Translations under genes and position numbers: made by a program
Notes under the pieces: model-generated
Databases searched by the model: none
The model's input: the letters and a program-made list of their open reading frames with translations, nothing else
Told to the model about the DNA's origin: nothing
Assembly: GCA_965203565.1 (NCBI GenBank)
Contig: OZ241896.1
Span: forward strand, 41,707 to 105,706
Reading direction: 5' to 3'
Length of the DNA: 64,000 nucleotides
From: Vicinamibacterales bacterium
GTDB taxonomy: Bacteria > Acidobacteriota > Vicinamibacteria > Vicinamibacterales > UBA8438
Shown: in pieces, positions 1-64,000 of the stretch
Position numbering within the stretch: position 1 is the stretch's first letter
Layout of the letters: each line of letters opens with the position of its first letter

Positions 1-96
1 TTTCTCGCGCGTCTGACGGGAGAAACCATATCGCCGGCATGCGCGGGCGTCAACGCGCATTCGTCCGCGCGGGCGGCGCCGCGGTAAACTCACGCC

Positions 97-1182
97 ATGG
101 CACTCACGCACTATCTCACGCTCGGCGATTCGGGCCTGCGCGTCAGCCCGTTCTGCCTCGGCGCCATGACGTTCGGCGAAGACTGGGGGTGGGGCTCCTC
201 CGTGGCCGATTCGGAGGCGATCCTGGCGCGGTACTTCGACCTCGGCGGCAACTTCGTCGACACGGCGAACGCGTACACCAAGGGGCACTCCGAAGCGATC
301 ATCGGCGACTACCTGCGCAAGGGCGGCCCCGGGCGCGACCGGGCGGTGATTGCGACGAAGTTCTTCGCGAACCTCTTTCCGGGCGATCCGAACGGGGGCG
401 GCGCCGGCCGGAAGTCGCTGACGGCGGCTTGCGACGAGTCGCTGCGGCGGCTCCGGACCGACTACATCGACCTGTACTGGATGCATCTGTGGGATCGGTT
501 CACGCCGATCGACGAGACGATGCGCGCGCTCGACGACCTCGTCCGCGCCGGCAAGGTCCGCTACGTCGGGTTCTCCGACACCCCGGCCTGGAAGACGACG
601 CAGGCGCAGGTGACGGCGCGCTTCCGGGGATGGACGCCGCTGGCGGCGATCCAGATCGAGTACTCGCTGATCGAGCGCACGGTCGAGGGGGAGCTGATGC
701 CGATGGCGCAGGAGCTCGGGCTGGGCGTCGCGCCCTGGTCGCCGCTGCGCGGCGGCGTCCTGACCGGCAAGTACACCCGCGAGAACGCGAAGACCGCCAG
801 TCCCGGGCGCGGGCAGCGGGTGACGGAGCACCTGAACGAACGGACGTTCGTCATCGTCGACGAGCTGGTCCGGATCGGCCGGGAGCTCGACGCGGCGCCG
901 GCGGCGGTGGCGCTCGCCTGGGTGCAGGCGCAGCCGGGCGTGACGTCGACCATCATCGGCGCCCGCACCCTGGAGCAGCTCGATCAGAACCTCGCCGGCC
1001 TCGACGTCACGCTCGCGCCGGACCACCTGCGGGCGCTCGACGAGGTGTCCCGGCCGGCGCTCGGTTTCCCGATGGCGTTCCTGCACGCGGCCCCGATGAT
1101 CATGCACTCGGGGGCGACCGTCGACGGCGCGCCGTCGGAGGTCTGGCCGCTGGCGCCGGCGAGCGACGGCGAGCGGTACTGA
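97..1182 (+). CDS. aldo/keto reductase family oxidoreductase
   Basis: 361-aa ORF. N-terminal LGDSGLRVSPFCLGAMTFG and internal IDLYWMH and YVGFSDTPAW motifs are typical of the AKR family. The overlapping 634-aa ORF is Arg/Gly-rich shadow. Confidence 0.85.
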   Translation: MALTHYLTLGDSGLRVSPFCLGAMTFGEDWGWGSSVADSEAILARYFDLGGNFVDTANAYTKGHSEAIIGDYLRKGGPGRDRAVIATKFFANLFPGDPNGGGAGRKSLTAACDESLRRLRTDYIDLYWMHLWDRFTPIDETMRALDDLVRAGKVRYVGFSDTPAWKTTQAQVTARFRGWTPLAAIQIEYSLIERTVEGELMPMAQELGLGVAPWSPLRGGVLTGKYTRENAKTASPGRGQRVTEHLNERTFVIVDELVRIGRELDAAPAAVALAWVQAQPGVTSTIIGARTLEQLDQNLAGLDVTLAPDHLRALDEVSRPALGFPMAFLHAAPMIMHSGATVDGAPSEVWPLAPASDGERY

Positions 1183-1194
1183 CGGAGGAGACCG

Positions 1195-2193
1195 ATGACA
1201 GCAGCCTGGATTCGCCGCGTCGCCGCCGGCGTCGCTGGCGCCGGAGTCGTCGCCGCCGCCGCGTGCGGCGCGGGCTCGTTCATGCAGCCGGAGGACCGGC
1301 AACCGGTCTCGGTCGAGCAGTTCGAGACGTGGATGGAGGAGCTGTCGAACTGGGGGCGGTGGGGCGACGACGACGAGCTGGGCGCCGCCAACCTGATGAC
1401 CGACGCCCGGCGGCGGGAGGCGGCGGCGGCCGTGCGGCACGGGACGACGGTGTCGCTGGCCCACGACTTCATCACCGAGGAGGCGGAGGACGCCCGCGAG
1501 CCGTACGAGCTTCAGATGCGGATCAACCCCGAAGGGCAGAACTCGGGCGACCGGATCGAGGTGTACTTCCACGGCGTCACCTTCTCGCACCTCGACGGGC
1601 TGTGCCACGTCTTCTACGAGGACAGGCTGTACAACGGCCACGACTACCGGGACGTGGTGACCGAGGACGGCTGCTTGCGGATGGACGTCACGGCGCTCAA
1701 GGACGGCCTGGTGACGCGCGGCGTCCTGTTCGACATGCCCCGGCTGAAAGGCGTGCCTTACCTGGAGCCGGGGACGAAGTTGTACCCGGAGGACATCGAG
1801 GCGTGGGAGGAGCAGGCGGGCGTCCGACTCGGCCCCGGCGACGCGCTGCTGCTCCGCACCGGCCGCTGGGCGCGCCGCGCGGCGACGGGGCCCACGCGCG
1901 CGATGTCCGGGTGGGACGCCTCGGTGATGCCGCTGATGGCTGAACGGGACGTCGCGCTGCTCGGCGCCGACTCGGTGCACGAAGCGCCCGACAGCGTGCC
2001 GGGCCTCGGCTTCAACCCGATCCACCGGTTCGCCATCGTCGCGCGCGGGATGAACCTGCTCGACAACCTCGACCTCGAAGCGGCGGCCGAGACCGCCGCC
2101 CGGTTGAACCAGTGGGATTTCATGCTGGTGATCGCGCCGCTGCGGGTGCCGGGGGGCACCGGCTCGCCGGTCAATCCGCTCGCCATCTTCTGA
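1195..2193 (+). CDS. cyclase-family (kynurenine formamidase-like) secreted protein
   Basis: 332-aa ORF starting 12 nt after the AKR stop. N-terminus is signal/lipobox-like (VVAAAACGAGS). HGVTFSHLDGLCH resembles the HxGTHxDxPxH motif of the cyclase family. Confidence 0.6.
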   Translation: MTAAWIRRVAAGVAGAGVVAAAACGAGSFMQPEDRQPVSVEQFETWMEELSNWGRWGDDDELGAANLMTDARRREAAAAVRHGTTVSLAHDFITEEAEDAREPYELQMRINPEGQNSGDRIEVYFHGVTFSHLDGLCHVFYEDRLYNGHDYRDVVTEDGCLRMDVTALKDGLVTRGVLFDMPRLKGVPYLEPGTKLYPEDIEAWEEQAGVRLGPGDALLLRTGRWARRAATGPTRAMSGWDASVMPLMAERDVALLGADSVHEAPDSVPGLGFNPIHRFAIVARGMNLLDNLDLEAAAETAARLNQWDFMLVIAPLRVPGGTGSPVNPLAIF

Positions 2194-2210
2194 CCGCCGA
2201 CCGCCCGGCG

Positions 2211-2684
2211 TCAGCGGCCGGCCGCGCAGGCGCCGTAGTACTGCTCCGGCCGCGACGTGAACCCGACGAGCGACACGTCGGTGTACTCGTGCCGGGTGTG
2301 GACCGCCATCAGCTTCCCGTCGGCGGTCTCGCGGCCGAAGACGGTGGTGGCGTACAGCGGGCCGGCGTTGAACGTCTGCAGGAAGTGCAGATAGTCGCCG
2401 GTCAGCCGGCTGACGACGTGCGACGGCCCGAACGGGCCGATCACGTCCGCCGTCGCTTCGTGCGCGTCGATCGACTCGAACCGCAGCGACAGCGTCGACG
2501 CCTCCAGCGCCGCCTCGGGCGCATCGGCGGTCCAGGTTCCGGCCGCCTTCAGCGTGAAGGCGCAGTCGAGGCTGCGGACGGCGGCCAACGCGATCTCCTG
2601 CGCGCCGCCGGGCCGGGCCGCCGGGCCGGCCGCGAGCGACCAGCCGAGCGCCGCAACCGCCGCCATCCGTCGGGTCGTCTCCAT
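2211..2684 (-). CDS. hypothetical secreted protein
   Basis: ORF 2211..2738. The internal ATG at 2682-2684 (METTRRMAAVAALGWSLAAG) gives a signal-peptide-like N-terminus. No family recognised. Confidence 0.45.
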   Translation of the reverse strand: METTRRMAAVAALGWSLAAGPAARPGGAQEIALAAVRSLDCAFTLKAAGTWTADAPEAALEASTLSLRFESIDAHEATADVIGPFGPSHVVSRLTGDYLHFLQTFNAGPLYATTVFGRETADGKLMAVHTRHEYTDVSLVGFTSRPEQYYGACAAGR

Positions 2685-2770
2685 TCCCGGTATTCTACCG
2701 GCGCGGTCTGACGGCCCGGGCAGGACTGTTGACCGCATGAACGGCGCGCCGCATAATCGGCGTTCCGGCC

Positions 2771-3316
2771 ATGAAGGTTCCCACTGCCCGCGGCAAGATT
2801 TCCGCTGCAGGCGCCCTCGCGCTGGCCGCGGCCGCAGGAATGGCGGCGGCGCAGGCGCCCGGCGCCGATCGGTTGCCGGATCAGCTCGCCCGCCTGTTCC
2901 CGTCCGCGACGGCGTTCTCGCCGAAGGAAGGCGACCCGCCGCACTTCAAGGCGTACGCGGAGAAGGACGGAGGACGGCGGGCGCTGCTCGGCTACGCCTT
3001 CTGGACCACCGAGCTCGAACCGCTCGAGCGCGGGTACGACGGGCCGATCAAGATCCTGACGGGGATCGATACGGACGGCGTGCTGACCGGCGTCGTCGTC
3101 GTCGACCATCACGAACCGTACGGGTACTTCTCCATCGACCTACCGCAGTACGCGGCGCAGTTCGTGCGGAAGAGCATCCGCGATCCGTTCCGGGTCGGCG
3201 GCGACGTCGACGCCGTCTCGACCGCCACGTTGACGGTGACGAGCGCGACGCGGGCGGTGCGGAACGGTTCGCGCCGGATAGCCCGGCGGTTCATCACGCC
3301 GCCGGAGTCGCGGTGA
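2771..3316 (+). CDS. periplasmic FMN-binding domain protein (NosR/RnfG/NqrC-like)
   Basis: 181-aa ORF with a signal peptide (ALALAAAAGMAAAQA). The C-terminal GGDVDAVSTATLTVTS resembles the flavinylation region of FMN_bind domains. Confidence 0.65.
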   Translation: MKVPTARGKISAAGALALAAAAGMAAAQAPGADRLPDQLARLFPSATAFSPKEGDPPHFKAYAEKDGGRRALLGYAFWTTELEPLERGYDGPIKILTGIDTDGVLTGVVVVDHHEPYGYFSIDLPQYAAQFVRKSIRDPFRVGGDVDAVSTATLTVTSATRAVRNGSRRIARRFITPPESR

Positions 3317-4344
3317 TGCGGCGCGTCGGGCGGGCGTTCGCGCTGCCGGCCGCGTTCGTCGCCGCCGCCGCCTGCGCCGCAGACGGCGCCCACGCCGGCC
3401 TTGCCGCCCAGTCCGCCCAGCCCGAATCAACCGCTCGACCCGAGCCTGGCATCCAACCCGAACCGGCCGCCGACCTGTGGCGGTTCGACGACGAGGTCGA
3501 AGAGGCCGAAACCTGGGCGGCGCTCCTGCGGGATCAGGCCGCGGACCTCACGCTGTTCGCCGGCTTCGCGGCCCTGACGCTGATCGGCTTCTTCCGCAAG
3601 AGCGTCGCGCTGAAGTACGTCACGCTCGCGGCGGCGGTCGCCTGGCTCGGATTCGCCAAGAGCCAGCTGATTTCGGTGGTCAACCTCCATGGAGTGATGA
3701 CCGGCAACCTGCCGGTCTTCCGGTACAACCTTGCCTGGTATCTGTTCGCCGGCTTCACCGTCGTGACGACGGTGCTGTGGGGCCGGCTGTACTGCGGCCG
3801 GGTCTGCGCGTTCGGCGCGCTGACGCAACTGATGGACCGGGTCGTGCCGGCGCGGCTGCGCGTGGAGGTCCCCCCGCGGCTGGAGCGGCGCGCGGCGCTG
3901 GTGAAGTACGGCCTGCTCGCCGCGGTCCTCCTGTACTTCCTCGCGACGTCGGACGTCGGCGCCTACCGGTACGTCGAGCCGTTCTGGATGTTCACGCGCA
4001 GGGCGTCGGCCGGGATGTGGGCGGGGCTGGCCGTGCTGCTCGTCGCCACCGTCTTCGTCCGGAACCTGTACTGCCGCTTCCTCTGCCCGGTCGGCGCCGC
4101 GCTGGGACTGCTGTCGAAGCTGACGGTGTTCCGTATCCGGCGCTGGCCGGAGTGCGGCGCCTGCCGGATCTGCGAGAAGACGTGCGAATGGGGCGCTATT
4201 CGCGGGCCGCGCATCGTCGAGACCGAATGCGTGCGGTGCGACGACTGCGAGCGGCTCTACGCGGACCGGGCCAAGTGCCCGCACTGGCTGATCCTCGCCC
4301 GGCGGGCGCGCGCGTCCCGCGCCGCATCGCAGCAGCCCGCGTAG
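3316..4344 (+). CDS. polytopic 4Fe-4S-binding membrane protein (NapH/MauN/NosR C-terminal-like)
   Basis: The ATG at 3316 overlaps the upstream stop (TGATG). It has several TM helices, membrane Cys motifs LYCGRVCAFG and LYCRFLCPVG, and C-terminal ferredoxin-type CGACRICEKTC and CVRCDDCERLY. Confidence 0.7.
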   Translation: MRRVGRAFALPAAFVAAAACAADGAHAGLAAQSAQPESTARPEPGIQPEPAADLWRFDDEVEEAETWAALLRDQAADLTLFAGFAALTLIGFFRKSVALKYVTLAAAVAWLGFAKSQLISVVNLHGVMTGNLPVFRYNLAWYLFAGFTVVTTVLWGRLYCGRVCAFGALTQLMDRVVPARLRVEVPPRLERRAALVKYGLLAAVLLYFLATSDVGAYRYVEPFWMFTRRASAGMWAGLAVLLVATVFVRNLYCRFLCPVGAALGLLSKLTVFRIRRWPECGACRICEKTCEWGAIRGPRIVETECVRCDDCERLYADRAKCPHWLILARRARASRAASQQPA

Positions 4345-4346
4345 CG

Positions 4347-5480
4347 CTACTGCGACATCCCCGCGAACAGGAACCGCTGCATCCGTTCGTTGCGCTGGGC
4401 CTCCGCGGTGTACAGGTTCCCCCGGCTGTCCACCGCGATGTGGTGCAGCGCGTCGAAGTCGCCCGGCGCGGTCCCGAGCTCGCCCCACGTGTCGAGCACT
4501 TCGAGCGTCCGCCGGTCGAGGACGTGGACGTGCAGGTTCGCCTGGTCGGCGACGTACAGGTACTGCTGCTCCGGGTCGGGAGAGAACGCCAGCCCCGCCG
4601 CGGTCAGCGACCGCCCTTCGAACTGGTTGACGAAGACCTGACGCTGGTAGTCGCCCTCGAGGTCGAAGATCTGGATCCGGCTGTTGTTCCGGTCGGCCAC
4701 GTAGACCAGCCCGTCGTTCGACACTTCGATGCCGTGCACCGTGCCGAACCAGGGCGGCCCGTCCGGCGCGTCCGGCTCGGCCTCCGGCTCCGTGTCGCTC
4801 GGCTCCTTGCCGAAGGCGGCCCACATCCGCTTGAACTCTCCGGTGTCGGCGTCGAACACGATGACGCGCCGGTTGCCGTAGCCGTCCGCCACGAACACCT
4901 CGTTCGTCGGCTCGTAGACGAACATCTCGGCCGACCTCCGCACGCTCTCGGTGTCGAGGTTCCCGCCGTTCACGTCACGCCCGCCGATCTGGAGCAGGAA
5001 CTCGCCGGTGTTCGTGAACTTCAGCAGCATGTCGTCCCGCACCTCGGAGGGCGGGGTGCGGCCGGTCGGGTTGTTCCCCCCGATCCAGACGTGGCCGTTG
5101 TGGTCGACGAACAGGCCGTGCTCGTTCCACGGCCAGTCGAACCCCTCGCCCGGACCGCCCCAGGCGTTGACGAACGCGCCCGCGGCGTCGAACTCGATCA
5201 CCGGCGGCGCCGCGTTGTCCCGCTCCGCCTCCGGCGCGGTGAGCGGCCGGTGCAGCACCCAGACGTGGTCGCGCCGGTCGACCGACACGGACGACACCTC
5301 CCCGGTGATCCAGCCGTTCGGAAGCTGGGGCCAGTCCGGGTCGAGCTCGAACGTCGGGAAGCTCGCACCGGCGGCCTCCGGCGCCGCCTCGGGCGCGGCC
5401 TCCTCCGCGGGCGGCGCGCCGCCGCAGGCCGCCATCGAGAGCGCAAGCGCAGACGCGCCGATCGTCACCGTCCAGTGCAT
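4347..5480 (-). CDS. NHL-repeat beta-propeller lipoprotein
   Basis: The ATG at 5478-5480 gives lipobox ALALSMAAC. It carries repeated NHL-like blades (VYVADRNNSRIQIFD, LYVADQANLHVHVLD, LYTAEAQRNERMQRF). The upstream part of the 474-aa ORF looks non-coding. Confidence 0.65.
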   Translation of the reverse strand: MHWTVTIGASALALSMAACGGAPPAEEAAPEAAPEAAGASFPTFELDPDWPQLPNGWITGEVSSVSVDRRDHVWVLHRPLTAPEAERDNAAPPVIEFDAAGAFVNAWGGPGEGFDWPWNEHGLFVDHNGHVWIGGNNPTGRTPPSEVRDDMLLKFTNTGEFLLQIGGRDVNGGNLDTESVRRSAEMFVYEPTNEVFVADGYGNRRVIVFDADTGEFKRMWAAFGKEPSDTEPEAEPDAPDGPPWFGTVHGIEVSNDGLVYVADRNNSRIQIFDLEGDYQRQVFVNQFEGRSLTAAGLAFSPDPEQQYLYVADQANLHVHVLDRRTLEVLDTWGELGTAPGDFDALHHIAVDSRGNLYTAEAQRNERMQRFLFAGMSQ

Positions 5481-5610
5481 GTCCGTTCCTCCTTGCACCG
5501 CGCAGCATACCACCTGCGCGCCGCAAGCCGCCCGGCAGGGTTGACGCATGCCGCCGCCGCACAAGCGGTAAAGGCGCAATGGACGCGGTTCGACAATGTA
5601 AGATGCCGCC

Positions 5611-8367
5611 GTGACCTTCAAGCGGCGCATCGACCCGCATTGGCATCGGGAGGTCCCCGGGGCGCGGTGGTTCAAGGCGGACCTGCACGTCCACACGATG
5701 GATGACATCCCGGGCGGCAGAGTCGGAATGCCGCCGGGAATTGACGGGCCGCCCGCTTCGGAAGAAGTCATTTCAGCCTACGCGCGGAGCTTCCTGCAGG
5801 GCGCGGTCGAGCGGCAGGTGCAGGTGATCGGCGTTACGCCGCATTCGCCCCGCGTGGCCGACAGCGCCGAGTCGAGCGCGGTCTGGCGAATCGTCGAAGA
5901 ATGGAGCCGCGGCGCGGACGACGACGGGAAGCCGTTCCGCGAGAAGATATACGCGGTTTTTCCCGGTTTCGAGCCGTGTCTGAAGAACGGCAGGAGCGGG
6001 CTCCACCTGCTGTTTCTTTTCGATCCGGAAATAGGACGGGACCTTTATCTCAAGGCGTTCGACCTCGTCATGGGAGGCGCGGCGCCGTGGCGGGAGAACC
6101 GACTCGCGATGTCCGGAAGGGACGCCGAGCAGGTTTTCGGCGAGCTCCGAACCCTGCAGGGCGGCCAGTCCGCCAGGAACCCGCACGACTCGACGCGGTG
6201 GAGCTATCTGACGCTGGCGCCGCATATCGAAAGCGACAAGGGGCTTCTGGGAGCGCAAAAGGCGCAAGTGCTGGAGCGATTTCAGCACGGGGAAATCGCC
6301 GGTCTCGAACTCGGCGACGACAAGACGCCTCAAGACGCGTTGAAGGCGCGGCCGTGGCTGCTGGAGGGCATGCGCAAGCACCGCCAGGCGTTCTTTCACG
6401 GCAGCGACGCCTGTTCGCCGGGCGACATCGGCAGGCGCCATACGTGGCTGAAGCTCGCGAGCCCCCGGATAGAAGCGCTGCGTCAGGCATTCATCGCCAG
6501 CGATTCGCGGATGCGCATCGGCTACGAGCGGAACGCCGCCGGAGGACTCGCCGAAATTGCGGCTCCCGACGTCACGGTGAACGAACGGCCGTGGTTGAAG
6601 TCCGTTGCAGTCAAGGGGCGCGCGTCGTTCTTCGGCGGCGCAGACGCCGGCAGCCGTTTCGAACTGAGCCCGGACCTCACCTGCATCATCGGCGGCAGCA
6701 TGACGGGCAAGAGCACGTTCCTGGACGGCTTGCGCGTGCACGCCGGCGCTCCGTTGCCCCAGGACGCCGGAATCAGGAAGCAGGTTGAAGCGCGCGGGCG
6801 GGATCGATTTCTCGGCGGTTCGCCGACGATCACGCTGGAGTGTCCCGGCCGCGATCCGACCGCGCCGACAGGGAAGCGATGGCCGGCCGTATTTCACGCC
6901 CAGAACGAGTTGCAGCGCCTCGCGCAGGAGCCCGAGGCCGTCGAGGAAGTGCTGGCCCGGCTGGTGGCGTCGGAGACGTCGGGCATCGAAGCGCGCGACC
7001 GGCGGTTGGGCGCTCTGGACCGGGAGCTTGGAGACGCGGTCAGGAGATTGGCGAAGCTCGACGAGGACGTGGCCGACGCCGAGCAAGCCTTCGAGCGCAG
7101 CAAGAGCGCCGCCAAGGCGCTGGATACGTTTTCGGACGCCGGCGTCGAAGACGTTCATCGGGCGTCCCGCGACCTGCGCGATTGGGAGAATGCGGCGCAG
7201 GCCGCCGAAGATCTGATGGCGAGCTTGCAGCGCGCACTGCAGACCGCCCAGGCGCTCGACGTCCCGGAGATCGGCCCTGACGTGGCGCGTGCGCTGCAAA
7301 CCGCGCTCGTGGAGGAATCGCAAGATGCGTTCGCCGCGCGCTGGAAGCGGCTCCGCGCGCACGTGAGCGCCGCCGCGGAAGAACTGACGGGCGCCATGGC
7401 GGTCATGAAGTCGGCCGCGGCCGCCCTGGCGGAGCGCGACCGGGCGGTGCGCACCGACGTGGACCGCGAGCTTGCCGCTCGCGGCGTGGACGGCGCGGCG
7501 ATCAGGGAGTTTCAGGTTCTGAGTCGTCAGGCTGCGCTTCTGAAGAGCTACGAGGCCAATCTGACGGAGGTGCGCGGCAAGCTCGCCGCCGCCGAGCGCT
7601 CGTTCGAGAAACAGCTCGACGAGCGGCGGAGCCTCGTCGGCCGGCAGCGAGCCGCCTTCGACCGCATTGCAGATGCGATCCGCACCCAGTTCGGCGGGCG
7701 GATTTCGGCCCGTCGGATCGACGACGGCGACCGGGCGCCTCTCGACAGATTTCTCAGAGGCCTGAACCAGCGCGGCATCACCCGCTGGTGGAACGATCTG
7801 GCGGACCGGAAGCGGCCGTCGGCGCAGGAGCTGCTTGACAAGTTCAACGCGGGCAAGCTGGCGAGCGTCGGGATGAGCGACGCCGTCCGGGCGACGTTTC
7901 GCGGATGTCTTGACCGACTGAAGCAGCGGGAGCTGGCGGCCGTTCGGTGTCGCGACAGATATTTCCTGGAACTCGAAACGGACGCCGGCGGACGCCGGCT
8001 GGACGACCTCTCCGGCGGCCAGCGGGTGAGCGTGCTGCTCTCGCTGCTGCTGGAGACGAACGACGAACGCCCCCTGGTGATCGATCAACCGGAGGACGAG
8101 CTGGACAATCGATTCCTTTTCGACACCGTCCTGCCGGCGCTGAAACGGCTCAAGGGACGCCGCCAGATCATCGTGGCCACGCACGACGCCAACATGGTGG
8201 TCAACGGCGACGCGGATCAGGTCATTCAACTGGAAGCGACTGCGGACCGCGGGCGCGTCGCGCAGGCGGGGGCCATCGAGGAGCCCGCCGTGCGGGATGC
8301 GATCGTTCGCACCGTCGACGGCGGCGACGACGCATTCCGGCTGCGCAGGCTGAAGTACGGATTCTGA
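5611..8367 (+). CDS. PHP-domain phosphoesterase fused to SMC/ABC-like ATPase (PplA-like architecture)
   Basis: 918-aa ORF with a GTG start. The N-terminal PHP motif is FKADLHVHT...IGVTPHS. Walker A IIGGSMTGKSTF sits mid-protein, followed by a long Ala/Glu/Arg-rich coiled-coil-like region. The C-terminus has the ABC signature LSGGQRVSV and Walker B PLVIDQPEDELD, then VATHDANMVVNGDAD. Confidence 0.8.
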   Translation: MTFKRRIDPHWHREVPGARWFKADLHVHTMDDIPGGRVGMPPGIDGPPASEEVISAYARSFLQGAVERQVQVIGVTPHSPRVADSAESSAVWRIVEEWSRGADDDGKPFREKIYAVFPGFEPCLKNGRSGLHLLFLFDPEIGRDLYLKAFDLVMGGAAPWRENRLAMSGRDAEQVFGELRTLQGGQSARNPHDSTRWSYLTLAPHIESDKGLLGAQKAQVLERFQHGEIAGLELGDDKTPQDALKARPWLLEGMRKHRQAFFHGSDACSPGDIGRRHTWLKLASPRIEALRQAFIASDSRMRIGYERNAAGGLAEIAAPDVTVNERPWLKSVAVKGRASFFGGADAGSRFELSPDLTCIIGGSMTGKSTFLDGLRVHAGAPLPQDAGIRKQVEARGRDRFLGGSPTITLECPGRDPTAPTGKRWPAVFHAQNELQRLAQEPEAVEEVLARLVASETSGIEARDRRLGALDRELGDAVRRLAKLDEDVADAEQAFERSKSAAKALDTFSDAGVEDVHRASRDLRDWENAAQAAEDLMASLQRALQTAQALDVPEIGPDVARALQTALVEESQDAFAARWKRLRAHVSAAAEELTGAMAVMKSAAAALAERDRAVRTDVDRELAARGVDGAAIREFQVLSRQAALLKSYEANLTEVRGKLAAAERSFEKQLDERRSLVGRQRAAFDRIADAIRTQFGGRISARRIDDGDRAPLDRFLRGLNQRGITRWWNDLADRKRPSAQELLDKFNAGKLASVGMSDAVRATFRGCLDRLKQRELAAVRCRDRYFLELETDAGGRRLDDLSGGQRVSVLLSLLLETNDERPLVIDQPEDELDNRFLFDTVLPALKRLKGRRQIIVATHDANMVVNGDADQVIQLEATADRGRVAQAGAIEEPAVRDAIVRTVDGGDDAFRLRRLKYGF

Positions 8368-8384
8368 ATTCCTGAAGCTCGAAC

Positions 8385-9587
8385 ATGGAGTGGCTCGACG
8401 TCCTGCGGCGCATCGAAGCGGGCGAAGGACGGCGTACGGAGTTCAAGCGCGCACTCGGCAACCTGTCGGCTGTCGGCAAGGCGATCTGCGCCTTCGCCAA
8501 CGGCGAGGGCGGCGTCGTCGTGCTCGGGGTCTCGGACCGCGGGGACATCGTCGGCGTCAACGAAAACGTCGATGCCGTTCAGGAACGCCTTGCTTCGTTC
8601 CTCCAGACGGGGTGCAGTGCGCCGGTGTCGGCCCGTACGGGACGCCACGAAGACCCGAACGGCTGGGTGCACTGGGTGGAGATTCCACGCCAACGCGGAT
8701 TCGAGCCGATGCGCCATGGCGGCCGCGTCTGGATCCGCCGCGAGCGCAGCAGCGTCGAGCCTTCGCCGACGGAGTTGCAGGAACTCTACAATGCGTTCGG
8801 CTACGTCCTGACCGAGGAACGCGCCATTCAGGACGCCGTTGCGGCGCACATCGACCTCGCCGCCTTTCGCGCCTACCTGCATCGCTTCGGGTTCGATACG
8901 GAGCAGGAGCCGCAACCTGACAGCGAGGACGACCTTCGCAACCGGAGCGTGCTGGCGGACCTCGGCGGCGCGTTGCGGGCGACGCTCTACGGCGCGATGG
9001 CGTTCGGCAAAGACCCGCAGCGCTATCCGCAGACCCGGAATTTCCGCATCGAGTGCGTCGCATACGCCGGCGGCGACCGGGCGTCGGACGTGCTGCAGGT
9101 CGCCGACGCCGCCGGCCGGCTGAATGAACAGGTCGAACGGGCCAGCGGCTGGTTCCTGGGCTTGGGCCGTCTGGAGTCGTACGGGCATCTGATTCGCGAC
9201 GACCGCTACCTGCTGCCGCGCGCCGCGGTGCGCGAGGCGCTGGTCAATGCCGTGACGCATCGCGACTACGCCCTCACCGGGTCGAAAGTGTTCCTGGAGG
9301 CGTTCGCCGATCGCGTGGACGTGACGAGTCCCGGCGCCCTGCCGAATCAGATGACCGTCGAACGGGTTCGCGCAGGCGCCAATCCGCGGGCGAGAAACGA
9401 CTCCATGGGGCACTTCATGGCGGCGATGGGACTCATGGAGCAGCGCGGCCGAGGCTGGTTGATCATGCGCCGGGAAATGCGCGCGTTCAACGGCACGGAG
9501 CCGGAGCTCGTCCACGCCGAACAGGACCGGTTCGTCAAGGTGACGTTTCGTCTCGATGACCATGCGCCGGCCGCGCCCGCTCAGTAG
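8385..9587 (+). CDS. AlbA_2 (Schlafen-like) domain plus HATPase_c_4-like ATP-binding protein
   Basis: 400-aa ORF starting 18 nt after the PHP-ATPase stop. The N-terminal TEFKRALGNLSAVGKAICAFANGEGGVVVLGVSDRGDIVGV is the AlbA_2/Schlafen core. The C-terminal NAVTHRDYALTGSKVFLEAFADRVDVTSPGALP...RNDSM...EQRGRG matches the RecG-C-like HATPase_c_4 module. Confidence 0.75.
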   Translation: MEWLDVLRRIEAGEGRRTEFKRALGNLSAVGKAICAFANGEGGVVVLGVSDRGDIVGVNENVDAVQERLASFLQTGCSAPVSARTGRHEDPNGWVHWVEIPRQRGFEPMRHGGRVWIRRERSSVEPSPTELQELYNAFGYVLTEERAIQDAVAAHIDLAAFRAYLHRFGFDTEQEPQPDSEDDLRNRSVLADLGGALRATLYGAMAFGKDPQRYPQTRNFRIECVAYAGGDRASDVLQVADAAGRLNEQVERASGWFLGLGRLESYGHLIRDDRYLLPRAAVREALVNAVTHRDYALTGSKVFLEAFADRVDVTSPGALPNQMTVERVRAGANPRARNDSMGHFMAAMGLMEQRGRGWLIMRREMRAFNGTEPELVHAEQDRFVKVTFRLDDHAPAAPAQ

Positions 9588-9870
9588 TACTGCCGGACGT
9601 AGCCGTAGGCCCGGTCGAAGAGCCCCGTACAGGGACGCCCGACCGCTGAAATCGCCGTCCTTCGACACGATGGTGAAGCCGTGTCGCTGTGCGAAAGTAC
9701 AGATGGCAACGGCCCACTTCAGGTCAACCGGCCGAAGCCCCGTCAACCGTCGTTCGTGTCTGGCCGACGGGCTGTCCTCGAAGGCGCCTTCGCATCGGCG
9801 ACGTTGACCCGGTCACGTTCCGATGCCAGGATCAGCAACACGCCCTCGCCAACGGACGCCGCCGCGCCCT
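9581..9870 (-). pseudogene. possible PIN-like (DUF5615-type) toxin gene remnant, frameshifted
   Basis: Minus-strand pieces in different frames read GVLLILASERDRVNVADA / EGAFEDSPSARHERRLTGLRPVDLKWAVAICTFAQRHGFTIVSKDGDF / GLFDRAYGYVRQYY-stop. The ...A..HGF.IVSKDGDF segment looks like the C-terminal acidic motif of PIN-like toxins. At least two frameshifts are needed. Confidence 0.25.
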
Positions 9871-10004
9871 GGGTCGTTCGGTTGCGCGTCGTGTGCGCGC
9901 CAAGTTGATCCGTCGGGCCATGATTCAGTCGTTCGCCGATGACACCGCCGCCGATCATCGCCAGAGACCCCGGTTGGCCGGGACCCGCCATCTCGCCCGG
10001 AGAG

Positions 10005-10787
10005 ATGCTGCTGACGGTGAACCGCCGTCTGGACGCCATCGAGCGCGAAGAGGGCGTGCGGGTGCTGTTCGCCTGCGAGTCCGGCAGCCGCGCCTGGGGG
10101 TTCGCCTCGCCCGACAGCGACTACGACGTACGGTTCGTCTACGCGCATCCGCGCGACTGGTACCTCTCCATCGGCGACCAGCGCGACGTGATCGAGCGCC
10201 CGATCGTGGATCTGTACGACGTCAACGGCTGGGACCTGCGGAAGGCGCTGCGGCTCTTCAGGAAATCGAATCCGCCGATGCTCGAATGGCTCGGCTCGCC
10301 GATCGTCTACCGCGAGCGCACGGCCGCCGCCGCCAACCTGCGCCGGATCGCCGCGCGCAGCTTTTCGCCGCGCGCCTGCGCGTTCCATTACCTGCACATG
10401 GCGAGAGGCAACTACCGCGAGCACCTGCGGGCCGATGCCGTGCCCCTCAAGAAATACCTGTACGTCCTGCGCCCGCTGCTGGCCGTCCGGTGGATCGAGC
10501 GGAATCCGGGAATCGTTCCGACCGAGTTCCATCGCCTGGTCGACGCGATGGTCGACGACCCGCGACTCCGCGCGGCGATAGACGGCCTGCTCGAAAAGAA
10601 GCGGCGCACCCCGGAACTCGCCCGCGGCCCGCGAATCGAAGCGATCGGCGCGTTCATCGAAGCGGAGCTCGCCCGGCACGAGTCCGGCTTCGCTATCGAC
10701 GCCGCGCCGCCGCCCGCGCTGGAGGAACTGGACGCGCTGTTCCGGACCGCGCTGCAGGAAGCGTGGTCCGCGGCCCCCGGACCCTGA
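10005..10787 (+). CDS. nucleotidyltransferase domain protein (RlaP/COG3541-like)
   Basis: The ORF opens at 9939, and the ATG at 10005 (MLLTVNRRLDAIE) is a likely start. CESGSRAWGFASPDSDYDVRFVY is the hG[GS]...D.D minimal NTase motif. The tail is a helical WDLRKAL...PPMLEWL region. Confidence 0.7.
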   Translation: MLLTVNRRLDAIEREEGVRVLFACESGSRAWGFASPDSDYDVRFVYAHPRDWYLSIGDQRDVIERPIVDLYDVNGWDLRKALRLFRKSNPPMLEWLGSPIVYRERTAAAANLRRIAARSFSPRACAFHYLHMARGNYREHLRADAVPLKKYLYVLRPLLAVRWIERNPGIVPTEFHRLVDAMVDDPRLRAAIDGLLEKKRRTPELARGPRIEAIGAFIEAELARHESGFAIDAAPPPALEELDALFRTALQEAWSAAPGP

Positions 10788-10905
10788 CGCGGGCGCGCGG
10801 CGCCTTGCCGCGAAGGTCACGGCGTGGCGGCTTCACGGAGACCGGCTCGGTCACTCAGTTCTTCCCGGGCTGCGCGCCGTCGTTCCATGCGGTAGACTGC
10901 CAGGC

Positions 10906-12306
10906 ATGCACGAGCCTCCGCTGCTGCGACTCCAACGTATCGAGGTCGACGGCCTCTTCGGTATCTACGACCACCGTATCGACCTCAACCTCCGTGATCG
11001 GGTCACGCTCCTGCATGGCCCGAACGGCGTCGGGAAGACCTCCGTGCTGCGTATGGTCGATGCCCTGCTGCGAAACGACTTCGCCTGTTTCAAGCGCATA
11101 CCGCTCACGCGCTTTCTTCTGGGTTTCGAGGACGGCAGCACTCTGGAACTGCAGGCGTCCCGCGGCCCCGAAAACCACGAGGGATCAGGTGCAGGCGAAC
11201 TGAAGTTGACGAGGGCGGACGGCACTTCCAACACCGACCCAGTGGACCTCCGCCCGTCCGAAGCGGCATCCATCGCCGCCCGAATCGAGTACCTCCAACC
11301 CCATCACCACCGCCGGGACGCCTGGATTGACGTGCGCGACGGCGAGGTGCTCTCCGAGCTCGACGTGCTTTCGCGGTTCGGCAACAATCGCGGCGAAGCA
11401 AGGCCCAGGCTCGGCTCCTTTTCCTTGTTCGATCATCCTCAGCTTTCCGGACCCGTGGACAGCTCGTCGAGCGGAAAATCACCGTGGCTCGACGCATTTC
11501 TGAAGAACACGAACGCCTTCCTGATCGAGGCGCAACGACTCGTGCGGACCGAATCGAGCATCCGGCCGAAAACCGGACTCTCGCGCGGTTCCTTCGCTTT
11601 CGTTTCCAGTGTCCTCGAGTGCAGCCTGGACTTTCAGCGACGTCTCGGCGACACGATGGCGGCGTATGGACGACACGCGCAGACCCTGGACCAGTCGTTT
11701 CCGCAGCGTCTGATTTCGCCGACGAACGAACTCGCTCCCGACGAACTCCGGGAACGCATGACGGCGCTCGACGAAAAGACGGACGAGCTTCGGGCGCTCG
11801 GCATCCTCCCAGCCATGTCTCAGGCCGAGCAGCCGGACGAGACACCCAATCGTCCTTTCGACGCCGCCAGCCTGGACAAAATGGATTCCACGCAGGCCCG
11901 GGTCATGACGCTCTACGTCGAGGACACCGAGCACAAACTCCGGGCCCTGGAGGATCTGGCGAACCGGCTCCATCTTCTTCTGAACAGCGTGAACGGAAAG
12001 TTCCGGAACAAGCGTGTGCGCCTCGACAGAGAAGAAAAGAGCCTTGTGGCGGAAGACCTGGGCCGCCACCAGCTACCGCTGGACTCGCTCTCGTCCGGCG
12101 AACAGCACGAGCTCGTGCTGCACTACGATCTTCTGTTCCGAGCTGCGCCCAACACCGTCGTCCTGCTCGATGAGCCGGAGCTCTCCCTGCACGTCGGATG
12201 GCAGAAGAAGTTTCTGTCCGATCTGACGGCCATCGTCGAACTGTCCGGTCTGGACGCCGTGGTCGCCACGCACTCGCCTTTCATCGTCGGCGATCGGACG
12301 ACCTGA
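10906..12306 (+). CDS. AAA_15/21-type ABC-like ATPase (AriA-like, PARIS-type)
   Basis: 466-aa ORF. Walker A is LLHGPNGVGKTS. The C-terminus has LSSGEQHELVLHYDLLF, Walker B VVLLDEPELSLH and ATHSPFIV. It is immediately followed by a DUF4435-like gene. Confidence 0.75.
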   Translation: MHEPPLLRLQRIEVDGLFGIYDHRIDLNLRDRVTLLHGPNGVGKTSVLRMVDALLRNDFACFKRIPLTRFLLGFEDGSTLELQASRGPENHEGSGAGELKLTRADGTSNTDPVDLRPSEAASIAARIEYLQPHHHRRDAWIDVRDGEVLSELDVLSRFGNNRGEARPRLGSFSLFDHPQLSGPVDSSSSGKSPWLDAFLKNTNAFLIEAQRLVRTESSIRPKTGLSRGSFAFVSSVLECSLDFQRRLGDTMAAYGRHAQTLDQSFPQRLISPTNELAPDELRERMTALDEKTDELRALGILPAMSQAEQPDETPNRPFDAASLDKMDSTQARVMTLYVEDTEHKLRALEDLANRLHLLLNSVNGKFRNKRVRLDREEKSLVAEDLGRHQLPLDSLSSGEQHELVLHYDLLFRAAPNTVVLLDEPELSLHVGWQKKFLSDLTAIVELSGLDAVVATHSPFIVGDRTT

Positions 12307-12353
12307 TGGTCGGTCTGGGCGACTGACAGCCCGGTTCCCCGGCAGACCCGACG

Positions 12354-13028
12354 ATGCAGGGACACAAGTCTCCCGGCATTCTGGTTGCCGAGATCACGAT
12401 GAGCCGCATGTCCCACGACGGCGCCTTTCTGCTGCTCGAAGGCAAGGACGACATCCGGTTCTGGCGATCGCGGCGCCACTCGAACTGCGAACTCGTCGAC
12501 GGCGAGGGCAAACCGAACGTCGTCGGAGCGATTCGACAGATCGACACGGCGCGGATCAGAGGCGCTCTCGGCATCGTGGACGCGGACTACGAGCTCCCGA
12601 CGAGCCCGCGCACCGAATCCAACAACTTGCTGTACACGGACGCCCACGACCTGGAGTGCCTTCTGTGTCGTTCGTCCGCACTCGACAAGGTGCTTGCCGA
12701 GCACGGCGATGCCGCGAAGATCCAGCGATTCGAGCACGACGCGGGCATCGACGTCCGCACCGCCCTTCTGGAACGGGCGCTGGCCTTCGGACGCCTGCGG
12801 TGGGTGGCCCGCGCCCGACGACCGGCGATTGCGCTGCGCGGAATAGCGGCGCCGCGGTTCGTGGACGAGAAAACGTGGACGGTAGACGGCGAGAAGTTGA
12901 TCCGCGAAACCGTTTCCGACGCCGATGCCCGGGCGGCCATCAAGATGCGCCTCGCGCAGCCCTGCAGGTCGCAGTGCTCACCGCCGCCAGCTTGGCCAAG
13001 CGCTGTTTTCCGGGCGCAGTGCGAGTAG
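12354..13028 (+). CDS. DUF4435/TOPRIM-like protein (AriB-like)
   Basis: 224-aa ORF. FLLLEGKDDIRFW...GIVDADYE is the Toprim-like E...DxD pattern of DUF4435/OLD-type nucleases. The C-terminal ~30 aa look frame-corrupted and overlap the start region of the next gene. Confidence 0.6.
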   Translation: MQGHKSPGILVAEITMSRMSHDGAFLLLEGKDDIRFWRSRRHSNCELVDGEGKPNVVGAIRQIDTARIRGALGIVDADYELPTSPRTESNNLLYTDAHDLECLLCRSSALDKVLAEHGDAAKIQRFEHDAGIDVRTALLERALAFGRLRWVARARRPAIALRGIAAPRFVDEKTWTVDGEKLIRETVSDADARAAIKMRLAQPCRSQCSPPPAWPSAVFRAQCE

Positions 13029-13075
13029 TTCTCGACGACCGGCTGGCCGCTTCTCCGCTCCTGCCGTGGCCGTCA

Positions 13076-14393
13076 ATGGGTCTGACGTTCGGCCAAGCAT
13101 TGTCGCGGGCCGCAGGAAGGCGACGGCTGCTTTCCGGTCACCGTGATCACAGCCGTGAACGCGACGGTACTGCCATCGTCTTTGGCGACGCAAATGCGCC
13201 GGACACGGCATTGCGCGTCACGTTCGACGGCTGGATCGCAGCTACCGGTCCGGCCGAAATGGTGGCTCGGTTGCCGGAACGCAGCAATTGCGTGCTCTCG
13301 GGCATCCTCGCCTCGTCGCTGGCGGTGTCGGAGATCTTCATGTCCTGCATGGGCGTCAGCGTGGCGGCGACCCGACGTCGGATTACACACTCTCTTTGGC
13401 GTCCCGGCGCGGACGTGCTTGATCCAGAAGCGCGGGGCGTGTCGATCGAGTTTCTGCCGAGAGCACTGTGGGTGTTGGGCCTGGGACACCTTGGCAACGC
13501 ATACCTGTGGGCGATCGCCGCCTTGCAACATCCCGATCCTGGCGAGGTCGAGGTGGTCCTGAACGACTTCGATCGGGTGGAGCCCGAAAACGTCGAAACC
13601 GGTCTGCTCTTCACGAACGTCGCACGCGGACAGTTCAAGACGCGGGTGTGCAGCGCATGGCTGGAAAAGCGAGGATTCCGGACGAGGATCGTCGAACGGC
13701 GGTTCGACGAGCATTTTCGCTGTCAAGCCGACGAGCCCCGGCTCGCGCTGTGCGGCTTCGACAACAACGCTGCACGAAGGCATCTGAAGGCGGCGGAGTT
13801 CGATCGCGTGCTCGAAAGCGGTCTCGGCGGGAAGGCCGATAATTTCGACACGCTTGCCGTTCACACCTTTCCGCAGTTCCGGCGCGTGGAGGAGTTATGG
13901 CGGGACGCTTCGCCAGAAGAAATTGCCGCCGACCATGAACACCGGATGCGCGCCGCGCAACAAAGCGCGGCCTATCAGCCCGTGGCGAAAGTCCCCGCTG
14001 CATTCGAGCGGCGATGCATCCCGCCTGACGGCGTTGTTCGTCGGTTGCGTATGCCCAATATGCGCCCTCCTCACGCCTTGTCAGCCGGGCGCCTCACCGC
14101 TCTCGGCGCGACGCGGGGATTCCACCACGGGCTGCTATGCCGGTATCGGGCACGACGAGTGCGGCAGATTCACGCTGGCAGGAAAGTCCATCGCCGTGCC
14201 GTTCGTCGGAACCGCGGCGGCGAGTTTCGTGCTTGCCGAAGCGATTCGACTTTTTCATCGGGGACCCGCGTGCAACGCCGTCAAGTTGCGGATGGCCACA
14301 CCGGCCCGTACACAGGTCGTGTCGGAACGGACGTATGTCGACAGTGATATCGAACGGCTCCTCTATTCACAGGCTCCAAAAGCGCGGTTCTGA
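13076..14393 (+). pseudogene. ThiF/E1-like adenylyltransferase gene interrupted by a MITE-like insertion
   Basis: The N-part (frame of 12656..) contains the Rossmann motif LWVLGLGHLGNAYLWAIAAL and LCGFDNNAARRHL. The C-part (frame of 13854..14393) reads YAGIGHDECGRFTLAGKSIAVPFVGTAAASFVLAEAIRL. Removing 13976-14134 plus one CTAT copy (163 nt) rejoins the frames into a 384-aa ORF. The true start is uncertain (ATG 13076 or GTG 12974). Confidence 0.75.
13976..14134 (+). mobile_element. MITE-like hairpin repeat, copy 1 (159 bp)
   Basis: Begins CAGCCCGTGGCGAAAGTCCCCGC and ends GCGGGGATTCCACCACGGGCTG. Flanked by direct CTAT (13972-13975 and 14135-14138). Confidence 0.85.
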
Positions 14394-14605
14394 TTGAAGT
14401 TAGAGCGCCAACGGTTGATCGCCGAGTGGACGGCTCGCGAGTAGCGTCTGATACGCAGGTCGTCGGTATCCATGTGTTCGCCGGCAACGTAGCGTTCAAG
14501 ACCTGCCTTGACGGGATCGACACGATCCTTGACTTGCCGCACCATGTCCCCGAACGCGACGCGCGTCCAGCCGGCCTTCACGCTTCCGGCCCGCAACCGT
14601 GTCAT
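14363..14605 (-). pseudogene. hsdS: type I R-M specificity subunit (hsdS) N-terminal fragment
   Basis: The 80-aa ORF starts immediately after the vapC stop (TGAATG). GWTRVAFGDMVRQVKDRVDPVKAGLERYVAGEHMDTDDLRIRRY resembles the first target-recognition-domain opening of HsdS. Similarity is lost after about 55 aa. Confidence 0.4.
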
Positions 14606-14983
14606 TCAGAACGCGATACGCTCGATGCGATCCACCCGGTCGAAGTGCGTGTCGTTGCTCAGAACCGGAAGATCGTATTGAAGGGCGAGCGCTGCTATCC
14701 AGGCGTCGTTGGTCGGAATTGGGTTGGCTGACCGTTTCAAATCCAGACGGATGTCAGCGTAGATCCCGGCAGCCGCGTGGGTGACGGCAGCGATCTCCAC
14801 ATCTGGGAGATGGTGGCGGAGCCAGTTTTCATAACGCCGACGGCGGCTGGATTGCCGGATGCCGAAGTAGTACTCGCCGAGGACGATGCAGGGAACGACG
14901 AGACGGTGAGCGGCTCGAAGAGCGGGTTCAACGGCCGGGAGTCCTTCGGCCCATGCCGACAAGGCGTTGGTGTCGAGGATCAT
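14606..14983 (-). CDS. vapC: PIN-domain toxin VapC
   Basis: MILDTNALSAW...LGEYYFG...NDAWIAALALQYDLPVLSNDTHFDRV carries the PIN acidic residues. The start overlaps the antitoxin stop by 4 nt (ATGA). Confidence 0.85.
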   Translation of the reverse strand: MILDTNALSAWAEGLPAVEPALRAAHRLVVPCIVLGEYYFGIRQSSRRRRYENWLRHHLPDVEIAAVTHAAAGIYADIRLDLKRSANPIPTNDAWIAALALQYDLPVLSNDTHFDRVDRIERIAF

Positions 14984-15249
14984 GCGACCTCGTCGGCGGG
15001 CAGCTTCTCGAACTCGTCCTCTATCAAGGCGGCGATGCGACGGTTCTCGTCCCGGAGATCGGCCAGCGCACCGAACCCGGCCATCCAGGGCGGCTCGGCG
15101 TCGCCACCGGATGTCGTGGGCGCGGAAGCGCGGCGCAGTTTTTCGTCGAGTGCTTCGGTGACGAACTGCTTCAGAGTCACGCCGCGGTCGGCGGCCACGG
15201 CCTTCGCCTGCCGGAGCGCGGCGGCGGGCAGATCGAGCGTGGTCTTCAT
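14980..15249 (-). CDS. vapB: VapB-type antitoxin
   Basis: 89-aa ORF MKTTLDLPAAALRQAKAVAADRGVTLKQFVTEAL..., a typical small antitoxin N-terminus, translationally coupled to vapC. Confidence 0.75.
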   Translation of the reverse strand: MKTTLDLPAAALRQAKAVAADRGVTLKQFVTEALDEKLRRASAPTTSGGDAEPPWMAGFGALADLRDENRRIAALIEDEFEKLPADEVA

Positions 15250-15419
15250 GCCGGCATGTTCCCACATCCACGGGGAGCCAGGCAATTTTCCAGGCGCAAC
15301 CGACGCGGCCACGCTTGCAACCCGACCTTCACGCCGAACCCGCGAGCCGGATCGTCTTCGGCGGGCGCGCGGCCACGCTTGCAACCGGGCCCTGTGCCGA
15401 GCCCAGCCCGCGCCGGCCG

Positions 15420-16411
15420 CTACCCATCGGCCTTCTGCTCCGCCACCACGCCGTCGAGCATCTCCACCACTTCGTCCATCCGCCGCCAGAAGTCCCGGCT
15501 GCCGGCGTCGAACTCGGCCCACGCGCTCCGCAGGTCGCCGGCCGGCCGCCGCACGTAGCGCGGGATCGACAGGTTCCCGTCGTTGGCGAGCACGTCGGCC
15601 GTCGTGGCCACCGCGGCGAAGCCCGGCTCGTCGGCGAACGCCCGGTACGCCTTCAGAATCCGCTGCTGGTGCGCCGCCGTGCAGGAAGCTCTGCGCGCGC
15701 TCGCGCGCCACTTCGCGCACCGCGTCGAGGAACAGCACCCGGCCGCGGCGCTTCGGCGGCTTGCGGGTGCGGCAGACGACGACGCACGCCTCCATCGGCG
15801 AGTTGTAGAACAGGTTCGGCCCGAGGCCGAGCACGCAGTCGACGAGGTCGCGCTCGATCAGGGCGCGGCGCATCGCGGCCTCCTCGTTGCGGAACAGGAC
15901 GCCGTGCGGGAAGAGGATGGCGCAGCGGCCGGTCCGCGCGGAACGCGTTCCGCAGCGCCCGGCCGACGTCGCGCGCCGCCCCGCGGACGTCGGACCAGTG
16001 GGCGCCGTCCGGGATGGCGAACCGGTCGTCGGCCGGCGCCCGCGCGTAGCCTTCGTCGCCGGTCTCGTCGAGGGCGGCGCGGCGCTCCTCGTCCCAGACG
16101 TCGGAGAGGCGCTTGAAGAAGAGCAGCGTGAAGGCGTATTGCTTGTAGTCGCCGGCGTCGACCAGCCCGCGCAGGAGGTTGGCGGCGCCCCAGAGGTACG
16201 ACTCCAGCGCCGGCCGGCCGAGGCGTTCGACGGGTGCGCTTACCAGCCCGTGGCGGAAGTCCCCGCTGCATTCGAGCGGCGATGCATCCCGCCTGACGGC
16301 GTTGTTCGTCGGTTGCGTATGCCCAATATGCGCCCTCCTCACGCCTTGTCAGCCGGGCGCCTCGCCGCTCTCGGTGCGACGCGGGGTTCCACCACGGGCT
16401 GTTACGGTCAC
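15420..16411 (-). pseudogene. hsdM: type I R-M methyltransferase hsdM, degraded (MITE insertion, internal deletion, frameshift)
   Basis: The HsdM_N-like part reads LESYLWGAANLLRGLVDAGDYKQYAFTLLFFKRLSD. It joins near 15930-15950 directly to GRCAILFPHGVLFRNEEAAMRRALIERDLVDCVLGLGPNLFYNSPMEACVVVCR...RGRVLFLDA. After a 1-nt frameshift near 15665 comes TAAHQQRILKAYRAFADEPGFAAVATTADVLANDGNLSIPRYV. Only about 276 codons remain, against roughly 500 expected. The GTG start overlaps the upstream vapC stop, and the MITE sits after codon 3. Confidence 0.75.
16244..16401 (+). mobile_element. MITE-like hairpin repeat, copy 2 (158 bp)
   Basis: Same termini as copy 1. Flanked by direct TTAC (16240-16243 and 16402-16405). 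Four differences from copy 1. Confidence 0.85.
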
Positions 16412-16836
16412 GCCAGCGGATTCTTCCACCGCAGGCCGGGGAACCGCGCCATGTCGGCATCGGTCGAGTGGAGCTCCGCCTGGTGCTCGATCGCCAGGGC
16501 CGCCAAGTGCGCGTCAGTGGTCAGGTTGCCCGCCACGCCGACTGCGTCGAGAAGGTCGAACAGGATGTCGGCGTGACGGTCGCCCGGGTGGATGAGGATG
16601 GCCTGCGGCCGGGCAATCCACGAGCGGACGCGGCTGCATGCGCCGCCGACGTCAAGGGGGTTCTGGAGGATCCTCCCATGCGTCGTGACACGAATGAAAC
16701 CGAGGATGGCGTTCCAGGGAAGGCCCACGCTGGTCGTCCCGCTCAACAGCGTTTCCCACCAAGCTCGCGCGGCGTCGTGTCGGCGCGACGTCGCATCGTG
16801 GGCGTAGACCAGCAGGTTGACGTCGGGAACGATCAT
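16408..16836 (-). CDS. vapC: PIN-domain toxin VapC
   Basis: MIVPDVNLLVYAHD...WNAILGFIRVTT...NLTTDAHLAALAIEHQAELHSTDADMARF. The start overlaps the antitoxin stop by 4 nt. Confidence 0.85.
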   Translation of the reverse strand: MIVPDVNLLVYAHDATSRRHDAARAWWETLLSGTTSVGLPWNAILGFIRVTTHGRILQNPLDVGGACSRVRSWIARPQAILIHPGDRHADILFDLLDAVGVAGNLTTDAHLAALAIEHQAELHSTDADMARFPGLRWKNPLA

Positions 16837-17180
16837 CGGCGCAGCTTCCCGGCGACCTCCTCGGCCTCCAGCTCGTCCGCGAGCTGGTTGAGCCGGTCGA
16901 CGTCGACGCCCGGCTTGAAGCCGAAAGCGTGCGGCTTCACCTTGAACCGCGCTTCGACCTCTTCCATGATGGCCGGAACCGTCTTCCCGCTCGGGCCGCT
17001 GCCGAGACCTTCCCGGACCGCGGCCCCGAGGGCTTCCATCCCCGCGCTCCGTTCCTGGTCGCGACGAATCAGGTCCCGGATGTACTCGCTGTCGTTGGTG
17101 AAACGGCCGGCGACGATCTGCGCCTTGATCCACCCATCCTGCAGATCGGTCAGTGTGATGGTCTTGCGGACGGTTCCCAT
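16833..17180 (-). CDS. ParD/CopG-like RHH antitoxin
   Basis: 115-aa ORF. TITLTDLQDGWIKAQIVAGRFTNDSEYIRDLIRRDQER matches the ParD-family ribbon-helix-helix N-terminus. It is coupled to the downstream PIN gene. Confidence 0.65.
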   Translation of the reverse strand: MGTVRKTITLTDLQDGWIKAQIVAGRFTNDSEYIRDLIRRDQERSAGMEALGAAVREGLGSGPSGKTVPAIMEEVEARFKVKPHAFGFKPGVDVDRLNQLADELEAEEVAGKLRR

Positions 17181-17470
17181 TTTGCGACCTCCAGAAATGC
17201 TCTCGCAGTCATACTATCGGTGCATGTTAGCACGATCCGTCGTTTCCAGCGCGCTCCGAGCCACTCGCGCCCGGCGGCGAGGAACAGCGTCTTGCCGCGG
17301 CGCTTCGCCGGCGAGCAACTGGGTCATATACTCGTTCCGGTGTCCGGTTCCCCCGCGATGATGCAGGATGACGGAATGCGTATGACGCTGAACCTCCCGC
17401 CGGAACTGCTCGACGAAGCGCATCGGTCCGACGCGCGCTGCGGCGTCGGGCGCGCTGCTCGCGCTCAGCA

Positions 17471-17742
17471 TTCTCGCTCATCGGCCGCATCGGGTTCGGC
17501 GCGCCTCGGCCGGCGCTCCCGCCCTCGCCCTGGCTGGATCGGGCGCCTTTGCCCTACCAGCCCGTGGCGAAAGTCCCCGCTGCATTCGAGCGGCGATGCA
17601 TCCCGCCTGACGGCGTTGTTCGTCGGTTGCGTATGCCCAATATGCGCCCTCCTCACGCCTTGTCAGGCGGGCGCCTCACCGCTCTCGGTGCGACGCGGGG
17701 ATTCCACCACGGGCTGCTACGCGCAGGTGGACGCCGCCGCCG
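17471..17742 (+). pseudogene. 3-prime remnant of a second autotransporter-like adhesin gene, carrying MITE copy 3
   Basis: 17471-17557 aligns to 23615-23701 (76 of 87 nt by manual alignment). It translates FSLIGRIGFGAPRPALPPSPWLDRAPLPY, against FSLIGRIGFGAPRTALPPAPWMNPPSLHY in the intact gene. 17717-17742 continues the match to 23698-23725. Confidence 0.7.
17558..17716 (+). mobile_element. MITE-like hairpin repeat, copy 3 (159 bp)
   Basis: Flanked by direct CTAC (17554-17557 and 17717-17720). Two differences from copy 1. Confidence 0.85.
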
Positions 17743-17896
17743 GCCTCCTCGCCACGCCTCCGGGCGCAGAAGGCGAATGCGGGTCACCTCGAAATCGGGA
17801 TCACTGCAAGTGATGAATCCATGCTATTGTGGACCGTTTGCCTCGTGCCGGTTTCTTCTTCTGTGGCCAACATGCTCATGAATTCCCTGCGGCCCC

Positions 17897-20800
17897 ATGC
17901 TGACTCCCCCCCCCCCCCCCCCGGATTTGATTCCCGCTGACGCTCGCCGGCGGCCTTTTCGCGCAACCCGACTCGCCGTCGGGCTGCTGATCGCCGCCGT
18001 CCCGTGGACGTTCGCCGCCGACGCGGACGCGCAGACGCTGCCGGTGCTGTCGATCGATTCGCCGAGCGTGGTCGAGGGCGACAGCGGTTCGACGAACCTG
18101 AACTTCACCGTGACTCTGAGCGCGTCCAGCACCAGCCAGGTGACGGTGGCCTACGCCGACGCCGGGACGGGGACGGCGACGAGCGGCACGGACTACACGG
18201 CGCTGACGGCGGGGATGCTGACGTTCGCGGCGGGGACGACGAGCCGGACGATCACGGTGTCGGTGACGGGCGACACGAGCCACGAGTCGCACGAGACCGT
18301 GGTGGTCACCCTGAGCAACCCGACGAACGCGACGGTGTCGGCGACGGCGGGCAGCGGGACGGGGACGATCCGGGACGACGAGGGGCTGACGCTGTCGGTC
18401 AATTCGCCGACCGTGGCCGAAGGGGACAGCGGCTCGACGAACCTGAACTTCACGGTGAGTCTGAGCGCGGCGAGCACGCAGAACGTCAACGTGATATTCG
18501 GGATCACGGGGGGCACGGCGACGGCGGGCACGGACTACACGACGTCCTTGACGAACAACCGGATACGGCTGCGCTTCAGGCCGGGCCAGACGAGCAAGAC
18601 GATCACGCTGGCGGTGCAGGGAGACACGCTCGACGAGCCGGACGAGACGGTGTTGGTGGCCTTGAGCGGGGCTTCCTTCAACGCGCGGATTACGACGGGC
18701 ACGGGGACCGGCACGATCACCGACGACGACCCTTTGCCGACCCTCTCGATCGATTCGCCGAGCGTGACCGAGGGCGACAGCGGCTCGACGGACATGATCT
18801 TCACGATAAGCCTGAGCGCGGCGAGCGGCAGGGAGGTGAGGATGGCGTACGGGATCTATCCGGGGGACGGTACGGCCACTGCTAACACGGACTTCACGGG
18901 GATAGACGGCTTTCGGTTCTTCACGTTCGCGCCGGGGGAGACGAGCAAGACGTTCACGGTGGAGGTGCTGGGGGACACGGACCCCGAGGCGGACGAGACG
19001 GTGGGAATCAGGCTTGCGGCCGGGCCGGCAAACGCAGTGCTCGGGGGAAACGGGAGGGGAGTCGGGACCATCACGGACGACGACATCGCGTTTCTGCGGA
19101 CCGGCCCGGCGAGCGTGGCGGAGGGGGACAGCGGCTCGACGAACCTGAACTTCACGGTGAGTCTGGCGGCGGCGAGCGGGAAGACGGTGACGGTGGACTA
19201 CGCCGACACCGGCAGGGGAACGGCGACGAGCGGTACGGACTACACGGCGTTGGCCGCGGGTACCTTGACCATTGCGCCGGGGGATACGAGCGGGACGATC
19301 ACGGTGGAGGTGACGGGGGACGAAGTTGTCGAGCGGCCCGAGACGGTGCTGCTGACCCTGAGCAATCCGACGAACGCGCGGTTCCTGATAGCAAGCATGG
19401 CCAGCTTGACGGGGACGATCCGGGACGACGACGGCTTCCCGGTGGCGAACGCGGGAGCGGACCAGACGGTGAGCGAGGGCGCCACGGTGACCCTGTCGGG
19501 GAGCGGTTCGGACCCTGACGGCACTCCGGTGAGCGGCTATCGGTGGACCCAGACGGCCGGCCCGGCGGTGACGCTGACGAGCGCGACGACGGCGACGACG
19601 AGCTTCACGGCGCCGACCGGTCTGGCGGCCGACGAGACGTTGCGGTTTTCGCTGGTGGTGACGGCGGGCTTCGAAGGCGGGTCGGACTCGGTGGACATCC
19701 TGGTGAACGCGGCCAACCCGAACTGGACGGCGGAAGCGGGGCCGAACCAGACGGTGGAGGAAGACGACGCGGTGACCCTGTCGGGGAGGACCCTGTCGGG
19801 GGGCGCCGATCTGACCCTGCAGGGCGTGATGCAGCCGGGCTATTCGTGGCGCCATACGAGCGGCGGCGGCTCGACGGTGCGTCTGACGGGGGCGGCGACG
19901 GCGTCGCCGCGCTTCACGGCGCCGAACCTGTTGGCGGACGCGACGTTGACGTTCACGCTGACGGTGACGGTGGGCAACGACACCATGACGGACACGGTGG
20001 ACGTCACGGTGCAGGCGGACAACGACGATCCGGCGGCGAACGCGGGTCCGGACCAGACGGTGTACGAGGGCGGCGCGGTGACGCTGCCGGGGAGAGGTTC
20101 GGATCCCGAGGGCGAGTCGCTGAGCTACTCGTGGAGCCAGACGGAGGGTCCGAACGTGACGCTGACGGGCGCGCTGTCGCCGACGGCGCGCTTCACGGCG
20201 CCGTTGGTGACGTCGGACGTGACGCTGACGTTCACGCTGACGGTGACGGCGGGCGGGGCCACCGCCACGGACACGGTGGCGGTGACGGTCGAACCCCTCG
20301 TGCTGATGGCGAACGCGGGCCCGGACCAGGTGGTGGACGAGGGCGACGCGGTGCGCCTGGACGGGACCGGTTCGACGGCGCCGCTCGGGGCCGGCCCGCT
20401 GATCTACTCGTGGAGCCAGACGGGCGGCAGCCCGAGCGTGACGCTGACGGGGGCGACGACGGCGACGCCGAGCTTCACGGCGCCGTCGGGTCTGACGGCG
20501 GACGTGACGCTGACGTTCACGCTGACGGTGACGGTGGGCGGAGAGGGGGCGGCCAGCGAAACGGACACGGTGGAGGTGACGGTCGAGTGGATTGGCCCGG
20601 TTGGCGCGCCCACGGTGCTGACGGCGGACGCGGGAGAGGACCGGACGGTGGACGGCGGCGACGCGGTGCGCCTGGACGGGAGCGGCTCGACGGCGCCGCC
20701 CGGCGAGGAGCTGCGCTGGTCGTGGCGCCAGACGGGGGGCGGCCCGAGCGTGACGCTGACGGGGGCGACGACGGCGACGCCGAGCTTCACGGCGCCGGAC

Positions 20801-23734
20801 GTGACGTCGAACGTGACGTTGACGTTCACGCTGACGGTGACGGCGGGCGGGGACAGCGTGACGGACACGGTGGACGTCACGGTGACGCCGCGGGCGCCGG
20901 GGACGCCGGTGAACCGGCCGCCGGCGATCACGCTCTCCGGCGACCGGACGTATCGGCAAGGGGAGCGGGTCTCGCCGTTCATCGTCGCGGCGAGCGACCC
21001 GGACGGCGACGCGGTGGAGGTGGAGGTGGTCGGTCTGCCGCCGGGCCTGCGGCACGGGGGCGGGCTGGTGGAAGGGACGGTGGCGGCCGACGCGGCGGCG
21101 CAGGTCCACCGGGTGACGGTGACGGCTTCCGACGGCGTGGCGGCTCCGGTGCGGGCGACGTTCACGGTGACGGTGACGGCGCCGGATCGGGAGCCGGACC
21201 GGCCGCCGACGGGGGAGGCGCCTCCGGACCTGCGGCCGTCGTTCGCGGGGGTTCCGCCGGTTTCGCGGCAGTACCGGGTGGGCCGTCCGGCGGCCGGTTC
21301 GGCGCTGCCGGCGGCCGCAGGGGGCGACCGGCCGCTGCGGTACGAGCTGACGCCGGCGCCGCCGGCGGGCCTGCGGTTCGACGGCGGGAGCCGGACGTTG
21401 ACGGGGACGCCGACGGCCGAGCAGCGGCCGGCGCCCTGGACGCTGACGGCGACCGACGCGGACGGCGACACGGCGACGCTGGAGGTGACGATGGCGGTGC
21501 TCGACCCGCCGGTGGTGACCGGCCTGCGGCTGGTGTCGCAGCCGGCGGCGGGGGACACGTACGGGTACGGGGAAGCGGTCGCGGCGGAGGTGGCGTTCAG
21601 CGAGCCGGTCGAGGTGGCGGGGGCGCCGACGCTGGGACTGACGGTCGGCTCGGCGGTGCGGACGATGCGTCTGACGGGCGCCGAGGGTCCGCGGCTGCGG
21701 TTCGGGTACCGGGTGTCGGAGACCGACCTGGACGAGGACGGCGTGAGCGTGTCGGCGGACGCGCTGGCGCTGGGCGGCGGCCGGATCACGGACGCGCTGG
21801 GGACGGCGGCCGAGTTGGGGCATGCGGGTCTGGCGGGCCAGGCGGGACACCGGGTGGACGGGCGGCCTCGGGCGGTGGGGACGCTGCGCACGGTGACGGT
21901 GGTGCTGGGCGGCGCGGCGGCGCGGGTCGAGCTGTCGGGCGCGTTCCGGGGAGCGGAGACGTATGCGGCGGCGGTGGCGGACGGGTCGCTGGCGGCGGTG
22001 GAGGTGGACGGTTCGTCGGCGGTGGTGACCGGGTTGGCGGAGGGGACGACGACGGTGACGGTGACGGGCCGGAACGCGGGAGGTTCGGCGGAGCAGCGGT
22101 TCGGGGTGGTGGTGACGGCGTCGGCGGCGGAGCGCGAAGTGATGGTGTCGACGCTGGCGGGGGTGGGACGGAGCCTCCTGGCCGGCGCGTCCGCGACGGT
22201 GGGACGCCGTCTGGACGGGAGCGGCGGCGGCGGGGCGCCCGAGGCGCAGGCGTCGCTGGCGGGCCGGACGCTGCCGCTGGCGGGCGGCCCGGCGTCGGCG
22301 GCGGGGCGGACGGCGTGGCTGCGTCCGGAGGCGGGGACGTGGTCGCCGGCGGCGGCGTCTGCGGCGCCGGCGCTGGACCGGCCGCGGGCGGCGGCGCGGC
22401 GGGCGGCGGTGCGGGCGGGACTGACCACGGCGCAGGGCGGGCGGCTGACGGGCGAGGAGCTGCTGTTCGGCAGCGCGTTCACCTTCTCCGGCGGCGGGAC
22501 CGGCCAGGCGGCGGCCGAGGCCGGGCCGGGCGCGGGCGGCGGGCTGCGGTGGACGGCGTGGGGAGCGGGCGACCGGCAGTCGTTCCAGGGAACGGCCGGC
22601 TCGGGTGCGACCTACGACGGGCGGCCGGCGACGGCGGCGGCGGGGGTGGACGTCGAGCGGGGCCGCCTGCTGGCGGGGGTGGCGGTGGCGCGGAGCGTGG
22701 CCGATGCAAACTATGCGTTCCGCGACGCGGCGGAGGGCGTGAGCGGGCAGGGCGCGGTGGCGACGCGGCTGGTGACGGCGCAGCCGTATGCGCGGTGGGC
22801 GCTGGACGAGCGGACGTCGGTGTGGGGCGTGTTCGGCGCCGGCTGGGGCCGGGCGGAGGTGGCGCGGTCGGTGACGGCGGCGGCCGAATCGGCCGACCTG
22901 GCGGTGCTGATGGGACTCGGCGGCGTGCGGCGGGAACTCGGGCCGGCCGGCGGGCTGGAACTGGCGCTGCGGGGCGACGTGGGCGGGGCGTGGCTGGAGA
23001 CCGGCGGCGGCGGCGGCGGCCTGCTGGCGGGGCGGCGGGTGGCGGTGCACCAGTCGCGGCTGGGCCTGGAGATCGGACGGACGTTCGGAACGGGGCTGAC
23101 GGTGCGGCCGTTCGCGGCGGTGAGCGGACGGTACGACGGCGGGGCGGGGGCGACGGGGACGGGGCTGGAGGTGGCGGGCGGATTGCGGGCGTCGGACGGG
23201 GCGGGACGCGTCGAGGTGGAGGCGTCGGGGCGGGTGCTGGCGCTGCACACGGAGTCGGGATACCGGGAGCGGGGAGTGAGCGTGCGGGCGCGGCTGACGC
23301 CGGGAGGCGACCCCGGACGGGGGCTGTCGGTCGAGGTGACGCCGCGGTGGGGGGCGCCGCAGATCGGCGCGGAGACGCTGTGGCGGGACCAGGCGCTCGG
23401 CGCGGCGGCGGGCGGCGGCCGGCCGGAGACCGGCGCGCTCGATGCGCGGGTGGGATACGGACTCGGACTGCTGGCGCCGTTCGCGGAGATGGGATGGGCG
23501 GAGGACGCGCAGCGGCAGCGGCTCGGCCTGCGGGTGGGGCAGTTCGGCGACGCCGTCGACGTCGAGGTGACCGGCGAACGGTACGCCTTGCTCGGACGCC
23601 CGACCGACCACCGCTTCTCGCTCATCGGCCGCATCGGGTTCGGAGCGCCTCGGACGGCGCTCCCCCCCGCGCCCTGGATGAATCCGCCGTCCTTGCACTA
23701 CGCGCAGGCGGACGACGCCGCCGAGACGCCGTAG
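17897..23734 (+). CDS. giant surface adhesin: signal peptide, 4 Calx-beta, 5 PKD-like, Ig-like repeats, autotransporter-like beta-barrel
   Basis: 1945-aa ORF.
- The signal-like N-terminus is RRRPFRATRLAVGLLIAAVPWTFAADA.
- Four ~115-aa repeats match Calx-beta: SV.EGDSGSTNLNFTV.LSAAS...TATSGTDYT...F..G.TS.TITV.V.GD...E..ETV.
- Five ~95-aa repeats are PKD-like: ANAGPDQTV.EG..V.L.G.GS...Y.W.QT.G..VTLTGATTATPSFTAP....TLTFTLTVT.
- Two putative Ig (PPGL...GT) domains and a Big_2-like domain follow.
- The C-terminal ~500 aa are Gly/Ala/Arg-rich with alternating-pattern strands ending FSLIGRIGF. Confidence 0.85.
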   Translation: MLTPPPPPPDLIPADARRRPFRATRLAVGLLIAAVPWTFAADADAQTLPVLSIDSPSVVEGDSGSTNLNFTVTLSASSTSQVTVAYADAGTGTATSGTDYTALTAGMLTFAAGTTSRTITVSVTGDTSHESHETVVVTLSNPTNATVSATAGSGTGTIRDDEGLTLSVNSPTVAEGDSGSTNLNFTVSLSAASTQNVNVIFGITGGTATAGTDYTTSLTNNRIRLRFRPGQTSKTITLAVQGDTLDEPDETVLVALSGASFNARITTGTGTGTITDDDPLPTLSIDSPSVTEGDSGSTDMIFTISLSAASGREVRMAYGIYPGDGTATANTDFTGIDGFRFFTFAPGETSKTFTVEVLGDTDPEADETVGIRLAAGPANAVLGGNGRGVGTITDDDIAFLRTGPASVAEGDSGSTNLNFTVSLAAASGKTVTVDYADTGRGTATSGTDYTALAAGTLTIAPGDTSGTITVEVTGDEVVERPETVLLTLSNPTNARFLIASMASLTGTIRDDDGFPVANAGADQTVSEGATVTLSGSGSDPDGTPVSGYRWTQTAGPAVTLTSATTATTSFTAPTGLAADETLRFSLVVTAGFEGGSDSVDILVNAANPNWTAEAGPNQTVEEDDAVTLSGRTLSGGADLTLQGVMQPGYSWRHTSGGGSTVRLTGAATASPRFTAPNLLADATLTFTLTVTVGNDTMTDTVDVTVQADNDDPAANAGPDQTVYEGGAVTLPGRGSDPEGESLSYSWSQTEGPNVTLTGALSPTARFTAPLVTSDVTLTFTLTVTAGGATATDTVAVTVEPLVLMANAGPDQVVDEGDAVRLDGTGSTAPLGAGPLIYSWSQTGGSPSVTLTGATTATPSFTAPSGLTADVTLTFTLTVTVGGEGAASETDTVEVTVEWIGPVGAPTVLTADAGEDRTVDGGDAVRLDGSGSTAPPGEELRWSWRQTGGGPSVTLTGATTATPSFTAPDVTSNVTLTFTLTVTAGGDSVTDTVDVTVTPRAPGTPVNRPPAITLSGDRTYRQGERVSPFIVAASDPDGDAVEVEVVGLPPGLRHGGGLVEGTVAADAAAQVHRVTVTASDGVAAPVRATFTVTVTAPDREPDRPPTGEAPPDLRPSFAGVPPVSRQYRVGRPAAGSALPAAAGGDRPLRYELTPAPPAGLRFDGGSRTLTGTPTAEQRPAPWTLTATDADGDTATLEVTMAVLDPPVVTGLRLVSQPAAGDTYGYGEAVAAEVAFSEPVEVAGAPTLGLTVGSAVRTMRLTGAEGPRLRFGYRVSETDLDEDGVSVSADALALGGGRITDALGTAAELGHAGLAGQAGHRVDGRPRAVGTLRTVTVVLGGAAARVELSGAFRGAETYAAAVADGSLAAVEVDGSSAVVTGLAEGTTTVTVTGRNAGGSAEQRFGVVVTASAAEREVMVSTLAGVGRSLLAGASATVGRRLDGSGGGGAPEAQASLAGRTLPLAGGPASAAGRTAWLRPEAGTWSPAAASAAPALDRPRAAARRAAVRAGLTTAQGGRLTGEELLFGSAFTFSGGGTGQAAAEAGPGAGGGLRWTAWGAGDRQSFQGTAGSGATYDGRPATAAAGVDVERGRLLAGVAVARSVADANYAFRDAAEGVSGQGAVATRLVTAQPYARWALDERTSVWGVFGAGWGRAEVARSVTAAAESADLAVLMGLGGVRRELGPAGGLELALRGDVGGAWLETGGGGGGLLAGRRVAVHQSRLGLEIGRTFGTGLTVRPFAAVSGRYDGGAGATGTGLEVAGGLRASDGAGRVEVEASGRVLALHTESGYRERGVSVRARLTPGGDPGRGLSVEVTPRWGAPQIGAETLWRDQALGAAAGGGRPETGALDARVGYGLGLLAPFAEMGWAEDAQRQRLGLRVGQFGDAVDVEVTGERYALLGRPTDHRFSLIGRIGFGAPRTALPPAPWMNPPSLHYAQADDAAETP
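17906..17922 (+). repeat. C17 homopolymeric tract at codons 4-9 of the adhesin ORF
   Basis: Counted directly: 5+10+2 consecutive C. It encodes PPPPPP in the frame of ATG 17897. Confidence 0.95.
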
Positions 23735-23740
23735 CGCGTC

Positions 23741-24436
23741 ATGAGCCAGCCGTTTTCACCGCCTCCTTACCCGCGCCACTGTAAGGGGGACGCCATGGAC
23801 TTCGACGTCGAAGGTCACCTCGCCGCCATGGAGCGGTCCGTTTCGACCCTGGAACGCAATGGACGGCCCGCGTACGCGGTCTCTCTCGCCCGCGGCCATG
23901 CGACGACGCTGGACAACCTCTGGGGCGCGGCGACCGACCGCGCGCGCATCCCGCGCTGGTTCCTGCCGATCAGCGGCGATCTCGAGCCGGGCGGCCGCTT
24001 CCAGTTGGAGGGCAACGCGGGGGGCGTGATCACGGCGTGCGAACGGCTGTCGCACTTCGCGCTCACCTGGGAGTTCGGCGGCGACACGAGCTGGGTGGAG
24101 GTGCGGTTCTCGGAAGACCCGGCCGGGGGCGCGCGGGTCGCGCTGACCCACGTTGCGCACCGTTCGATGCACTGGGACGAGTACGGGCCGGGCGCGCTCG
24201 GCGTCGGCTGGGAGCAGGCGCTGCTCGGACTCGCAATGCACGTCGATCGGCCGGACGGGCCGAAGCCGGACGAAGCGGCCTTCGCGGCCTCCCGGAACGG
24301 CCGGGCGTTCATCGCCGGCAGCGGCGCAGGGTGGGAGCGGGCGGCGGTGGCGGCCGGAACCGACCCCGCCGCCGCGCGCGCCGCGGCGCGGCGCACGGTC
24401 GCGTTCTACACCGGCGAGCCGGTCGGCGCCGAATGA
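23741..24436 (+). CDS. SRPBCC/AHSA1-like domain protein
   Basis: 231-aa ORF; the ATG at 23795 (MDFDVEGH) is an alternative start. LWGAATDRARIPRWFLPISGDLEPGGRFQLEGNAGGVITACE...FALTWEFGG resembles the START/AHSA1 (SRPBCC) fold family. Confidence 0.6.
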   Translation: MSQPFSPPPYPRHCKGDAMDFDVEGHLAAMERSVSTLERNGRPAYAVSLARGHATTLDNLWGAATDRARIPRWFLPISGDLEPGGRFQLEGNAGGVITACERLSHFALTWEFGGDTSWVEVRFSEDPAGGARVALTHVAHRSMHWDEYGPGALGVGWEQALLGLAMHVDRPDGPKPDEAAFAASRNGRAFIAGSGAGWERAAVAAGTDPAAARAAARRTVAFYTGEPVGAE

Positions 24437-24578
24437 CCCGTTGCGCGTCATGAAACACCGAATCGCGGCGGCGGATCTGCGCGCAGCTCCGGAGGTCGGA
24501 CTTCAGGTCCAGCAGGCGATCGGGCATCGGCCGGCGCCGGTGATGCTCCCGCGTGCGGCCGTCTCGGTTCCCTCGGGA

Positions 24579-26252
24579 CTACGACTCCGGCCAGTCGAAG
24601 ATGCGGTCGAACAGGTCGAGCTTCGCCTTGCGGACCCCCTCGACCACCCGGACCTCGGCGCCGAACTCTATCGACCGGTCGGTGGCGCGCTCGTAGCGCG
24701 GCCATGCGGGCAACCCTTCGCCGTTCGGGTCGCCGGTCCGCGCGAAGTTGGTCCAGTACCGGGTGATGACGCGCGCCAGCTCGTGGTCCCAGTCGGTCCA
24801 GTCGAGCCCGACGAGGCCGGTGTTCCCGAAGACGTACGCCAGCTCGCCCGAGTGGTAGGCGCCGTAGGACCGCCGGCCGCCCTCCACCCGGAGGTCCGGC
24901 TGGTCGTGGACGTAGAGCCGGAAAACCGGCGGCGCGTGGCTGAAGAAATACAGGTAGGCGTCGTTGCCCGCCGCTTCGACGGCGCGCGCCCAGGCGCGCA
25001 TCTCCCAGACGAACCGGCGGTCGGTCCGGATCTGCCGGGCGGCGGTCGTCGGCGAGTCGTCGAGCTCGCCGGCGTACGCCGCCAGCAGCGCGTCGGCCGC
25101 CGAGCCGTACTCGCTCCGCACCGACGCCTCCAGCTCGTCCCGCGTCGGCGCGCCGCCTGCGAGGTCGGCGTTGATCTCGTCCGCCGTCGCGCCGACCACG
25201 ACCGGGACGTCGTTGTGCTCCCCGGCGGCGAAGATGGCGCGCGGCGGCCTGGGAACCACCCACCCGTCGATGACGGCGCCCGACCCGAGCGTCTCGTCCA
25301 GCACCGTTTCGGGCGCCAGCGCCCGCAGCGCCGCCGCGGCCTCCGGGCCTTCGCCCTCCACGCCCAGCGCGGACGCCGCGGCCAGGCCGGCGGCGTGCGC
25401 CGACCGCTCCGCGTCCGGCTCGTCCGGCGCGTCGGCCAGGTGCGGGCGCTCGCCCTCGAAGCAGCCGCCCGACTGGCCGATCGCCTTGTGGAACAGCCCC
25501 TTGGCCAGCGGCGACGCCATGAGGTAGCAGACGGTCCACGACCCGGCCGACTGCCCGAAGATCGTCACGTTCCCCGGGTCGCCGCCGAACGCCGCGGCGT
25601 TGTCGCGCACCCATTCGAGCGCGGCGATCTGATCGAGCAGGCCGTAGTTGCCGGACGACGCCCGCGGCGACTCGGCCGTCAGCGCGGGGTGGGCCAGGAA
25701 GCCGAACGGCCCGAGCCGGTAGTTGAGCGTCACGAGCACGACGCCGCGCCGCGCCAGCGCCGCGCCGTCGAAGATGCGCGGGCTGCCGACGCCGGCGTTG
25801 TGGCCGCCGCCGTGGTACCAGACCATCACCGGCAGGGCCGCCCCGGCGTCGGCGGCGGGCGTCCAGACGTTGAGGTGCAGGCAGTCCTCGCTCCGGTCCA
25901 GGCCGCCCCGCGCGTAGAGCGACGACATGTCGTTCGGGCGCTGCCAGCAGGCGGGGGCGAACGCCTGCGCCGGGCGGACGCCGTCCCACGGCTCGACCGG
26001 CGCCGGGGGACGCCAGCGGGCGTCGCCGACCGGCGGTTGCGCGTACGGGACGCCGCGGAAGACGAGCAGGCTGCGCGCGTCATCGGCGTACTCCCCTTCG
26101 AGCGCGCCGGCCGACGTCTCCACCGTCGTTCCGAGCGGAACGGCGCTGCCGGCGCTGCCGGCCGAGCCGGCCGCCGCGTCGCCGCCGCCGGACGGCCCGC
26201 AGGCGGCGAGCGCCAGAAGCGGGGCGAGCGCCAGAAGCTTTGACCATTGCAT
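24579..26252 (-). CDS. type-B carboxylesterase/lipase lipoprotein
   Basis: FRGVPYAQPPVGDARWRPP, EDCLHLNVW, and the nucleophile elbow IFGQSAGS. The start at 26250-26252 gives lipobox LLALAAC (the ORF opens at 26282). Confidence 0.85.
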   Translation of the reverse strand: MQWSKLLALAPLLALAACGPSGGGDAAAGSAGSAGSAVPLGTTVETSAGALEGEYADDARSLLVFRGVPYAQPPVGDARWRPPAPVEPWDGVRPAQAFAPACWQRPNDMSSLYARGGLDRSEDCLHLNVWTPAADAGAALPVMVWYHGGGHNAGVGSPRIFDGAALARRGVVLVTLNYRLGPFGFLAHPALTAESPRASSGNYGLLDQIAALEWVRDNAAAFGGDPGNVTIFGQSAGSWTVCYLMASPLAKGLFHKAIGQSGGCFEGERPHLADAPDEPDAERSAHAAGLAAASALGVEGEGPEAAAALRALAPETVLDETLGSGAVIDGWVVPRPPRAIFAAGEHNDVPVVVGATADEINADLAGGAPTRDELEASVRSEYGSAADALLAAYAGELDDSPTTAARQIRTDRRFVWEMRAWARAVEAAGNDAYLYFFSHAPPVFRLYVHDQPDLRVEGGRRSYGAYHSGELAYVFGNTGLVGLDWTDWDHELARVITRYWTNFARTGDPNGEGLPAWPRYERATDRSIEFGAEVRVVEGVRKAKLDLFDRIFDWPES

Positions 26253-26334
26253 TGCAGTCCCTCCAGTCGTCGGCGCCATCATAACCGCGTTGCACTACAA
26301 TCGGCGTCGCACCGCACGGGAAAGGAGCGGACGG

Positions 26335-27801
26335 ATGGCTGCGGCGGCCCGGCTCCGGCGCGCGAAGCCTGCGGCCCTGGCCGGCGCAGGGGTCGCGGGG
26401 TTCGCACTGCTCGGCCTCCTGTCGTACGCCTGGGTCCGGGCCGCCCCCGGCGGCGGCGCGGCGCAGCAGGACGCTCAGCCCGGCGACGTCCATCCCGACA
26501 TCGAGCTGTTCATCACCGCGGCGACGGCCGGCGACGAGCGGGCCGAACGCGCCCTCGACGAGATCCGCGCGCGGTGGCGCCCCGGCTACGCCGGGATGAT
26601 CTGGGACATGGCGCGGCTCCTCCGCCCGCCCAGCCCGCGGCTGATCGGGTTCGTCACGCTCGTCCGCTTCCTCGAGCAGCAGACCGGCCAGCGGTTCGGC
26701 CGGAACCTCGCCCGGTGGAGCCAGTGGGCGTGGGACCAGCCGTACGACCCGCACCCGGACTACGGCTACCTCAAGGGACAGTGGTACGGCCGGATCGACC
26801 CCCGGTTCGCCCACTTCTTCCCGCGCGGCGTCCGCTCGTCGATACGCCTGGACGAGATCGAGTGGGGCGGCGTGGCGGTCAACGGCATCCCGCCGCTCGA
26901 GTACCCCGAGAAGCTGCCGGCGGCGGAGGCCGGCTACCTGGAGGACGGCCACGTCGTCTTCGGCGTCGCGCTGAACGGCGAGGCGCGGGCCTATCCGAAG
27001 CGGATACTGGCGTGGCACGAGATGGCGCTCGACCGGGTCGGCGGCGTCGAGCTGACCGTCGTCTACTGCACGCTGTGCGGCACGGTGATCCCGTTCGAGA
27101 GCGTGGCGGAGGGGAGTCGTCGCACGTTCGGCACCAGCGGTCTGCTGTACCGCTCGAACAAGCTGATGTTCGACCACGAGACGCGCAGCCTGTGGAACAC
27201 GTTCGAAGGCGAGCCGGTGGTCGGCCCGCTGGTCGGGAGCGGCCTGCGGCTCACCGCCCGCGCCGTGGTGACGACCACCTGGGGCGAGTGGAGGGCGCGG
27301 CACCCGGCCACCACGGTCCTGTCGCTCGACACCGGCCACCGCCGCAACTACGACGAAGGGGCGGCGTACCGCGCGTACTTCGCCACCGACGACCTGATGT
27401 TCCAGGTCTCGACGACCGACCCCGAACGGCACCTGAAGAACAAGGCGGAGGTGCTGGTGATGCGGTTCGACGACCCCGACTCCGGCGCGCGCCGGCCGCT
27501 GGCGATAGCCGCCGACCTGCTCGCCGCCCGCCGGGTCTTCCGGCATCGGTTCGCCGGCCGCGACCTGGTGGTGGTGACGAGCGCGCGGGGCGCCAACCGG
27601 GTGTACGACGCAGGCGGCGTCCGGTTCGCGCGCCACGTCGGCGGCGCGGTGGTCGACGAGGACGGCCGGCGGTGGCGCGTCACCGAAGCGGCGCTGGAGC
27701 TGGCGTCCGACCGGTCGGTGCGCCGTCCCAGGCTGCCGGCTCAGCGCGCGTTCTGGTTCGGCTGGTACGCCCAGTTCCCCGACACCGCGCTGATCCGATA
27801 A
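26335..27801 (+). CDS. DUF3179 domain protein with N-terminal membrane anchor
   Basis: AAAGGAG lies 8 nt upstream of ATG 26335. GIPPLEYPE...VFGVALNGEARAYPKRILAWHEM...VVYCTLCGT...LYRSNKLMFDHET.SLWN is the DUF3179 pattern. Confidence 0.75.
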   Translation: MAAAARLRRAKPAALAGAGVAGFALLGLLSYAWVRAAPGGGAAQQDAQPGDVHPDIELFITAATAGDERAERALDEIRARWRPGYAGMIWDMARLLRPPSPRLIGFVTLVRFLEQQTGQRFGRNLARWSQWAWDQPYDPHPDYGYLKGQWYGRIDPRFAHFFPRGVRSSIRLDEIEWGGVAVNGIPPLEYPEKLPAAEAGYLEDGHVVFGVALNGEARAYPKRILAWHEMALDRVGGVELTVVYCTLCGTVIPFESVAEGSRRTFGTSGLLYRSNKLMFDHETRSLWNTFEGEPVVGPLVGSGLRLTARAVVTTTWGEWRARHPATTVLSLDTGHRRNYDEGAAYRAYFATDDLMFQVSTTDPERHLKNKAEVLVMRFDDPDSGARRPLAIAADLLAARRVFRHRFAGRDLVVVTSARGANRVYDAGGVRFARHVGGAVVDEDGRRWRVTEAALELASDRSVRRPRLPAQRAFWFGWYAQFPDTALIR

Positions 27802-27814
27802 TCCTGATATTCCT

Positions 27815-27842
27815 TTGTCCCCGGCGGCCGAAGTACTATAAT
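27815..27842 (+). promoter_or_regulatory. putative sigma70-like promoter of the paralog cluster
   Basis: TTGTCC (27815-27820), a 16-nt spacer, then TATAAT (27837-27842). It sits in an unusually AT-rich 90-nt intergenic stretch, about 50 nt upstream of ATG 27894. Confidence 0.4.
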
Positions 27843-27893
27843 TCGGATGATCCTGTCGAATCTTTCCGGAAGGGTTGGCGAAGGAGTACGCGG

Positions 27894-28964
27894 ATGACTC
27901 ATCGACGTCTCGGCCTTCTGCTGGGCGCCGCCGCGGCGGCGCTGCTGCTCCCCGCGGCCGGCCGCGCGCAGCCCGCCGCGGCGGAGGGCTGGACCGCGCC
28001 CCGGACCGCGGACGGCCGGCCCGACCTGCAGGGCCGGTGGACGATGGCGACGTACACGCCGCTCCAGCGGCCGGACCGTTTCGCGGGCCGCGAGATGCTG
28101 ACCGAGGAGGAGGCGGCCGAGCTCAGGAAACTGCTCACCGCCGACGGCGTCGACCCGCTGACGCGGAACGTGCTGGGCGACGATCCGGAGCGGCTGCGCG
28201 AGCGGGTCATCCAGACGAAGGAGAACATCCATTACGACAACGCGATCTGGCTGACCGAGGAGCGGCCGAAGAGTCTGTCGAGCCTGCGGACGTCGCTGAT
28301 CGTGGACCCGCCGGACGGGCGCATCCCGCCGATGACGGCGGAAGGAAAGGCGCGCCGGGCCGAGCGCGAGAGGCTCAGCCGTCACCTGATGACCAACCTT
28401 CCCGAGCCGGTCTACGACGGCTACCACACCCGTACGCTCGCCGAGCGGTGCATCGTCTGGCGCCACGAAGGACCGCCGATGGCGCCGCCCGCCTACAACG
28501 ACATCCTCCAGATCTTCCAGACGCCCGACTACGTGGTGATCTTCCAGGAGATGAGCAACAACAACCCGCGCATCGTCCCGATGGACGGCCGGCCGCGCCT
28601 GCCCGCGCGGGTCCGCCTCTGGCCGGGCGACTCGCGCGGCCGGTGGGAGGGCGACACGCTGGTGGTCGAGACCACGAACTTCAACGGCAAGACCCACTAC
28701 CAGGGAGCGAGCGAGGACCTGCGCGTGGTGGAGCGGTTCGTCCGGGTCGCCGCCGACCGTATCCATTACGAGTGGACGGTCGAGGACCCCCGCACGTGGG
28801 AGCGGCCGTGGACCGCGGAGATACCGATGGTCGCCACCGACGAGCTGATGTACGAGTACGCGTGCCACGAAGGGAACCACGACCTGCCGAACATCCTCTC
28901 CATCGCCCGCAACCTCGAGCGGCAGGCTGCGGAGAAGGCGGCGGCGGCCGGCGGCTCCCGGTGA
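27894..28964 (+). CDS. secreted protein of unknown function, paralog 1 of 4
   Basis: AAGGAG lies 8 nt upstream and a Sec signal is present. Shared family motifs are PDLQGRWT, SLIVDPPDGRIP, ERCI, YNDILQIFQTP, PRIVPMDGRP, WPGDSRGRWEGDTLVVETTNF, ERF.RV and YEYACHEGN. Confidence 0.8.
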   Translation: MTHRRLGLLLGAAAAALLLPAAGRAQPAAAEGWTAPRTADGRPDLQGRWTMATYTPLQRPDRFAGREMLTEEEAAELRKLLTADGVDPLTRNVLGDDPERLRERVIQTKENIHYDNAIWLTEERPKSLSSLRTSLIVDPPDGRIPPMTAEGKARRAERERLSRHLMTNLPEPVYDGYHTRTLAERCIVWRHEGPPMAPPAYNDILQIFQTPDYVVIFQEMSNNNPRIVPMDGRPRLPARVRLWPGDSRGRWEGDTLVVETTNFNGKTHYQGASEDLRVVERFVRVAADRIHYEWTVEDPRTWERPWTAEIPMVATDELMYEYACHEGNHDLPNILSIARNLERQAAEKAAAAGGSR

Positions 28965-29029
28965 CGCGGACCCGGCCGGACCCACCGGGCAGGGAGAGCA
29001 GGAAGCAGCAGGAAGAAGGAGCCGGAGAG

Positions 29030-29497
29030 ATGGCGCACTCACGCCGGGACGTCGCGCGGAGGACGTTTCTCGCCGCGGCCGGCGCCGGCGCCGCCGCGGC
29101 GGCGTTGCCGCGGCCGGCCGCAGCGGCGGCCCCCACCGCCGCCGAGCAGGCGAACCTCGACGCGGTGAACGCCTTCTGCGCCGACTGGAAGGTCCCGTTC
29201 GACTGGGATCGGCTCGCCTCGGCGCTCGCCGCGGACTGCAAGTACCGCCCGACGCAGGAGGCGCCGCTGATCGAGGGGCGCGACGCGAGCATCGCCATGC
29301 TGCGCGATTTCGCCGGCGCCGCCACCGCATGCGCGTTCGAGGTGATCGATTCGTGGGCGCGCGGGCCGGTGGTGGTCAACGACCGGCTCGACCGGTTCGT
29401 CCTGCCGGACCGCACCCTGGAGATCCCGGTCGTCGGGATCTTCTTCCTCGTCGACGGCAAGATCGTCGAATGGACCGACTACACGTTCGAGATTTGA
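29030..29497 (+). CDS. Tat-exported NTF2-fold protein (limonene-1,2-epoxide hydrolase/SnoaL-like)
   Basis: 155-aa ORF. The twin-arginine motif is SRRDVARRTFLAAAGAG. NLDAVNAFCADW...IEGRDA...VVNDRLDRF...VVGIFFLVDGKIVEWTDY is the LEH/SnoaL-type pattern. Confidence 0.7.
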   Translation: MAHSRRDVARRTFLAAAGAGAAAAALPRPAAAAAPTAAEQANLDAVNAFCADWKVPFDWDRLASALAADCKYRPTQEAPLIEGRDASIAMLRDFAGAATACAFEVIDSWARGPVVVNDRLDRFVLPDRTLEIPVVGIFFLVDGKIVEWTDYTFEI

Positions 29498-29508
29498 GGA
29501 GACTGGCG

Positions 29509-30489
29509 ATGAGACATCGGATGGTGACGGCGGCGGCGATCGCGATCGGGCTGCTGGCGGCGGCGCCGGCCGCCGCGCAGGACGACGCGCGCCGCGCGCC
29601 GCGCACGGCGTGGGGCGACCCCGATCTGGCGGGCGTCTGGGACTTCCGCACTCTGACGCCGCTGGAGCGTCCCGACGGGCTCGGCGACAAGGAGTTCCTG
29701 ACGCCCGAGGAGGCCGCCGCCTTCGAGGAGCAGTCGCTGCGCGAGCGGAACGCCGACCGCCGCGACGGCGCCGACCGGTCGTTCGGGATCGGGAGCGACA
29801 TCGAGCGCGCCTACAACGACTTCTGGTGGGACTACGGCAGCAGCATCAACGACGACCGGCGCACGTCGCTGATCGTCGACCCGCCCGACGGCCGGATTCC
29901 GTGGACGCCGGCGGGGAAGGCCCGGCCCGGCACGTTCGCCCGAGCGTTCTCGGGGATCCCGGCCGCGGGGCCGGAAGACCGGGCGCTGTCGGAGCGGTGC
30001 ATCCTCGGGTTCAACTCCGGGCCGCCGATGGGGCCGAGCGCGTACAACAACAACGTGCAGCTCTTCCAGACGCCCGACACCGTCGTGATCTTCAACGAGA
30101 TGATCCACGACGCCCGGATCGTCCCGCTCGACGGCCGGCCGCACCTGCCGGACGGGGTCCGGCAATGGATGGGCGATCCGCGCGGGCGGTGGGAGGGGGA
30201 CACCCTGGTGGTGGAGACCGCCAACTTCCTGCGGGAGACCCACTTCGCCGGTTCGAGCGCCAACCTGCACTTGGTGGAGCGGTTCACGCGGGTCGAAGAC
30301 GGCGCGCTGCTCTACGAGTTCACCGCGTCCGACCCGGCCACGTTCACCCGGCCGTGGACGGCGCAGATCCCGATGAAGCGGTCGGACGGCCCGCTGTTCG
30401 AGTACGCCTGCCACGAGGGGAACTACGGGATGCACAACCTGCTGGCCGGGGCGCGCGCCGACGAGAAGGCCGCGGCCGGCAAGCAGTAG
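29509..30489 (+). CDS. secreted protein of unknown function, paralog 2 of 4
   Basis: GAGGAG lies upstream and a signal peptide ends AAPAAAQD. Motifs are WGDPDLAGVW, SLIVDPPDGRIP, ERCI, YNNNVQLFQTP, IHDARIVPLDGRPH, WMGDPRGRWEGDTLVVET and FEYACHEGNY. Confidence 0.8.
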   Translation: MRHRMVTAAAIAIGLLAAAPAAAQDDARRAPRTAWGDPDLAGVWDFRTLTPLERPDGLGDKEFLTPEEAAAFEEQSLRERNADRRDGADRSFGIGSDIERAYNDFWWDYGSSINDDRRTSLIVDPPDGRIPWTPAGKARPGTFARAFSGIPAAGPEDRALSERCILGFNSGPPMGPSAYNNNVQLFQTPDTVVIFNEMIHDARIVPLDGRPHLPDGVRQWMGDPRGRWEGDTLVVETANFLRETHFAGSSANLHLVERFTRVEDGALLYEFTASDPATFTRPWTAQIPMKRSDGPLFEYACHEGNYGMHNLLAGARADEKAAAGKQ

Positions 30490-30536
30490 CAGCGCCCGCG
30501 CGAGAACGCGGAGCGCGCATGCGAGGAGACTCCGGA

Positions 30537-31499
30537 ATGACCAATCGCACGCTGGTCGCGGCCTGTCTGGCGGCGGCGCTCGGAGCGGCGCCCCCGGCGG
30601 CGGACGCCCAGGACGGGGCGGCGCCGCGGACGCCGTGGGGCGACCCGGACCTGCAGGGCACGTGGACGAACACCACCACCACGCCGCTGGAGCGGCCGGC
30701 GGCGCTCGCCGGCAAGACGGCGCTCACCCACGAGGAACGGGCGGCGATAGACGAGGAGAACGCGCCGGGGATCGACGCCGCGCCCGGCGTCGGGGCGTAC
30801 AACAACTTCTGGATGGAGCGCGGCTACGTCTACGAGCAGACGTCGCTCGTCGTCGATCCGCCGGACGGCCGGCTGCCGGCCGTCCTGCCGAAGGCGCGGC
30901 GGCGGCAGGACGCGCTGCGCGCGTCGCGCCGGTCGCCGTCGTACCCGACCACCTACGAGGAGCCGAGCCTGATGGAGCGGTGCATCACGCGGGGCGTGCC
31001 CGGCGTGATGCTGCCCGGCAACTACAACCACAACTACAACATCCTGCAGACGCCGAGCCACGTGGCGATCTTCGCCGAGATGATCCACGACGCGCGGATC
31101 ATCCCGATCGACGGACGCCCGCACGTCGACCGGTCGATCCGGCAGTGGATGGGCGACTCGCGGGGCCGGTGGGAAGGCGACACGCTGGTGGTGGAGACGG
31201 CCGGCTTCACCGACAAGCTGTACGAGCGGCGCGGCTCGCTGCTGGTCTGGGGCACCGGAAGGAACATGTCGGTGGTGGAGCGGTTCACCCGCGTCGGCGA
31301 GAGGATCGACTACCGGTTCACGCTGTCCGACCCGACCACCTTCGAGCGCCCGTTCACGGCGTCGATCCCGATGGTCCCCTTGCACGAGCCGATGTTCGAG
31401 TACGCCTGCCACGAGGGGAACTACGCGATGGCGAACATGCTGCGCGGCGCCCGCGAGGACGACCGGGCCGCCGAAGCCGCGCTCACCGGGTCGGAGTGA
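30537..31499 (+). CDS. secreted protein of unknown function, paralog 3 of 4
   Basis: GAGGAG lies 9 nt upstream of ATG 30537. Motifs are WGDPDLQGTW, SLVVDPPDGRLP, ERCI, YNHNYNILQTP, IHDARIIPIDGRPH, WMGDSRGRWEGDTLVVET and FEYACHEGNY. Confidence 0.8.
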   Translation: MTNRTLVAACLAAALGAAPPAADAQDGAAPRTPWGDPDLQGTWTNTTTTPLERPAALAGKTALTHEERAAIDEENAPGIDAAPGVGAYNNFWMERGYVYEQTSLVVDPPDGRLPAVLPKARRRQDALRASRRSPSYPTTYEEPSLMERCITRGVPGVMLPGNYNHNYNILQTPSHVAIFAEMIHDARIIPIDGRPHVDRSIRQWMGDSRGRWEGDTLVVETAGFTDKLYERRGSLLVWGTGRNMSVVERFTRVGERIDYRFTLSDPTTFERPFTASIPMVPLHEPMFEYACHEGNYAMANMLRGAREDDRAAEAALTGSE

Positions 31500-31609
31500 A
31501 CAGGAGCAATCGCATGCGACGAGGAATCGGGGTACGCCGAGCCGCAGCCGGAGCGGCTCCGGGCGTACGTCGAAGTGGTCTGCGGCGAGATCGACTGAGG
31601 AGCGTGAAG

Positions 31610-32635
31610 ATGACCCATCGACGTCCCGGACCGCCCGTCCGCGCAGCGCTGGCGGCGGCTGTCGTCCTGGCGGCGGCGGCCGGCGCCGCGGCCCAGGGCG
31701 CCGCGTGGACGACGCCCCTCACGCCCTGGGGCGACCCGGACCTGCAGGGGGTCTGGACCACCGACTGGGAGCGGAGCGTCCCGGTCGAACGGCCGGCCGA
31801 GTTCGGCCGGCGGGCGGACCTGAGCGCCGCGGAGATCGCCGCGCGCGCCGACGACGAGGCGCGCCGGGCGGCGGACGACAAGGCCGAGCGCAACCGCCGG
31901 CCGGACGACCCCGAGGCCGGACCGGAGCACTGGTACGAGTTCGGCGACCGGGTTTCCCCGCGCACGTCGCTGATCGTCGATCCGCCGGACGGCCGGGTCC
32001 CCGCGCTGACGCTCGGCGCGCAGACGCGCTACGTCGACCCCGGCTCCCGGCTTGGCTTCGTCGGGGGGAGCATGGGCGACGGCCCGTTCGACGGGCCGGA
32101 AGACCTCCACCTGGCCGACCGGTGCATCACGCGGGGCCTCCCGCAGACCTGGTTCCCGAGCGCCTACAACAACGGCTTCCAGATAGTGCAGAGTCCGGGT
32201 TACGTGGCCGTGCTGTACGAACGGCTGCACGAGCACCGGATCATCCCGCTCGACGGGCGCCCGCCGCTCACGCCGGCCGTCGGCCAGTGGTTCGGCGACT
32301 CGCGCGGCCGGTGGGAAGGCGACACGCTGGTGGTCGAGGTCGCCAATTTCAGCGACCGGACGAACTTCCGCGGATCGGGGGCCACGCGCCGCCTGATCGA
32401 GCGGTACACCCGCGTGGACGCCGACACCGTCCGCGTGGAGATCACGATAGACGACCCCACCACCTGGACGCGGCCCTGGACCGCGGTGGTCAACGGCGTC
32501 CACGACCCCGACTACTGGCAGGTGTTCGAGTACGCCTGCCACGAGGGGAACTACGGGATGACGAACATCCTGAGCGCCGCCCGCAACCTGGAGAAGGCGG
32601 CGGCGGAGAAGGCGGCGGCCGCGTCAGGCCGGTAG
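31610..32635 (+). CDS. secreted protein of unknown function, paralog 4 of 4
   Basis: GAGGAG lies upstream of ATG 31610. Motifs are WGDPDLQGVW, SLIVDPPDGRVP, DRCI, YNNGFQIVQSP, HEHRIIPLDGRPP, WFGDSRGRWEGDTLVVEV and FEYACHEGNY. Confidence 0.8.
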   Translation: MTHRRPGPPVRAALAAAVVLAAAAGAAAQGAAWTTPLTPWGDPDLQGVWTTDWERSVPVERPAEFGRRADLSAAEIAARADDEARRAADDKAERNRRPDDPEAGPEHWYEFGDRVSPRTSLIVDPPDGRVPALTLGAQTRYVDPGSRLGFVGGSMGDGPFDGPEDLHLADRCITRGLPQTWFPSAYNNGFQIVQSPGYVAVLYERLHEHRIIPLDGRPPLTPAVGQWFGDSRGRWEGDTLVVEVANFSDRTNFRGSGATRRLIERYTRVDADTVRVEITIDDPTTWTRPWTAVVNGVHDPDYWQVFEYACHEGNYGMTNILSAARNLEKAAAEKAAAASGR

Positions 32636-32715
32636 CAGGCCGCGCGCCCGGACCGCGCCTCCCGGTGATCTCCACGTCATCGCGCGCGTCTTGCGGACGG
32701 ACCGCCCGGAGCGGA

Positions 32716-33813
32716 ATGCTGGCGATCGCGCTGGCGGCCGGCGGCGGGGCGACCGCCGAGGCCCAGCCGCTCGACCCGGCCACCGTCGGCCGGTTCGCGC
32801 AGCTTGCGCTCGACTGCGTGCACCGGGAGTATCCGAACAAGCTCGCGCACGTCCTGGCCGGCGACGCCGACGTCAAGCCGCCGCGCGAACTCACGCCCGC
32901 CTTCTTCGGCTGCTACGACTGGCACTCCGCCGTGCACGGGCACTGGCTGCTGGTCCGCCTCGCCCGGCTCGCAGGCGACAGCGCACTGGCGCCCGCGGCG
33001 CGCCGCGCGCTGTCGCGCAGCCTGACGCCCGGCAACGTCGAAGCCGAGCTCGGGTACCTGAACGGGCGCGGCCGGCTCGCGTTCGAGCGCCCGTACGGCT
33101 TGGCGTGGCTGCTGCAGCTGGCGGCCGAGCTGCGCGAATGGCGGGACGACGACGCGGCCCGATGGCGCGCAGCCCTGGCGCCGCTGGAGCGCGAGGCGGC
33201 CCGCCGGTTCGCCGACTGGCTCCCCAAGCTGACCTACCCGATCCGCGGCGGCGAGCACAGCCAGACCGCGTTCGCCTTCGGCCTGGCGCTCGACTGGGCG
33301 CGGGTCGCCGGCGACGAGGCGATGCAGTGGCTGCTCCGCTCGCGGACCGAGGACTACTACGGGCGCGACCGCGACTGCCCGATCGCCTACGAGCCGTCGG
33401 GGCAGGACTTCCTCTCACCCTGCCTGGCCGAGGCCGACCTGATGCGCCGGGTCCGGCCGCCGGCCGAGTTCGCGGTCTGGCTCGACGAGTTCCTCCCGGC
33501 GATTCCGGCCCGGGACGGCTCCGACGGCGACGACGGCTCCGGCGGCCGCGCGTGGCTCGAACCGGCGGTGGTGACCGACCCGATGGACGGCAAGCTCGCG
33601 CACCTCGACGGCCTCAACCTCAGCCGGGCCTGGATGCTGGAGGGGATCGCGGCCGGCCTTCCGCCGGGCGACGGCCGCCGCCCGGCGCTCCGTCGGGCGG
33701 CCCGCCGGCACCGGGAGGCCGGCCTGGCCGCGGTCACCGGGGAGCACTACGCCGGCGGCCACTGGCTCGCCAGCTTCGCGACGTACCTGGTGACCGGGCG
33801 GGGGATCCGCTGA
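32716..33813 (+). CDS. DUF2891 family protein
   Basis: FAQLALDCVHREYPNK...FFGCYDWHSAVHGHWLL...ERPYGLAWLLQLAAEL...YPIRGGEHSQTAFA is the DUF2891 pattern. The start is uncertain (ATG 32716 or the upstream GTG 32665). Confidence 0.7.
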   Translation: MLAIALAAGGGATAEAQPLDPATVGRFAQLALDCVHREYPNKLAHVLAGDADVKPPRELTPAFFGCYDWHSAVHGHWLLVRLARLAGDSALAPAARRALSRSLTPGNVEAELGYLNGRGRLAFERPYGLAWLLQLAAELREWRDDDAARWRAALAPLEREAARRFADWLPKLTYPIRGGEHSQTAFAFGLALDWARVAGDEAMQWLLRSRTEDYYGRDRDCPIAYEPSGQDFLSPCLAEADLMRRVRPPAEFAVWLDEFLPAIPARDGSDGDDGSGGRAWLEPAVVTDPMDGKLAHLDGLNLSRAWMLEGIAAGLPPGDGRRPALRRAARRHREAGLAAVTGEHYAGGHWLASFATYLVTGRGIR

Positions 33814-33826
33814 CGCGAACGGAACG

Positions 33827-35824
33827 ATGCAGTTCGCCGCGAAGCGTCCGGCGCGGCGGCGCCGGCTTCTGTTTGCGTTCCCCGCAGGCATTGCGGGCGT
33901 CGCCCTCCTGGGAACGCTCCTGATCCTGCTTCGCGAACTGAATTGGGGCGTCGGCCTGTGGTTCGATTCGCTCAGCTACCTGTTGCGCGCACGACGGATG
34001 CTGGCGGGCCCCGGCTGGCTGGTCAGCATCTCCGGCACACAAGCTCCTTTCTATCCGCTCCTGCTGGCGCTGCTGGGAACGTCGGGATTCGATCTGGTCC
34101 GCATCGCCGGGCTCGTGAACGCCGCGGCGTTCGGCCTGACGATTCTGGTCTCGGCCCTGTGGCTGAAGAACAGGCTCGAATCCCGCCTGATCGTCCTGTG
34201 GGCGGCCGCCGCCATCATGCTGTCGGTCCCGCTCACGAACTTGGCGTCGCAGGTGATGTCCGAGCCGGTATGCATCCTGTTCACGGTGCTTGCCCTGATG
34301 CGGGCGGAGAAGTTCCTGAGATCCGGACATTCCGGCGAGCGTTCGTCGTTGGTGTGGGCGGCGTTGTTTTCCGCGCTCGCTTTTCTGACGCGTTACATCG
34401 GCGGCGCCGTCGTTCCCGTCGTCGCAGCGCTGCTTCTGATCCGCAAGGGCGCGAGCCTCACGGAAAAGACGCGGCAGGCCGCGATCTACTCGGCCATTTC
34501 CATCGCGCCGACCGGTCTTTGGCTGTTGCGCAACTTCCTGTTGTCGGGATCGCTCACGTGGGATGCATCCACGCTCTACCGTCCGCGCACGGGGTTGCCG
34601 CAAAACCTGGTCTGGACGTTCGAGGCGCTTGCCGGCTGGATCTTTCCCCTGTCGCGGTCCGGCGAATCCGCGGCGCCGATGCTGTGCCTCCTGTCCGCGG
34701 CCGCGGCGGGATGCCTGCTGCGCCTGTCGGGTTCGGAGTCCGGGTCCGCCGGCGGGGCCGCGGCTCGATCCGGCCGGATATTCCTGCTCTTTTCGTCGGC
34801 CTACGTCGTCCTGCTCGTCGCATCCGGGTTCGTCGTGGAGATCGAAAGCGGAAATTTCAGCAGGTATCTCTCGCAAGTCTACGTCCCGATGGTCATCGCC
34901 GCGGCGCTTGCCGCGGACCGGCTGCTGACCCGCGCCGGTCGTCCGCTCTCGGCGCGACGCGGGATTCCACCACGGGCCGTGAAGCCCGCCGGCGCCGTCC
35001 TGATCGCATCGATGCTCCTCTGGCTGCACTACCCGGCCATGGAAAACGCCCGAGCGGCGGCCACGCACTTCACCCGCGGTTTCGGGTATGCATCCGAGCG
35101 CTGGCGCCATCACGACGTGCTGGAATACCTCGCGAGGAATCCGGTGGACGACCCGGTCCACACCAACCTGTTCGAACTGGCGGAATTTCATACCGGCCTT
35201 CGAACCAGGATGATGCGAGTGCGGTTTCAACTGGACGAGGCGCTGAACGGGCCGCCGGCCTTCATCGTCTACTTCCGGGAAACGCGGTCGGAGGATCTCG
35301 CGCCGCTCATCGAGAGTCTGCCGGAGGTGGAGACGAAGTTTCGCGGCCGCGACGGGGCCGTCTACCACTTCGCGCTGCGCGGGCGGCGCAGCCTGGACCA
35401 GATAGTCGGGGAGTCCGAGCCGATCATCCGCTCCGGCCGCTACGCCGTCCATCTCGACGAAGACCGGTTGGTGTACGTGCGGAATGCGCCCGACAGAGGC
35501 GACGACGCCGGCCTCCGGTTCTTCCTGCACGTCGTCCCGGCGCAGACGGAGAACCTGCACTGGGCGAGGCGGTGGCTCGGGCGCCGGCAATTCGATTGGG
35601 GAGAGTCCTGCGCCTGGCGAAGCGGCGGGAGATGCGCGGTGGTGGTCGGGCTGCCGAAGTACGACGTCGCATCGATCACGACCGGTCAATACCGGGCGGG
35701 GCCGAACCGGGAGTATGGAGACCTGACGTACGGCCGTTCGGCGAAGGTCGTCTGGAACTTCATCACCACCGGTCGATTCGCTCTCGAGGACCGCGTATGG
35801 GAAGGCGAATACCGTTTTCCCTGA
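33827..35824 (+). CDS. GT-C/ArnT-like polytopic membrane protein with soluble C-terminal domain
   Basis: 665-aa ORF with about 10 or more hydrophobic helices in the first 400 aa. The C-terminal domain carries RFFLHVVP...LP.YDVASITTGQY, shared with ORF 47002..49011. It is visibly lower in GC than its neighbours. Confidence 0.7.
   Translation: MQFAAKRPARRRRLLFAFPAGIAGVALLGTLLILLRELNWGVGLWFDSLSYLLRARRMLAGPGWLVSISGTQAPFYPLLLALLGTSGFDLVRIAGLVNAAAFGLTILVSALWLKNRLESRLIVLWAAAAIMLSVPLTNLASQVMSEPVCILFTVLALMRAEKFLRSGHSGERSSLVWAALFSALAFLTRYIGGAVVPVVAALLLIRKGASLTEKTRQAAIYSAISIAPTGLWLLRNFLLSGSLTWDASTLYRPRTGLPQNLVWTFEALAGWIFPLSRSGESAAPMLCLLSAAAAGCLLRLSGSESGSAGGAAARSGRIFLLFSSAYVVLLVASGFVVEIESGNFSRYLSQVYVPMVIAAALAADRLLTRAGRPLSARRGIPPRAVKPAGAVLIASMLLWLHYPAMENARAAATHFTRGFGYASERWRHHDVLEYLARNPVDDPVHTNLFELAEFHTGLRTRMMRVRFQLDEALNGPPAFIVYFRETRSEDLAPLIESLPEVETKFRGRDGAVYHFALRGRRSLDQIVGESEPIIRSGRYAVHLDEDRLVYVRNAPDRGDDAGLRFFLHVVPAQTENLHWARRWLGRRQFDWGESCAWRSGGRCAVVVGLPKYDVASITTGQYRAGPNREYGDLTYGRSAKVVWNFITTGRFALEDRVWEGEYRFP
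34943..34977 (+). repeat. 35-nt relic of the MITE right arm embedded in-frame in a CDS
   Basis: CCGCTCTCGGCGCGACGCGGGATTCCACCACGGGC matches the last 36 nt (minus the terminal TG) of the repeat with one 1-nt deletion. It is translated as LSARRGIPPRA in a predicted loop. Confidence 0.7.
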
Positions 35825-35906
35825 CGCCGTTCAGGCGCGCCGCGCGCAGGTGTTGTAGTATTTCCGTGCGCCTGCAGCTTGGGCGAACTCGGCGGCCCAG
35901 GCGTTC

Positions 35907-37442
35907 ATGCGCATTCATCTGATCAACCCAAGCCACATCGCGTTCGGACTCGCGGTCATCACGCCGCGCTGGCTCTACGTCCTGGCCCACGCCACTCCCC
36001 GGAAGTGGGGCGACCCGCGCCTTGTCGACGAGACGCTCGAACTGCTCGACCCGGAAACGATCGAGGCCGGCGACGTCGTGGGCATCAGCATCCATACCGG
36101 CAACGCGCTGCGGGGCTACGAGGTGGGCCGGCTCTGCCGCAAGCGGGGCGCGCACGTCGTCTTCGGGGGCATCCACGCCACGCTGTATCCCGACGAGGCG
36201 CACGAGCGGGGCGGCGCGCATGCCGCGGTCAAGGGGGACGGCGACGAAATCTGGCCGCAGGTGCTCGAAGACATCGCGGCCGGACGGCCTGAGCGGGTCT
36301 ACGAGGGGGGGCGGGCGCCCGGAGCCTCGCTGCAGAAGGCGCGCTGGGACCTGATGCCGCGCGACCGTTACATGTGGGCCTCGGTGCAGACCGTGCGGGG
36401 CTGTCCCAAGCACTGCTCCTTCTGCTCGGTCTGGCGCACCGACGGGCAGGAGCCCCGCCAGCGGACCGTCGACGCCGTCATCGGGGAGATCGTCGAGCTG
36501 CGCCGGATGGGATTCCGCTTCATCGCGCTGGCCGACGACAACTTCTATCCGGTCACGCTGGACGACCTGGCGATGGCTCGCCGGCGCGAGTCCCCCTCCC
36601 GGCTGCACGAGCTCGAGTCGCTGCGCGAGGAGCGTTTCGAGCTGATGGAGCAGCTCGCGAAGCTGCCCGGCGACACGGTCTTCTTCACGCAGATCACGAT
36701 GGAGGCGGCTGAGGATCCGGCGTTTCTCGACGCCATGCGCAACGCGCGCGTCCGCGGCGCCCTGATAGGCGTGGAGGCAATCACCGAGGAAGGCCTGAAG
36801 GACGTCTACAAGGGGTTCAACCTGGCCGGCGACGCCCTTGTGAAACGACTTCGGAAGTTCCGCGAGCATGGCGTGCAGGTGCTCGGATCGTTCATCTTCG
36901 GCCTGCCGAGCGACCGGCCGGACAGCTTCGAGGCGACCGCCGCGCTGGCCCATGCCGCCGACATCGACTTCGCGCAGTTCCTGACCCTGACGCCGTTCCC
37001 CGGCACGGTCGACTTTCTGAAATGGGAGAAGAACGAGGCGGCGGGGTTGCCCGACGTGGACGGCGTCCCGGTAAGCCGCTACTGGTTGATCCCGCCGATC
37101 ATGCGGCCGAAGATCTTCTCGCCGCATCCGGTGATGACGGCCGAGGAGATCCGAGTCGGCGTCCAGCGCGCGTGGGACCGCTTCTACTCGCTCGGCAAGG
37201 TCTGGCGGCGCTCGCGCTGCGTCCGCTCCCTTCGCCATCGTCTGGCCTTCATGCTGGTTTCCAAGCTGTATCGTCAGATGTACGGCAACACCGGCATCGC
37301 CACCGACAGCGCCCGGGTCGCGCGCTCCGCCGCATGGGCCCGGTGGCTGGCCATCCCGCTCAAGCGCCTGTTCTCGGCCCCCCCGATGCCGGACCTGCAG
37401 GCGCCGGCGCGGCGGAGCAGCCGCCGGGCGGACGCAGCGTGA
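35907..37442 (+). CDS. B12-binding radical SAM protein (DUF4070-type C-terminus)
   Basis: The N-terminal cobalamin-binding-like domain reads VVGISIHTGNALRGYEV...VVFGGIHAT. The radical SAM cluster motif is GCPKHCSFCS (CX3CX2C). 511 aa. Confidence 0.8.
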   Translation: MRIHLINPSHIAFGLAVITPRWLYVLAHATPRKWGDPRLVDETLELLDPETIEAGDVVGISIHTGNALRGYEVGRLCRKRGAHVVFGGIHATLYPDEAHERGGAHAAVKGDGDEIWPQVLEDIAAGRPERVYEGGRAPGASLQKARWDLMPRDRYMWASVQTVRGCPKHCSFCSVWRTDGQEPRQRTVDAVIGEIVELRRMGFRFIALADDNFYPVTLDDLAMARRRESPSRLHELESLREERFELMEQLAKLPGDTVFFTQITMEAAEDPAFLDAMRNARVRGALIGVEAITEEGLKDVYKGFNLAGDALVKRLRKFREHGVQVLGSFIFGLPSDRPDSFEATAALAHAADIDFAQFLTLTPFPGTVDFLKWEKNEAAGLPDVDGVPVSRYWLIPPIMRPKIFSPHPVMTAEEIRVGVQRAWDRFYSLGKVWRRSRCVRSLRHRLAFMLVSKLYRQMYGNTGIATDSARVARSAAWARWLAIPLKRLFSAPPMPDLQAPARRSSRRADAA

Positions 37443-37458
37443 CGATTCTCCCGTCTTG

Positions 37459-37480
37459 ACGTCCCCGACTTCGGACGTCT
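37459..37480 (+). terminator. possible terminator hairpin after the radical SAM gene
   Basis: GACGTCC-ccgacttc-GGACGTC, a 7-bp stem, lies 17 nt after the stop. There is no U-tract, so the call is weak. Confidence 0.25.
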
Positions 37481-37506
37481 CGAATCGGCCAGGCGGCTGG
37501 TTTCAC

Positions 37507-37664
37507 AGCCCGTGGTGGAATCCCCGCGTCGCGCCGAGAGCGGTGAGGCGCCCGCCTGACAAGGCGTGAGGAGGGCGCATATTGGGCATATGCAACCGAC
37601 GAACAACGCCGTCAGGCGGGATGCATCGCCGCTCGAATGCAGCGGGGATTTTCGCCACGGGCTG
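37507..37664 (-). mobile_element. MITE-like hairpin repeat, copy 4 (158 bp, inverted orientation)
   Basis: Flanked by direct TTCA (37503-37506 and 37665-37668). The right-hand TSD contains the mfd stop codon (TCA = TGA on the minus strand). Confidence 0.85.
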
Positions 37665-37665
37665 T

Positions 37666-40600
37666 TCAGCCGCCGGGCGCCGCGTCGCGCAGTTCCTCCA
37701 ACAGCGCGCCGACCTGCCGCAGGAGCGCGTCGTCGTCGTCGCCGGCGCCGCGGCCGGCCCGGCCCTCGCCGCCGGGCGGCGGGGCCAGCGCGTCGAGGTC
37801 GATGCGGAGCACCGCCGGCGGGGTGACGGCGACGGCCGGCCGGGCCTGGACGAAGGCGACGAGCTGCGCCGGGTCGAGCCGGGCGCGCTCGCCGAAGCGC
37901 ACGACGAGCCGCCGCCGCTCCCGTTCTATCGACTCCGCGCCCAGGCGGTCGGCCAGCAGCCGGATCCGGCCGTACTGCGCCAGGCGCAGGACGGAGGGGG
38001 GCGCGGGACCGTAGCGGTCCGCGGTCTCGTCGAGCACCGCGGCCAGCGCGGCCTCGTCCCGCGCGCCCGCCACCCGCCGGTACAGCGCCAGCCGCTGGTT
38101 CGTCTCCGCGACGTACCGCTCGTCTATCCGCAGGTCGACCCCCAGGTTGACGGCGGACCGGTGGTCGTCCTCCACCTCCTCCCCCTTCAGCTCGCGCACC
38201 GTCTGATCGAGCAGCTTCACGTACAGGTCGAACCCGATAGCCTCGATGTGGCCGCTCTGCTGCGCGCCGAGCAGGTTGCCGGCGCCGCGGATCTCCAGGT
38301 CGAGCGCGGCCACGCGGAAGCCGCTCCCGAGATCGCTGAACTCCCGGATGGCGGCCAGCCGGCGGCGGGCGACGTCCGACAGGGCGTCGCCGGGCGGAAC
38401 CAGCAGGTAGGCGTAGGCGCGCCGTCCGGACCGTCCGACCCGGCCGCGCAACTGGTAGAGCTGCGACAGGCCGTACCGCTCGGCGTGGTTGACGATGATC
38501 GTGTTGACGTTCGGGATGTCGAGGCCGTTCTCGATGATGGTGGTCGCCAGCAGCACGTCGTACTCGCGGGCGACGAAATCGAGCATCACCTGCTCGAGCG
38601 CCGCCTCGCTCGACTGGCCGTGCGCCACGGCCAGCCGGGCCTCGGGCGCTATCCGCCGGATCATGGCGGCCACCGAGTGGATCGAGTCGATCCGGTTGTG
38701 GACGAAGTAGACCTGCCCGTTCCGCTCCAGCTCCGCCCGGATCGCGCGCGCCGCCACCGCCGTGTCGAACTGGACGACGTTCGTCTGGATCGCCAGCCGG
38801 TCCTTGGGCGGCGTCTCGATGACCGACATGTCGCGGATACCCATCAGCGACATGTTCAGCGTGCGGGGGATCGGCGTGGCGGTCAGCGTCAGCACGTCCA
38901 CCTTCCGGCGCAGCCGCTTGATCCGCTCCTTGTGCGCGACGCCGAACCGCTGCTCCTCGTCGACGACGAGCAGCCCGAGGTCGTGGAACCGCACGTCCTT
39001 CGACAGCAGGCGGTGGGTGCCGATCATCACGTCGACCTTGCCGGCCGCGAGGTCGGCCAGGACCGCCCGCTGCTCGGCGCGGCTCCGGAACCGGCTCACC
39101 ATCTCGATCCGGACCGGGAACGCCGCGAAGCGCGCCGTCACCGTCTTCAGGTGCTGGAACGCCAGCACGGTGGTCGGGGCGAGCAGCGCCACCTGCTTGC
39201 CGTCGATGACCGCCTTGAAGGCGGCCCGCAGCGCCACCTCGGTCTTGCCGTACCCGACGTCGCCGCACAGCAGGCGGTCCATCGGCGACGGCGCCTCCAT
39301 GTCCCGCTTGACGTCGGCGACCGCCGCCGCCTGATCGGGCGTGAGCGGGTGCTCGAACGCCGCGTCGAACTCCTCCTGCCAGTGGCTGTCGGGGCTGAAG
39401 CGGTGGCCGGCGGCCGCCTTGCGGGCGGCGTACAGCCGGAGCAGCTCCTGCGCCATGTCGCGCATGGCGCGCCGCACGCGGGTCTTCGCCTTCTCCCACG
39501 TCGCCCCGCCCAGCTTGTCGACCGTCGGCCGCTGGCCGCCGGTGTACTTCTGAACCAGGTCGAGCTGCTCGACCGGCACGAACAGCTTGTCGCCGGCGGC
39601 GTACCGGAGCTCCATCAGCTCGTGCGCCGCGCCGCCGACCGCCATCCGCCGCAAGCCGACGAAGGCGCCCACTCCGTGGTCCACGTGCACCACGTGGTCG
39701 CCCACCTTCAGGTCGCGCAGGTCGGACAGGAACGACCGGGCCGCCGGCCGGCCGGCGTCGCGGCGCTGTTCGGCGAACAGGTCGGTCTCGGCATGCAGGC
39801 GGAGGCCCGCTTCGGGCAGCCGGAACCCCTGCGACAGCCGCCCGGTCGCCACCAGCAGCGACGCGCCGGCCGCCGCGTCCGGATCCCCGACCGAGACGGC
39901 GCGCAGGTCGTACTCCCGGAGGAGCTCCGCGATCCGCTCGGCGCGGCCGGCGGTGGCCGCAAAGAAGAGCTGCGTCTCGCCCCGGTCGCGGCCGGCCCGG
40001 ACCTCCGCGACCCAGTCGGCCAGCCGGCCGTGGCGCCGGACCGCAGGCTGGCACGAAACGCGGCGCGCGCCGGCCCGTGCGCCCGCTCCTTCCCCGGCGC
40101 CGGCCGGACCGGCGCCGGGATCGTCCAGGTCAAGCGTCTCGAACCGCGTCGACGCCGCCGCAATCACGCGGGCCGCCTCCGGCCCGGCCAGCAGCGCCTC
40201 CGGCGGCAGGACGCTGCGGCCCTGGTCCACCGCGGTCCGGTGGCTCCGCTCGATCTGCTCCATCCGGTCCGCCGTCCGGCGGGCGCACGCCTCGGCCTCC
40301 CGGATGACCACCCGCATCGACGCCGCGGCCAGATAGTCGAGGATGCTGGCGCCGCGGTCGAGGGCCGGCTCGGCCAGGTCCTCCGCCGGCTCGACGTCCG
40401 CATCACGGCCGCCGCCGAGCCGATCGAACAGGTCGCGAAGCGGAACGACGGCGGTGCGGTCCAGCTGCGCGATCGACCGTTGGGAGCCGGGGTCGTACCG
40501 CCGGAGCGACTCGATCACGTCGCCGGCGAACTCCACCCGCACCGGATGCTCCTCCCCGGCCGGGAAGAAGTCCACGACTCCGCCGCGCACGCAGTACTCG

Positions 40601-41139
40601 CCGTGCCGATCGACCGGGTCACCCGGCGTGAAGCCGCCGTCGGCGAGCAGCGCGCCGAGCGCGGTCGGCGACGAGAAGCCGCCCACGACCAGCGTCTCCG
40701 CGGCGGCGAGCAGGCGCGCCGGCGGACTGAGGCGCGGCAGCAGCGCCGCCGCCGACGCCACGACGAGGCGCGCCGTCCCCTGCGCCATCGCGGTCAGCGC
40801 GCGCGCCCGGGTCGCCGTCACGTCCAGGTGCGGCGCGATGGCGTGGTACGGATCGACCTCCGGCGACGGCAGCGGCAGGACCGCCCGCGCCGGGTCGCGC
40901 GCCGCCGCGCCGAGCAGCGCGGCGGCGAACAGCCGCGCGTCGGCGGCCGCCGCCTCCATCTCGGCGTCGGACGGCGCCACCAGGAGAACCGGCGCCTCGG
41001 CCGCCATCGCGGCGGCGGCCAGCGCCTGGGCCGGCGGCGACAGGCCGGCCACCACCGGCGCGGCGGCGGCGAGTCCGGCCCGGTCGGCGGCCGACTTGAG
41101 GGCCGCCTTCAGCGTGAGCGGCGTCGCGGCAAGCGGCAC
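37666..41139 (-). CDS. mfd: transcription-repair coupling factor
   Basis: 1157-aa ORF. The helicase motif is LLCGDVGYGKTEVA, followed by DLGLLVVDEEQRFGV. The layout is UvrB-homology N-terminus, CarD-like VGDHVVHVDHGVG, and a TRG-type C-terminus. Confidence 0.95.
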   Translation of the reverse strand: MPLAATPLTLKAALKSAADRAGLAAAAPVVAGLSPPAQALAAAAMAAEAPVLLVAPSDAEMEAAAADARLFAAALLGAAARDPARAVLPLPSPEVDPYHAIAPHLDVTATRARALTAMAQGTARLVVASAAALLPRLSPPARLLAAAETLVVGGFSSPTALGALLADGGFTPGDPVDRHGEYCVRGGVVDFFPAGEEHPVRVEFAGDVIESLRRYDPGSQRSIAQLDRTAVVPLRDLFDRLGGGRDADVEPAEDLAEPALDRGASILDYLAAASMRVVIREAEACARRTADRMEQIERSHRTAVDQGRSVLPPEALLAGPEAARVIAAASTRFETLDLDDPGAGPAGAGEGAGARAGARRVSCQPAVRRHGRLADWVAEVRAGRDRGETQLFFAATAGRAERIAELLREYDLRAVSVGDPDAAAGASLLVATGRLSQGFRLPEAGLRLHAETDLFAEQRRDAGRPAARSFLSDLRDLKVGDHVVHVDHGVGAFVGLRRMAVGGAAHELMELRYAAGDKLFVPVEQLDLVQKYTGGQRPTVDKLGGATWEKAKTRVRRAMRDMAQELLRLYAARKAAAGHRFSPDSHWQEEFDAAFEHPLTPDQAAAVADVKRDMEAPSPMDRLLCGDVGYGKTEVALRAAFKAVIDGKQVALLAPTTVLAFQHLKTVTARFAAFPVRIEMVSRFRSRAEQRAVLADLAAGKVDVMIGTHRLLSKDVRFHDLGLLVVDEEQRFGVAHKERIKRLRRKVDVLTLTATPIPRTLNMSLMGIRDMSVIETPPKDRLAIQTNVVQFDTAVAARAIRAELERNGQVYFVHNRIDSIHSVAAMIRRIAPEARLAVAHGQSSEAALEQVMLDFVAREYDVLLATTIIENGLDIPNVNTIIVNHAERYGLSQLYQLRGRVGRSGRRAYAYLLVPPGDALSDVARRRLAAIREFSDLGSGFRVAALDLEIRGAGNLLGAQQSGHIEAIGFDLYVKLLDQTVRELKGEEVEDDHRSAVNLGVDLRIDERYVAETNQRLALYRRVAGARDEAALAAVLDETADRYGPAPPSVLRLAQYGRIRLLADRLGAESIERERRRLVVRFGERARLDPAQLVAFVQARPAVAVTPPAVLRIDLDALAPPPGGEGRAGRGAGDDDDALLRQVGALLEELRDAAPGG

Positions 41140-41156
41140 GTCGTCACCACGGGCGG

Positions 41157-42530
41157 TCAGGACTCCGCCGGCGCGCGGAACCGGATGTTCGGCGTGAACG
41201 TCCAGGAATGGGCCGGCCGGTAGATCCCGGCGTCCTTCGTGCGCGACTTCACGCGGAAGGTGTACAGCAGGCGGTGGTAGTCGTACGGCGCGCCGTCATG
41301 GCGGTGGGCGGCGACGTCGAGCTTGTACGTCCCCTCCACCAGGTCGAGGCGGTCGATGGTGAACACGACCTCGCCGGCGCCGGCCATCGTCTCCGGCGTC
41401 ATCCGCTCGATGTCGGTGTTGGTGCCGTAGCAGCAGACCCCTTCGGCGTTGAAGATGCTGACGCCGAAGACGAAGTCGGTCACCGCGGCCGGGGCGGCGA
41501 CCCGCATCCGGACCGCCATCCGTGCGCCGGACGGGAACAGGTGGGCCGGCCCGTCGTCCCCCTCCAGCGCGACCGCCTCTATCGTGACCGGCCCGTCGCC
41601 CCACCGCCCCGGCGCCGCCCGGAACATGTCGGCCTGCTGATCGGCGGGGGCCTGCGCCGCGGCGCCGGGGATCGCGGCGCCGGGAGCCGCGCCGCCGGAG
41701 GCCGCGCCGGCGCCGTCCCCCTTCCGGGCCGCCTCCTGCATGCGCCGGTCGCTCGCGGCCAGCGTCCGCTCCTCCGCCTTCTCCACCTGGCTCACGTACG
41801 CCTGCACCACCCGCCGCGGGTCGCCGAGGGCCCGTTCGGCCCCTCGGTCGATCCAGAGCGCCTCGTCGCAGAAACGCTCCACCATCCCCAGCCCGTGAGT
41901 GACCAGGACGATCGTCTTCCCCCGGCGCTTGTACTCGGCGAACTTGTCGAGGCACTTCAGGCTGAACGCCTCGTCGCCGACCGCCAGCACCTCGTCGACC
42001 AGCAGGACGTCGGGGTCCACGTGCACCGCGACGGCGAACCCGAGCCGCATGTACATCCCGGACGAGTACGTCTTGACGGGAGCATCGATGAACGCCTCCA
42101 GCTCGGCGAACTCGACGATCTCGTCGAAGCGGCGCGCGATCTCCCGCTTCGTCAGCCCAAGCATCACCCCGTTGACGAAGACGTTCTCGCGACCCGATAT
42201 CTCCGGGTGGAAACCGGCGCCGAGCTCGATCAGGGCCGAGATCCGCCCCGATATCCGGACGCGGCCGGAGGTCGGCTTCGTGATGCCGGCGATCAGCTTC
42301 AGCGTGGTGCTCTTGCCCGAACCGTTTCGGCCGATGACGCCGAACGCGCAGCCGGCGGGAACGGCGAGCGACAGCCGGTCGACCGCCAGGAACGTCTCCT
42401 CGGGGCCGAGGCCGCCCGCCAGGCTCCCCTTCAGGATGGCGCTCTTGAGCGTGGCGAACCGCCGCCGGTGGGCGTAACGGCGGTACACCTTCGAGACTTC
42501 CTCGAACTCGACGGCGACGGCGGCGCTCAT
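41157..42530 (-). CDS. wzt: polysaccharide/O-antigen ABC exporter ATP-binding protein with Wzt_C-like domain
   Basis: The start at 42528-42530 (MSAAVAVEFEEVSK) overlaps wzm by 4 nt. It has Walker A GRNGSGKST, signature YSSGMYMRLGFA and Walker B LLVDEVLAVGD. The C-terminal beta-rich domain ends YTFRV. Confidence 0.85.
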   Translation of the reverse strand: MSAAVAVEFEEVSKVYRRYAHRRRFATLKSAILKGSLAGGLGPEETFLAVDRLSLAVPAGCAFGVIGRNGSGKSTTLKLIAGITKPTSGRVRISGRISALIELGAGFHPEISGRENVFVNGVMLGLTKREIARRFDEIVEFAELEAFIDAPVKTYSSGMYMRLGFAVAVHVDPDVLLVDEVLAVGDEAFSLKCLDKFAEYKRRGKTIVLVTHGLGMVERFCDEALWIDRGAERALGDPRRVVQAYVSQVEKAEERTLAASDRRMQEAARKGDGAGAASGGAAPGAAIPGAAAQAPADQQADMFRAAPGRWGDGPVTIEAVALEGDDGPAHLFPSGARMAVRMRVAAPAAVTDFVFGVSIFNAEGVCCYGTNTDIERMTPETMAGAGEVVFTIDRLDLVEGTYKLDVAAHRHDGAPYDYHRLLYTFRVKSRTKDAGIYRPAHSWTFTPNIRFRAPAES

Positions 42531-43336
42531 ACCTCCTCCGCGAACGAGTCGCGCAGCCGGTCGAACAGCGCGTAGCCGAGCGCCATCAGCGCCACCGACA
42601 GCGCCGCGAGCGCGAGGAGCCACTTCCAGTGTCCGAACGGCCCGTCGTAGAACAGGATCTCCTGGTACGAGATGGCGAGGTGCGCGAACGGGTTCAGGTC
42701 CATGAAGACCTTCCCGCCCGGCGGGATCATCGACATCGGGTAGATGATCGGCGTCGAGAAGAACCAGAGCGTCAGGAGGTTGCCCAGCAGGTCGCGGATG
42801 TCCCGGAAATGGACGGTCAGCGCCGACAGGACCAGGCCGAGCCCCAGCGTCAGCAGCAGCTGCACGGCGATCACCACCGGTATCCAGGCCAGCTCGGCCG
42901 CGCGCAGCGGACCGGGCAGCTCGCCGATGGCGGCGTAGAACGCGAGGAACCCGCCCAGCACCGGCAGCGCGAAGAAGAAGTGGAACATGTTCGCGAGCAC
43001 CGAGACTATCGGAAGGATCTCGGCCGGGAACATCACCTTCTTGATCAGGTTCCCGTTGGCGATCAGCACGTTCGACGTTTCGAGCAGCGACGACGAGAAC
43101 CAGGTCCACGGGAGCAGCCCGCAGAAGAGGAACAGCGCGTACGGCTCCAGGTCGGCCCGGAAGCCGGGCAGGATCACCGAGAAGACGAACGAATAGACCA
43201 GCAGCAGCAGCAGCGGGTTGGCGAACGACCAGAAGAACCCGAGGATCGACCCGCGGTAGCGCGCCTTCAGCTCGCGGACGACGAGCGTCCGGACGAGGCC
43301 GCGGCACCGGAGAAGCTGCCGGAGGTTAGCCAGCAT
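42527..43336 (-). CDS. wzm: ABC-2 type exporter permease
   Basis: 269-aa ORF. The N-terminus is LVVRELKARYRGSILGFFWSF, followed by six hydrophobic helices. Confidence 0.85.
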   Translation of the reverse strand: MLANLRQLLRCRGLVRTLVVRELKARYRGSILGFFWSFANPLLLLLVYSFVFSVILPGFRADLEPYALFLFCGLLPWTWFSSSLLETSNVLIANGNLIKKVMFPAEILPIVSVLANMFHFFFALPVLGGFLAFYAAIGELPGPLRAAELAWIPVVIAVQLLLTLGLGLVLSALTVHFRDIRDLLGNLLTLWFFSTPIIYPMSMIPPGGKVFMDLNPFAHLAISYQEILFYDGPFGHWKWLLALAALSVALMALGYALFDRLRDSFAEEV

Positions 43337-44102
43337 CGACGTCGATCATGACCACGGTGACGTTGTCCGGTCCGCCGCGCGCGTTGACCAGCCGCACCAG
43401 CTCGTCGCACGCCGCCTGCCGGTCTGCGCGCCCCGATGCGACGTCGCCGATTTCCGGGTCCGGCAGCACCGACGAGAGGCCGTCGGAGCAGAGGAGCAGG
43501 CGGTCGCCCGGCCGGAGCGCCAGGTCCTCCGCGTCCGCTTCCACCCCCGGCTCGCCGGTGAGCGCCCGCGTGACGAAGTGGCGCCACGGATGCGCGCGCG
43601 CGGCGGTCTCCGTCATCCGTCCCTCCCGCACCTGGTCCTCCACCCACGAGTGGTCGCGCGTGAGACGGGTCAGGCCGCCCGCTCGGCACAGGTACGCCCG
43701 GCTGTCGCCTACGTGGGCGAGCGCGCCGCCCGGGTCGGCCGTCAGCACCGCCACGGCGGTCGTCGCCATCCCGCGCAGCTCCGCCGCGGCCGCCGCGCGA
43801 TCCGCTATCCGCCGATTCGCCCGGTCGAAGCCGGCGCGCAGCCGGTTGCCCCCCCGGCCGAGCGCCGCATCGAACGGGACGGGCCATGCGTCGTCAGCGC
43901 CGAGCGCCGCCGTCGCCTCCACCACCCCGGAGATCGCCTCCACTGCGAGCTGCGCCGCCACCTCGCCGGCCGCATGTCCGCCCATCCCGTCGGCCACCAC
44001 GAACAGCCCCAGCTCCGGGCGTGCGCAGTAGCAATCTTCGTTGTGGGAGCGGCGGCGGCCGACGTCGGTGCGGGCGGCCCAGGATGCGTGCATCGATCTC
44101 AT
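43326..44102 (-). CDS. PP2C-family Ser/Thr phosphatase
   Basis: RTDVGRRRSHNEDCY...FVVADGMGGHAAGEVA...LCSDGLS...GGPDNVTVVMIDV. The stop overlaps the wzm start by 11 nt. The remainder of the 798-aa ORF is shadow. Confidence 0.85.
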   Translation of the reverse strand: MRSMHASWAARTDVGRRRSHNEDCYCARPELGLFVVADGMGGHAAGEVAAQLAVEAISGVVEATAALGADDAWPVPFDAALGRGGNRLRAGFDRANRRIADRAAAAAELRGMATTAVAVLTADPGGALAHVGDSRAYLCRAGGLTRLTRDHSWVEDQVREGRMTETAARAHPWRHFVTRALTGEPGVEADAEDLALRPGDRLLLCSDGLSSVLPDPEIGDVASGRADRQAACDELVRLVNARGGPDNVTVVMIDVDAG

Positions 44103-44164
44103 CCGCGGACGCGAGGCCCCGGGCGGCGCCCCCCGCAACCCGGCGGGGCCGCGCCGGCGGGCCG

Positions 44165-44599
44165 CTACAGTCCCGCCCGCGGCCGCACCCGGACCTTCGA
44201 CGCCACCTGCAACCGGACGAGCGACTTGAGGAGCGCGATGCGGGCCCGTTCGAAGTCGACGTCGACGGCGCGCGTTTCGAGGCGTTCGCGCGCGCGGCGC
44301 TCGGCCGCCCTCGCGCGGTCCACGTCTATCGTCTCGGCGCGTTCGGCGATCCGCGCCAGGACCGTGACGCGGTCCGGAAGGATCTCGGCGAACCCGAACG
44401 CCACCGAGGCGAACAGCCGCTCCTCGCCCTGCCGGAACCAGAGCTCGCCGACCCGGAGCGCCGTCACCAGCGGCGTATGCCCCGGCAGCACGCCGAGGAA
44501 CCCTTCTGCTCCCGGGATCTGAACCTCGTCCACCGACTCGTGGACCATCGAGCGATCGGGCGTGACCAGCTCGAACCGGAGTGACGACGGAAGCGCCAT
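44165..44599 (-). CDS. atpC: F1 ATP synthase epsilon subunit
   Basis: 144 aa. LRFELVTPDRSMVHESVDEVQIPGAEGFLGVLPGHTPL is a typical epsilon N-terminus. Confidence 0.9.
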   Translation of the reverse strand: MALPSSLRFELVTPDRSMVHESVDEVQIPGAEGFLGVLPGHTPLVTALRVGELWFRQGEERLFASVAFGFAEILPDRVTVLARIAERAETIDVDRARAAERRARERLETRAVDVDFERARIALLKSLVRLQVASKVRVRPRAGL

Positions 44600-44620
44600 G
44601 TCGATTCGCCTCGGACCGGG

Positions 44621-46120
<1,500 letters not shown>

Positions 46121-46121
46121 T

Positions 46122-46138
46122 CAGCCCGCCACGGGCTG
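46122..46138. repeat. 17-bp mini-hairpin made of the fused tips of the MITE terminal repeats
   Basis: CAGCCCG-CCA-CGGGCTG equals the first 7 nt plus the last 10 nt of the repeat. It directly abuts the atpG stop codon (CTA at 46139-46141). Confidence 0.6.
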
Positions 46139-47017
46139 CTACAGCGCCTCGGCGCCCGACACCACCTCGATCAGCTCGTGCGTGATGGCGGCCTGCCGCA
46201 CCTTGTTCATGTGCAGCGTCAGCCCGTCGATCATCTCGCCCGCGTTCCGGGTGGCCGCGTCCATCGCCGTCATCCGCGACGCATGCTCGGCCGCCGCCGA
46301 CTCCAGCAGCGCGTGGAAAAGCTGCGTCTCGACGTAGCGGGGCAGCAGGTCGGCGAAGATCCGTTCCGGGGACGGCTCGAACAGATAGTCGGCCGGCGCC
46401 GCTTCCGCCGCGTCTTCCGGCGCCTCGATCGGCGGGACCGGCAGCACCTGGTCGATCGTCACCTTCTGCTGCAGCACGCTCTTGAACTCGTTGTAGAGGA
46501 CCGCGACTTCGGAGACCTCGCCCGACTCGTACTGCGCAACGGCCGTCTCGGCCATCGCCTCGGCATGGGCGTACCGGAGGTCGCCGAACAGGTTCACCAG
46601 CTCGAACCGGACGTCGGCGCCGGCCCAGCGGCGGGTGAAGAAGTCACGCCCCTTGCGCCCGACCAGGCCGAGCGCGACCTCACGGCCGGCGGCGGTGGCG
46701 GCGAAGCCGGCCGCGCGGCGGATCAGCGCGGAGTTGAAGCTGCCGCACAGCCCCTTGTCGGCCGTCACGACGAACAGCAGGATCGGCGCGTCGGGCGACG
46801 ACGGCGGCGCGAGGAGCGGATGCCCGGCGGCCGACCCGCCGCGGGCCGCGAGGCCGCTCAGCATCCGCTGCATCCGCTCGGCGAACGGCCGCGCGCCGAC
46901 TATCCGGTCCTGCGCGCGGCGCAGCTTCGAGGCGGCGACCGTCTTCATCGCCTTCGTGATCTGCTCCGTCGACTTGACGGCCCGGATCCGGCGCCGGAGG
47001 TCTATGAGAGACGGCAT
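46139..47017 (-). CDS. atpG: F1 ATP synthase gamma subunit
   Basis: 292 aa. MPSLIDLRRRIRAVKSTEQITKAMKTVAASKLRRAQ is the canonical gamma N-terminus. Confidence 0.95.
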   Translation of the reverse strand: MPSLIDLRRRIRAVKSTEQITKAMKTVAASKLRRAQDRIVGARPFAERMQRMLSGLAARGGSAAGHPLLAPPSSPDAPILLFVVTADKGLCGSFNSALIRRAAGFAATAAGREVALGLVGRKGRDFFTRRWAGADVRFELVNLFGDLRYAHAEAMAETAVAQYESGEVSEVAVLYNEFKSVLQQKVTIDQVLPVPPIEAPEDAAEAAPADYLFEPSPERIFADLLPRYVETQLFHALLESAAAEHASRMTAMDAATRNAGEMIDGLTLHMNKVRQAAITHELIEVVSGAEAL

Positions 47018-49011
47018 TGGCGATCACTCGGCGAGAAGCTGCCCGCCCAGACTTGTTCGTACCCTTCCCGACGCCCCACGAACTGTCCGGTGCGGATGCT
47101 GGCGATGCCGTAATCGGGCAGAGAACGCACGGCGTAGCATTTGCCGTCCCGCCGCCAGAAGTGCAGGTGACCGAAGTCCCGGTTCTCGAATCCGTGCCGT
47201 CGCCTGTCTGCGGGAAGATCGTTCGCATCGACAGGGTGCACGTGCAGGAAGAATCTCGGCCAGCCCTGCAGGTCCATCGCCGCCGGGCACTCGCGGCGGA
47301 GATAAAGCAGCTCCCCCCCTCCCCCCCTCTCGTTCCTGAAGAAGTGGACGTCGTAGTCAGGAGACTGCAGAACGGGGCGTTGCGCGTCCGCGCGCCGCTC
47401 GTATCGAGTCAGAGCGGCTTCGTAAACGCTGCTGTCGTAGAGAAACGACGACCGGTTGTCAGGAGTCAGGGAACGCACGCCTGCGAGCCGATCACCCAGG
47501 ACGAAATCGGCGAGATGCCTCTTGTTCAAGTCCGTCTTCACGACGCCCCTGGAATAGTAGTACAGACGCGTCAGGACAGTGACCGTCTTTCCTTCCGCCA
47601 GATTCCAGATGGCGTCGGAGTCGGCCGCCCTCATCCTTTCGAGCTCCGCGAGTTCCGGGTCGTGGGTGGTCCGGGCCATGAGGAAGCACGACAGCACGAA
47701 AGTCGCCGCCGCCGCGAGCACCGTGACGCGGCGGCGAACGCCCGGCCGGCCAGGACGCGGCAGCGTCAGTGCGAACAGCACGAGCGGGACGCCAGTATAG
47801 AACATGCCATTGAATTCGTGCCCGCCAAATCTGACCGTCTCGCGCATGATTATCGCCCAGCACGGTCCGGACAGCGCGAGCGCCGCCAGCGGAAGGCGGC
47901 AGCGGACAGTCGGCCGAACCACCAGGACCAGCGTCGTCAACACCGCCAGCACGGACACGGCGACGAGACTCGGCGTCCCGTACCGACGCGCCACGGGAGT
48001 CTCGCCGACGTCGACGACGAAGCGGCTGACGGCGTAAGGGACCGACGCCAGCCCGATGCGGCTGAACTGCTGCTCGGCGAAGCCCGGCCAGTTGAACGCG
48101 CCGCCACGCGATACGACGCTGGTGCGATAGAGCGCCGACTGCACCGAAGGCAGCTCCGCCAGCGGCGTCTCGCCGCCGAGCGCCGCATGCTCCCGCGCGA
48201 CGTTCGTCCCCAGCACCACCGACCCGAACAGCACCGCAACCACCCCCAGCGTCAGGCAGCGGCGGGCGGCGAGACCGTCCCCGCGGCGCCACGCCGACGC
48301 CAGACCGAGCGCCACGAACGGACCGACCAGCGCATAGACCTTCCAGTCCAGCAGCAGCGCCCCGCACGTCTTCGCCACCAGCTGCCCATACCGCCCTTCG
48401 GTCGCGAACACCGCCATGCCGTGAAAGACCAGCAGCAGGCCGAACAGGCCGACGGCCCCCTCCGTCGCGACCATGTCGGCGAAGTAGAGGGCGTGGAACG
48501 ACGAGAACGCCAGCAGCGTGGCCGCCAGCGCCGTCCAGGGGTCGCGCACCAGCCGGCGCAGGGCGAGCCAGGCGAGCGCCGCCGCGGCGGCATGCAGCGC
48601 CAGCATCAGCAGCCGCGCGGCGCGCAACCGGGCCCACGCATCGTCCGCGAACGGCAGCGTGACGAGCTTGATCAGCAGGTGTCCGAGCACGGGGAAGCGG
48701 TTGTACGGCACGTAGCGGCGGCGGCCTTCGTCGTCCAGCCGCTGCGCGTAGAAACCGAGAAAACGGTGCTCCGGCGACAGGCTCTCGGCCACCAGCATGT
48801 TGTTCCACGTGATCCCGAGTTCCGAACCGGAGGTCCACCGGTCGGGGTCGCTGCCGAGAAGCAGCGCCGCCGCCAGCGCCAGCAGCAGGACGAGCGCCGG
48901 CGCCGCCGAACGCGGCGTCACGGCGCCGGCGCCGGCCGGAGCGGGAGACCGGGGCCGCGGGCCGGCGCTTTCGACAGGAGATCGCTGCGGCGGAGAGTCG
49001 GGGTTCAGCAA
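47002..49011 (-). CDS. GT-C-like polytopic membrane protein inserted between atpA and atpG (paralog of 33827..35824)
   Basis: 669-aa ORF with many hydrophobic helices. The C-terminal domain PRFFLHVHP...LPDYGIASIRTGQF aligns to RFFLHVVP...LPKYDVASITTGQY of the other copy. The stop overlaps the atpG start by 16 nt. Its 3-prime half is visibly lower in GC. Confidence 0.7.
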   Translation of the reverse strand: MLNPDSPPQRSPVESAGPRPRSPAPAGAGAVTPRSAAPALVLLLALAAALLLGSDPDRWTSGSELGITWNNMLVAESLSPEHRFLGFYAQRLDDEGRRRYVPYNRFPVLGHLLIKLVTLPFADDAWARLRAARLLMLALHAAAAALAWLALRRLVRDPWTALAATLLAFSSFHALYFADMVATEGAVGLFGLLLVFHGMAVFATEGRYGQLVAKTCGALLLDWKVYALVGPFVALGLASAWRRGDGLAARRCLTLGVVAVLFGSVVLGTNVAREHAALGGETPLAELPSVQSALYRTSVVSRGGAFNWPGFAEQQFSRIGLASVPYAVSRFVVDVGETPVARRYGTPSLVAVSVLAVLTTLVLVVRPTVRCRLPLAALALSGPCWAIIMRETVRFGGHEFNGMFYTGVPLVLFALTLPRPGRPGVRRRVTVLAAAATFVLSCFLMARTTHDPELAELERMRAADSDAIWNLAEGKTVTVLTRLYYYSRGVVKTDLNKRHLADFVLGDRLAGVRSLTPDNRSSFLYDSSVYEAALTRYERRADAQRPVLQSPDYDVHFFRNERGGGGELLYLRRECPAAMDLQGWPRFFLHVHPVDANDLPADRRRHGFENRDFGHLHFWRRDGKCYAVRSLPDYGIASIRTGQFVGRREGYEQVWAGSFSPSDRQCRLS

Positions 49012-49023
49012 GAGATGGCTACG

Positions 49024-49038
49024 CAGCCCGTGGTGAAA
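49024..49038 (+). repeat. solo MITE left terminal repeat (15 nt)
   Basis: CAGCCCGTGGTGAAA is identical to the first 15 nt of copy 5. It lies 3 nt from the atpA stop codon (49042-49044). Confidence 0.55.
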
Positions 49039-49041
49039 CGC

Positions 49042-50571
<1,530 letters not shown>

Positions 50572-50584
50572 GCCTCGACTCCGT

Positions 50585-51139
50585 TCACCCCGCCGCGCCG
50601 CCGAGCAGCCGCTCCCGCAGCCGCGCGAGATGCCGCGCAACGCTGCCGTCCCACACCGTGCTCCCGATCCGGGCGACCACGCCGCCGATCACCTCGGGGT
50701 CCACTTCGGTCTCCACGGTGACCTGCCTGCCGGTGGCCGCTTCGAGCCTCCGGGCGATCTCCTGCATACGGCCGTCCGGGAGCGGCGACGCCGTGGTGAT
50801 CCGCGCGCGGACCTCGCCGCGGAGCTCCATCAGCCGCTCGCGGTAGACGTCGAGGATCTCGGGCAGCAGCGAGAGCCGGTCGTGCTCCGCCAGCAGGTTC
50901 AACAGCCGCCCGGTGATCGGCGACAGGTCGCCGGCGCGCTCGAGGAGGGCGGCCACCACGGCCCGCTTCGGGGCGGGCGGCACGGACGGCCCGAGGAGAC
51001 TCTTGCGCAGCAAGGGATGCTCGTCCAGCAGACCGGCGAACGCCGACGCCTCGCGCTCGACGCGTTCGAGCGCGCCTTCCTGCTCGCAAACGTCAAGGAG
51101 AGCACGTGCGTACCGCCGGGCGGCCGCGCGATTCGCCAT
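50585..51139 (-). CDS. atpH: F1 ATP synthase delta (OSCP) subunit
   Basis: 184 aa. The N-terminus is [12 protein letters not shown], and the C-terminus [17 protein letters not shown] is typical of OSCP. Confidence 0.85.
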
Positions 51140-51273
51140 CTTTCAAACGACTCGCCTGGAGCTGCGCACGCGGGACCTGTTGCTTGGGGATGCTCCGCGG
51201 CTGGCCAAACCGAAGAGTTATACCACTCACCCGCGGCCGGGGCAAGTTGAACGGGTGGATCGCGCCGGCCGGA

Positions 51274-52143
51274 CTACCGGGCGGTGAGCTGCTCGAACAG
51301 CCGCTGGAGCTCCGCTTCGGAGCCGAAGTGGATCTGGATCCGCCCCCCCTCGCGCCGCCGGACTATCTCCACTCGGGCGCCGAGTGCGACGCGCAGCCGT
51401 TCGGCCGCCGCCTGCGTGTTCGGGTCGGAAGACGCGGGCGGCGGGGACGGAACGGGCGCAAGGCGCTTCTTGACCAGCAGCTCGGTGTCGCGGACCGACA
51501 GGCCGCGGACCCGGACGTCGTGCGCGGCCCGGCGCTGCGCGGCGGCGTCGGGCAGGCCGAGCAGGGCCCGCGCGTGCCCCATGCTGAGCGCGCCCGACGA
51601 GACGTCGGACTGCACTTCGGGCGGCAACGCCAGCAGGCGCTGGTAGTTGGCCACCGTCGCCCGGTCCTTGCCGACCGCCTGGGCGATCTCCTCCTGGGTC
51701 AGGCGCAGCTCGTCGGCCAGCCGCTTGTACGCGCGGGCCTCCTCGATCGGGCTGAGGTCTTCCCGCTGGACGTTCTCGACCAGCGCCATCTCGAGCCGCT
51801 TCGCATCCGGCACGTCCCGGACGACGACCGGGACCTTCAGCAGTCCCGCCCGCTGCGCGGCGCGCCACCGCCGCTCGCCCGCGACGATCTCGTAGGCTCC
51901 GCCATCTCCGGGGCGGACCACGATCGGCTGGATGACGCCGCTCCCGCGAATCGACTGCGCCAGCTCGTCCAGCCTGGCGTCGTCCATGATGCGGCGCGGC
52001 TGATCGCGGTTCGGCGCGAGCAGGTCGAGATCGACTTCGGCCGGGGCGTCCGCGGGCGCCCGCCCCGGAGCGGCCTCCGGAGCGGGGACCTCCGGAATCA
52101 GCGCGCGCAGGCCGCGGCCGAGCGCGGGGCGTTTGTCAGGCAC
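51274..52143 (-). CDS. parB: chromosome partitioning protein ParB
   Basis: LGRGLRALIP, NRDQPR, GVIQPIVVRP, and the HTH region TQEEIAQAVGKDRATVANYQRLL. Confidence 0.95.
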   Translation of the reverse strand: MPDKRPALGRGLRALIPEVPAPEAAPGRAPADAPAEVDLDLLAPNRDQPRRIMDDARLDELAQSIRGSGVIQPIVVRPGDGGAYEIVAGERRWRAAQRAGLLKVPVVVRDVPDAKRLEMALVENVQREDLSPIEEARAYKRLADELRLTQEEIAQAVGKDRATVANYQRLLALPPEVQSDVSSGALSMGHARALLGLPDAAAQRRAAHDVRVRGLSVRDTELLVKKRLAPVPSPPPASSDPNTQAAAERLRVALGARVEIVRRREGGRIQIHFGSEAELQRLFEQLTAR

Positions 52144-52957
52144 GCTCTATTCTCCTCGGGTCTTCCCTTCCGGCGTCTTCGGGGCGCGCCGCCGCGCCGA
52201 GTATCTCGCGGGCCAGGGCGAGATACGCTTCCGCGCCCCGAGATTTTCTGTCGTATGACAGAGCAGGGAGTCCGTGACTGGGCGCCTCACCCAGACGGAC
52301 GTTGCGCGGAATGACGGTGTCGAACACCTTCTTCGCAAAGAATTCCCGCACGTCGGCCGCCACCTGCCGGCCGAGGTTCGTGCGCGAATCGGCCATCGTC
52401 AGGAGCACGCCGCCGATCTCCAGATCGGGGTTGAGGCTGGCGCGGACCCGCTGCAGCGTCGCCGTCAGCTCGGCCAACCCCTCGAGAGCGAAGAATTCGC
52501 AGGTGAGCGGGATCAAGACCTCGTCGACCGCGACGAGGGCGTTGAGCGTGAGCAGGCCAAGCGAAGGGGGAGTATCGACGAGCACGTAGTCGAACCGGCG
52601 TCGGGCCGCGGCGACGAACGGGCGCAGACGCAACTCGCGTCTCGGCAGGTTCACCAGCTCGATCTCCGCACCGGTCAGGTGGCGGTTGGCGGGCGCCAGC
52701 GACAGGTTGGTGACCGCCGTCGGGATGACGAAGTCGTCCACGTCGATCTCGACGTCGGTCGTCAGCGCGTCATAGACCGTTCCCCCCGGCGCCGGCCGGC
52801 CTTTCAGCCCGACGCCGCTGGTCAGATTCGACTGCGGGTCGAGGTCGACGAGCAGCACCGTGCGGCCGAGACGGCAAAGCGACGCCGCCAGATTGATGGC
52901 CGTCGTCGTCTTGCCGACGCCGCCTTTCTGGTTCGCGACGGCGACCGCCCGCTTCAT
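52136..52957 (-). CDS. parA: chromosome partitioning ATPase ParA/Soj
   Basis: The deviant Walker A is NQKGGVGKTTTAINLAA, and DYVLVDTPPSLG is present. It overlaps parB by 8 nt. Confidence 0.95.
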   Translation of the reverse strand: MKRAVAVANQKGGVGKTTTAINLAASLCRLGRTVLLVDLDPQSNLTSGVGLKGRPAPGGTVYDALTTDVEIDVDDFVIPTAVTNLSLAPANRHLTGAEIELVNLPRRELRLRPFVAAARRRFDYVLVDTPPSLGLLTLNALVAVDEVLIPLTCEFFALEGLAELTATLQRVRASLNPDLEIGGVLLTMADSRTNLGRQVAADVREFFAKKVFDTVIPRNVRLGEAPSHGLPALSYDRKSRGAEAYLALAREILGAAARPEDAGREDPRRIERA

Positions 52958-52999
52958 CGCCGGGTCTCATGGCGCGGCAGGGCCGGCGAAAAAGCGCAC

Positions 53000-53047
53000 C
53001 AGCCCGCGCAGGAATTCTCCGCTGCATTCAAGCGGCGCTGCATCACC
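53000..53047 (+). repeat. degenerate left half of the MITE-like repeat
   Basis: CAGCCCGCGCAGGAATTCTCCGCTGCATTCAAGCGGCGCTGCATCAC compares with the consensus CAGCCCGTGGCGAAAGTCCCCGCTGCATTCGAGCGGCGATGCATCCC. It lies 43 nt upstream of the parA start. Confidence 0.5.
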
Positions 53048-53248
53048 GGATGGAACCCAAACCGACAACGAGAAACAAGGCCCACAACATCAGCAAACCA
53101 CCGGGAACATGAGGCCGAGAGCGGATCTGCCAGCCGTCGAAACCGCCTCGTTCCCGAAAGCTATCACCGCTACGCCCCGCGTGGGACTCCACCACTGACT
53201 TGGTAAAAAGTACCGACTTTCCCAAGCCGTCGTCAACCGCAGGTGAAT

Positions 53249-53264
53249 TGTTCCACGTGGAACG
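53249..53264. promoter_or_regulatory. parS: parS-like centromere site
   Basis: TGTTCCACGTGGAACG contains the perfect 14-bp palindrome GTTCCACGTGGAAC. This is a GC-shifted version of the parS consensus TGTTTCACGTGAAACA. It lies about 290 nt upstream of parA. Confidence 0.7.
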
Positions 53265-53330
53265 TCGGGCGCCGGCCCGACGACGCTGCTGGTCGAGGCG
53301 GGGTTGTATTTTCGTATTTTGTTCGTTTTT

Positions 53331-53987
53331 TCAATCCGGCAGCTTGCGCAGCACCACGAGCTGACTGCCCGGACTCTCCGTCAGGGGGTGCGCCGCCCGC
53401 AATGCAAGGCGCGGCGACGACGACCAGGCCGCCCCCGTTCCGTCGTCGCCCGCGGTGAACAGCAACAGATCTCCGCCGTCGCGCACGAACGTCCGCCACG
53501 TCCGCAACGCCGGCCCGTCCGCGCGGACGCCGCGGACAGTGAGCGCGTCGAACGTCCCGCGCAGCGCCGGGCGCCGGGCGAGCACGTCCTTGAACCGCCC
53601 GGTCTCGACCGACGTGCGCGGCAATCCGAGCCGCCGGACCACGTCGCGCAGGAAGGCGGCCTTCCGCGCCTTCGCCTCGATCATCACCATCGAGCCCCCT
53701 CGCATCGCCAGTCGGAGCGGAATGGCGGGCGACCCGCCGCCGGATCCGACGTCGAGCACCTTGCCGGCGGAACCGGCGAGATGCCGGGCGGCCAGCAGCG
53801 GTTCGACGATCAGCCGGTCCACGCCCCGGTCGTCATCGCCCAGCGCCGTCAGGTTCATCCGTGCGTTCCAGCGCCGCAGCGCCGCGACGTAGGCGCACAA
53901 ACCGTCCAGCACGGGGCCGGGAACGTCCTCCAACCCCACGCGGGCTGCGCGTCGCCGGATCCGTTCCGCCAACTCGCCGCCGGCCAT
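53331..53987 (-). CDS. rsmG: 16S rRNA (guanine527-N7)-methyltransferase
   Basis: The start at 53985-53987 is MAGGELAERI. The SAM motif is VLDVGSGGGSPAIPL, and NLTA is present. The upstream part of the ORF-track ORF is read through the MITE. Confidence 0.85.
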   Translation of the reverse strand: MAGGELAERIRRRAARVGLEDVPGPVLDGLCAYVAALRRWNARMNLTALGDDDRGVDRLIVEPLLAARHLAGSAGKVLDVGSGGGSPAIPLRLAMRGGSMVMIEAKARKAAFLRDVVRRLGLPRTSVETGRFKDVLARRPALRGTFDALTVRGVRADGPALRTWRTFVRDGGDLLLFTAGDDGTGAAWSSSPRLALRAAHPLTESPGSQLVVLRKLPD

Positions 53988-54058
53988 TTTCCGTCTGCGC
54001 GAAGCCCGTGGCCCGGCGGGTCGCCAGGTCGTCCTCGAGCGGCCCGGCCGCTGACTAG

Positions 54059-54216
54059 CAGCCCGTGGTGAAAGTCCCCGCTGCATTCGAGCGGCGATGC
54101 ATCCCGCCTGACGGCGTTGTTCGTCGGTTGCGTATGCCCAATATGCGCCCTCCTCACGCCTTGTCAGCCGGGCGCCTCGCCGCTCTCGGTGCGACGCGGG
54201 ATTCCACCACGGGCTG
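54059..54216 (+). mobile_element. MITE-like hairpin repeat, copy 5 (158 bp)
   Basis: Flanked by direct CTAG (54055-54058 and 54217-54220). The right-hand TSD contains the jag stop codon (CTA = TAG on the minus strand). Confidence 0.85.
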
Positions 54217-54684
54217 CTAGGCGCGGCCGGGCGCGTCCGCGGTGATCAGGACCGTCTTCATGAACGCATCGCCGATGCTCTCCGACGAGGCGTCCGGGAC
54301 CTCGGCGACAGCGAGGTGCACGACGCGGCGGGCGTACGGGTTGAGGGGACCGATCTCCTGCGGCTCGCCTGTCTCGCGCGCCCGGTCGGCCAGCAACCGG
54401 GCGGTCTCCCGGAGCTCGGCGTCCTTCCCCTTCCGGTAGTCGAGGCAGTCCACGACGATGCGCCGGTCCGGATGACGCCGGCGAAAGGCGGCGTTGACGA
54501 GATGCTGCAGCGCGTCGAGGGCCGCGGCCCTGCGGCGCAGAAACGCCTCGCTCCCGCCGCCGGCAATCACGACCCGCGTCCCGTCGTCGATCGGCTCGGC
54601 CGAGACCGTCGAATCGAGTCCCATGGCCGCCGTGACCGACTGCACGAACTCGACCAGTTGCGTATTCAGTTCGTCTCCCACCAT
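54217..54684 (-). CDS. jag: Jag/KhpB-type RNA-binding protein (KH + R3H)
   Basis: 155 aa, immediately downstream of yidC. The R3H-like LNPYARRVVHLAV is present. Confidence 0.8.
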   Translation of the reverse strand: MVGDELNTQLVEFVQSVTAAMGLDSTVSAEPIDDGTRVVIAGGGSEAFLRRRAAALDALQHLVNAAFRRRHPDRRIVVDCLDYRKGKDAELRETARLLADRARETGEPQEIGPLNPYARRVVHLAVAEVPDASSESIGDAFMKTVLITADAPGRA

Positions 54685-54708
54685 CCTCCGCTCCCGGAAC
54701 TCCGCGGC

Positions 54709-56490
54709 TCAGCTCGACGACGACGCCCGCTTGCCGCCTTTGCCCGTTCGGGCGCTCCTGAGCCGGCGCTCCGCCGGCGGCCGCACCGTGCGCACCTTGG
54801 GCGGTCCGATCAATCGGTTCGTGACGACCTGCTGGCCGATCCCGAGCAGGTTGCTCGTGAGCCAGTAGATCACCAGGCCGCTCGGGGCCCACAGGAACAT
54901 GAACGTGAAGACGATCGGCATCAGCATCATGATCCGCTGCTGCATCGGGTCGGCCTGGGTCGGGGTCATCCGCTGCTGCAGCACCATCGAGCCGCCCATC
55001 ACGATCGGCGTGATGTAGAGCGGATCGTGCACCGAAAGGTCGGATATCCAGAGCATGAAGGGCGCGCCCCGGATCTCTATCGCCATCGAGAGCAACCGGT
55101 AGAACGCGAACAGGATCGGCATGGTGGCCAGCATCGGCAGGCATCCGCTGGCCGGGTTCACGCCGCGTTCGCGGTAGAGCGCCATCACCTCCTGGTTCAT
55201 CTTCTGCTTGTCGGGGTCGGTCGCCTTCAGGTGCTTGTAGCGCTCCTGGATCGCCTTCATCTCCGGCTGGAGCTCCTGCATCTTCCGCATCGAGACGACG
55301 CTCTTGTGCCGCAGCGGGAAGATCACGACGTTGATCAGGATCGTCAGGATGATGATGGCGAAGCCCCAGTTGCCGACCCCCGCATGCACCCAGCTCAGCG
55401 ATCGGTGCAGCGGGACGACCAGCCACGCCAGGAACCCGAACTCGATCGCCTGGGGAAGGGCCGGGTCGGCCGCCTCCAGCACGTCGAAGTCCTTGGGACC
55501 GAGATAGAACGGCAGGTCGCGAATCCCGGCCGGCAGCGCGAGGTCGAACGCCATCAGGTCTCGCGGGTCGCCGTTCGGCAGGCGCGGCGGCAGCGGGACC
55601 GGCCGGTATCGGACCGCCGCCTCCTGCGCGCCCGGCAGCGCCGCCGCCAGGAAGTAATGGTTGTCGACCCCCAGGAACGTCATCTGTCCTTCGTACGTCG
55701 GCTGGCGGGCGGCGTCGGCCGCGTCGGGGCGCGTGACGTCGATCGGCTGCATGACGCCGCCTTCGAACAGGCGGCCGTACACGATGCCGCGCGGCCCCTG
55801 GCGGAAAGCGAATCCGGACGTGGTGTGCTCGCCGCCGCCGAGCGCCGGCCCCCATCGGAGCACCGGATCGAGCGGCTGATCCCCCTGCGCCGCCTCGACT
55901 GTCAGGGTCAGCAGATACGGGCTGGCCGACGGGTCGAACCGGAACGTCTTCCGGATCCGGAGGCCCGCCGCGTCCTCGTAGTCGAAACTCAGGCTCCCGG
56001 TCCGATCGCCCAACTGCACCCGCCCGGCGCTCGTCCGGAAGAGCGCTTCGCCGGCCAGCCGGGTCAGCTGCGGGTCGTCGAACGCCAGCGCGAACGGCGC
56101 CGGGGCGGCGTCAGGCAGGTCGCGGGGAACGAGCTCCACCGGTTCGCCGTCGTCCAGGTACTCCGCCAGCCGCCAGCTCGTCAGTACGGCGCCGCGATTG
56201 GCGAAAGCCGCACGGAACCGGGAACTTTCGACGACGATCTCCCTCGGCGCGTCGTCCGCCACCACCGGCTCCGGGGCGGCGGCGGATTCGGCGTCCGGCG
56301 CGCCCGGCGGCGCGGCAGGAGCCGCCGGCGGGTCCGCGGCGACAGCGGCCGGCGGCGCCGCGACAGGAGCGCCCGGCGCACCGGAGGCCGCATCGGGCCG
56401 CGGCGCGTCGGGCGGGGGCCCGATCAGCGACTGGTACGCGTAGAGCACCAGAAAGGACAGAAAGACGGCAAGCAGAACCCTTCGCTCCAT
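54709..56490 (-). CDS. yidC: membrane protein insertase YidC
   Basis: 593 aa. It has an N-terminal TM helix, a large periplasmic domain, and the C-terminal core GNWGFAIIILTILINVVIFPL...GCLPMLATMPILFAFY. Confidence 0.95.
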   Translation of the reverse strand: MERRVLLAVFLSFLVLYAYQSLIGPPPDAPRPDAASGAPGAPVAAPPAAVAADPPAAPAAPPGAPDAESAAAPEPVVADDAPREIVVESSRFRAAFANRGAVLTSWRLAEYLDDGEPVELVPRDLPDAAPAPFALAFDDPQLTRLAGEALFRTSAGRVQLGDRTGSLSFDYEDAAGLRIRKTFRFDPSASPYLLTLTVEAAQGDQPLDPVLRWGPALGGGEHTTSGFAFRQGPRGIVYGRLFEGGVMQPIDVTRPDAADAARQPTYEGQMTFLGVDNHYFLAAALPGAQEAAVRYRPVPLPPRLPNGDPRDLMAFDLALPAGIRDLPFYLGPKDFDVLEAADPALPQAIEFGFLAWLVVPLHRSLSWVHAGVGNWGFAIIILTILINVVIFPLRHKSVVSMRKMQELQPEMKAIQERYKHLKATDPDKQKMNQEVMALYRERGVNPASGCLPMLATMPILFAFYRLLSMAIEIRGAPFMLWISDLSVHDPLYITPIVMGGSMVLQQRMTPTQADPMQQRIMMLMPIVFTFMFLWAPSGLVIYWLTSNLLGIGQQVVTNRLIGPPKVRTVRPPAERRLRSARTGKGGKRASSSS

Positions 56491-56529
56491 GATGCTTCGA
56501 TGATGCTCGTGCGGCCCTGATCCGCGTAA

Positions 56530-56811
56530 TCAGCGCGCCTTCGGACCGGGCGGGGCAGGCACCTGGTCGAGCCCTCCGTCGCACAGCGGGTGGCACCGCG
56601 CCAGGCGGCGCGCCGCGAGCCAGCCTCCCCGCAACGTCCCATGTCGGGAAATCGCCTCGCGGGCATATTCCGAGCACGAAGGCACGAACCGGCACGACCC
56701 GGCGAACAGCGGCGACAGGAGAATCCTGTACGCCGATATCGCGGCCAGAAGCCCCGCCGCCGGCAGCCGGACGAGCCGCGCCCTCACGCCGTCACCCTCA
56801 CAGCCGTCCAT
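56530..56811 (-). CDS. yidD: membrane protein insertion efficiency factor YidD
   Basis: [27 protein letters not shown]...RCHP. The start is taken at the ATG 56809-56811. Confidence 0.85.
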
Positions 56812-57160
56812 GCGCTCGACCGAAATCCTGTCCGAAACGCCGCAAGGTGGCCCGGTAGTCGGCCTGGAGCTCGGCGAACGGCGCATCGAGGAGCTCCGGG
56901 CGCGGCAGCACGACCAGATCGAACCCGGGCCGGCGCTCTTCGAGGCGGAAGAGCTCCCGGACCAGACGCTTGAACCGGTTCCGGCGCACCGCGTCGCCCA
57001 GCCGCCGCGGCGCGACGACGCCCAGCCGGCTCGCGTCCCGGCCGTTCGGCAGGCCCAGCATCGTCAGGTAGCGTCCGCGGCGCCGGACGCCCGATCGTTG
57101 CACCTTCAGAAATTCCGGCCGGCGGCGGATCCGGTCCCGGCGGGCCAGTGTCCGGATCAA
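56798..57160 (-). CDS. rnpA: ribonuclease P protein component
   Basis: 120 aa, basic. It carries the RNR motif [12 protein letters not shown] and overlaps the rpmH stop by 4 nt. Confidence 0.9.
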
Positions 57161-57294
57161 GAGACCGCCAGCCGCTTGCGGCCCTTCGCCCGCCGGTTCT
57201 TCAGAATGAGGCGCCCGCTCCTGGTGCTCATGCGCGTGCGGAACCCGTGCGTGCGCTTCCGGCGGCGGCGATTCGGCTGGTACGTGCGTTTCAT
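57157..57294 (-). CDS. rpmH: 50S ribosomal protein L34
   Basis: [44 protein letters not shown], from the internal ATG at 57292-57294. Confidence 0.95.
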
Positions 57295-57439
57295 GGCGTC
57301 GCCTGCTGTGAAAACGAGTCGTTCATGGTAGTCAACCGCCGGCGAAAGTGTCAACGCGCCGTCTCGATCCGCCCTGTTTGCGAACCGGCAGCAAGTGTGT
57401 TACATTCACGGCCCTTCGGGGAAAATCCCTTTCCTGCAG

Positions 57440-57471
57440 TTTTCCACACCTGTGGAAACATTTGTGGAAAT
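57440..57471. promoter_or_regulatory. cluster of three DnaA boxes upstream of dnaA
   Basis: TTTTCCACA (57440-57448), TGTGGAAAC (57451-57459) and TGTGGAAAT (57463-57471). Each matches the TTATCCACA consensus at 7-8 of 9 positions. Confidence 0.75.
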
Positions 57472-57513
57472 CCAGGGCTTTTGCCCAGGTTCCTGAGGGC
57501 GCGCGTACAACCG

Positions 57514-58827
57514 ATGACCGAGAACGTCTGGGACGCCATCCTGTCGCGCGTCGAAACCAAGATCAACCGCCACAGCTATCACACCTGGTTCAAGCCCACC
57601 GCCCTCATGAAAGAGGGCGCCGAACGGCTCACGGTTCTCGTGCCCGACGGCCACTTTCGGGACTGGCTCACGAAGCATTACTCGGGCATCATCAACGACG
57701 CGGCGGCGGAGATCCACCACGACGGCGTCCGCATCGATTTCGTGACCGCCGCCGACGCGCCGCCGGACGAAGCCGCCCCGGACCTTCCGCGTCCTCCCGC
57801 CGAGCAGCCGCCGCACGGGATACTGAGCCCCCGCTACACGTTCGACTCGTTCGTCGTCGGACCGTCGAACCAATTCGCTCACGCCGCGTCGTTGGCGGTG
57901 GCGGAGGCGCCGTCACGTTCGTACAACCCGCTGTTCATCTACGGCGCGGTGGGGCTGGGCAAGACCCATCTGATGCACGCGATCGGACATTTCCTGCTCG
58001 TCAAGTCGCCGCACCTCACGTTGAACTACATCTCGTCCGAACGGTTCATGAACGAGATGATCAACGCGGTTCGGCGGGAACGGATCCTGGAGTTCCGGGA
58101 GCGGTACCGCAGCATGGACGTTCTGCTCGTCGACGACATCCAGTTCCTCGCCGGCAAGGAGGGCACCCAGACCGAATTTTTTCACACGTTCAACTCGCTG
58201 TACGACGCGCAGAAGCAGATCGTGATCAGCAGCGACTGCCCCGCCAGCGAGATACCCGCCCTCGAAGATCGGCTCCGGTCCCGGTTCGCGTGGGGGCTGA
58301 TCGCCGACATCCAGCCGCCGGACCTCGAGACCAAGGTGGCCATTCTCAAGAAGAAGGCGTGGGCGGAGCGCGTCCCGCTGCCCGACGACGTCGCGCTGTA
58401 CATCGCGGGACGGATCAAGTCGAACATCCGGGAGCTGGAAAGTTCGCTGATCCGCCTGATCGCGTACGCGTCGCTGACGAACCTGGAGATCTCGCTGCCG
58501 GTCGCCAAGGAAGTCCTCCGGGACCTGATCGACCGGCCCGAAGCGGTCACGATCGACATGATCCAGAAGTCCGTGGCGAACCACTACAAGCTCCGGCTGA
58601 CGGACCTCAAGTCGCGCAATCGGTCGAAGTCGGTGATGCTGCCGCGTCAGGTCGCCATGTATCTGTCGAAATCGCTCACCGGCGCATCTCTGCCCCAGAT
58701 CGGGAAGAGCTTCGGAGGGAAGAACCACGCGACGGTGCTTCACTCGATCCGGAAGGTCGAGGATCTGCGCAAGCGGGATCGGGATTTCAACAAGCTCGTC
58801 AACAGCCTCGCCGAGTCGCTTCGGTAG
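57514..58827 (+). CDS. dnaA: chromosomal replication initiator protein DnaA
   Basis: WDAILSRVETKINRHSYHTWFKPT is the N-terminus. The AAA+ core is LFIYGAVGLGKTHL with LLVDDIQF. The C-terminal DNA-binding signature is LPRQVAMYLSKSLT..SLPQIGKSFGGKNHATVLH. Confidence 0.97.
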   Translation: MTENVWDAILSRVETKINRHSYHTWFKPTALMKEGAERLTVLVPDGHFRDWLTKHYSGIINDAAAEIHHDGVRIDFVTAADAPPDEAAPDLPRPPAEQPPHGILSPRYTFDSFVVGPSNQFAHAASLAVAEAPSRSYNPLFIYGAVGLGKTHLMHAIGHFLLVKSPHLTLNYISSERFMNEMINAVRRERILEFRERYRSMDVLLVDDIQFLAGKEGTQTEFFHTFNSLYDAQKQIVISSDCPASEIPALEDRLRSRFAWGLIADIQPPDLETKVAILKKKAWAERVPLPDDVALYIAGRIKSNIRELESSLIRLIAYASLTNLEISLPVAKEVLRDLIDRPEAVTIDMIQKSVANHYKLRLTDLKSRNRSKSVMLPRQVAMYLSKSLTGASLPQIGKSFGGKNHATVLHSIRKVEDLRKRDRDFNKLVNSLAESLR

Positions 58828-58902
58828 CGCCGGACGGGCCCGGAGCCGGCGTGTCGACAACGCCCACAACGGTCTGCGGGCTGAAAACCGCACCGAACCG
58901 GG

Positions 58903-59035
58903 CCGTCCACAGCCGCCGGCCGCGGAATCCACAACCGGGCGTCTTCGTAAACTGTTGATCCACAGCAAGTTACAAAAAACCCAACCCTTTCGAAATGCTT
59001 TCTTTTTCCTGTATAATCCTTTTTGTTTTTTCGAT
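58903..59035. other. oriC: putative oriC core: three same-orientation DnaA boxes plus an AT-rich unwinding element
   Basis: CCGTCCACA (58903-58911), GAATCCACA (58925-58933) and TGATCCACA (58956-58964) come first. About 70 nt of AT-rich sequence follows (GCAAGTTACAAAAAACCCAACCCTTTCGAAATGCTTTCTTTTTCCTGTATAATCCTTTTTGTTTTTTCGATC), the most AT-rich stretch in the window. It includes a TATAAT at 59012-59017 that could serve dnaN. Confidence 0.7.
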
Positions 59036-59089
59036 CGGATCCGTACACTCCGGTCGCCGGTCACGTTCTCCGACCGAGGGCTTCACCGC

Positions 59090-62807
<3,718 letters not shown>

Positions 62808-62856
62808 CCAGCGCCCGTGGCCATGCCCCGCGCCGCGGCGCCGCACACCGGAACCC

Positions 62857-64000
62857 ATGCCTGAACCGACCCGTTCCAGCGTGCCCGTCAGCATCGAAGA
62901 CGAGATGCGGCGGTCCTACATGGATTACGCCATGAGCGTCATCATCGGGCGCGCGCTGCCCGACGTGCGCGACGGGCTGAAGCCGGCCCATCGCCGCGTC
63001 ATCTACGGCATGCGCCTGATGGGGCTGGCCGCGAACCGGCCGTACCGCAAGTGCGCCAAGATCGTCGGCGAGGTGATGGGCAACTTCCATCCGCACGGCG
63101 ACGCGTCGATCTACGACACGCTCGTCCGTCTCGCCCAGGACTTCAACATGCGGTACCCCCTGGTCGACGGCCAGGGCAACTTCGGGTCGGTCGACGGCGA
63201 CCCGCCCGCCGCGATGCGGTACACCGAGGCGCGCCTGGAGGCGCTGGCCGGCGACCTGATGGCCGATCTCGACAAGGAGACGGTCGACTTCGTCCCGAAC
63301 TACGACGAGACGTCCGAAGAGCCGACCGTGCTGCCGGCGCCCTATCCGAACCTGCTGGTCAACGGCTCGGCCGGCATCGCGGTGGGGATGGCCACCAACG
63401 TCCCGCCTCACAACCTGCGGGAGGTGGTCGACGGCATCGTCTGGGTGGCGGAGCATCCCGGCGAGCCGTCCGACGTCAAGGCGCGCCGGCTCGCGAGCCT
63501 GATTCCCGGACCCGACTTCCCGACCGGCGGATTCATCGTCGGGCGGGCGGGGATCGCGCAGGCGTACCACGAGGGGCGCGGTTCGATCATGCTCCGCGCC
63601 CGCACGCAGATCGAGACCGCCGACAAGGGCGACAAAAGCGCGATCGTCGTGACCGAGATCCCGTACCAGCTCAACAAGGCGAGGCTGATCGAGAAGATCG
63701 CCGAACTGGTGCGCAGCAAGGTCGTCGAGGGGATCACCGAGCTCCGGGACGAGTCGGACCGGGACGGGATGCGGATAGTGATCGAGCTGCGGCGCGGCGA
63801 GATTCCCGAGGTGGTGCTGAACAACCTGTACAAACACACGCAGCTGCAGACCTCGTTCGGCGTCATCATGCTCGCGATCGTCGAGGGGCGGCCGAAAGTG
63901 CTGCCGCTGCTCGCCATGGTCGAGCAGTTCGTCGAGTTCCGCCGCGGCGTGGTGCGGCGGCGGACCGAGTTCGAGCTCCGGAAGGCGGAAGCGCGGGCCC
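62857..64000 (+). CDS. gyrA: DNA gyrase subunit A (5-prime partial, runs off window)
   Basis: Not in the ORF track because no stop falls in the window. Translation from ATG 62857 gives [52 protein letters not shown]...[22 protein letters not shown]...AAMRYTE. Confidence 0.95.

What the first reader, a model, noticed from the sequence alone, without database searches (positions are those of the whole stretch)
17897..17940. C17 homopolymer at codons 4-9 of a 1945-aa adhesin gene: likely slipped-strand phase-variation switch
Positions 17906-17922 are 17 consecutive C residues. They start 9 nt after the only in-frame ATG (17897) that precedes the signal peptide.
- At C17 the reading frame is open for 1945 codons.
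- With one C fewer, the frame reads CGG ATT TGA and stops at 17928-17930.
- With one C more, it reads GGA TTT GAT TCC CGC TGA and stops at 17938-17940.

So a change of one C in either direction switches the gene OFF within 2-6 codons. This is the classic layout of contingency loci for surface proteins.

A run this long stands out even in a GC-rich genome. If TTG 17927 is the real start, the tract would instead sit in the 5-prime leader. It could then still modulate expression.
Basis: partly seen in the sequence, partly recalled or inferred. Interest (0 to 1): 0.75.

Follow-up and report, generated by a model that had tools for sequence, protein, structure and literature searches.

The report
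Hypervariable poly-C switch on adhesin gene
A run of 17 C's at the very start of a giant surface-protein gene of an uncultured acidobacterium recurs, at very different lengths, on every related gene copy examined, so it is most likely a slippage-prone switch of the kind pathogens use to vary their surface, here in an environmental lineage.

Summary
C17 lies at 17906-17922 and is the only homopolymer longer than 7 nt in 64 kb. It occupies codons 4-9 of the ORF 17897-23734, and the stops predicted for one C more or fewer are right.

The tract is real and selected. All 11 homologous gene copies whose DNA I could read, from Vicinamibacterales-type assemblies, carry one long homopolymer no more than 230 nt upstream of the start. 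Ten are C12-C24; one is G16. These account for 11 of the 12 runs of 9 nt or more in 209 kb. Copies with 96-98% identical flanks have C15, C17 and C24.

The window's genome encodes three paralogs, each called in a different 5' register (MLTPPPPPPDLIPADA, MLMNPLRPHADPPPPPDLIPADA, MIPADA).

The slipped-strand contingency reading is therefore supported, but the ON/OFF logic needs correcting:
- One C fewer brings the upstream ATGs 17821/17872/17878 into frame. This is an alternative ON state, and it is annotated that way in two copies.
- One C more puts the ORF in a frame closed by TGA 17901. Only the TTG at 17927, which has no Shine-Dalgarno sequence, remains.
- More distant homologs start at ATGs downstream of the tract, and one cannot be fused to it at all. 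A 5'-leader role is a live rival.

Tract lengths come from long-read MAG consensus and may be off by 1. This is a new member of a known kind; interest is moderate.

The parts
17906..17922 (+). Poly-C tract (C17), the hypervariable element
   Evidence: the only homopolymer longer than 7 nt in the window. Homologous tracts are C15, C24, C21, C23, C19, C23, C20, C12 and C18 in L001, L002, L003, L078, L004, L073, L076, L075 and L077. It is predicted to be unpaired in RNA, with pairing probability 0.05 against 0.55 overall.
17897..17899 (+). Proximal ATG (register A). It is in frame with the long ORF at C17 (C 3n+2).
   Evidence: The motif CCATGCTG(AC) just 5' of the tract is kept in the window, L001, L002, L003, L078, L004 and L076, and as CCATGCCGA in L073. 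No Shine-Dalgarno motif lies upstream in the window.
17901..17903 (+). TGA that closes the third upstream frame (register C, reached at C18/C15/C21...)
   Evidence: frame 1 of the window reads 'AAPC*LPPPPP'. The same stop closes the ORF's own frame in L002 (C24) and L003 (C21).
17821..17880 (+). Distal ATGs at 17821, 17872 and 17878 (register B). They come into frame with the ORF at C16 or C19.
   Evidence: frame 2 of the window reads 'MLLWTVCLVPVSSSVANMLMNSLRPHADSPPPPP'. L001/P0004 is called from the first of these ATGs. The window genome's paralog P0121 is called from the second.
17927..17929 (+). TTG, the only canonical start codon between the tract and the hydrophobic core of the signal peptide
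   Evidence: Homologs carry ATG at or next to this position: L003/L078 have CAG ATG CCC, and L004 has TTG ATG ATG ATG. Paralog P0122 is called from it as 'MIPADA'. It is lost (TTA) in L002. No SD lies upstream, and it overlaps TGA 17928-17930.
17897..23734 (+). Gene for a 1945-aa surface protein: signal peptide, 4 Calx-beta repeats, 5 K319L-type PKD domains, He_PIG domains and a C-terminal outer-membrane beta-barrel
   Evidence: Identical to P0001 in a public genome.
17933..18031 (+). Signal-peptide coding region (PADARRRPFRATRLAVGLLIAAVPWTFAADADA, then Q). The cleavage site was judged by eye only.
   Evidence: Synonymous CGG/CGA/CGC and CCC/CCG changes between the window, L003 and L004 show that this stretch is translated in this frame from at least CCC GCT (17933) onward.
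22547..23635 (+). C-terminal beta-barrel domain (outer-membrane anchor or translocator)
   Evidence: No Pfam or PDB sequence hit. The AlphaFold2 model on a 15-sequence alignment has pLDDT 71.7, pTM 0.67 and about 18-19 strands. Foldseek hits outer-membrane barrels including the EspP, Hbp and BrkA beta-domains, with target-normalised TM-score 0.5-0.59. Homologs end in F, W or Y.
17800..17830 (+). Candidate promoter-proximal elements: palindrome ATCACTGCAAGTGAT (17800-17814) and a -10-like TGcTATTGT (17822-17830). This is weak inference only.
   Evidence: These align with TACAAT, TATCAT and TATAGT elements upstream of the homologs. The sigma-70 scan found no full promoter on the + strand.
17471..17557 (+). 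Remnant of the 3' end of a gene of the same family. It continues at 17717-17742 after the MITE and marks the duplicated 5' cassette.
   Evidence: 96 of 113 nt are identical to 23615-23723.

Best explanation
The C17 run is a slippage-prone poly-C tract that a family of giant surface-protein genes in Vicinamibacterales-type Acidobacteriota keeps at its extreme 5' end. These proteins have Calx-beta and PKD domains and are anchored in the outer membrane.

The tract lies between a set of upstream AUGs and the signal-peptide coding sequence. A gain or loss of C's during replication changes which AUG is in phase with the ORF:
- **Register A** (C 3n+2, the state in this window): the proximal ATG 17897 is in frame and gives MLT-P6-DLIPADARRR...
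- **Register B** (C 3n+1): the distal ATGs 17821, 17872 and 17878 are in frame and give a longer N-terminal extension.
- **Register C** (C 3n): the in-phase upstream frame is closed by TGA 17901. Only the SD-less TTG 17927 can start the protein, so expression is expected to be low or off.

Each paralog switches independently, so a clonal population displays different combinations of these proteins.

**Shown:** the tract; the three-register frame logic; its conservation on all copies; its length differences between near-identical copies; and paralogs of one genome occupying all three registers.

**Inferred:** that slipped-strand mispairing generates the differences at high rate; which start codons ribosomes actually use; and that expression differs between registers.
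For: 1. **The tract is exceptional.** It is the only run longer than 7 nt in 64 kb.
2. **The association with the gene family is tight.** In 208.6 kb from 11 family loci there are 12 homopolymers of 9 nt or more, and 11 of them are the single tract upstream of each family gene. In 261 kb around 80 unrelated Calx-beta genes from other metagenomes there is only one C9.
3. **Length changes far faster than the flanks.** The window, L001 and L002 share upstream sequence that is nearly identical by eye in the alignment, and gene starts that are 96-98% identical. Their tracts are C17, C15 and C24. Two 96%-identical paralogs in one 5.06-Mb genome have C21 and C23.
4. **All three registers are seen.** The window genome's three paralogs (95.5-97.3% identical) are called as MLTPPPPPPDLIPADA, MLMNPLRPHADPPPPPDLIPADA and MIPADA.
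5. **The upstream start and stop are conserved.** An ATG just 5' of the tract is conserved in all 8 loci of this type, and the frame-C TGA in most of them, even where the surrounding sequence has diverged.
6. **One copy depends on the upstream ATGs.** L002 has lost the downstream TTG (now TTA) and sits in the closed register, yet its ORF of more than 1,800 codons is otherwise intact. This fits a reversible OFF state that relies on the upstream ATGs.
7. **Translation must start at or before the tract region.** Synonymous substitutions show translation from at least 17933, so the start is TTG 17927 or an ATG upstream of the tract.
8. **The product is a surface protein.** It has Calx-beta and PKD domains plus a predicted outer-membrane beta-barrel, the class of gene usually placed under such switches.
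Against: - **Many homologs start downstream of the tract.**
  - The start lies 7-9 nt downstream in L003, L078 and L004.
  - The start lies 23-41 nt downstream in L075, L073 and L076.
  - L004 has three consecutive ATGs right after the tract, which suggests initiation there.
- **One homolog cannot use frame fusion.** L077 has an in-frame stop immediately before its SD-preceded ATG, 230 nt after the tract. Frame fusion therefore cannot be the family-wide mechanism.
- **The proximal ATG has no obvious ribosome-binding site.** No Shine-Dalgarno motif precedes ATG 17897. About 40% of neighbouring genes have one.
- **The tracts are longer than needed.** At 15-24 nt they far exceed what hypermutability requires, which hints that a long C run as such may be selected.
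- **Six to eight N-terminal prolines should slow translation.**
- **No population-level data were available.** Lengths are long-read consensus values and may be off by 1, which is enough to change the register assigned to any single locus.
- **The transcription start is unknown.** No sigma-70-type promoter was found on the + strand.
Confidence: 0.5

Rival explanations
1. Leader-tract model. Translation starts downstream of the tract, at TTG 17927 here and at ATG in the homologs. The poly-C run is part of the 5' untranslated leader. It is still hypermutable, but its length tunes the amount of transcript or the efficiency of initiation rather than the reading frame. This would resemble the poly-G tract in the Moraxella uspA1 leader or the poly-C tract in the Neisseria opc promoter.
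For: - ATG codons lie at or after the TTG position in L003, L078 and L004. The ATGs lie 23-41 nt downstream in L075, L073 and L076.
- L077 cannot be fused to its tract at all.
- All nine ≥90%-identical members of the L077-type cluster that have an N-terminus start at MMLQGSLR, so they start downstream.
- -10-like elements (TACAAT, TATAGT, TATCAT, TATTGT) lie 65-400 nt upstream of the tracts, so the tract is probably transcribed.
- In L074 a G16 run fills the 17-nt spacer between TTGAAT and TACAAT, a textbook promoter-spacer arrangement.
- Distance to the start codon is not conserved (4-230 nt), whereas presence in the leader is.
Against: - In the window, the tract ends 4 nt before a weak TTG with no SD. 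It is not obvious how initiation would occur there.
- L002 has no start codon downstream of the tract yet keeps an intact ORF.
- The conserved ATG just 5' of the tract, and the TGA in the third frame, are unexplained by a pure leader model.
- No mechanism linking C-tract length to initiation could be tested.
Confidence: 0.3
2. Regulated leader model; this is not a mutational switch. A short upstream ORF starting at the conserved ATG translates the C run as poly-proline. The C-rich, G-poor, unstructured leader is a loading site for the Rho termination factor. Ribosome stalling on the proline run depends on EF-P and proline-tRNA supply. Stalling or termination there decides whether Rho aborts transcription of the 5.8-kb gene, or whether ribosomes re-initiate at the overlapping start. 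Length variation would then be a tolerated by-product.
For: - The tract is single-stranded in predicted folds (pairing probability 0.04-0.29 in 8 of 9 loci).
- The 80-nt leader ending at the tract has C 46% and G 19%. This is the 99.9th percentile of C-over-G excess in the window.
- Every locus has an ATG-initiated frame that enters the tract.
- In out-of-frame states, the upstream ORF stops on or next to the main start. Examples are TTGA in the window/L001 arrangement, ATGA in L076, and CGC TGA 8 nt after the ATG in L003 and L004.
- Tracts of 15-24 nt are longer than mutability alone requires.
Against: - The evidence is entirely circumstantial. No Rfam leader family matches, and nothing about Rho or EF-P dependence can be tested here.
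- The C excess is largely the tract itself.
- The large length differences between near-identical copies, and the three registers among paralogs, are what a mutational switch predicts. A tuned regulatory element would more likely resist them.
Confidence: 0.1
3. Artefact or neutral relic. The run is a homopolymer assembly error, or a functionless slippage-prone remnant carried along with a duplicated 5' cassette.
For: - All sequences come from metagenome assemblies, apparently long-read, where homopolymer length is the commonest error.
- The paralogs share a duplicated cassette made of a 3'-end remnant, the intergenic region and the 5' end. The tract could therefore be inherited rather than independently selected.
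Against: - The tract is found at the same place in 11 loci from at least 5 different assemblies, including copies with only about 60-70% N-terminal protein identity and unrelated flanks.
- An unselected 15-24-nt homopolymer would be interrupted by substitutions, yet all are pure.
- Differences of 2-7 nt exceed typical consensus error.
Confidence: 0.05

Closest known systems
Haemophilus influenzae lic1 translational switch (CAAT repeats just after alternative start codons). Cited from my own knowledge: Weiser et al. 1989.
   Same: A repeat tract at the extreme 5' end of the ORF moves alternative upstream ATGs, which lie in two different frames, in or out of phase with the rest of the gene. This gives three states (strong, weak, none). 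The window shows the same three-register logic.
   Different: A tetranucleotide repeat rather than a homopolymer. An LPS-modification gene rather than a surface protein. A gammaproteobacterial pathogen. Switching there has been shown experimentally; here it has not.
Neisseria pilC (poly-G in the signal-peptide coding region) and the opa family (CTCTT repeats in the signal-peptide region, many paralogs). Cited from my own knowledge.
   Same: A G/C homopolymer or repeat at the 5' end, in or before the signal peptide of an adhesin. Frameshift ON/OFF switching. For opa, several paralogs per genome each sit in their own register, as with P0001, P0121 and P0122 here.
   Different: Neisseria tracts are shorter (roughly 9-17 nt) and lie clearly inside the ORF. 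Here the tract precedes the conserved signal peptide, and several homologs have start codons after it.
Neisseria meningitidis opc promoter poly-C tract (review PMC3960869), Bordetella fim promoter poly-C, and Moraxella catarrhalis uspA1 leader poly-G (the last two from my own knowledge)
   Same: A variable-length poly-C or poly-G tract upstream of the coding region of an outer-membrane adhesin sets the expression level. This matches the leader-tract rival, and the L074 arrangement TTGAAT-T-G16-TACAAT.
   Different: In the window and in most homologs, no -35/-10 pair flanks the tract. The tract abuts the start codon instead.
Classical (type Va) autotransporter adhesins
   Same: The layout is an N-terminal signal peptide, then a long repetitive passenger, then a C-terminal outer-membrane beta-barrel. 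Homologs end in an aromatic residue. The fold resembles the EspP, Hbp and BrkA beta-domains.
   Different: There is no match to the Pfam autotransporter beta-domain or to any PDB sequence. The predicted barrel has about 18-19 strands rather than 12. The passenger is made of Calx-beta and PKD domains rather than a beta-helix. The window protein has 30 residues after the terminal Phe.

Membership tests
Simple-sequence-repeat contingency (phase-variable) locus | A repeat tract well above the length at which slippage becomes frequent, and exceptional for the genome | tested here: met
   C17 is the only run longer than 7 nt in 64 kb. Of 12 runs of 9 nt or more in 209 kb of related loci, 11 are these 5' tracts.
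Simple-sequence-repeat contingency (phase-variable) locus | The tract is placed so that a change of one repeat unit alters expression (within the 5' ORF or the promoter/leader) | tested here: inconclusive
   In silico, the three registers give the proximal ATG in frame, the distal ATGs in frame, or a closed frame. The start codon actually used and the transcription start are unknown, and homologs start downstream of the tract.
Simple-sequence-repeat contingency (phase-variable) locus | Tract length is polymorphic between closely related strains or paralogs while the flanks are conserved | tested here: met
   C15, C17 and C24 occur with 96-98% identical flanks. C21 and C23 occur in 96%-identical paralogs. 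Three registers occur among the three paralogs of the window genome. Caveat: these are consensus lengths from assemblies.
Simple-sequence-repeat contingency (phase-variable) locus | Length heterogeneity within a population, and reversible switching of expression | not testable with these tools
   No reads, cultures or expression data were available.
Classical type Va autotransporter (Pfam PF03797 beta-domain) | C-terminal 12-stranded beta-barrel recognised by the autotransporter beta-domain profile | tested here: not met
   hmmscan of the last 430 aa at E up to 10 found no families. phmmer against PDB found no hit. The AF2 model is a larger barrel of about 18-19 strands. Its structural similarity to outer-membrane barrels is only generic.
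Classical type Va autotransporter (Pfam PF03797 beta-domain) | N-terminal Sec signal peptide and a C-terminal aromatic beta-signal residue | tested here: inconclusive
   A signal-peptide-like n/h/c region (RRRPFRATR-LAVGLLIAAVPWTFAA-DADA) was seen by eye. Homologs end in F, W or Y, but the window protein continues for 30 residues after ...IGRIGF.
Promoter-spacer phase variation (opc / porA / fim type) | The tract lies between the -35 and -10 hexamers, or between an activator site and -10 | tested here: not met
   No sigma-70-like promoter on the + strand spans the tract. The sequence 3' of the tract (GGATTTGAT) is not -10-like. Only the distant homolog L074 shows this arrangement.

The most novel reading that the evidence does not exclude
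The long, pure, single-stranded C run may not be primarily a mutational switch. It could be a conserved regulatory leader: a poly-proline upstream ORF laid over a poly-C loading site for Rho. In that case ribosome stalling on the prolines (dependent on EF-P and proline supply), together with termination and re-initiation at the overlapping TTGA or ATGA start, would decide whether the 5.8-kb adhesin gene is transcribed and translated. The register changes would then add a second, stochastic layer. That would be a new kind of leader combining attenuation with hypermutation.
Probability: 0.1. Interest if true: 0.8.

Novelty: new member of a known kind. Interest (0 to 1): 0.55.

Why it matters
Repeat-driven phase variation of surface proteins is known almost entirely from host-adapted pathogens and commensals such as Neisseria, Haemophilus, Bordetella, Campylobacter and Helicobacter. 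My searches of the held literature found no report of it in Acidobacteriota.

Here a whole family of giant Calx-beta/PKD outer-membrane proteins in uncultured Vicinamibacterales-type genomes carries the hallmark. Several paralogs per genome sit in different registers. This implies that these organisms also hedge their surface display. The likely pressures are phage, grazers or a host, but the habitat was not established here.

For annotation, gene callers give these genes three different N-termini, or truncate them, depending on a tract length that long-read assemblies may get wrong.

The locus can be tested directly by counting tract lengths in the existing raw reads.

Tried and rejected
- **Scan for the same locus in JGI metagenomes.** I used an exact DNA pattern (C9, a gap, then CCSGCTGACGCTCGCCG) and got 0 hits.
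- **Protein-guided scan of the same collection.** It returned only distant Calx-beta repeats (45-58% identity, no N-termini). I used these as a negative control only.
- **Pattern scan of species-representative genomes.** CATGCTG-N(0-14)-C13 found only one family member (OZ241843.1, a Vicinamibacterales MAG, the same contig as L003) among 68 mostly unrelated hits. The window's own genome is not among the representatives.
- **DNA of the window genome's other two paralogs.** P0001 and P0122 are not on record in the contig index. Their registers are therefore known only from the called proteins.
- **Sigma-70 promoter and terminator scan of 17300-18100.** Nothing was found on the + strand. A sigma-54 reading of TGGCCAACATGCTC was rejected by eye because the GG-GC spacing is 7 rather than 10.
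- **Promoter-spacer model for the window** (CTGACT as -35, C17 as spacer). Rejected because the downstream hexamer GGATTT matches TATAAT at only 1 of 6 positions.
- **Rfam search of the leader.** Only two chance miRNA-model hits, both on the MITE.
- **Pfam and PDB sequence searches of the C-terminal domain.** Nothing was found. Structure prediction was needed instead.
- **A divergent small ORF on the minus strand at 17790-17880.** Considered and dropped; it is 30 codons long with no support.
- **Whether most loci are in one register.** The counts are too small to tell: about 4 of 6 in the closed or +1 state, against 1 in 3 expected by chance.
Full report
**1. The observation**

Positions 17906-17922 are 17 consecutive C's, preceded by ATG CTG ACT (ATG at 17897) and followed by GGATTTGATTCCCGCTGAC.

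- In the 64-kb window (70.2% G+C) no other homopolymer exceeds 7 nt.
- The ORF 17897-23734 (1945 codons) is the longest in the region. It is already called from this ATG in a public genome with a 3.95-Mb contig (P0001).
- An in-frame TGA at 17879-17881 makes 17897 the only in-frame ATG before the signal peptide.

**2. The gene**

Pfam finds 4 Calx-beta repeats, 5 K319L-type PKD domains and He_PIG domains.

The last ~400 residues match nothing in Pfam or in PDB sequences. They are nevertheless conserved in dozens of homologs, most of which end in F, W or Y.

An AlphaFold2 model built on a 15-sequence alignment is a beta-barrel of about 18-19 strands (pLDDT 71.7, pTM 0.67). Its best structural matches are outer-membrane barrels, including the EspP, Hbp and BrkA autotransporter beta-domains (target-normalised TM-score 0.5-0.59).

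The protein is laid out like an autotransporter adhesin: signal peptide, repetitive passenger, C-terminal outer-membrane barrel. It is not a member of the classical family.

'Adhesin' is an inference from domain content.

**3. The organism**

The closest homologs come from ENA metagenome assemblies whose contig names suggest long-read assemblers.

One of these contigs (5,060,204 bp) is GenBank OZ241843.1, 'MAG: Vicinamibacterales bacterium'. The window is therefore from an uncultured Acidobacteriota lineage of that type.

I did not establish the habitat.

**4. The tract on every copy**

I read the 5' regions of ten further homologous genes.

| Locus | Tract | Sequence context or distance to start |
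|---|---|---|
| L001 | C15 | CCCCATGCTGA-C15-GGATTTGATT |
| L002 | C24 | ...GACT-C24-GGATTTAACG |
| L003 | C21 | ...GACTTCGCTGACT-C21-GACGCAGATG |
| L078 | C23 | ...GACTTCG-C23-GACGCAGATG |
| L004 | C19 | GCCATGCTG-C19-GGATTGATGATGATG |
| L073 | C23 | 41 nt before the ATG |
| L076 | C20 | 39 nt before the ATG |
| L075 | C12 | 23 nt before the ATG |
| L077 | C18 | 230 nt before the ATG |
| L074 | G16 | 227 nt upstream, between TTGAAT and TACAAT |

- In the 208.6 kb held for these 11 loci there are 12 homopolymers of 9 nt or more, and 11 of them are these tracts.
- As a control, 261 kb around 80 Calx-beta genes from other metagenomes contain a single C9. Short-read assemblies may under-represent long runs.

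The tract is not an artefact. A pure 12-24-nt homopolymer kept at one place across genes that share only about 60-70% N-terminal identity must be maintained by selection.

**5. The length is hypervariable**

- The window, L001 and L002 share nearly identical upstream sequence and gene starts that are 96-98% identical. Their tracts are C17, C15 (with the preceding T lost) and C24.
- In the 5.06-Mb genome two paralogs that are 96% identical have C21 and C23.
- Differences of 2-7 nt are larger than usual consensus error. A ±1 error at any one locus cannot be excluded.

**6. The frame logic is three-state, not ON/OFF/OFF**

Translation of the three frames shows the following.

- The proximal ATG 17897 is in phase at C17.
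- Three distal ATGs (17821, 17872, 17878) lie in the frame that comes into phase at C16 or C19.
- The third frame is closed by TGA 17901-17903, which is part of the conserved CCATGCTGAC motif. At C18 only TTG 17927 could start the protein.

L001/P0004 is annotated in the distal-ATG state (MLLWTVCL...PHADPPPPPDLIPADA).

L002 is in the closed state. It has also lost the TTG (now TTA), so the gene caller truncated it to start after the signal peptide. The rest of its ORF is intact.

The window's own genome encodes three paralogs, 95.5-97.3% identical, called in all three states:
- P0001: MLTPPPPPPDLIPADA
- P0121: MLMNPLRPHADPPPPPDLIPADA
- P0122: MIPADA

This is the pattern expected of a family of independently switching contingency genes. 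The logic matches the H. influenzae lic1 switch (my own knowledge).

**7. Where does translation start?**

Synonymous differences (CGG/CGA/CGC, CCC/CCG) between the window, L003 and L004 show that the PADARRR codons are translated. The start is therefore TTG 17927 or an ATG 5' of the tract.

*For an upstream start:*
- The ATG just 5' of the tract is conserved in all eight loci of this type.
- L002 has no other option.

*For a downstream start:*
- L003 and L078 have ATG, and L004 has three ATGs, at the TTG position.
- L073, L076 and L075 have ATGs 23-41 nt downstream.
- L077 has an in-frame stop just before its ATG, which is preceded by GAGGA. L077 cannot be fused to the tract.
- The nine cluster members of that type that have an N-terminus all start at MMLQGSLR.

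No SD precedes ATG 17897 or TTG 17927. SD-like motifs precede 22 of 52 neighbouring genes. Several genes look leaderless, with a -10-like TAnnnT followed by 6-7 nt and then ATG.

In L075 and L077 such a leaderless-type ATG (TGGTATAGT/TGGTATGCT, then 6 nt, then ATGATT) opens a frame that runs through the tract. In L075 this frame is in phase with the main ORF. In L077 it is a separate upstream ORF.

In all ten loci with a poly-C tract, an ATG-initiated frame enters the tract. Whether that frame is the gene's real 5' end or a regulatory upstream ORF differs from locus to locus, or is unknown.

**8. Other properties**

- The tract is predicted to be unpaired in the leader RNA (pairing probability 0.04-0.29 in 8 of 9 loci).
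- The 80 nt ending at the tract are C-rich and G-poor, at the 99.9th percentile of the window.
- No Rfam family matches.
- No sigma-70-type promoter was found on the + strand. -10-like hexamers lie 65-400 nt upstream of the tracts in all loci. The one exception is L074, where the G16 run fills a 17-nt spacer between -35-like and -10-like hexamers.

**9. Verdict**

I rate at about 0.8 that this is a selected, hypermutable tract that varies expression of the adhesin family.

Within that, my estimates for the mechanism are:
- Three-register start-codon switch, for the window copy: 0.5.
- Leader-level mechanism with translation from TTG 17927: 0.3.
- Regulated poly-proline/Rho leader: 0.1.
- Neutral relic or artefact: 0.05.

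The switch idea stands, but two points need correcting. A −1 slip does not turn the gene off, and the family as a whole does not require the tract to be coding.

This is a new member of a known kind. The kind has apparently not been described in Acidobacteriota. The tracts are unusually long, and the arrangement is multi-paralog.

The decisive data are tract-length distributions in the raw reads, which should already exist.

Noticed in passing
window 13976-14134, 16244-16401, 17558-17716, about 37642 (- strand), about 54059: A miniature transposable element (MITE) of about 159 bp. It has 10-bp terminal inverted repeats (CAGCCCGTGG ... CCACGGGCTG) and a YTAY flank on each side. Five copies occur in the window, and the first three are more than 96% identical to each other. 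Those three are absent from the matching sites of the closely related contig (L002), so insertion was recent. One copy sits 190 bp upstream of the poly-C gene.
   Followed up: partly
window 12947-17557 and 22221-29217, compared with L002 and L001: The window's upstream flank matches the upstream flank of one paralog in a related genome (L002, 97-99%). Its downstream flank matches the downstream flank of the other paralog (L001, 97.7%), which is inverted and lies about 200 kb away on the same contig. This is what a ~200-kb chromosomal inversion by recombination between the two adhesin paralogs would produce.
   Followed up: partly
window 17471-17557 plus 17717-17742, compared with 23615-23723: A 113-bp remnant of the 3' end of a gene of the same family (85% identical) lies just upstream of the gene's own promoter region. 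L001 and L002 have the same remnant. The paralogs therefore share a duplicated cassette consisting of a 3' end, the intergenic region and a 5' end.
   Followed up: yes
window 23639-23731: The protein continues for 30 residues (GAPRTALPPAPWMNPPSLHYAQADDAAETP) after ...IGRIGF. Most homologs end at that point with a terminal aromatic residue, the usual outer-membrane insertion signal. The model has very low confidence for this tail.
   Followed up: partly
L004, L076, L073 and the window, at the tract: Upstream and downstream sequence types are shuffled at the tract. Two upstream types exist (ACATGCNCATGAG... or GTCAGGAGTYCCCTTGAGCC) and two downstream types (PADARRR or MTRPLRAT N-terminus). All four combinations occur, which suggests recombination breakpoints at or near the poly-C run.
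   Followed up: no
L074 2747-2779 and 2900-3010: A more distant homolog has G16 filling the 17-nt spacer between TTGAAT and TACAAT, a promoter-spacer style of tract. It also has a 1-nt frameshift inside its signal-peptide region, so its called protein starts at MFAVNAAAQ.
   Followed up: no
L073 6273-6283: A G11 run lies inside the coding region of the homolog P0005. It is the only long homopolymer in the family loci that is not in a 5' region, and it could be a second frameshift-prone site.
   Followed up: no
L003 5620-5920 and L078 2740-2960: Two to three tandem copies of a ~122-bp unit lie upstream of the tract in both paralogs of the 5.06-Mb genome. The unit contains a -10-like TACATATACAAT.
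   Followed up: no
L002 11553, L003 1379 and 14545, L004 343, L075 about 2890, L077 about 1185: Many genes in these genomes have a -10-like TAnnnT hexamer 6-7 nt before the start codon and no Shine-Dalgarno motif. This suggests frequent leaderless mRNAs in this lineage.
   Followed up: no
L007, L055, L052 (OZ243932.1, Gammaproteobacteria MAG): An unrelated MAG has three loci with CATGCTG followed by C35, C27 or C19, and then an ATG 18-22 nt downstream. This may be another family with long poly-C tracts before gene starts. The CATGCTG part was imposed by my search pattern.
   Followed up: no
window 17800-17814: A perfect palindrome, ATCACTgcaAGTGAT, lies just upstream of the -10-like TGcTATTGT. 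It is conserved in L001 and L002 and could be an operator site.
   Followed up: no
window 18000-24000: The gene has a strong G-over-C skew (+0.16 to +0.23), and its 3' half reaches 76-78% G+C. The leader just upstream is C-rich.
   Followed up: no

Follow-up and report, generated by a model that had tools for sequence, protein, structure and literature searches.

In a narrow, uncultured lineage of Vicinamibacterales (Acidobacteriota), the F1 ATP synthase operon has undergone a real and unusual remodelling. A gene for a GT-C-fold membrane protein lies between atpA and atpG, and atpG itself comes from another genus. The window in which we found this arrangement is a stretch of 64,000 nucleotides on contig OZ241896.1 (assembly GCA_965203565.1). 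In the reading that we prefer, to which we assign a probability of roughly 0.7, a lineage-specific insertion placed a paralogue in a mosaic operon, where the atp promoter would drive it and its translation would be coupled to that of gamma. Few gene orders in bacteria are as well conserved as atpHAGDC. Here, the minus strand reads atpH–atpA–ORF (639 or 669 aa)–atpG–atpD–atpC, and Pfam assignments agree with this order as given in an earlier, sequence-only reading of the window. The same reading had noted that atpB was outside the window; atpB is found at genome position 3,799,034, and Fo is encoded 3.7 Mb from the F1 operon. The F1 gene set is the single one in the genome. The features of the operon are as follows.

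50585–51139, minus strand: atpH (delta/OSCP), the gene that opens the operon (Pfam OSCP, E 8e-46)
49042–50571, minus strand: atpA (alpha), 509-aa gene call, longest ORF to 50640 (Pfam ATP-synt_ab_N, ATP-synt_ab, ATP-synt_ab_C)
49024–49039, no strand assigned: solo terminus (16 nt) of the 159-bp MITE, at a distance of 2 nt from the stop of atpA
48922–49023, minus strand: leader or spacer 5' of the insert CDS, with an alternative TTG start at 49011
47002–48921 (ORF 47002–49011), minus strand: inserted gene for a predicted 639-aa GT-C-fold membrane protein (AF2 and Foldseek, DNA homology to paralogues)
47605–48921, minus strand: membrane (GT-C) module of the insert, residues 1–440, a helical bundle in the model
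47005–47604, minus strand: C-terminal soluble, beta-rich domain of the insert, residues 440–639 (domain model pLDDT 88.7)
47002–47017, minus strand: 16-nt overlap of the insert end with the atpG start
46139–47017, minus strand: atpG (gamma), xenologous copy (Pfam; tree and AU test)
46122–46138, no strand assigned: 17-nt fused-ends mini-MITE relic directly after the atpG stop
44621–46081, minus strand: atpD (beta; Pfam)
44165–44599, minus strand: atpC (epsilon; Pfam)

The insert was found in 12 independent assemblies of the lineage. Three of these span atpA to atpG, namely a closed 3.95-Mb genome (G000) and two contigs from different samples (L017 and L018); in the other nine, which belong to a sister lineage, the contigs begin inside the insert and show the insert–atpG joint only. 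A highly repeated gene family and nine metagenome contigs that break within the insert might raise the suspicion that a repeated gene was wrongly joined into the atp operon during assembly. We regard the probability of such an artefact as practically negligible, since the three assemblies that run through the full stretch include a closed genome, the nine others show the joint as well, and the joints bear lineage-specific sequence variants. The arrangement is stable in two sublineages. In contrast, atpA and atpG are adjacent in the 84 other Acidobacteriota genomes (28 GTDB relatives and 56 further loci), 13 of them of the same genus, which bears out the view that the insertion is unusual and not a widespread operon form. 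Scanning a genome collection with protein patterns of the insert matched 45 stretches, none of them a relative, and the closest kin of the insert were found in metagenomes only. Literature searches, including full text, turned up neither a published example of a gene lying between atpA and atpG nor any work on this lineage's glycosyltransferases. Extra genes of F-type ATPase operons, such as atpI and similar small membrane proteins, are located at the 5' end. The insert resembles these as a membrane protein gene within an atp operon, but it shares no homology with them, lies between alpha and gamma, encodes 640 aa, belongs to a putative glycosyltransferase family and is confined to one lineage.

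Phylogenetically, the copies in atp context form one clade (SH-aLRT 99) that is nested among the lineage's own paralogues, and we therefore conclude that a paralogue from within the genome was inserted once. DNA homology to the paralogues (82–85%) extends from about 48917 to about 47022. The upstream border had been placed 30 nt after atpA. A TTG codon does exist at that distance from the stop (49011), but the start is more likely the GTG at 48921, which gives a protein of 639 aa and a distance of 120 nt. This GTG is used by the database gene calls, and homology to most paralogues begins at around 48905–48917. Local indels (−16, +1) that alter the reading frame leave the TTG extension unconserved at the protein level in L017. 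Within the 120-nt spacer, nt 41–86 align with the leader of a paralogue located at 2,788,162–2,790,036 in the genome (86% over 49 nt, E 1e-7), and the leader (48922–49023) gave no Rfam match and an unremarkable RNA fold. At the downstream border, the TAG of the insert (47004–47002) falls 16 nt inside atpG (ATG at 47017), confirming the overlap that had been read from the sequence. Paralogue homology stops about 8 nt before the atpG ATG, and the last five codons and the stop of the insert are hence read from the 5' end of atpG in another frame. Junctions in the sister contigs differ (TAATG, taa+3 nt+ATG or taa+7 nt+ATG), so that the distance from the insert stop to the ATG of atpG ranges from −16 to +7 nt over the four stop/start variants.

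The AF2 model of the insert protein is confident (pLDDT 85.1, pTM 0.85) and bears out its description as GT-C-like. In Foldseek searches against the PDB, GT-C-fold membrane proteins made up the top 29 matches and 33 of the top 34, with probabilities of 0.98–1.0; among them were STT3/PglB/AglB, ALG9, DPY19, ArnT, PMT, AftD, PimE and also the non-catalytic PIG-U. The helical module matched ArnT (PDB 5f15) with probability 1.0 and TM 0.49/0.56, and ALG9/GT22 (PF03901) with TM 0.42/0.48. Judged by its modelled fold, the insert is a putative GT-C-fold membrane glycosyltransferase, assigned to subfamily A of an expanded family. The membrane part is followed by a soluble domain, a layout also seen in PglB and ArnT. 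Acidic and His residues are conserved in the loop behind helix 1: in the family alignment, E51 reaches at least 90% conservation and H52 never varies. D149 is likewise invariant. In contrast to the GT-C enzymes ALG9, ArnT and PglB/STT3, the insert matches no curated family, with zero matches in Pfam and NCBIfam above threshold, and its C-terminal domain is a different, unannotated beta-module. PF03901 (ALG9-like, GT22) was matched weakly by 10 of 54 family members (best E 0.0028), the family sequence profile found no match among PDB chains, and a cluster look-up attached no name. It also sets this system apart that about 46 genes of the 3.95-Mb genome carry the C-terminal module common to the insert, one of them inside the F1 operon.

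This module of about 95 aa, located within residues 440–639 of the insert, is shared with a further gene of the window:

33827–35824, plus strand: 665-aa membrane protein sharing the C-terminal module with the insert (BLASTP; weak PMT match, E 0.005)

The two genes had been taken for paralogues with a common membrane part. The C-terminal portion of some 120 aa is indeed homologous (37% identity over 123 aa, E 5e-14, BLASTP, residues 509–622), but hhalign, run on the membrane modules of three subfamilies, detected no significant similarity between the membrane parts: with that of the insert, the array subfamily scored E 0.15 and the subfamily of ORF 33827–35824 E 0.59, both with a probability below 1%, and full-length paralogy was rejected. 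The membrane modules also lean weakly toward different families, that of the insert toward ALG9/GT22 and that of ORF 33827–35824 toward PMT. For the C-terminal domain itself, Pfam gave no match and the PDB no fold match better than E 0.01; Ig/FnIII/CBM-like sandwiches were considered, yet these matches were generic (E ≥ 0.01, TM 0.2–0.3) and the domain was left unnamed. The module occurs in 1604 representative proteins, often in 2–10 tandem copies. One module-bearing protein is fused to an O-antigen-ligase-type domain. Paralogues of the insert adjoin sulfotransferase and 2OG-oxygenase genes.

Gamma serves as the rotor in a machine whose parts are closely co-adapted, and a foreign origin of atpG was a point that the sequence-only reading had missed. 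The atpG product is 81% identical to that of G018, a genome of another genus, versus 68–71% to same-genus genomes, whose own copies are 81–93% identical among themselves. In the atpG tree, the gene is nested in the G018/G022/G019/G020 clade (98/94), and an AU test rejects placement within its own genus (p 6e-4). By contrast, a concatenate of atpH, atpA, atpD and atpC places G000 within its genus (100/100), and here the AU test rejects the alternative with p 1.5e-66. The groups compared had been defined with the identity matrix already known. Identities agree with this placement: atpH is 77–78% identical to same-genus relatives and groups with them, atpA 89–91% (versus 84% to G018), atpD 92–94%, and atpC 76–81% (versus 63% to G018). 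All 40-aa windows of atpA, its 3' end included, are closer to the same genus, apart from one conserved tie. From these comparisons, atpG is a xenologue, while the four other genes follow taxonomy. In atpD, only the first 20–40 or so codons and the upstream spacer resemble the G018 clade, and the foreign tract thus probably includes the atpG–atpD spacer and the first atpD codons. With atpG, and probably the adjoining tract, replaced from another genus, the operon is therefore mosaic. The sample set of the lineage also contains members of the donor clade, in one instance from the very same sample (ERZ23496367). Omelchenko et al. (2003, Genome Biol 4:R55) reportedly described mosaic operons formed by xenologous gene displacement in situ. 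Like such cases, atpG has kept its position although its phylogeny conflicts with that of its neighbours; the present case differs in that displacement has struck the gene for the central rotor subunit in a tightly co-adapted complex, and in that it coincides with an unrelated 2-kb insertion at the upstream border. Insertion and replacement fall on the same branch, and no intermediate turned up.

Given this coincidence, the insert and the foreign atpG might have arrived as one cassette, imported or MITE-mobilised, bounded by two MITE relics. Both relics, which had been noticed at the gene junctions before, are genuine. The 15-mer CAGCCCGTGGTGAAA is found 80 times in the genome; 79 of these occurrences are MITE ends, and the 80th is the relic at 49024–49038, which is also present in L017 and L018. 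The 17-mer at 46122–46138 is unique in the genome, and at this site the sister lineage carries a 68-nt element with both MITE ends, of which G000, L017 and L018 keep 17 nt. Like 159-bp MITE insertions near stop codons, both relics carry terminal sequence and lie 0–2 nt from stops; unlike these, they are cut down to 16–17 nt, with the 68-nt element of the sister lineage as an intermediate for one of them. That the relics sit at the outer edges of exactly insert plus atpG, that both changes fall on one branch and that the genome holds 163 full copies of the 159-bp MITE would fit a cassette. However, the sampled genomes of the G018 clade have neither a gene between atpA and atpG nor the family of the insert, the nearest kin of the insert are the lineage's own paralogues, and these mostly have no adjacent MITE. 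Moreover, the relic between atpG and atpD is a complete, two-ended mini-MITE after a stop codon, a habitual site for these elements, and the foreign-like sequence seems to continue past it into atpD. For this reason the relics do not explain the remodelling, and we consider a common cassette very unlikely. The earlier suggestion that they hint at the route of remodelling thus holds insofar as the region was remodelled and the relics are present, but neither of them is shown to be a recombination joint.

Two further rivals of an inserted, working paralogue concern what the gene does today. It could be a functionless passenger, kept because it delivers translation to the essential atpG and because a clean deletion is lacking, with its protein decaying or irrelevant. 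Several traits would agree with this: a pN/pS of 0.33–0.66, high for a gene in a housekeeping operon; a dS 5–10 times that of the flanking atp genes; an indel-prone junction with atpG; and decayed family members elsewhere in the genome, among them a paralogue that is split and a remnant with an internal deletion. The 3' half of the insert had also been described as less GC-rich than the atp genes, and this is apparent both in GC (0.62–0.65 at 47000–47800 versus about 0.70) and in GC3, which drops from 0.95–0.965 in atpA, atpG and atpD to 0.895 in the membrane part and 0.75 in the C-terminal domain. The C-terminal value is below the 5th percentile of the genome and below that of the paralogues, and could be a sign of relaxed constraint. 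On the other hand, the ORF is intact in 12 of 12 assemblies (partial on nine contigs) across up to about 14% protein divergence, and none of the 67 residues that are invariant in the alignment of 54 family sequences has been lost. pN/pS stays below 1 in eight of eight comparisons and is lowest in the soluble domain, pointing to weak purifying selection, although the test is marginal (p 0.001–0.2 per comparison) and confounded by gene conversion. All 10 L018-specific variants at CDS positions 456–541 correspond to the allele of paralogue p3719, an indication from the alignments that the insert exchanges sequence tracts with its paralogues; because such tracts match paralogue alleles, gene conversion accounts at least in large part for the excess in dS. 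We hence deem a mere passenger unlikely. At the other extreme, the insert might have been co-opted for ATP synthase biogenesis or expression, throttling gamma toward a 3:1 alpha:gamma ratio; or translation of the polytopic protein might tether the F1 mRNA, which otherwise encodes soluble proteins, to the membrane beside Fo and/or set ribosome arrival at atpG. The position exactly between alpha and gamma, the tight stop/start spacing in four junction variants, an atpG without a recognisable Shine-Dalgarno-like motif of its own, the split F1 and Fo operons and the stability across two sublineages could speak for this. Yet there is no sign of the protein working with ATP synthase: it matches no ATP-synthase family in Pfam and shows no homology to ATP-synthase accessory proteins. 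Furthermore, the arrangement occurs in one narrow lineage only and not in 84 other genomes, and the insert still recombines with ordinary paralogues elsewhere. The chance of such an integration into ATP synthase expression is slimmer even than that of a cassette; if it were true, a glycosyltransferase gene would at the same time regulate in cis how much rotor subunit is supplied, in a genome where the Fo and F1 operons lie far apart.

Insertion of a paralogue that still works thus remains our preferred explanation. In the ancestor of the lineage, a copy of a family-A GT-C-fold gene, from a family that is greatly expanded there, would have been spliced into the tiny atpA–atpG spacer of the sole F1 operon; on the same branch, a copy from another genus, one found in the same samples, would have taken the place of atpG. 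The insert is co-directional with the atp genes and overlaps atpG, a motif scan found no promoter or terminator inside the operon, and both junctions gave no Rfam match and no unusual RNA fold. The insert is hence probably transcribed from the atp promoter within an atpH–atpA–insert–atpG–atpD–atpC unit. In same-genus relatives, the atpA stop and atpG start read TAG-GCG-ATG, and atpG may there be coupled to the atpA stop; in the remodelled operon, where atpG lacks a recognisable ribosome-binding site of its own, ribosomes coming off the insert would go on to translate it. The insert protein might act as a lipid-carrier-dependent sugar transferase at the outer face of the inner membrane, with the C-terminal beta-module binding the acceptor or a glycan, and like its paralogues it would serve envelope decoration rather than ATP synthase. 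We propose that the insert persists because it is still working and because its translation now leads into that of an essential gene.

What is known of ATP synthase itself is left unchanged by these findings. They flag a GT-C family and a beta-module of about 95 aa, both unannotated, and the module-bearing genes, which make up about 2.4% of the genome, probably diversify the cell envelope. A single branch has tolerated both the insertion of an unrelated 2-kb membrane-protein gene and a gamma-only swap from another genus. This amounts to a natural experiment on the disruption that an essential, stoichiometry-sensitive operon can absorb, and it bears on the cross-genus exchange of single subunits of a complex.

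The window belongs to a closed genome (G000; 3.95 Mb, 71% GC). By the names that the nearest relatives of its atp genes carry, it falls in the Acidobacteriota, order Vicinamibacterales. Its only F1 gene set has the following anatomy:

50585-51139, minus strand, atpH (Pfam)
49042-50640, minus strand, atpA (Pfam)
47002-49011, minus strand, inserted open reading frame between atpA and atpG
46139-47017, minus strand, atpG (Pfam)
44621-46081, minus strand, atpD (Pfam)
44165-44599, minus strand, atpC (Pfam)
41157-44093, minus strand, immediately after atpC, PP2C phosphatase gene and Wzm/Wzt-type ABC exporter genes (ABC2_membrane, ABC_tran and Wzt_C domains), then mfd

The gene for the Fo a subunit is 3.7 Mb distant from this set. 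The PP2C-exporter-mfd neighborhood is also kept in a donor-like clade of another genus and hence predates the insertion. Scans inside the atp operon for promoter and terminator motifs, Rfam families and unusual RNA folds found nothing. The insert ends with a TAG 16 nt inside atpG. As its start, GTG 48921, giving 639 aa, is more likely than the alternative TTG 49011, located 30 nt past the atpA stop, since database gene calls use the GTG, DNA homology to most paralogues starts at about 48905-48917, and frame-changing indels disrupt the TTG extension in an orthologous contig.

The sequence-only reading had placed a GT-C-like gene between atpA and atpG, and this gene order is real. Two metagenome contigs from different samples (L017, L018) show gidB/parAB-atpH-atpA-insert-atpG-atpD-atpC, with the insert 95% identical. 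In nine contigs of a sister sublineage (L022-L028, L134, L135), identity was 95-96% for atpG, 98.6% for atpD and 84-90% for the insert. All nine begin within the insert, at contig position 1, and run on into atpG. These recurrent breaks fit a repeated gene; evidently it is this gene family that makes short-read assemblies end precisely at the atp operon. The interrupted order is restricted to this lineage: atpA and atpG are adjacent in 28 GTDB relatives, 13 of them from the same genus (gaps mostly 7-86 nt, at most 192 nt), as well as in 56 further Acidobacteriota and other loci (gaps ≤436 nt). The next closest insert homologues (82% and 79% identity) reside in unrelated gene contexts. In the subfamily tree, all copies in atp context form one clade (SH-aLRT 99) nested among the lineage's other paralogues, which indicates that one of the lineage's own paralogues was inserted once, before the two sublineages diverged, and has been inherited from then on.

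The operon is mosaic also beyond the insert, as gene identities to other genomes illustrate.

Identity of G000 F1 genes to same-genus genomes and to G018, a relative from another genus
Gene: same genus; G018
atpH: 66-78%; 53%
atpA: 89-91%; 84%
atpG (46139-47017): 68-71%; 81%
atpD: 92-94%; 90.5%
atpC: 76-81%; 63%

Among themselves, the same-genus genomes share 81-93% identity in atpG. The atpG tree nested the lineage in the clade of G018, G022, G019 and G020 (support 98/94), and forcing it into its own genus cost 51.7 log-likelihood units (AU p 6e-4). Conversely, an atpH, atpA, atpD and atpC concatenate placed the lineage within its genus (100/100), with the other placement rejected at p 1.5e-66; the groups for these tests were named after the identity table had been seen. 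On these comparisons, atpG alone is foreign, and the other four genes follow taxonomy. In sliding windows, the G018-clade signal covered the entire atpG, was absent from atpA and extended into the first 20-40 codons of atpD only. In length and 3' motif, the atpG-atpD spacer is similar to its G018-clade counterpart, which is suggestive only. The same sample series also yielded G018-clade contigs in which atpA-atpG is uninterrupted, one of them from a sample that holds an insert-bearing contig as well. Among the genomes and contigs compared, none carried only the insert or only the foreign atpG.

Mobile repeats visited both borders of the altered segment. On the left, the atpA stop is followed after 2 nt by 16 nt identical to the terminus of a 159-bp MITE with 163 full copies in G000; 79 of the 80 genomic occurrences of its terminal 15-mer are MITE ends. 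Then follow about 100 nt that partly resemble the leader of a paralogue. On the right, paralogue homology ends about 8 nt ahead of the atpG ATG, and the last five codons and stop of the insert are read from the 5' end of atpG. Same-genus relatives have atpG 3 nt past the atpA stop. The insert/atpG junction (window 47002-47025 and the nine sister contigs) is a small indel hot spot with four variants in the lineage: the 16-nt overlap, TAATG, and taa with 3 or 7 nt before ATG. Stop and start stay close in all four, and no Shine-Dalgarno motif is evident at atpG. Downstream of atpG, a 17-nt palindrome (46122-46138) is the remnant of a 68-nt mini-derivative of the MITE that retains both termini and directly follows the atpG stop in L022-L028 (e.g., L022:2184-2251). 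Its collapse to 17 nt in G000, L017 and L018 makes this a short series of deletions within a single element. Both relics are thus where they had been reported as hints at remodeling; however, we do not attribute the rearrangement to the MITE, because the downstream relic is an ordinary stop-codon-proximal insertion, which the foreign tract appears to cross, and the insert's paralogues generally have no adjoining MITE.

The insert protein had no match in Pfam, NCBIfam or PDB sequences. Its AlphaFold2 model, built with a 54-sequence family alignment, was confident (pLDDT 85.1, pTM 0.85) and bore out the assignment as GT-C-like. In a Foldseek search against the PDB, GT-C-fold membrane proteins made up the top 29 matches and 33 of the top 34, among them STT3/PglB/AglB, ALG9, DPY19, PMT, AftD, PimE and the non-catalytic relative PIG-U; ArnT scored TM 0.49/0.56. 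Ten of the 54 family members matched the ALG9-like family PF03901 weakly. In the alignment, the insert keeps every family-invariant residue, including H52 and D149; the nearly invariant E51 and neighboring H52 sit in its first loop. Residues 440-639 form a separate beta-rich domain (predicted pLDDT 88.7) for which we found no convincing structural relative. Its two invariant cysteines would fit an extracytoplasmic location.

The last ~95 residues (47005-47320) constitute a module (FFLHV...LP.Y..ASI.TGQ) without Pfam entry, present in 1604 representative proteins (E ≤ 1e-3), often in 2-10 tandem copies and once (P0264) C-terminal to a Wzy_C O-antigen-ligase domain. In G000, the C-terminal domain forms the end of about 46 genes, each of roughly 660-700 aa and together some 2.4% of the genome, most of them in tandem arrays (360093-368054, 713284-727728, 1049223-1055223, 1417990-1435984, 2120397-2131942, 3711150-3725345 and others). 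By membrane part, 10 are insert-type, 28 array-type, and several groups hold one or two; profile-profile comparison between the groups' membrane parts gave no significant similarity. Hence the plus-strand ORF 33827-35824, previously called a paralog of the insert and leaning weakly to PMT, shares only the C-terminal ~120 aa with it, not the multi-TM part. Among 40 relatives, the C-terminal module occurred in only two genomes and the membrane module in none; same-genus relatives lack family genes almost entirely. Two subfamily copies in G000 (1357331-1357614 and 3719357-3721304) have decayed, one to an internally deleted remnant (5' 41 nt and 3' ~130 nt left), the other into two ORFs. In related contigs (L019:397-4195, L021:3495-9092), insert paralogues adjoin genes for sulfotransferases, 2OG-Fe(II) oxygenases, a TPR protein and an enzyme resembling asparagine synthase, a hint that the family may act in the modification of glycans or peptides.

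Constraint on the insert is weak: against four orthologues, pN/pS was 0.33-0.66 in membrane and soluble parts, always below 1 with only marginal significance. Between G000 and the 95% contigs, dS was 0.05 in the insert and 0.004-0.011 in atpG and atpD, and the insert differences were patchy. Compared site by site, 10 of 10 L018-specific variants at CDS 456-541 equaled the allele of paralogue p3719, and L017 variants at CDS 747-750 that of p3820; gene conversion thus links the atp-embedded copy to copies located megabases from it. As noted from the sequence, the 3' half is less GC-rich than the atp genes: GC3 was 0.95-0.965 in atpA, atpG and atpD, 0.895 in the membrane part and 0.75 in the soluble domain, below the genome's 5th percentile and the other paralogues.

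Overall, the initial observation stands, and its interpretation is supported in part only. Nothing links the insert protein to ATP synthase itself; it might conceivably throttle the F1 message in cis or tether it to the membrane, but no finding supports this. Most likely, the atp promoter would drive transcription of the insert, its translation would run at a modest rate, and ribosomes finishing it would re-initiate on atpG. Its product would probably be a lipid-carrier-dependent sugar transferase that decorates the envelope, presumably like its paralogues. The insert is a member of a GT-C glycosyltransferase family in an unprecedented operon position, within a mosaic atp operon.
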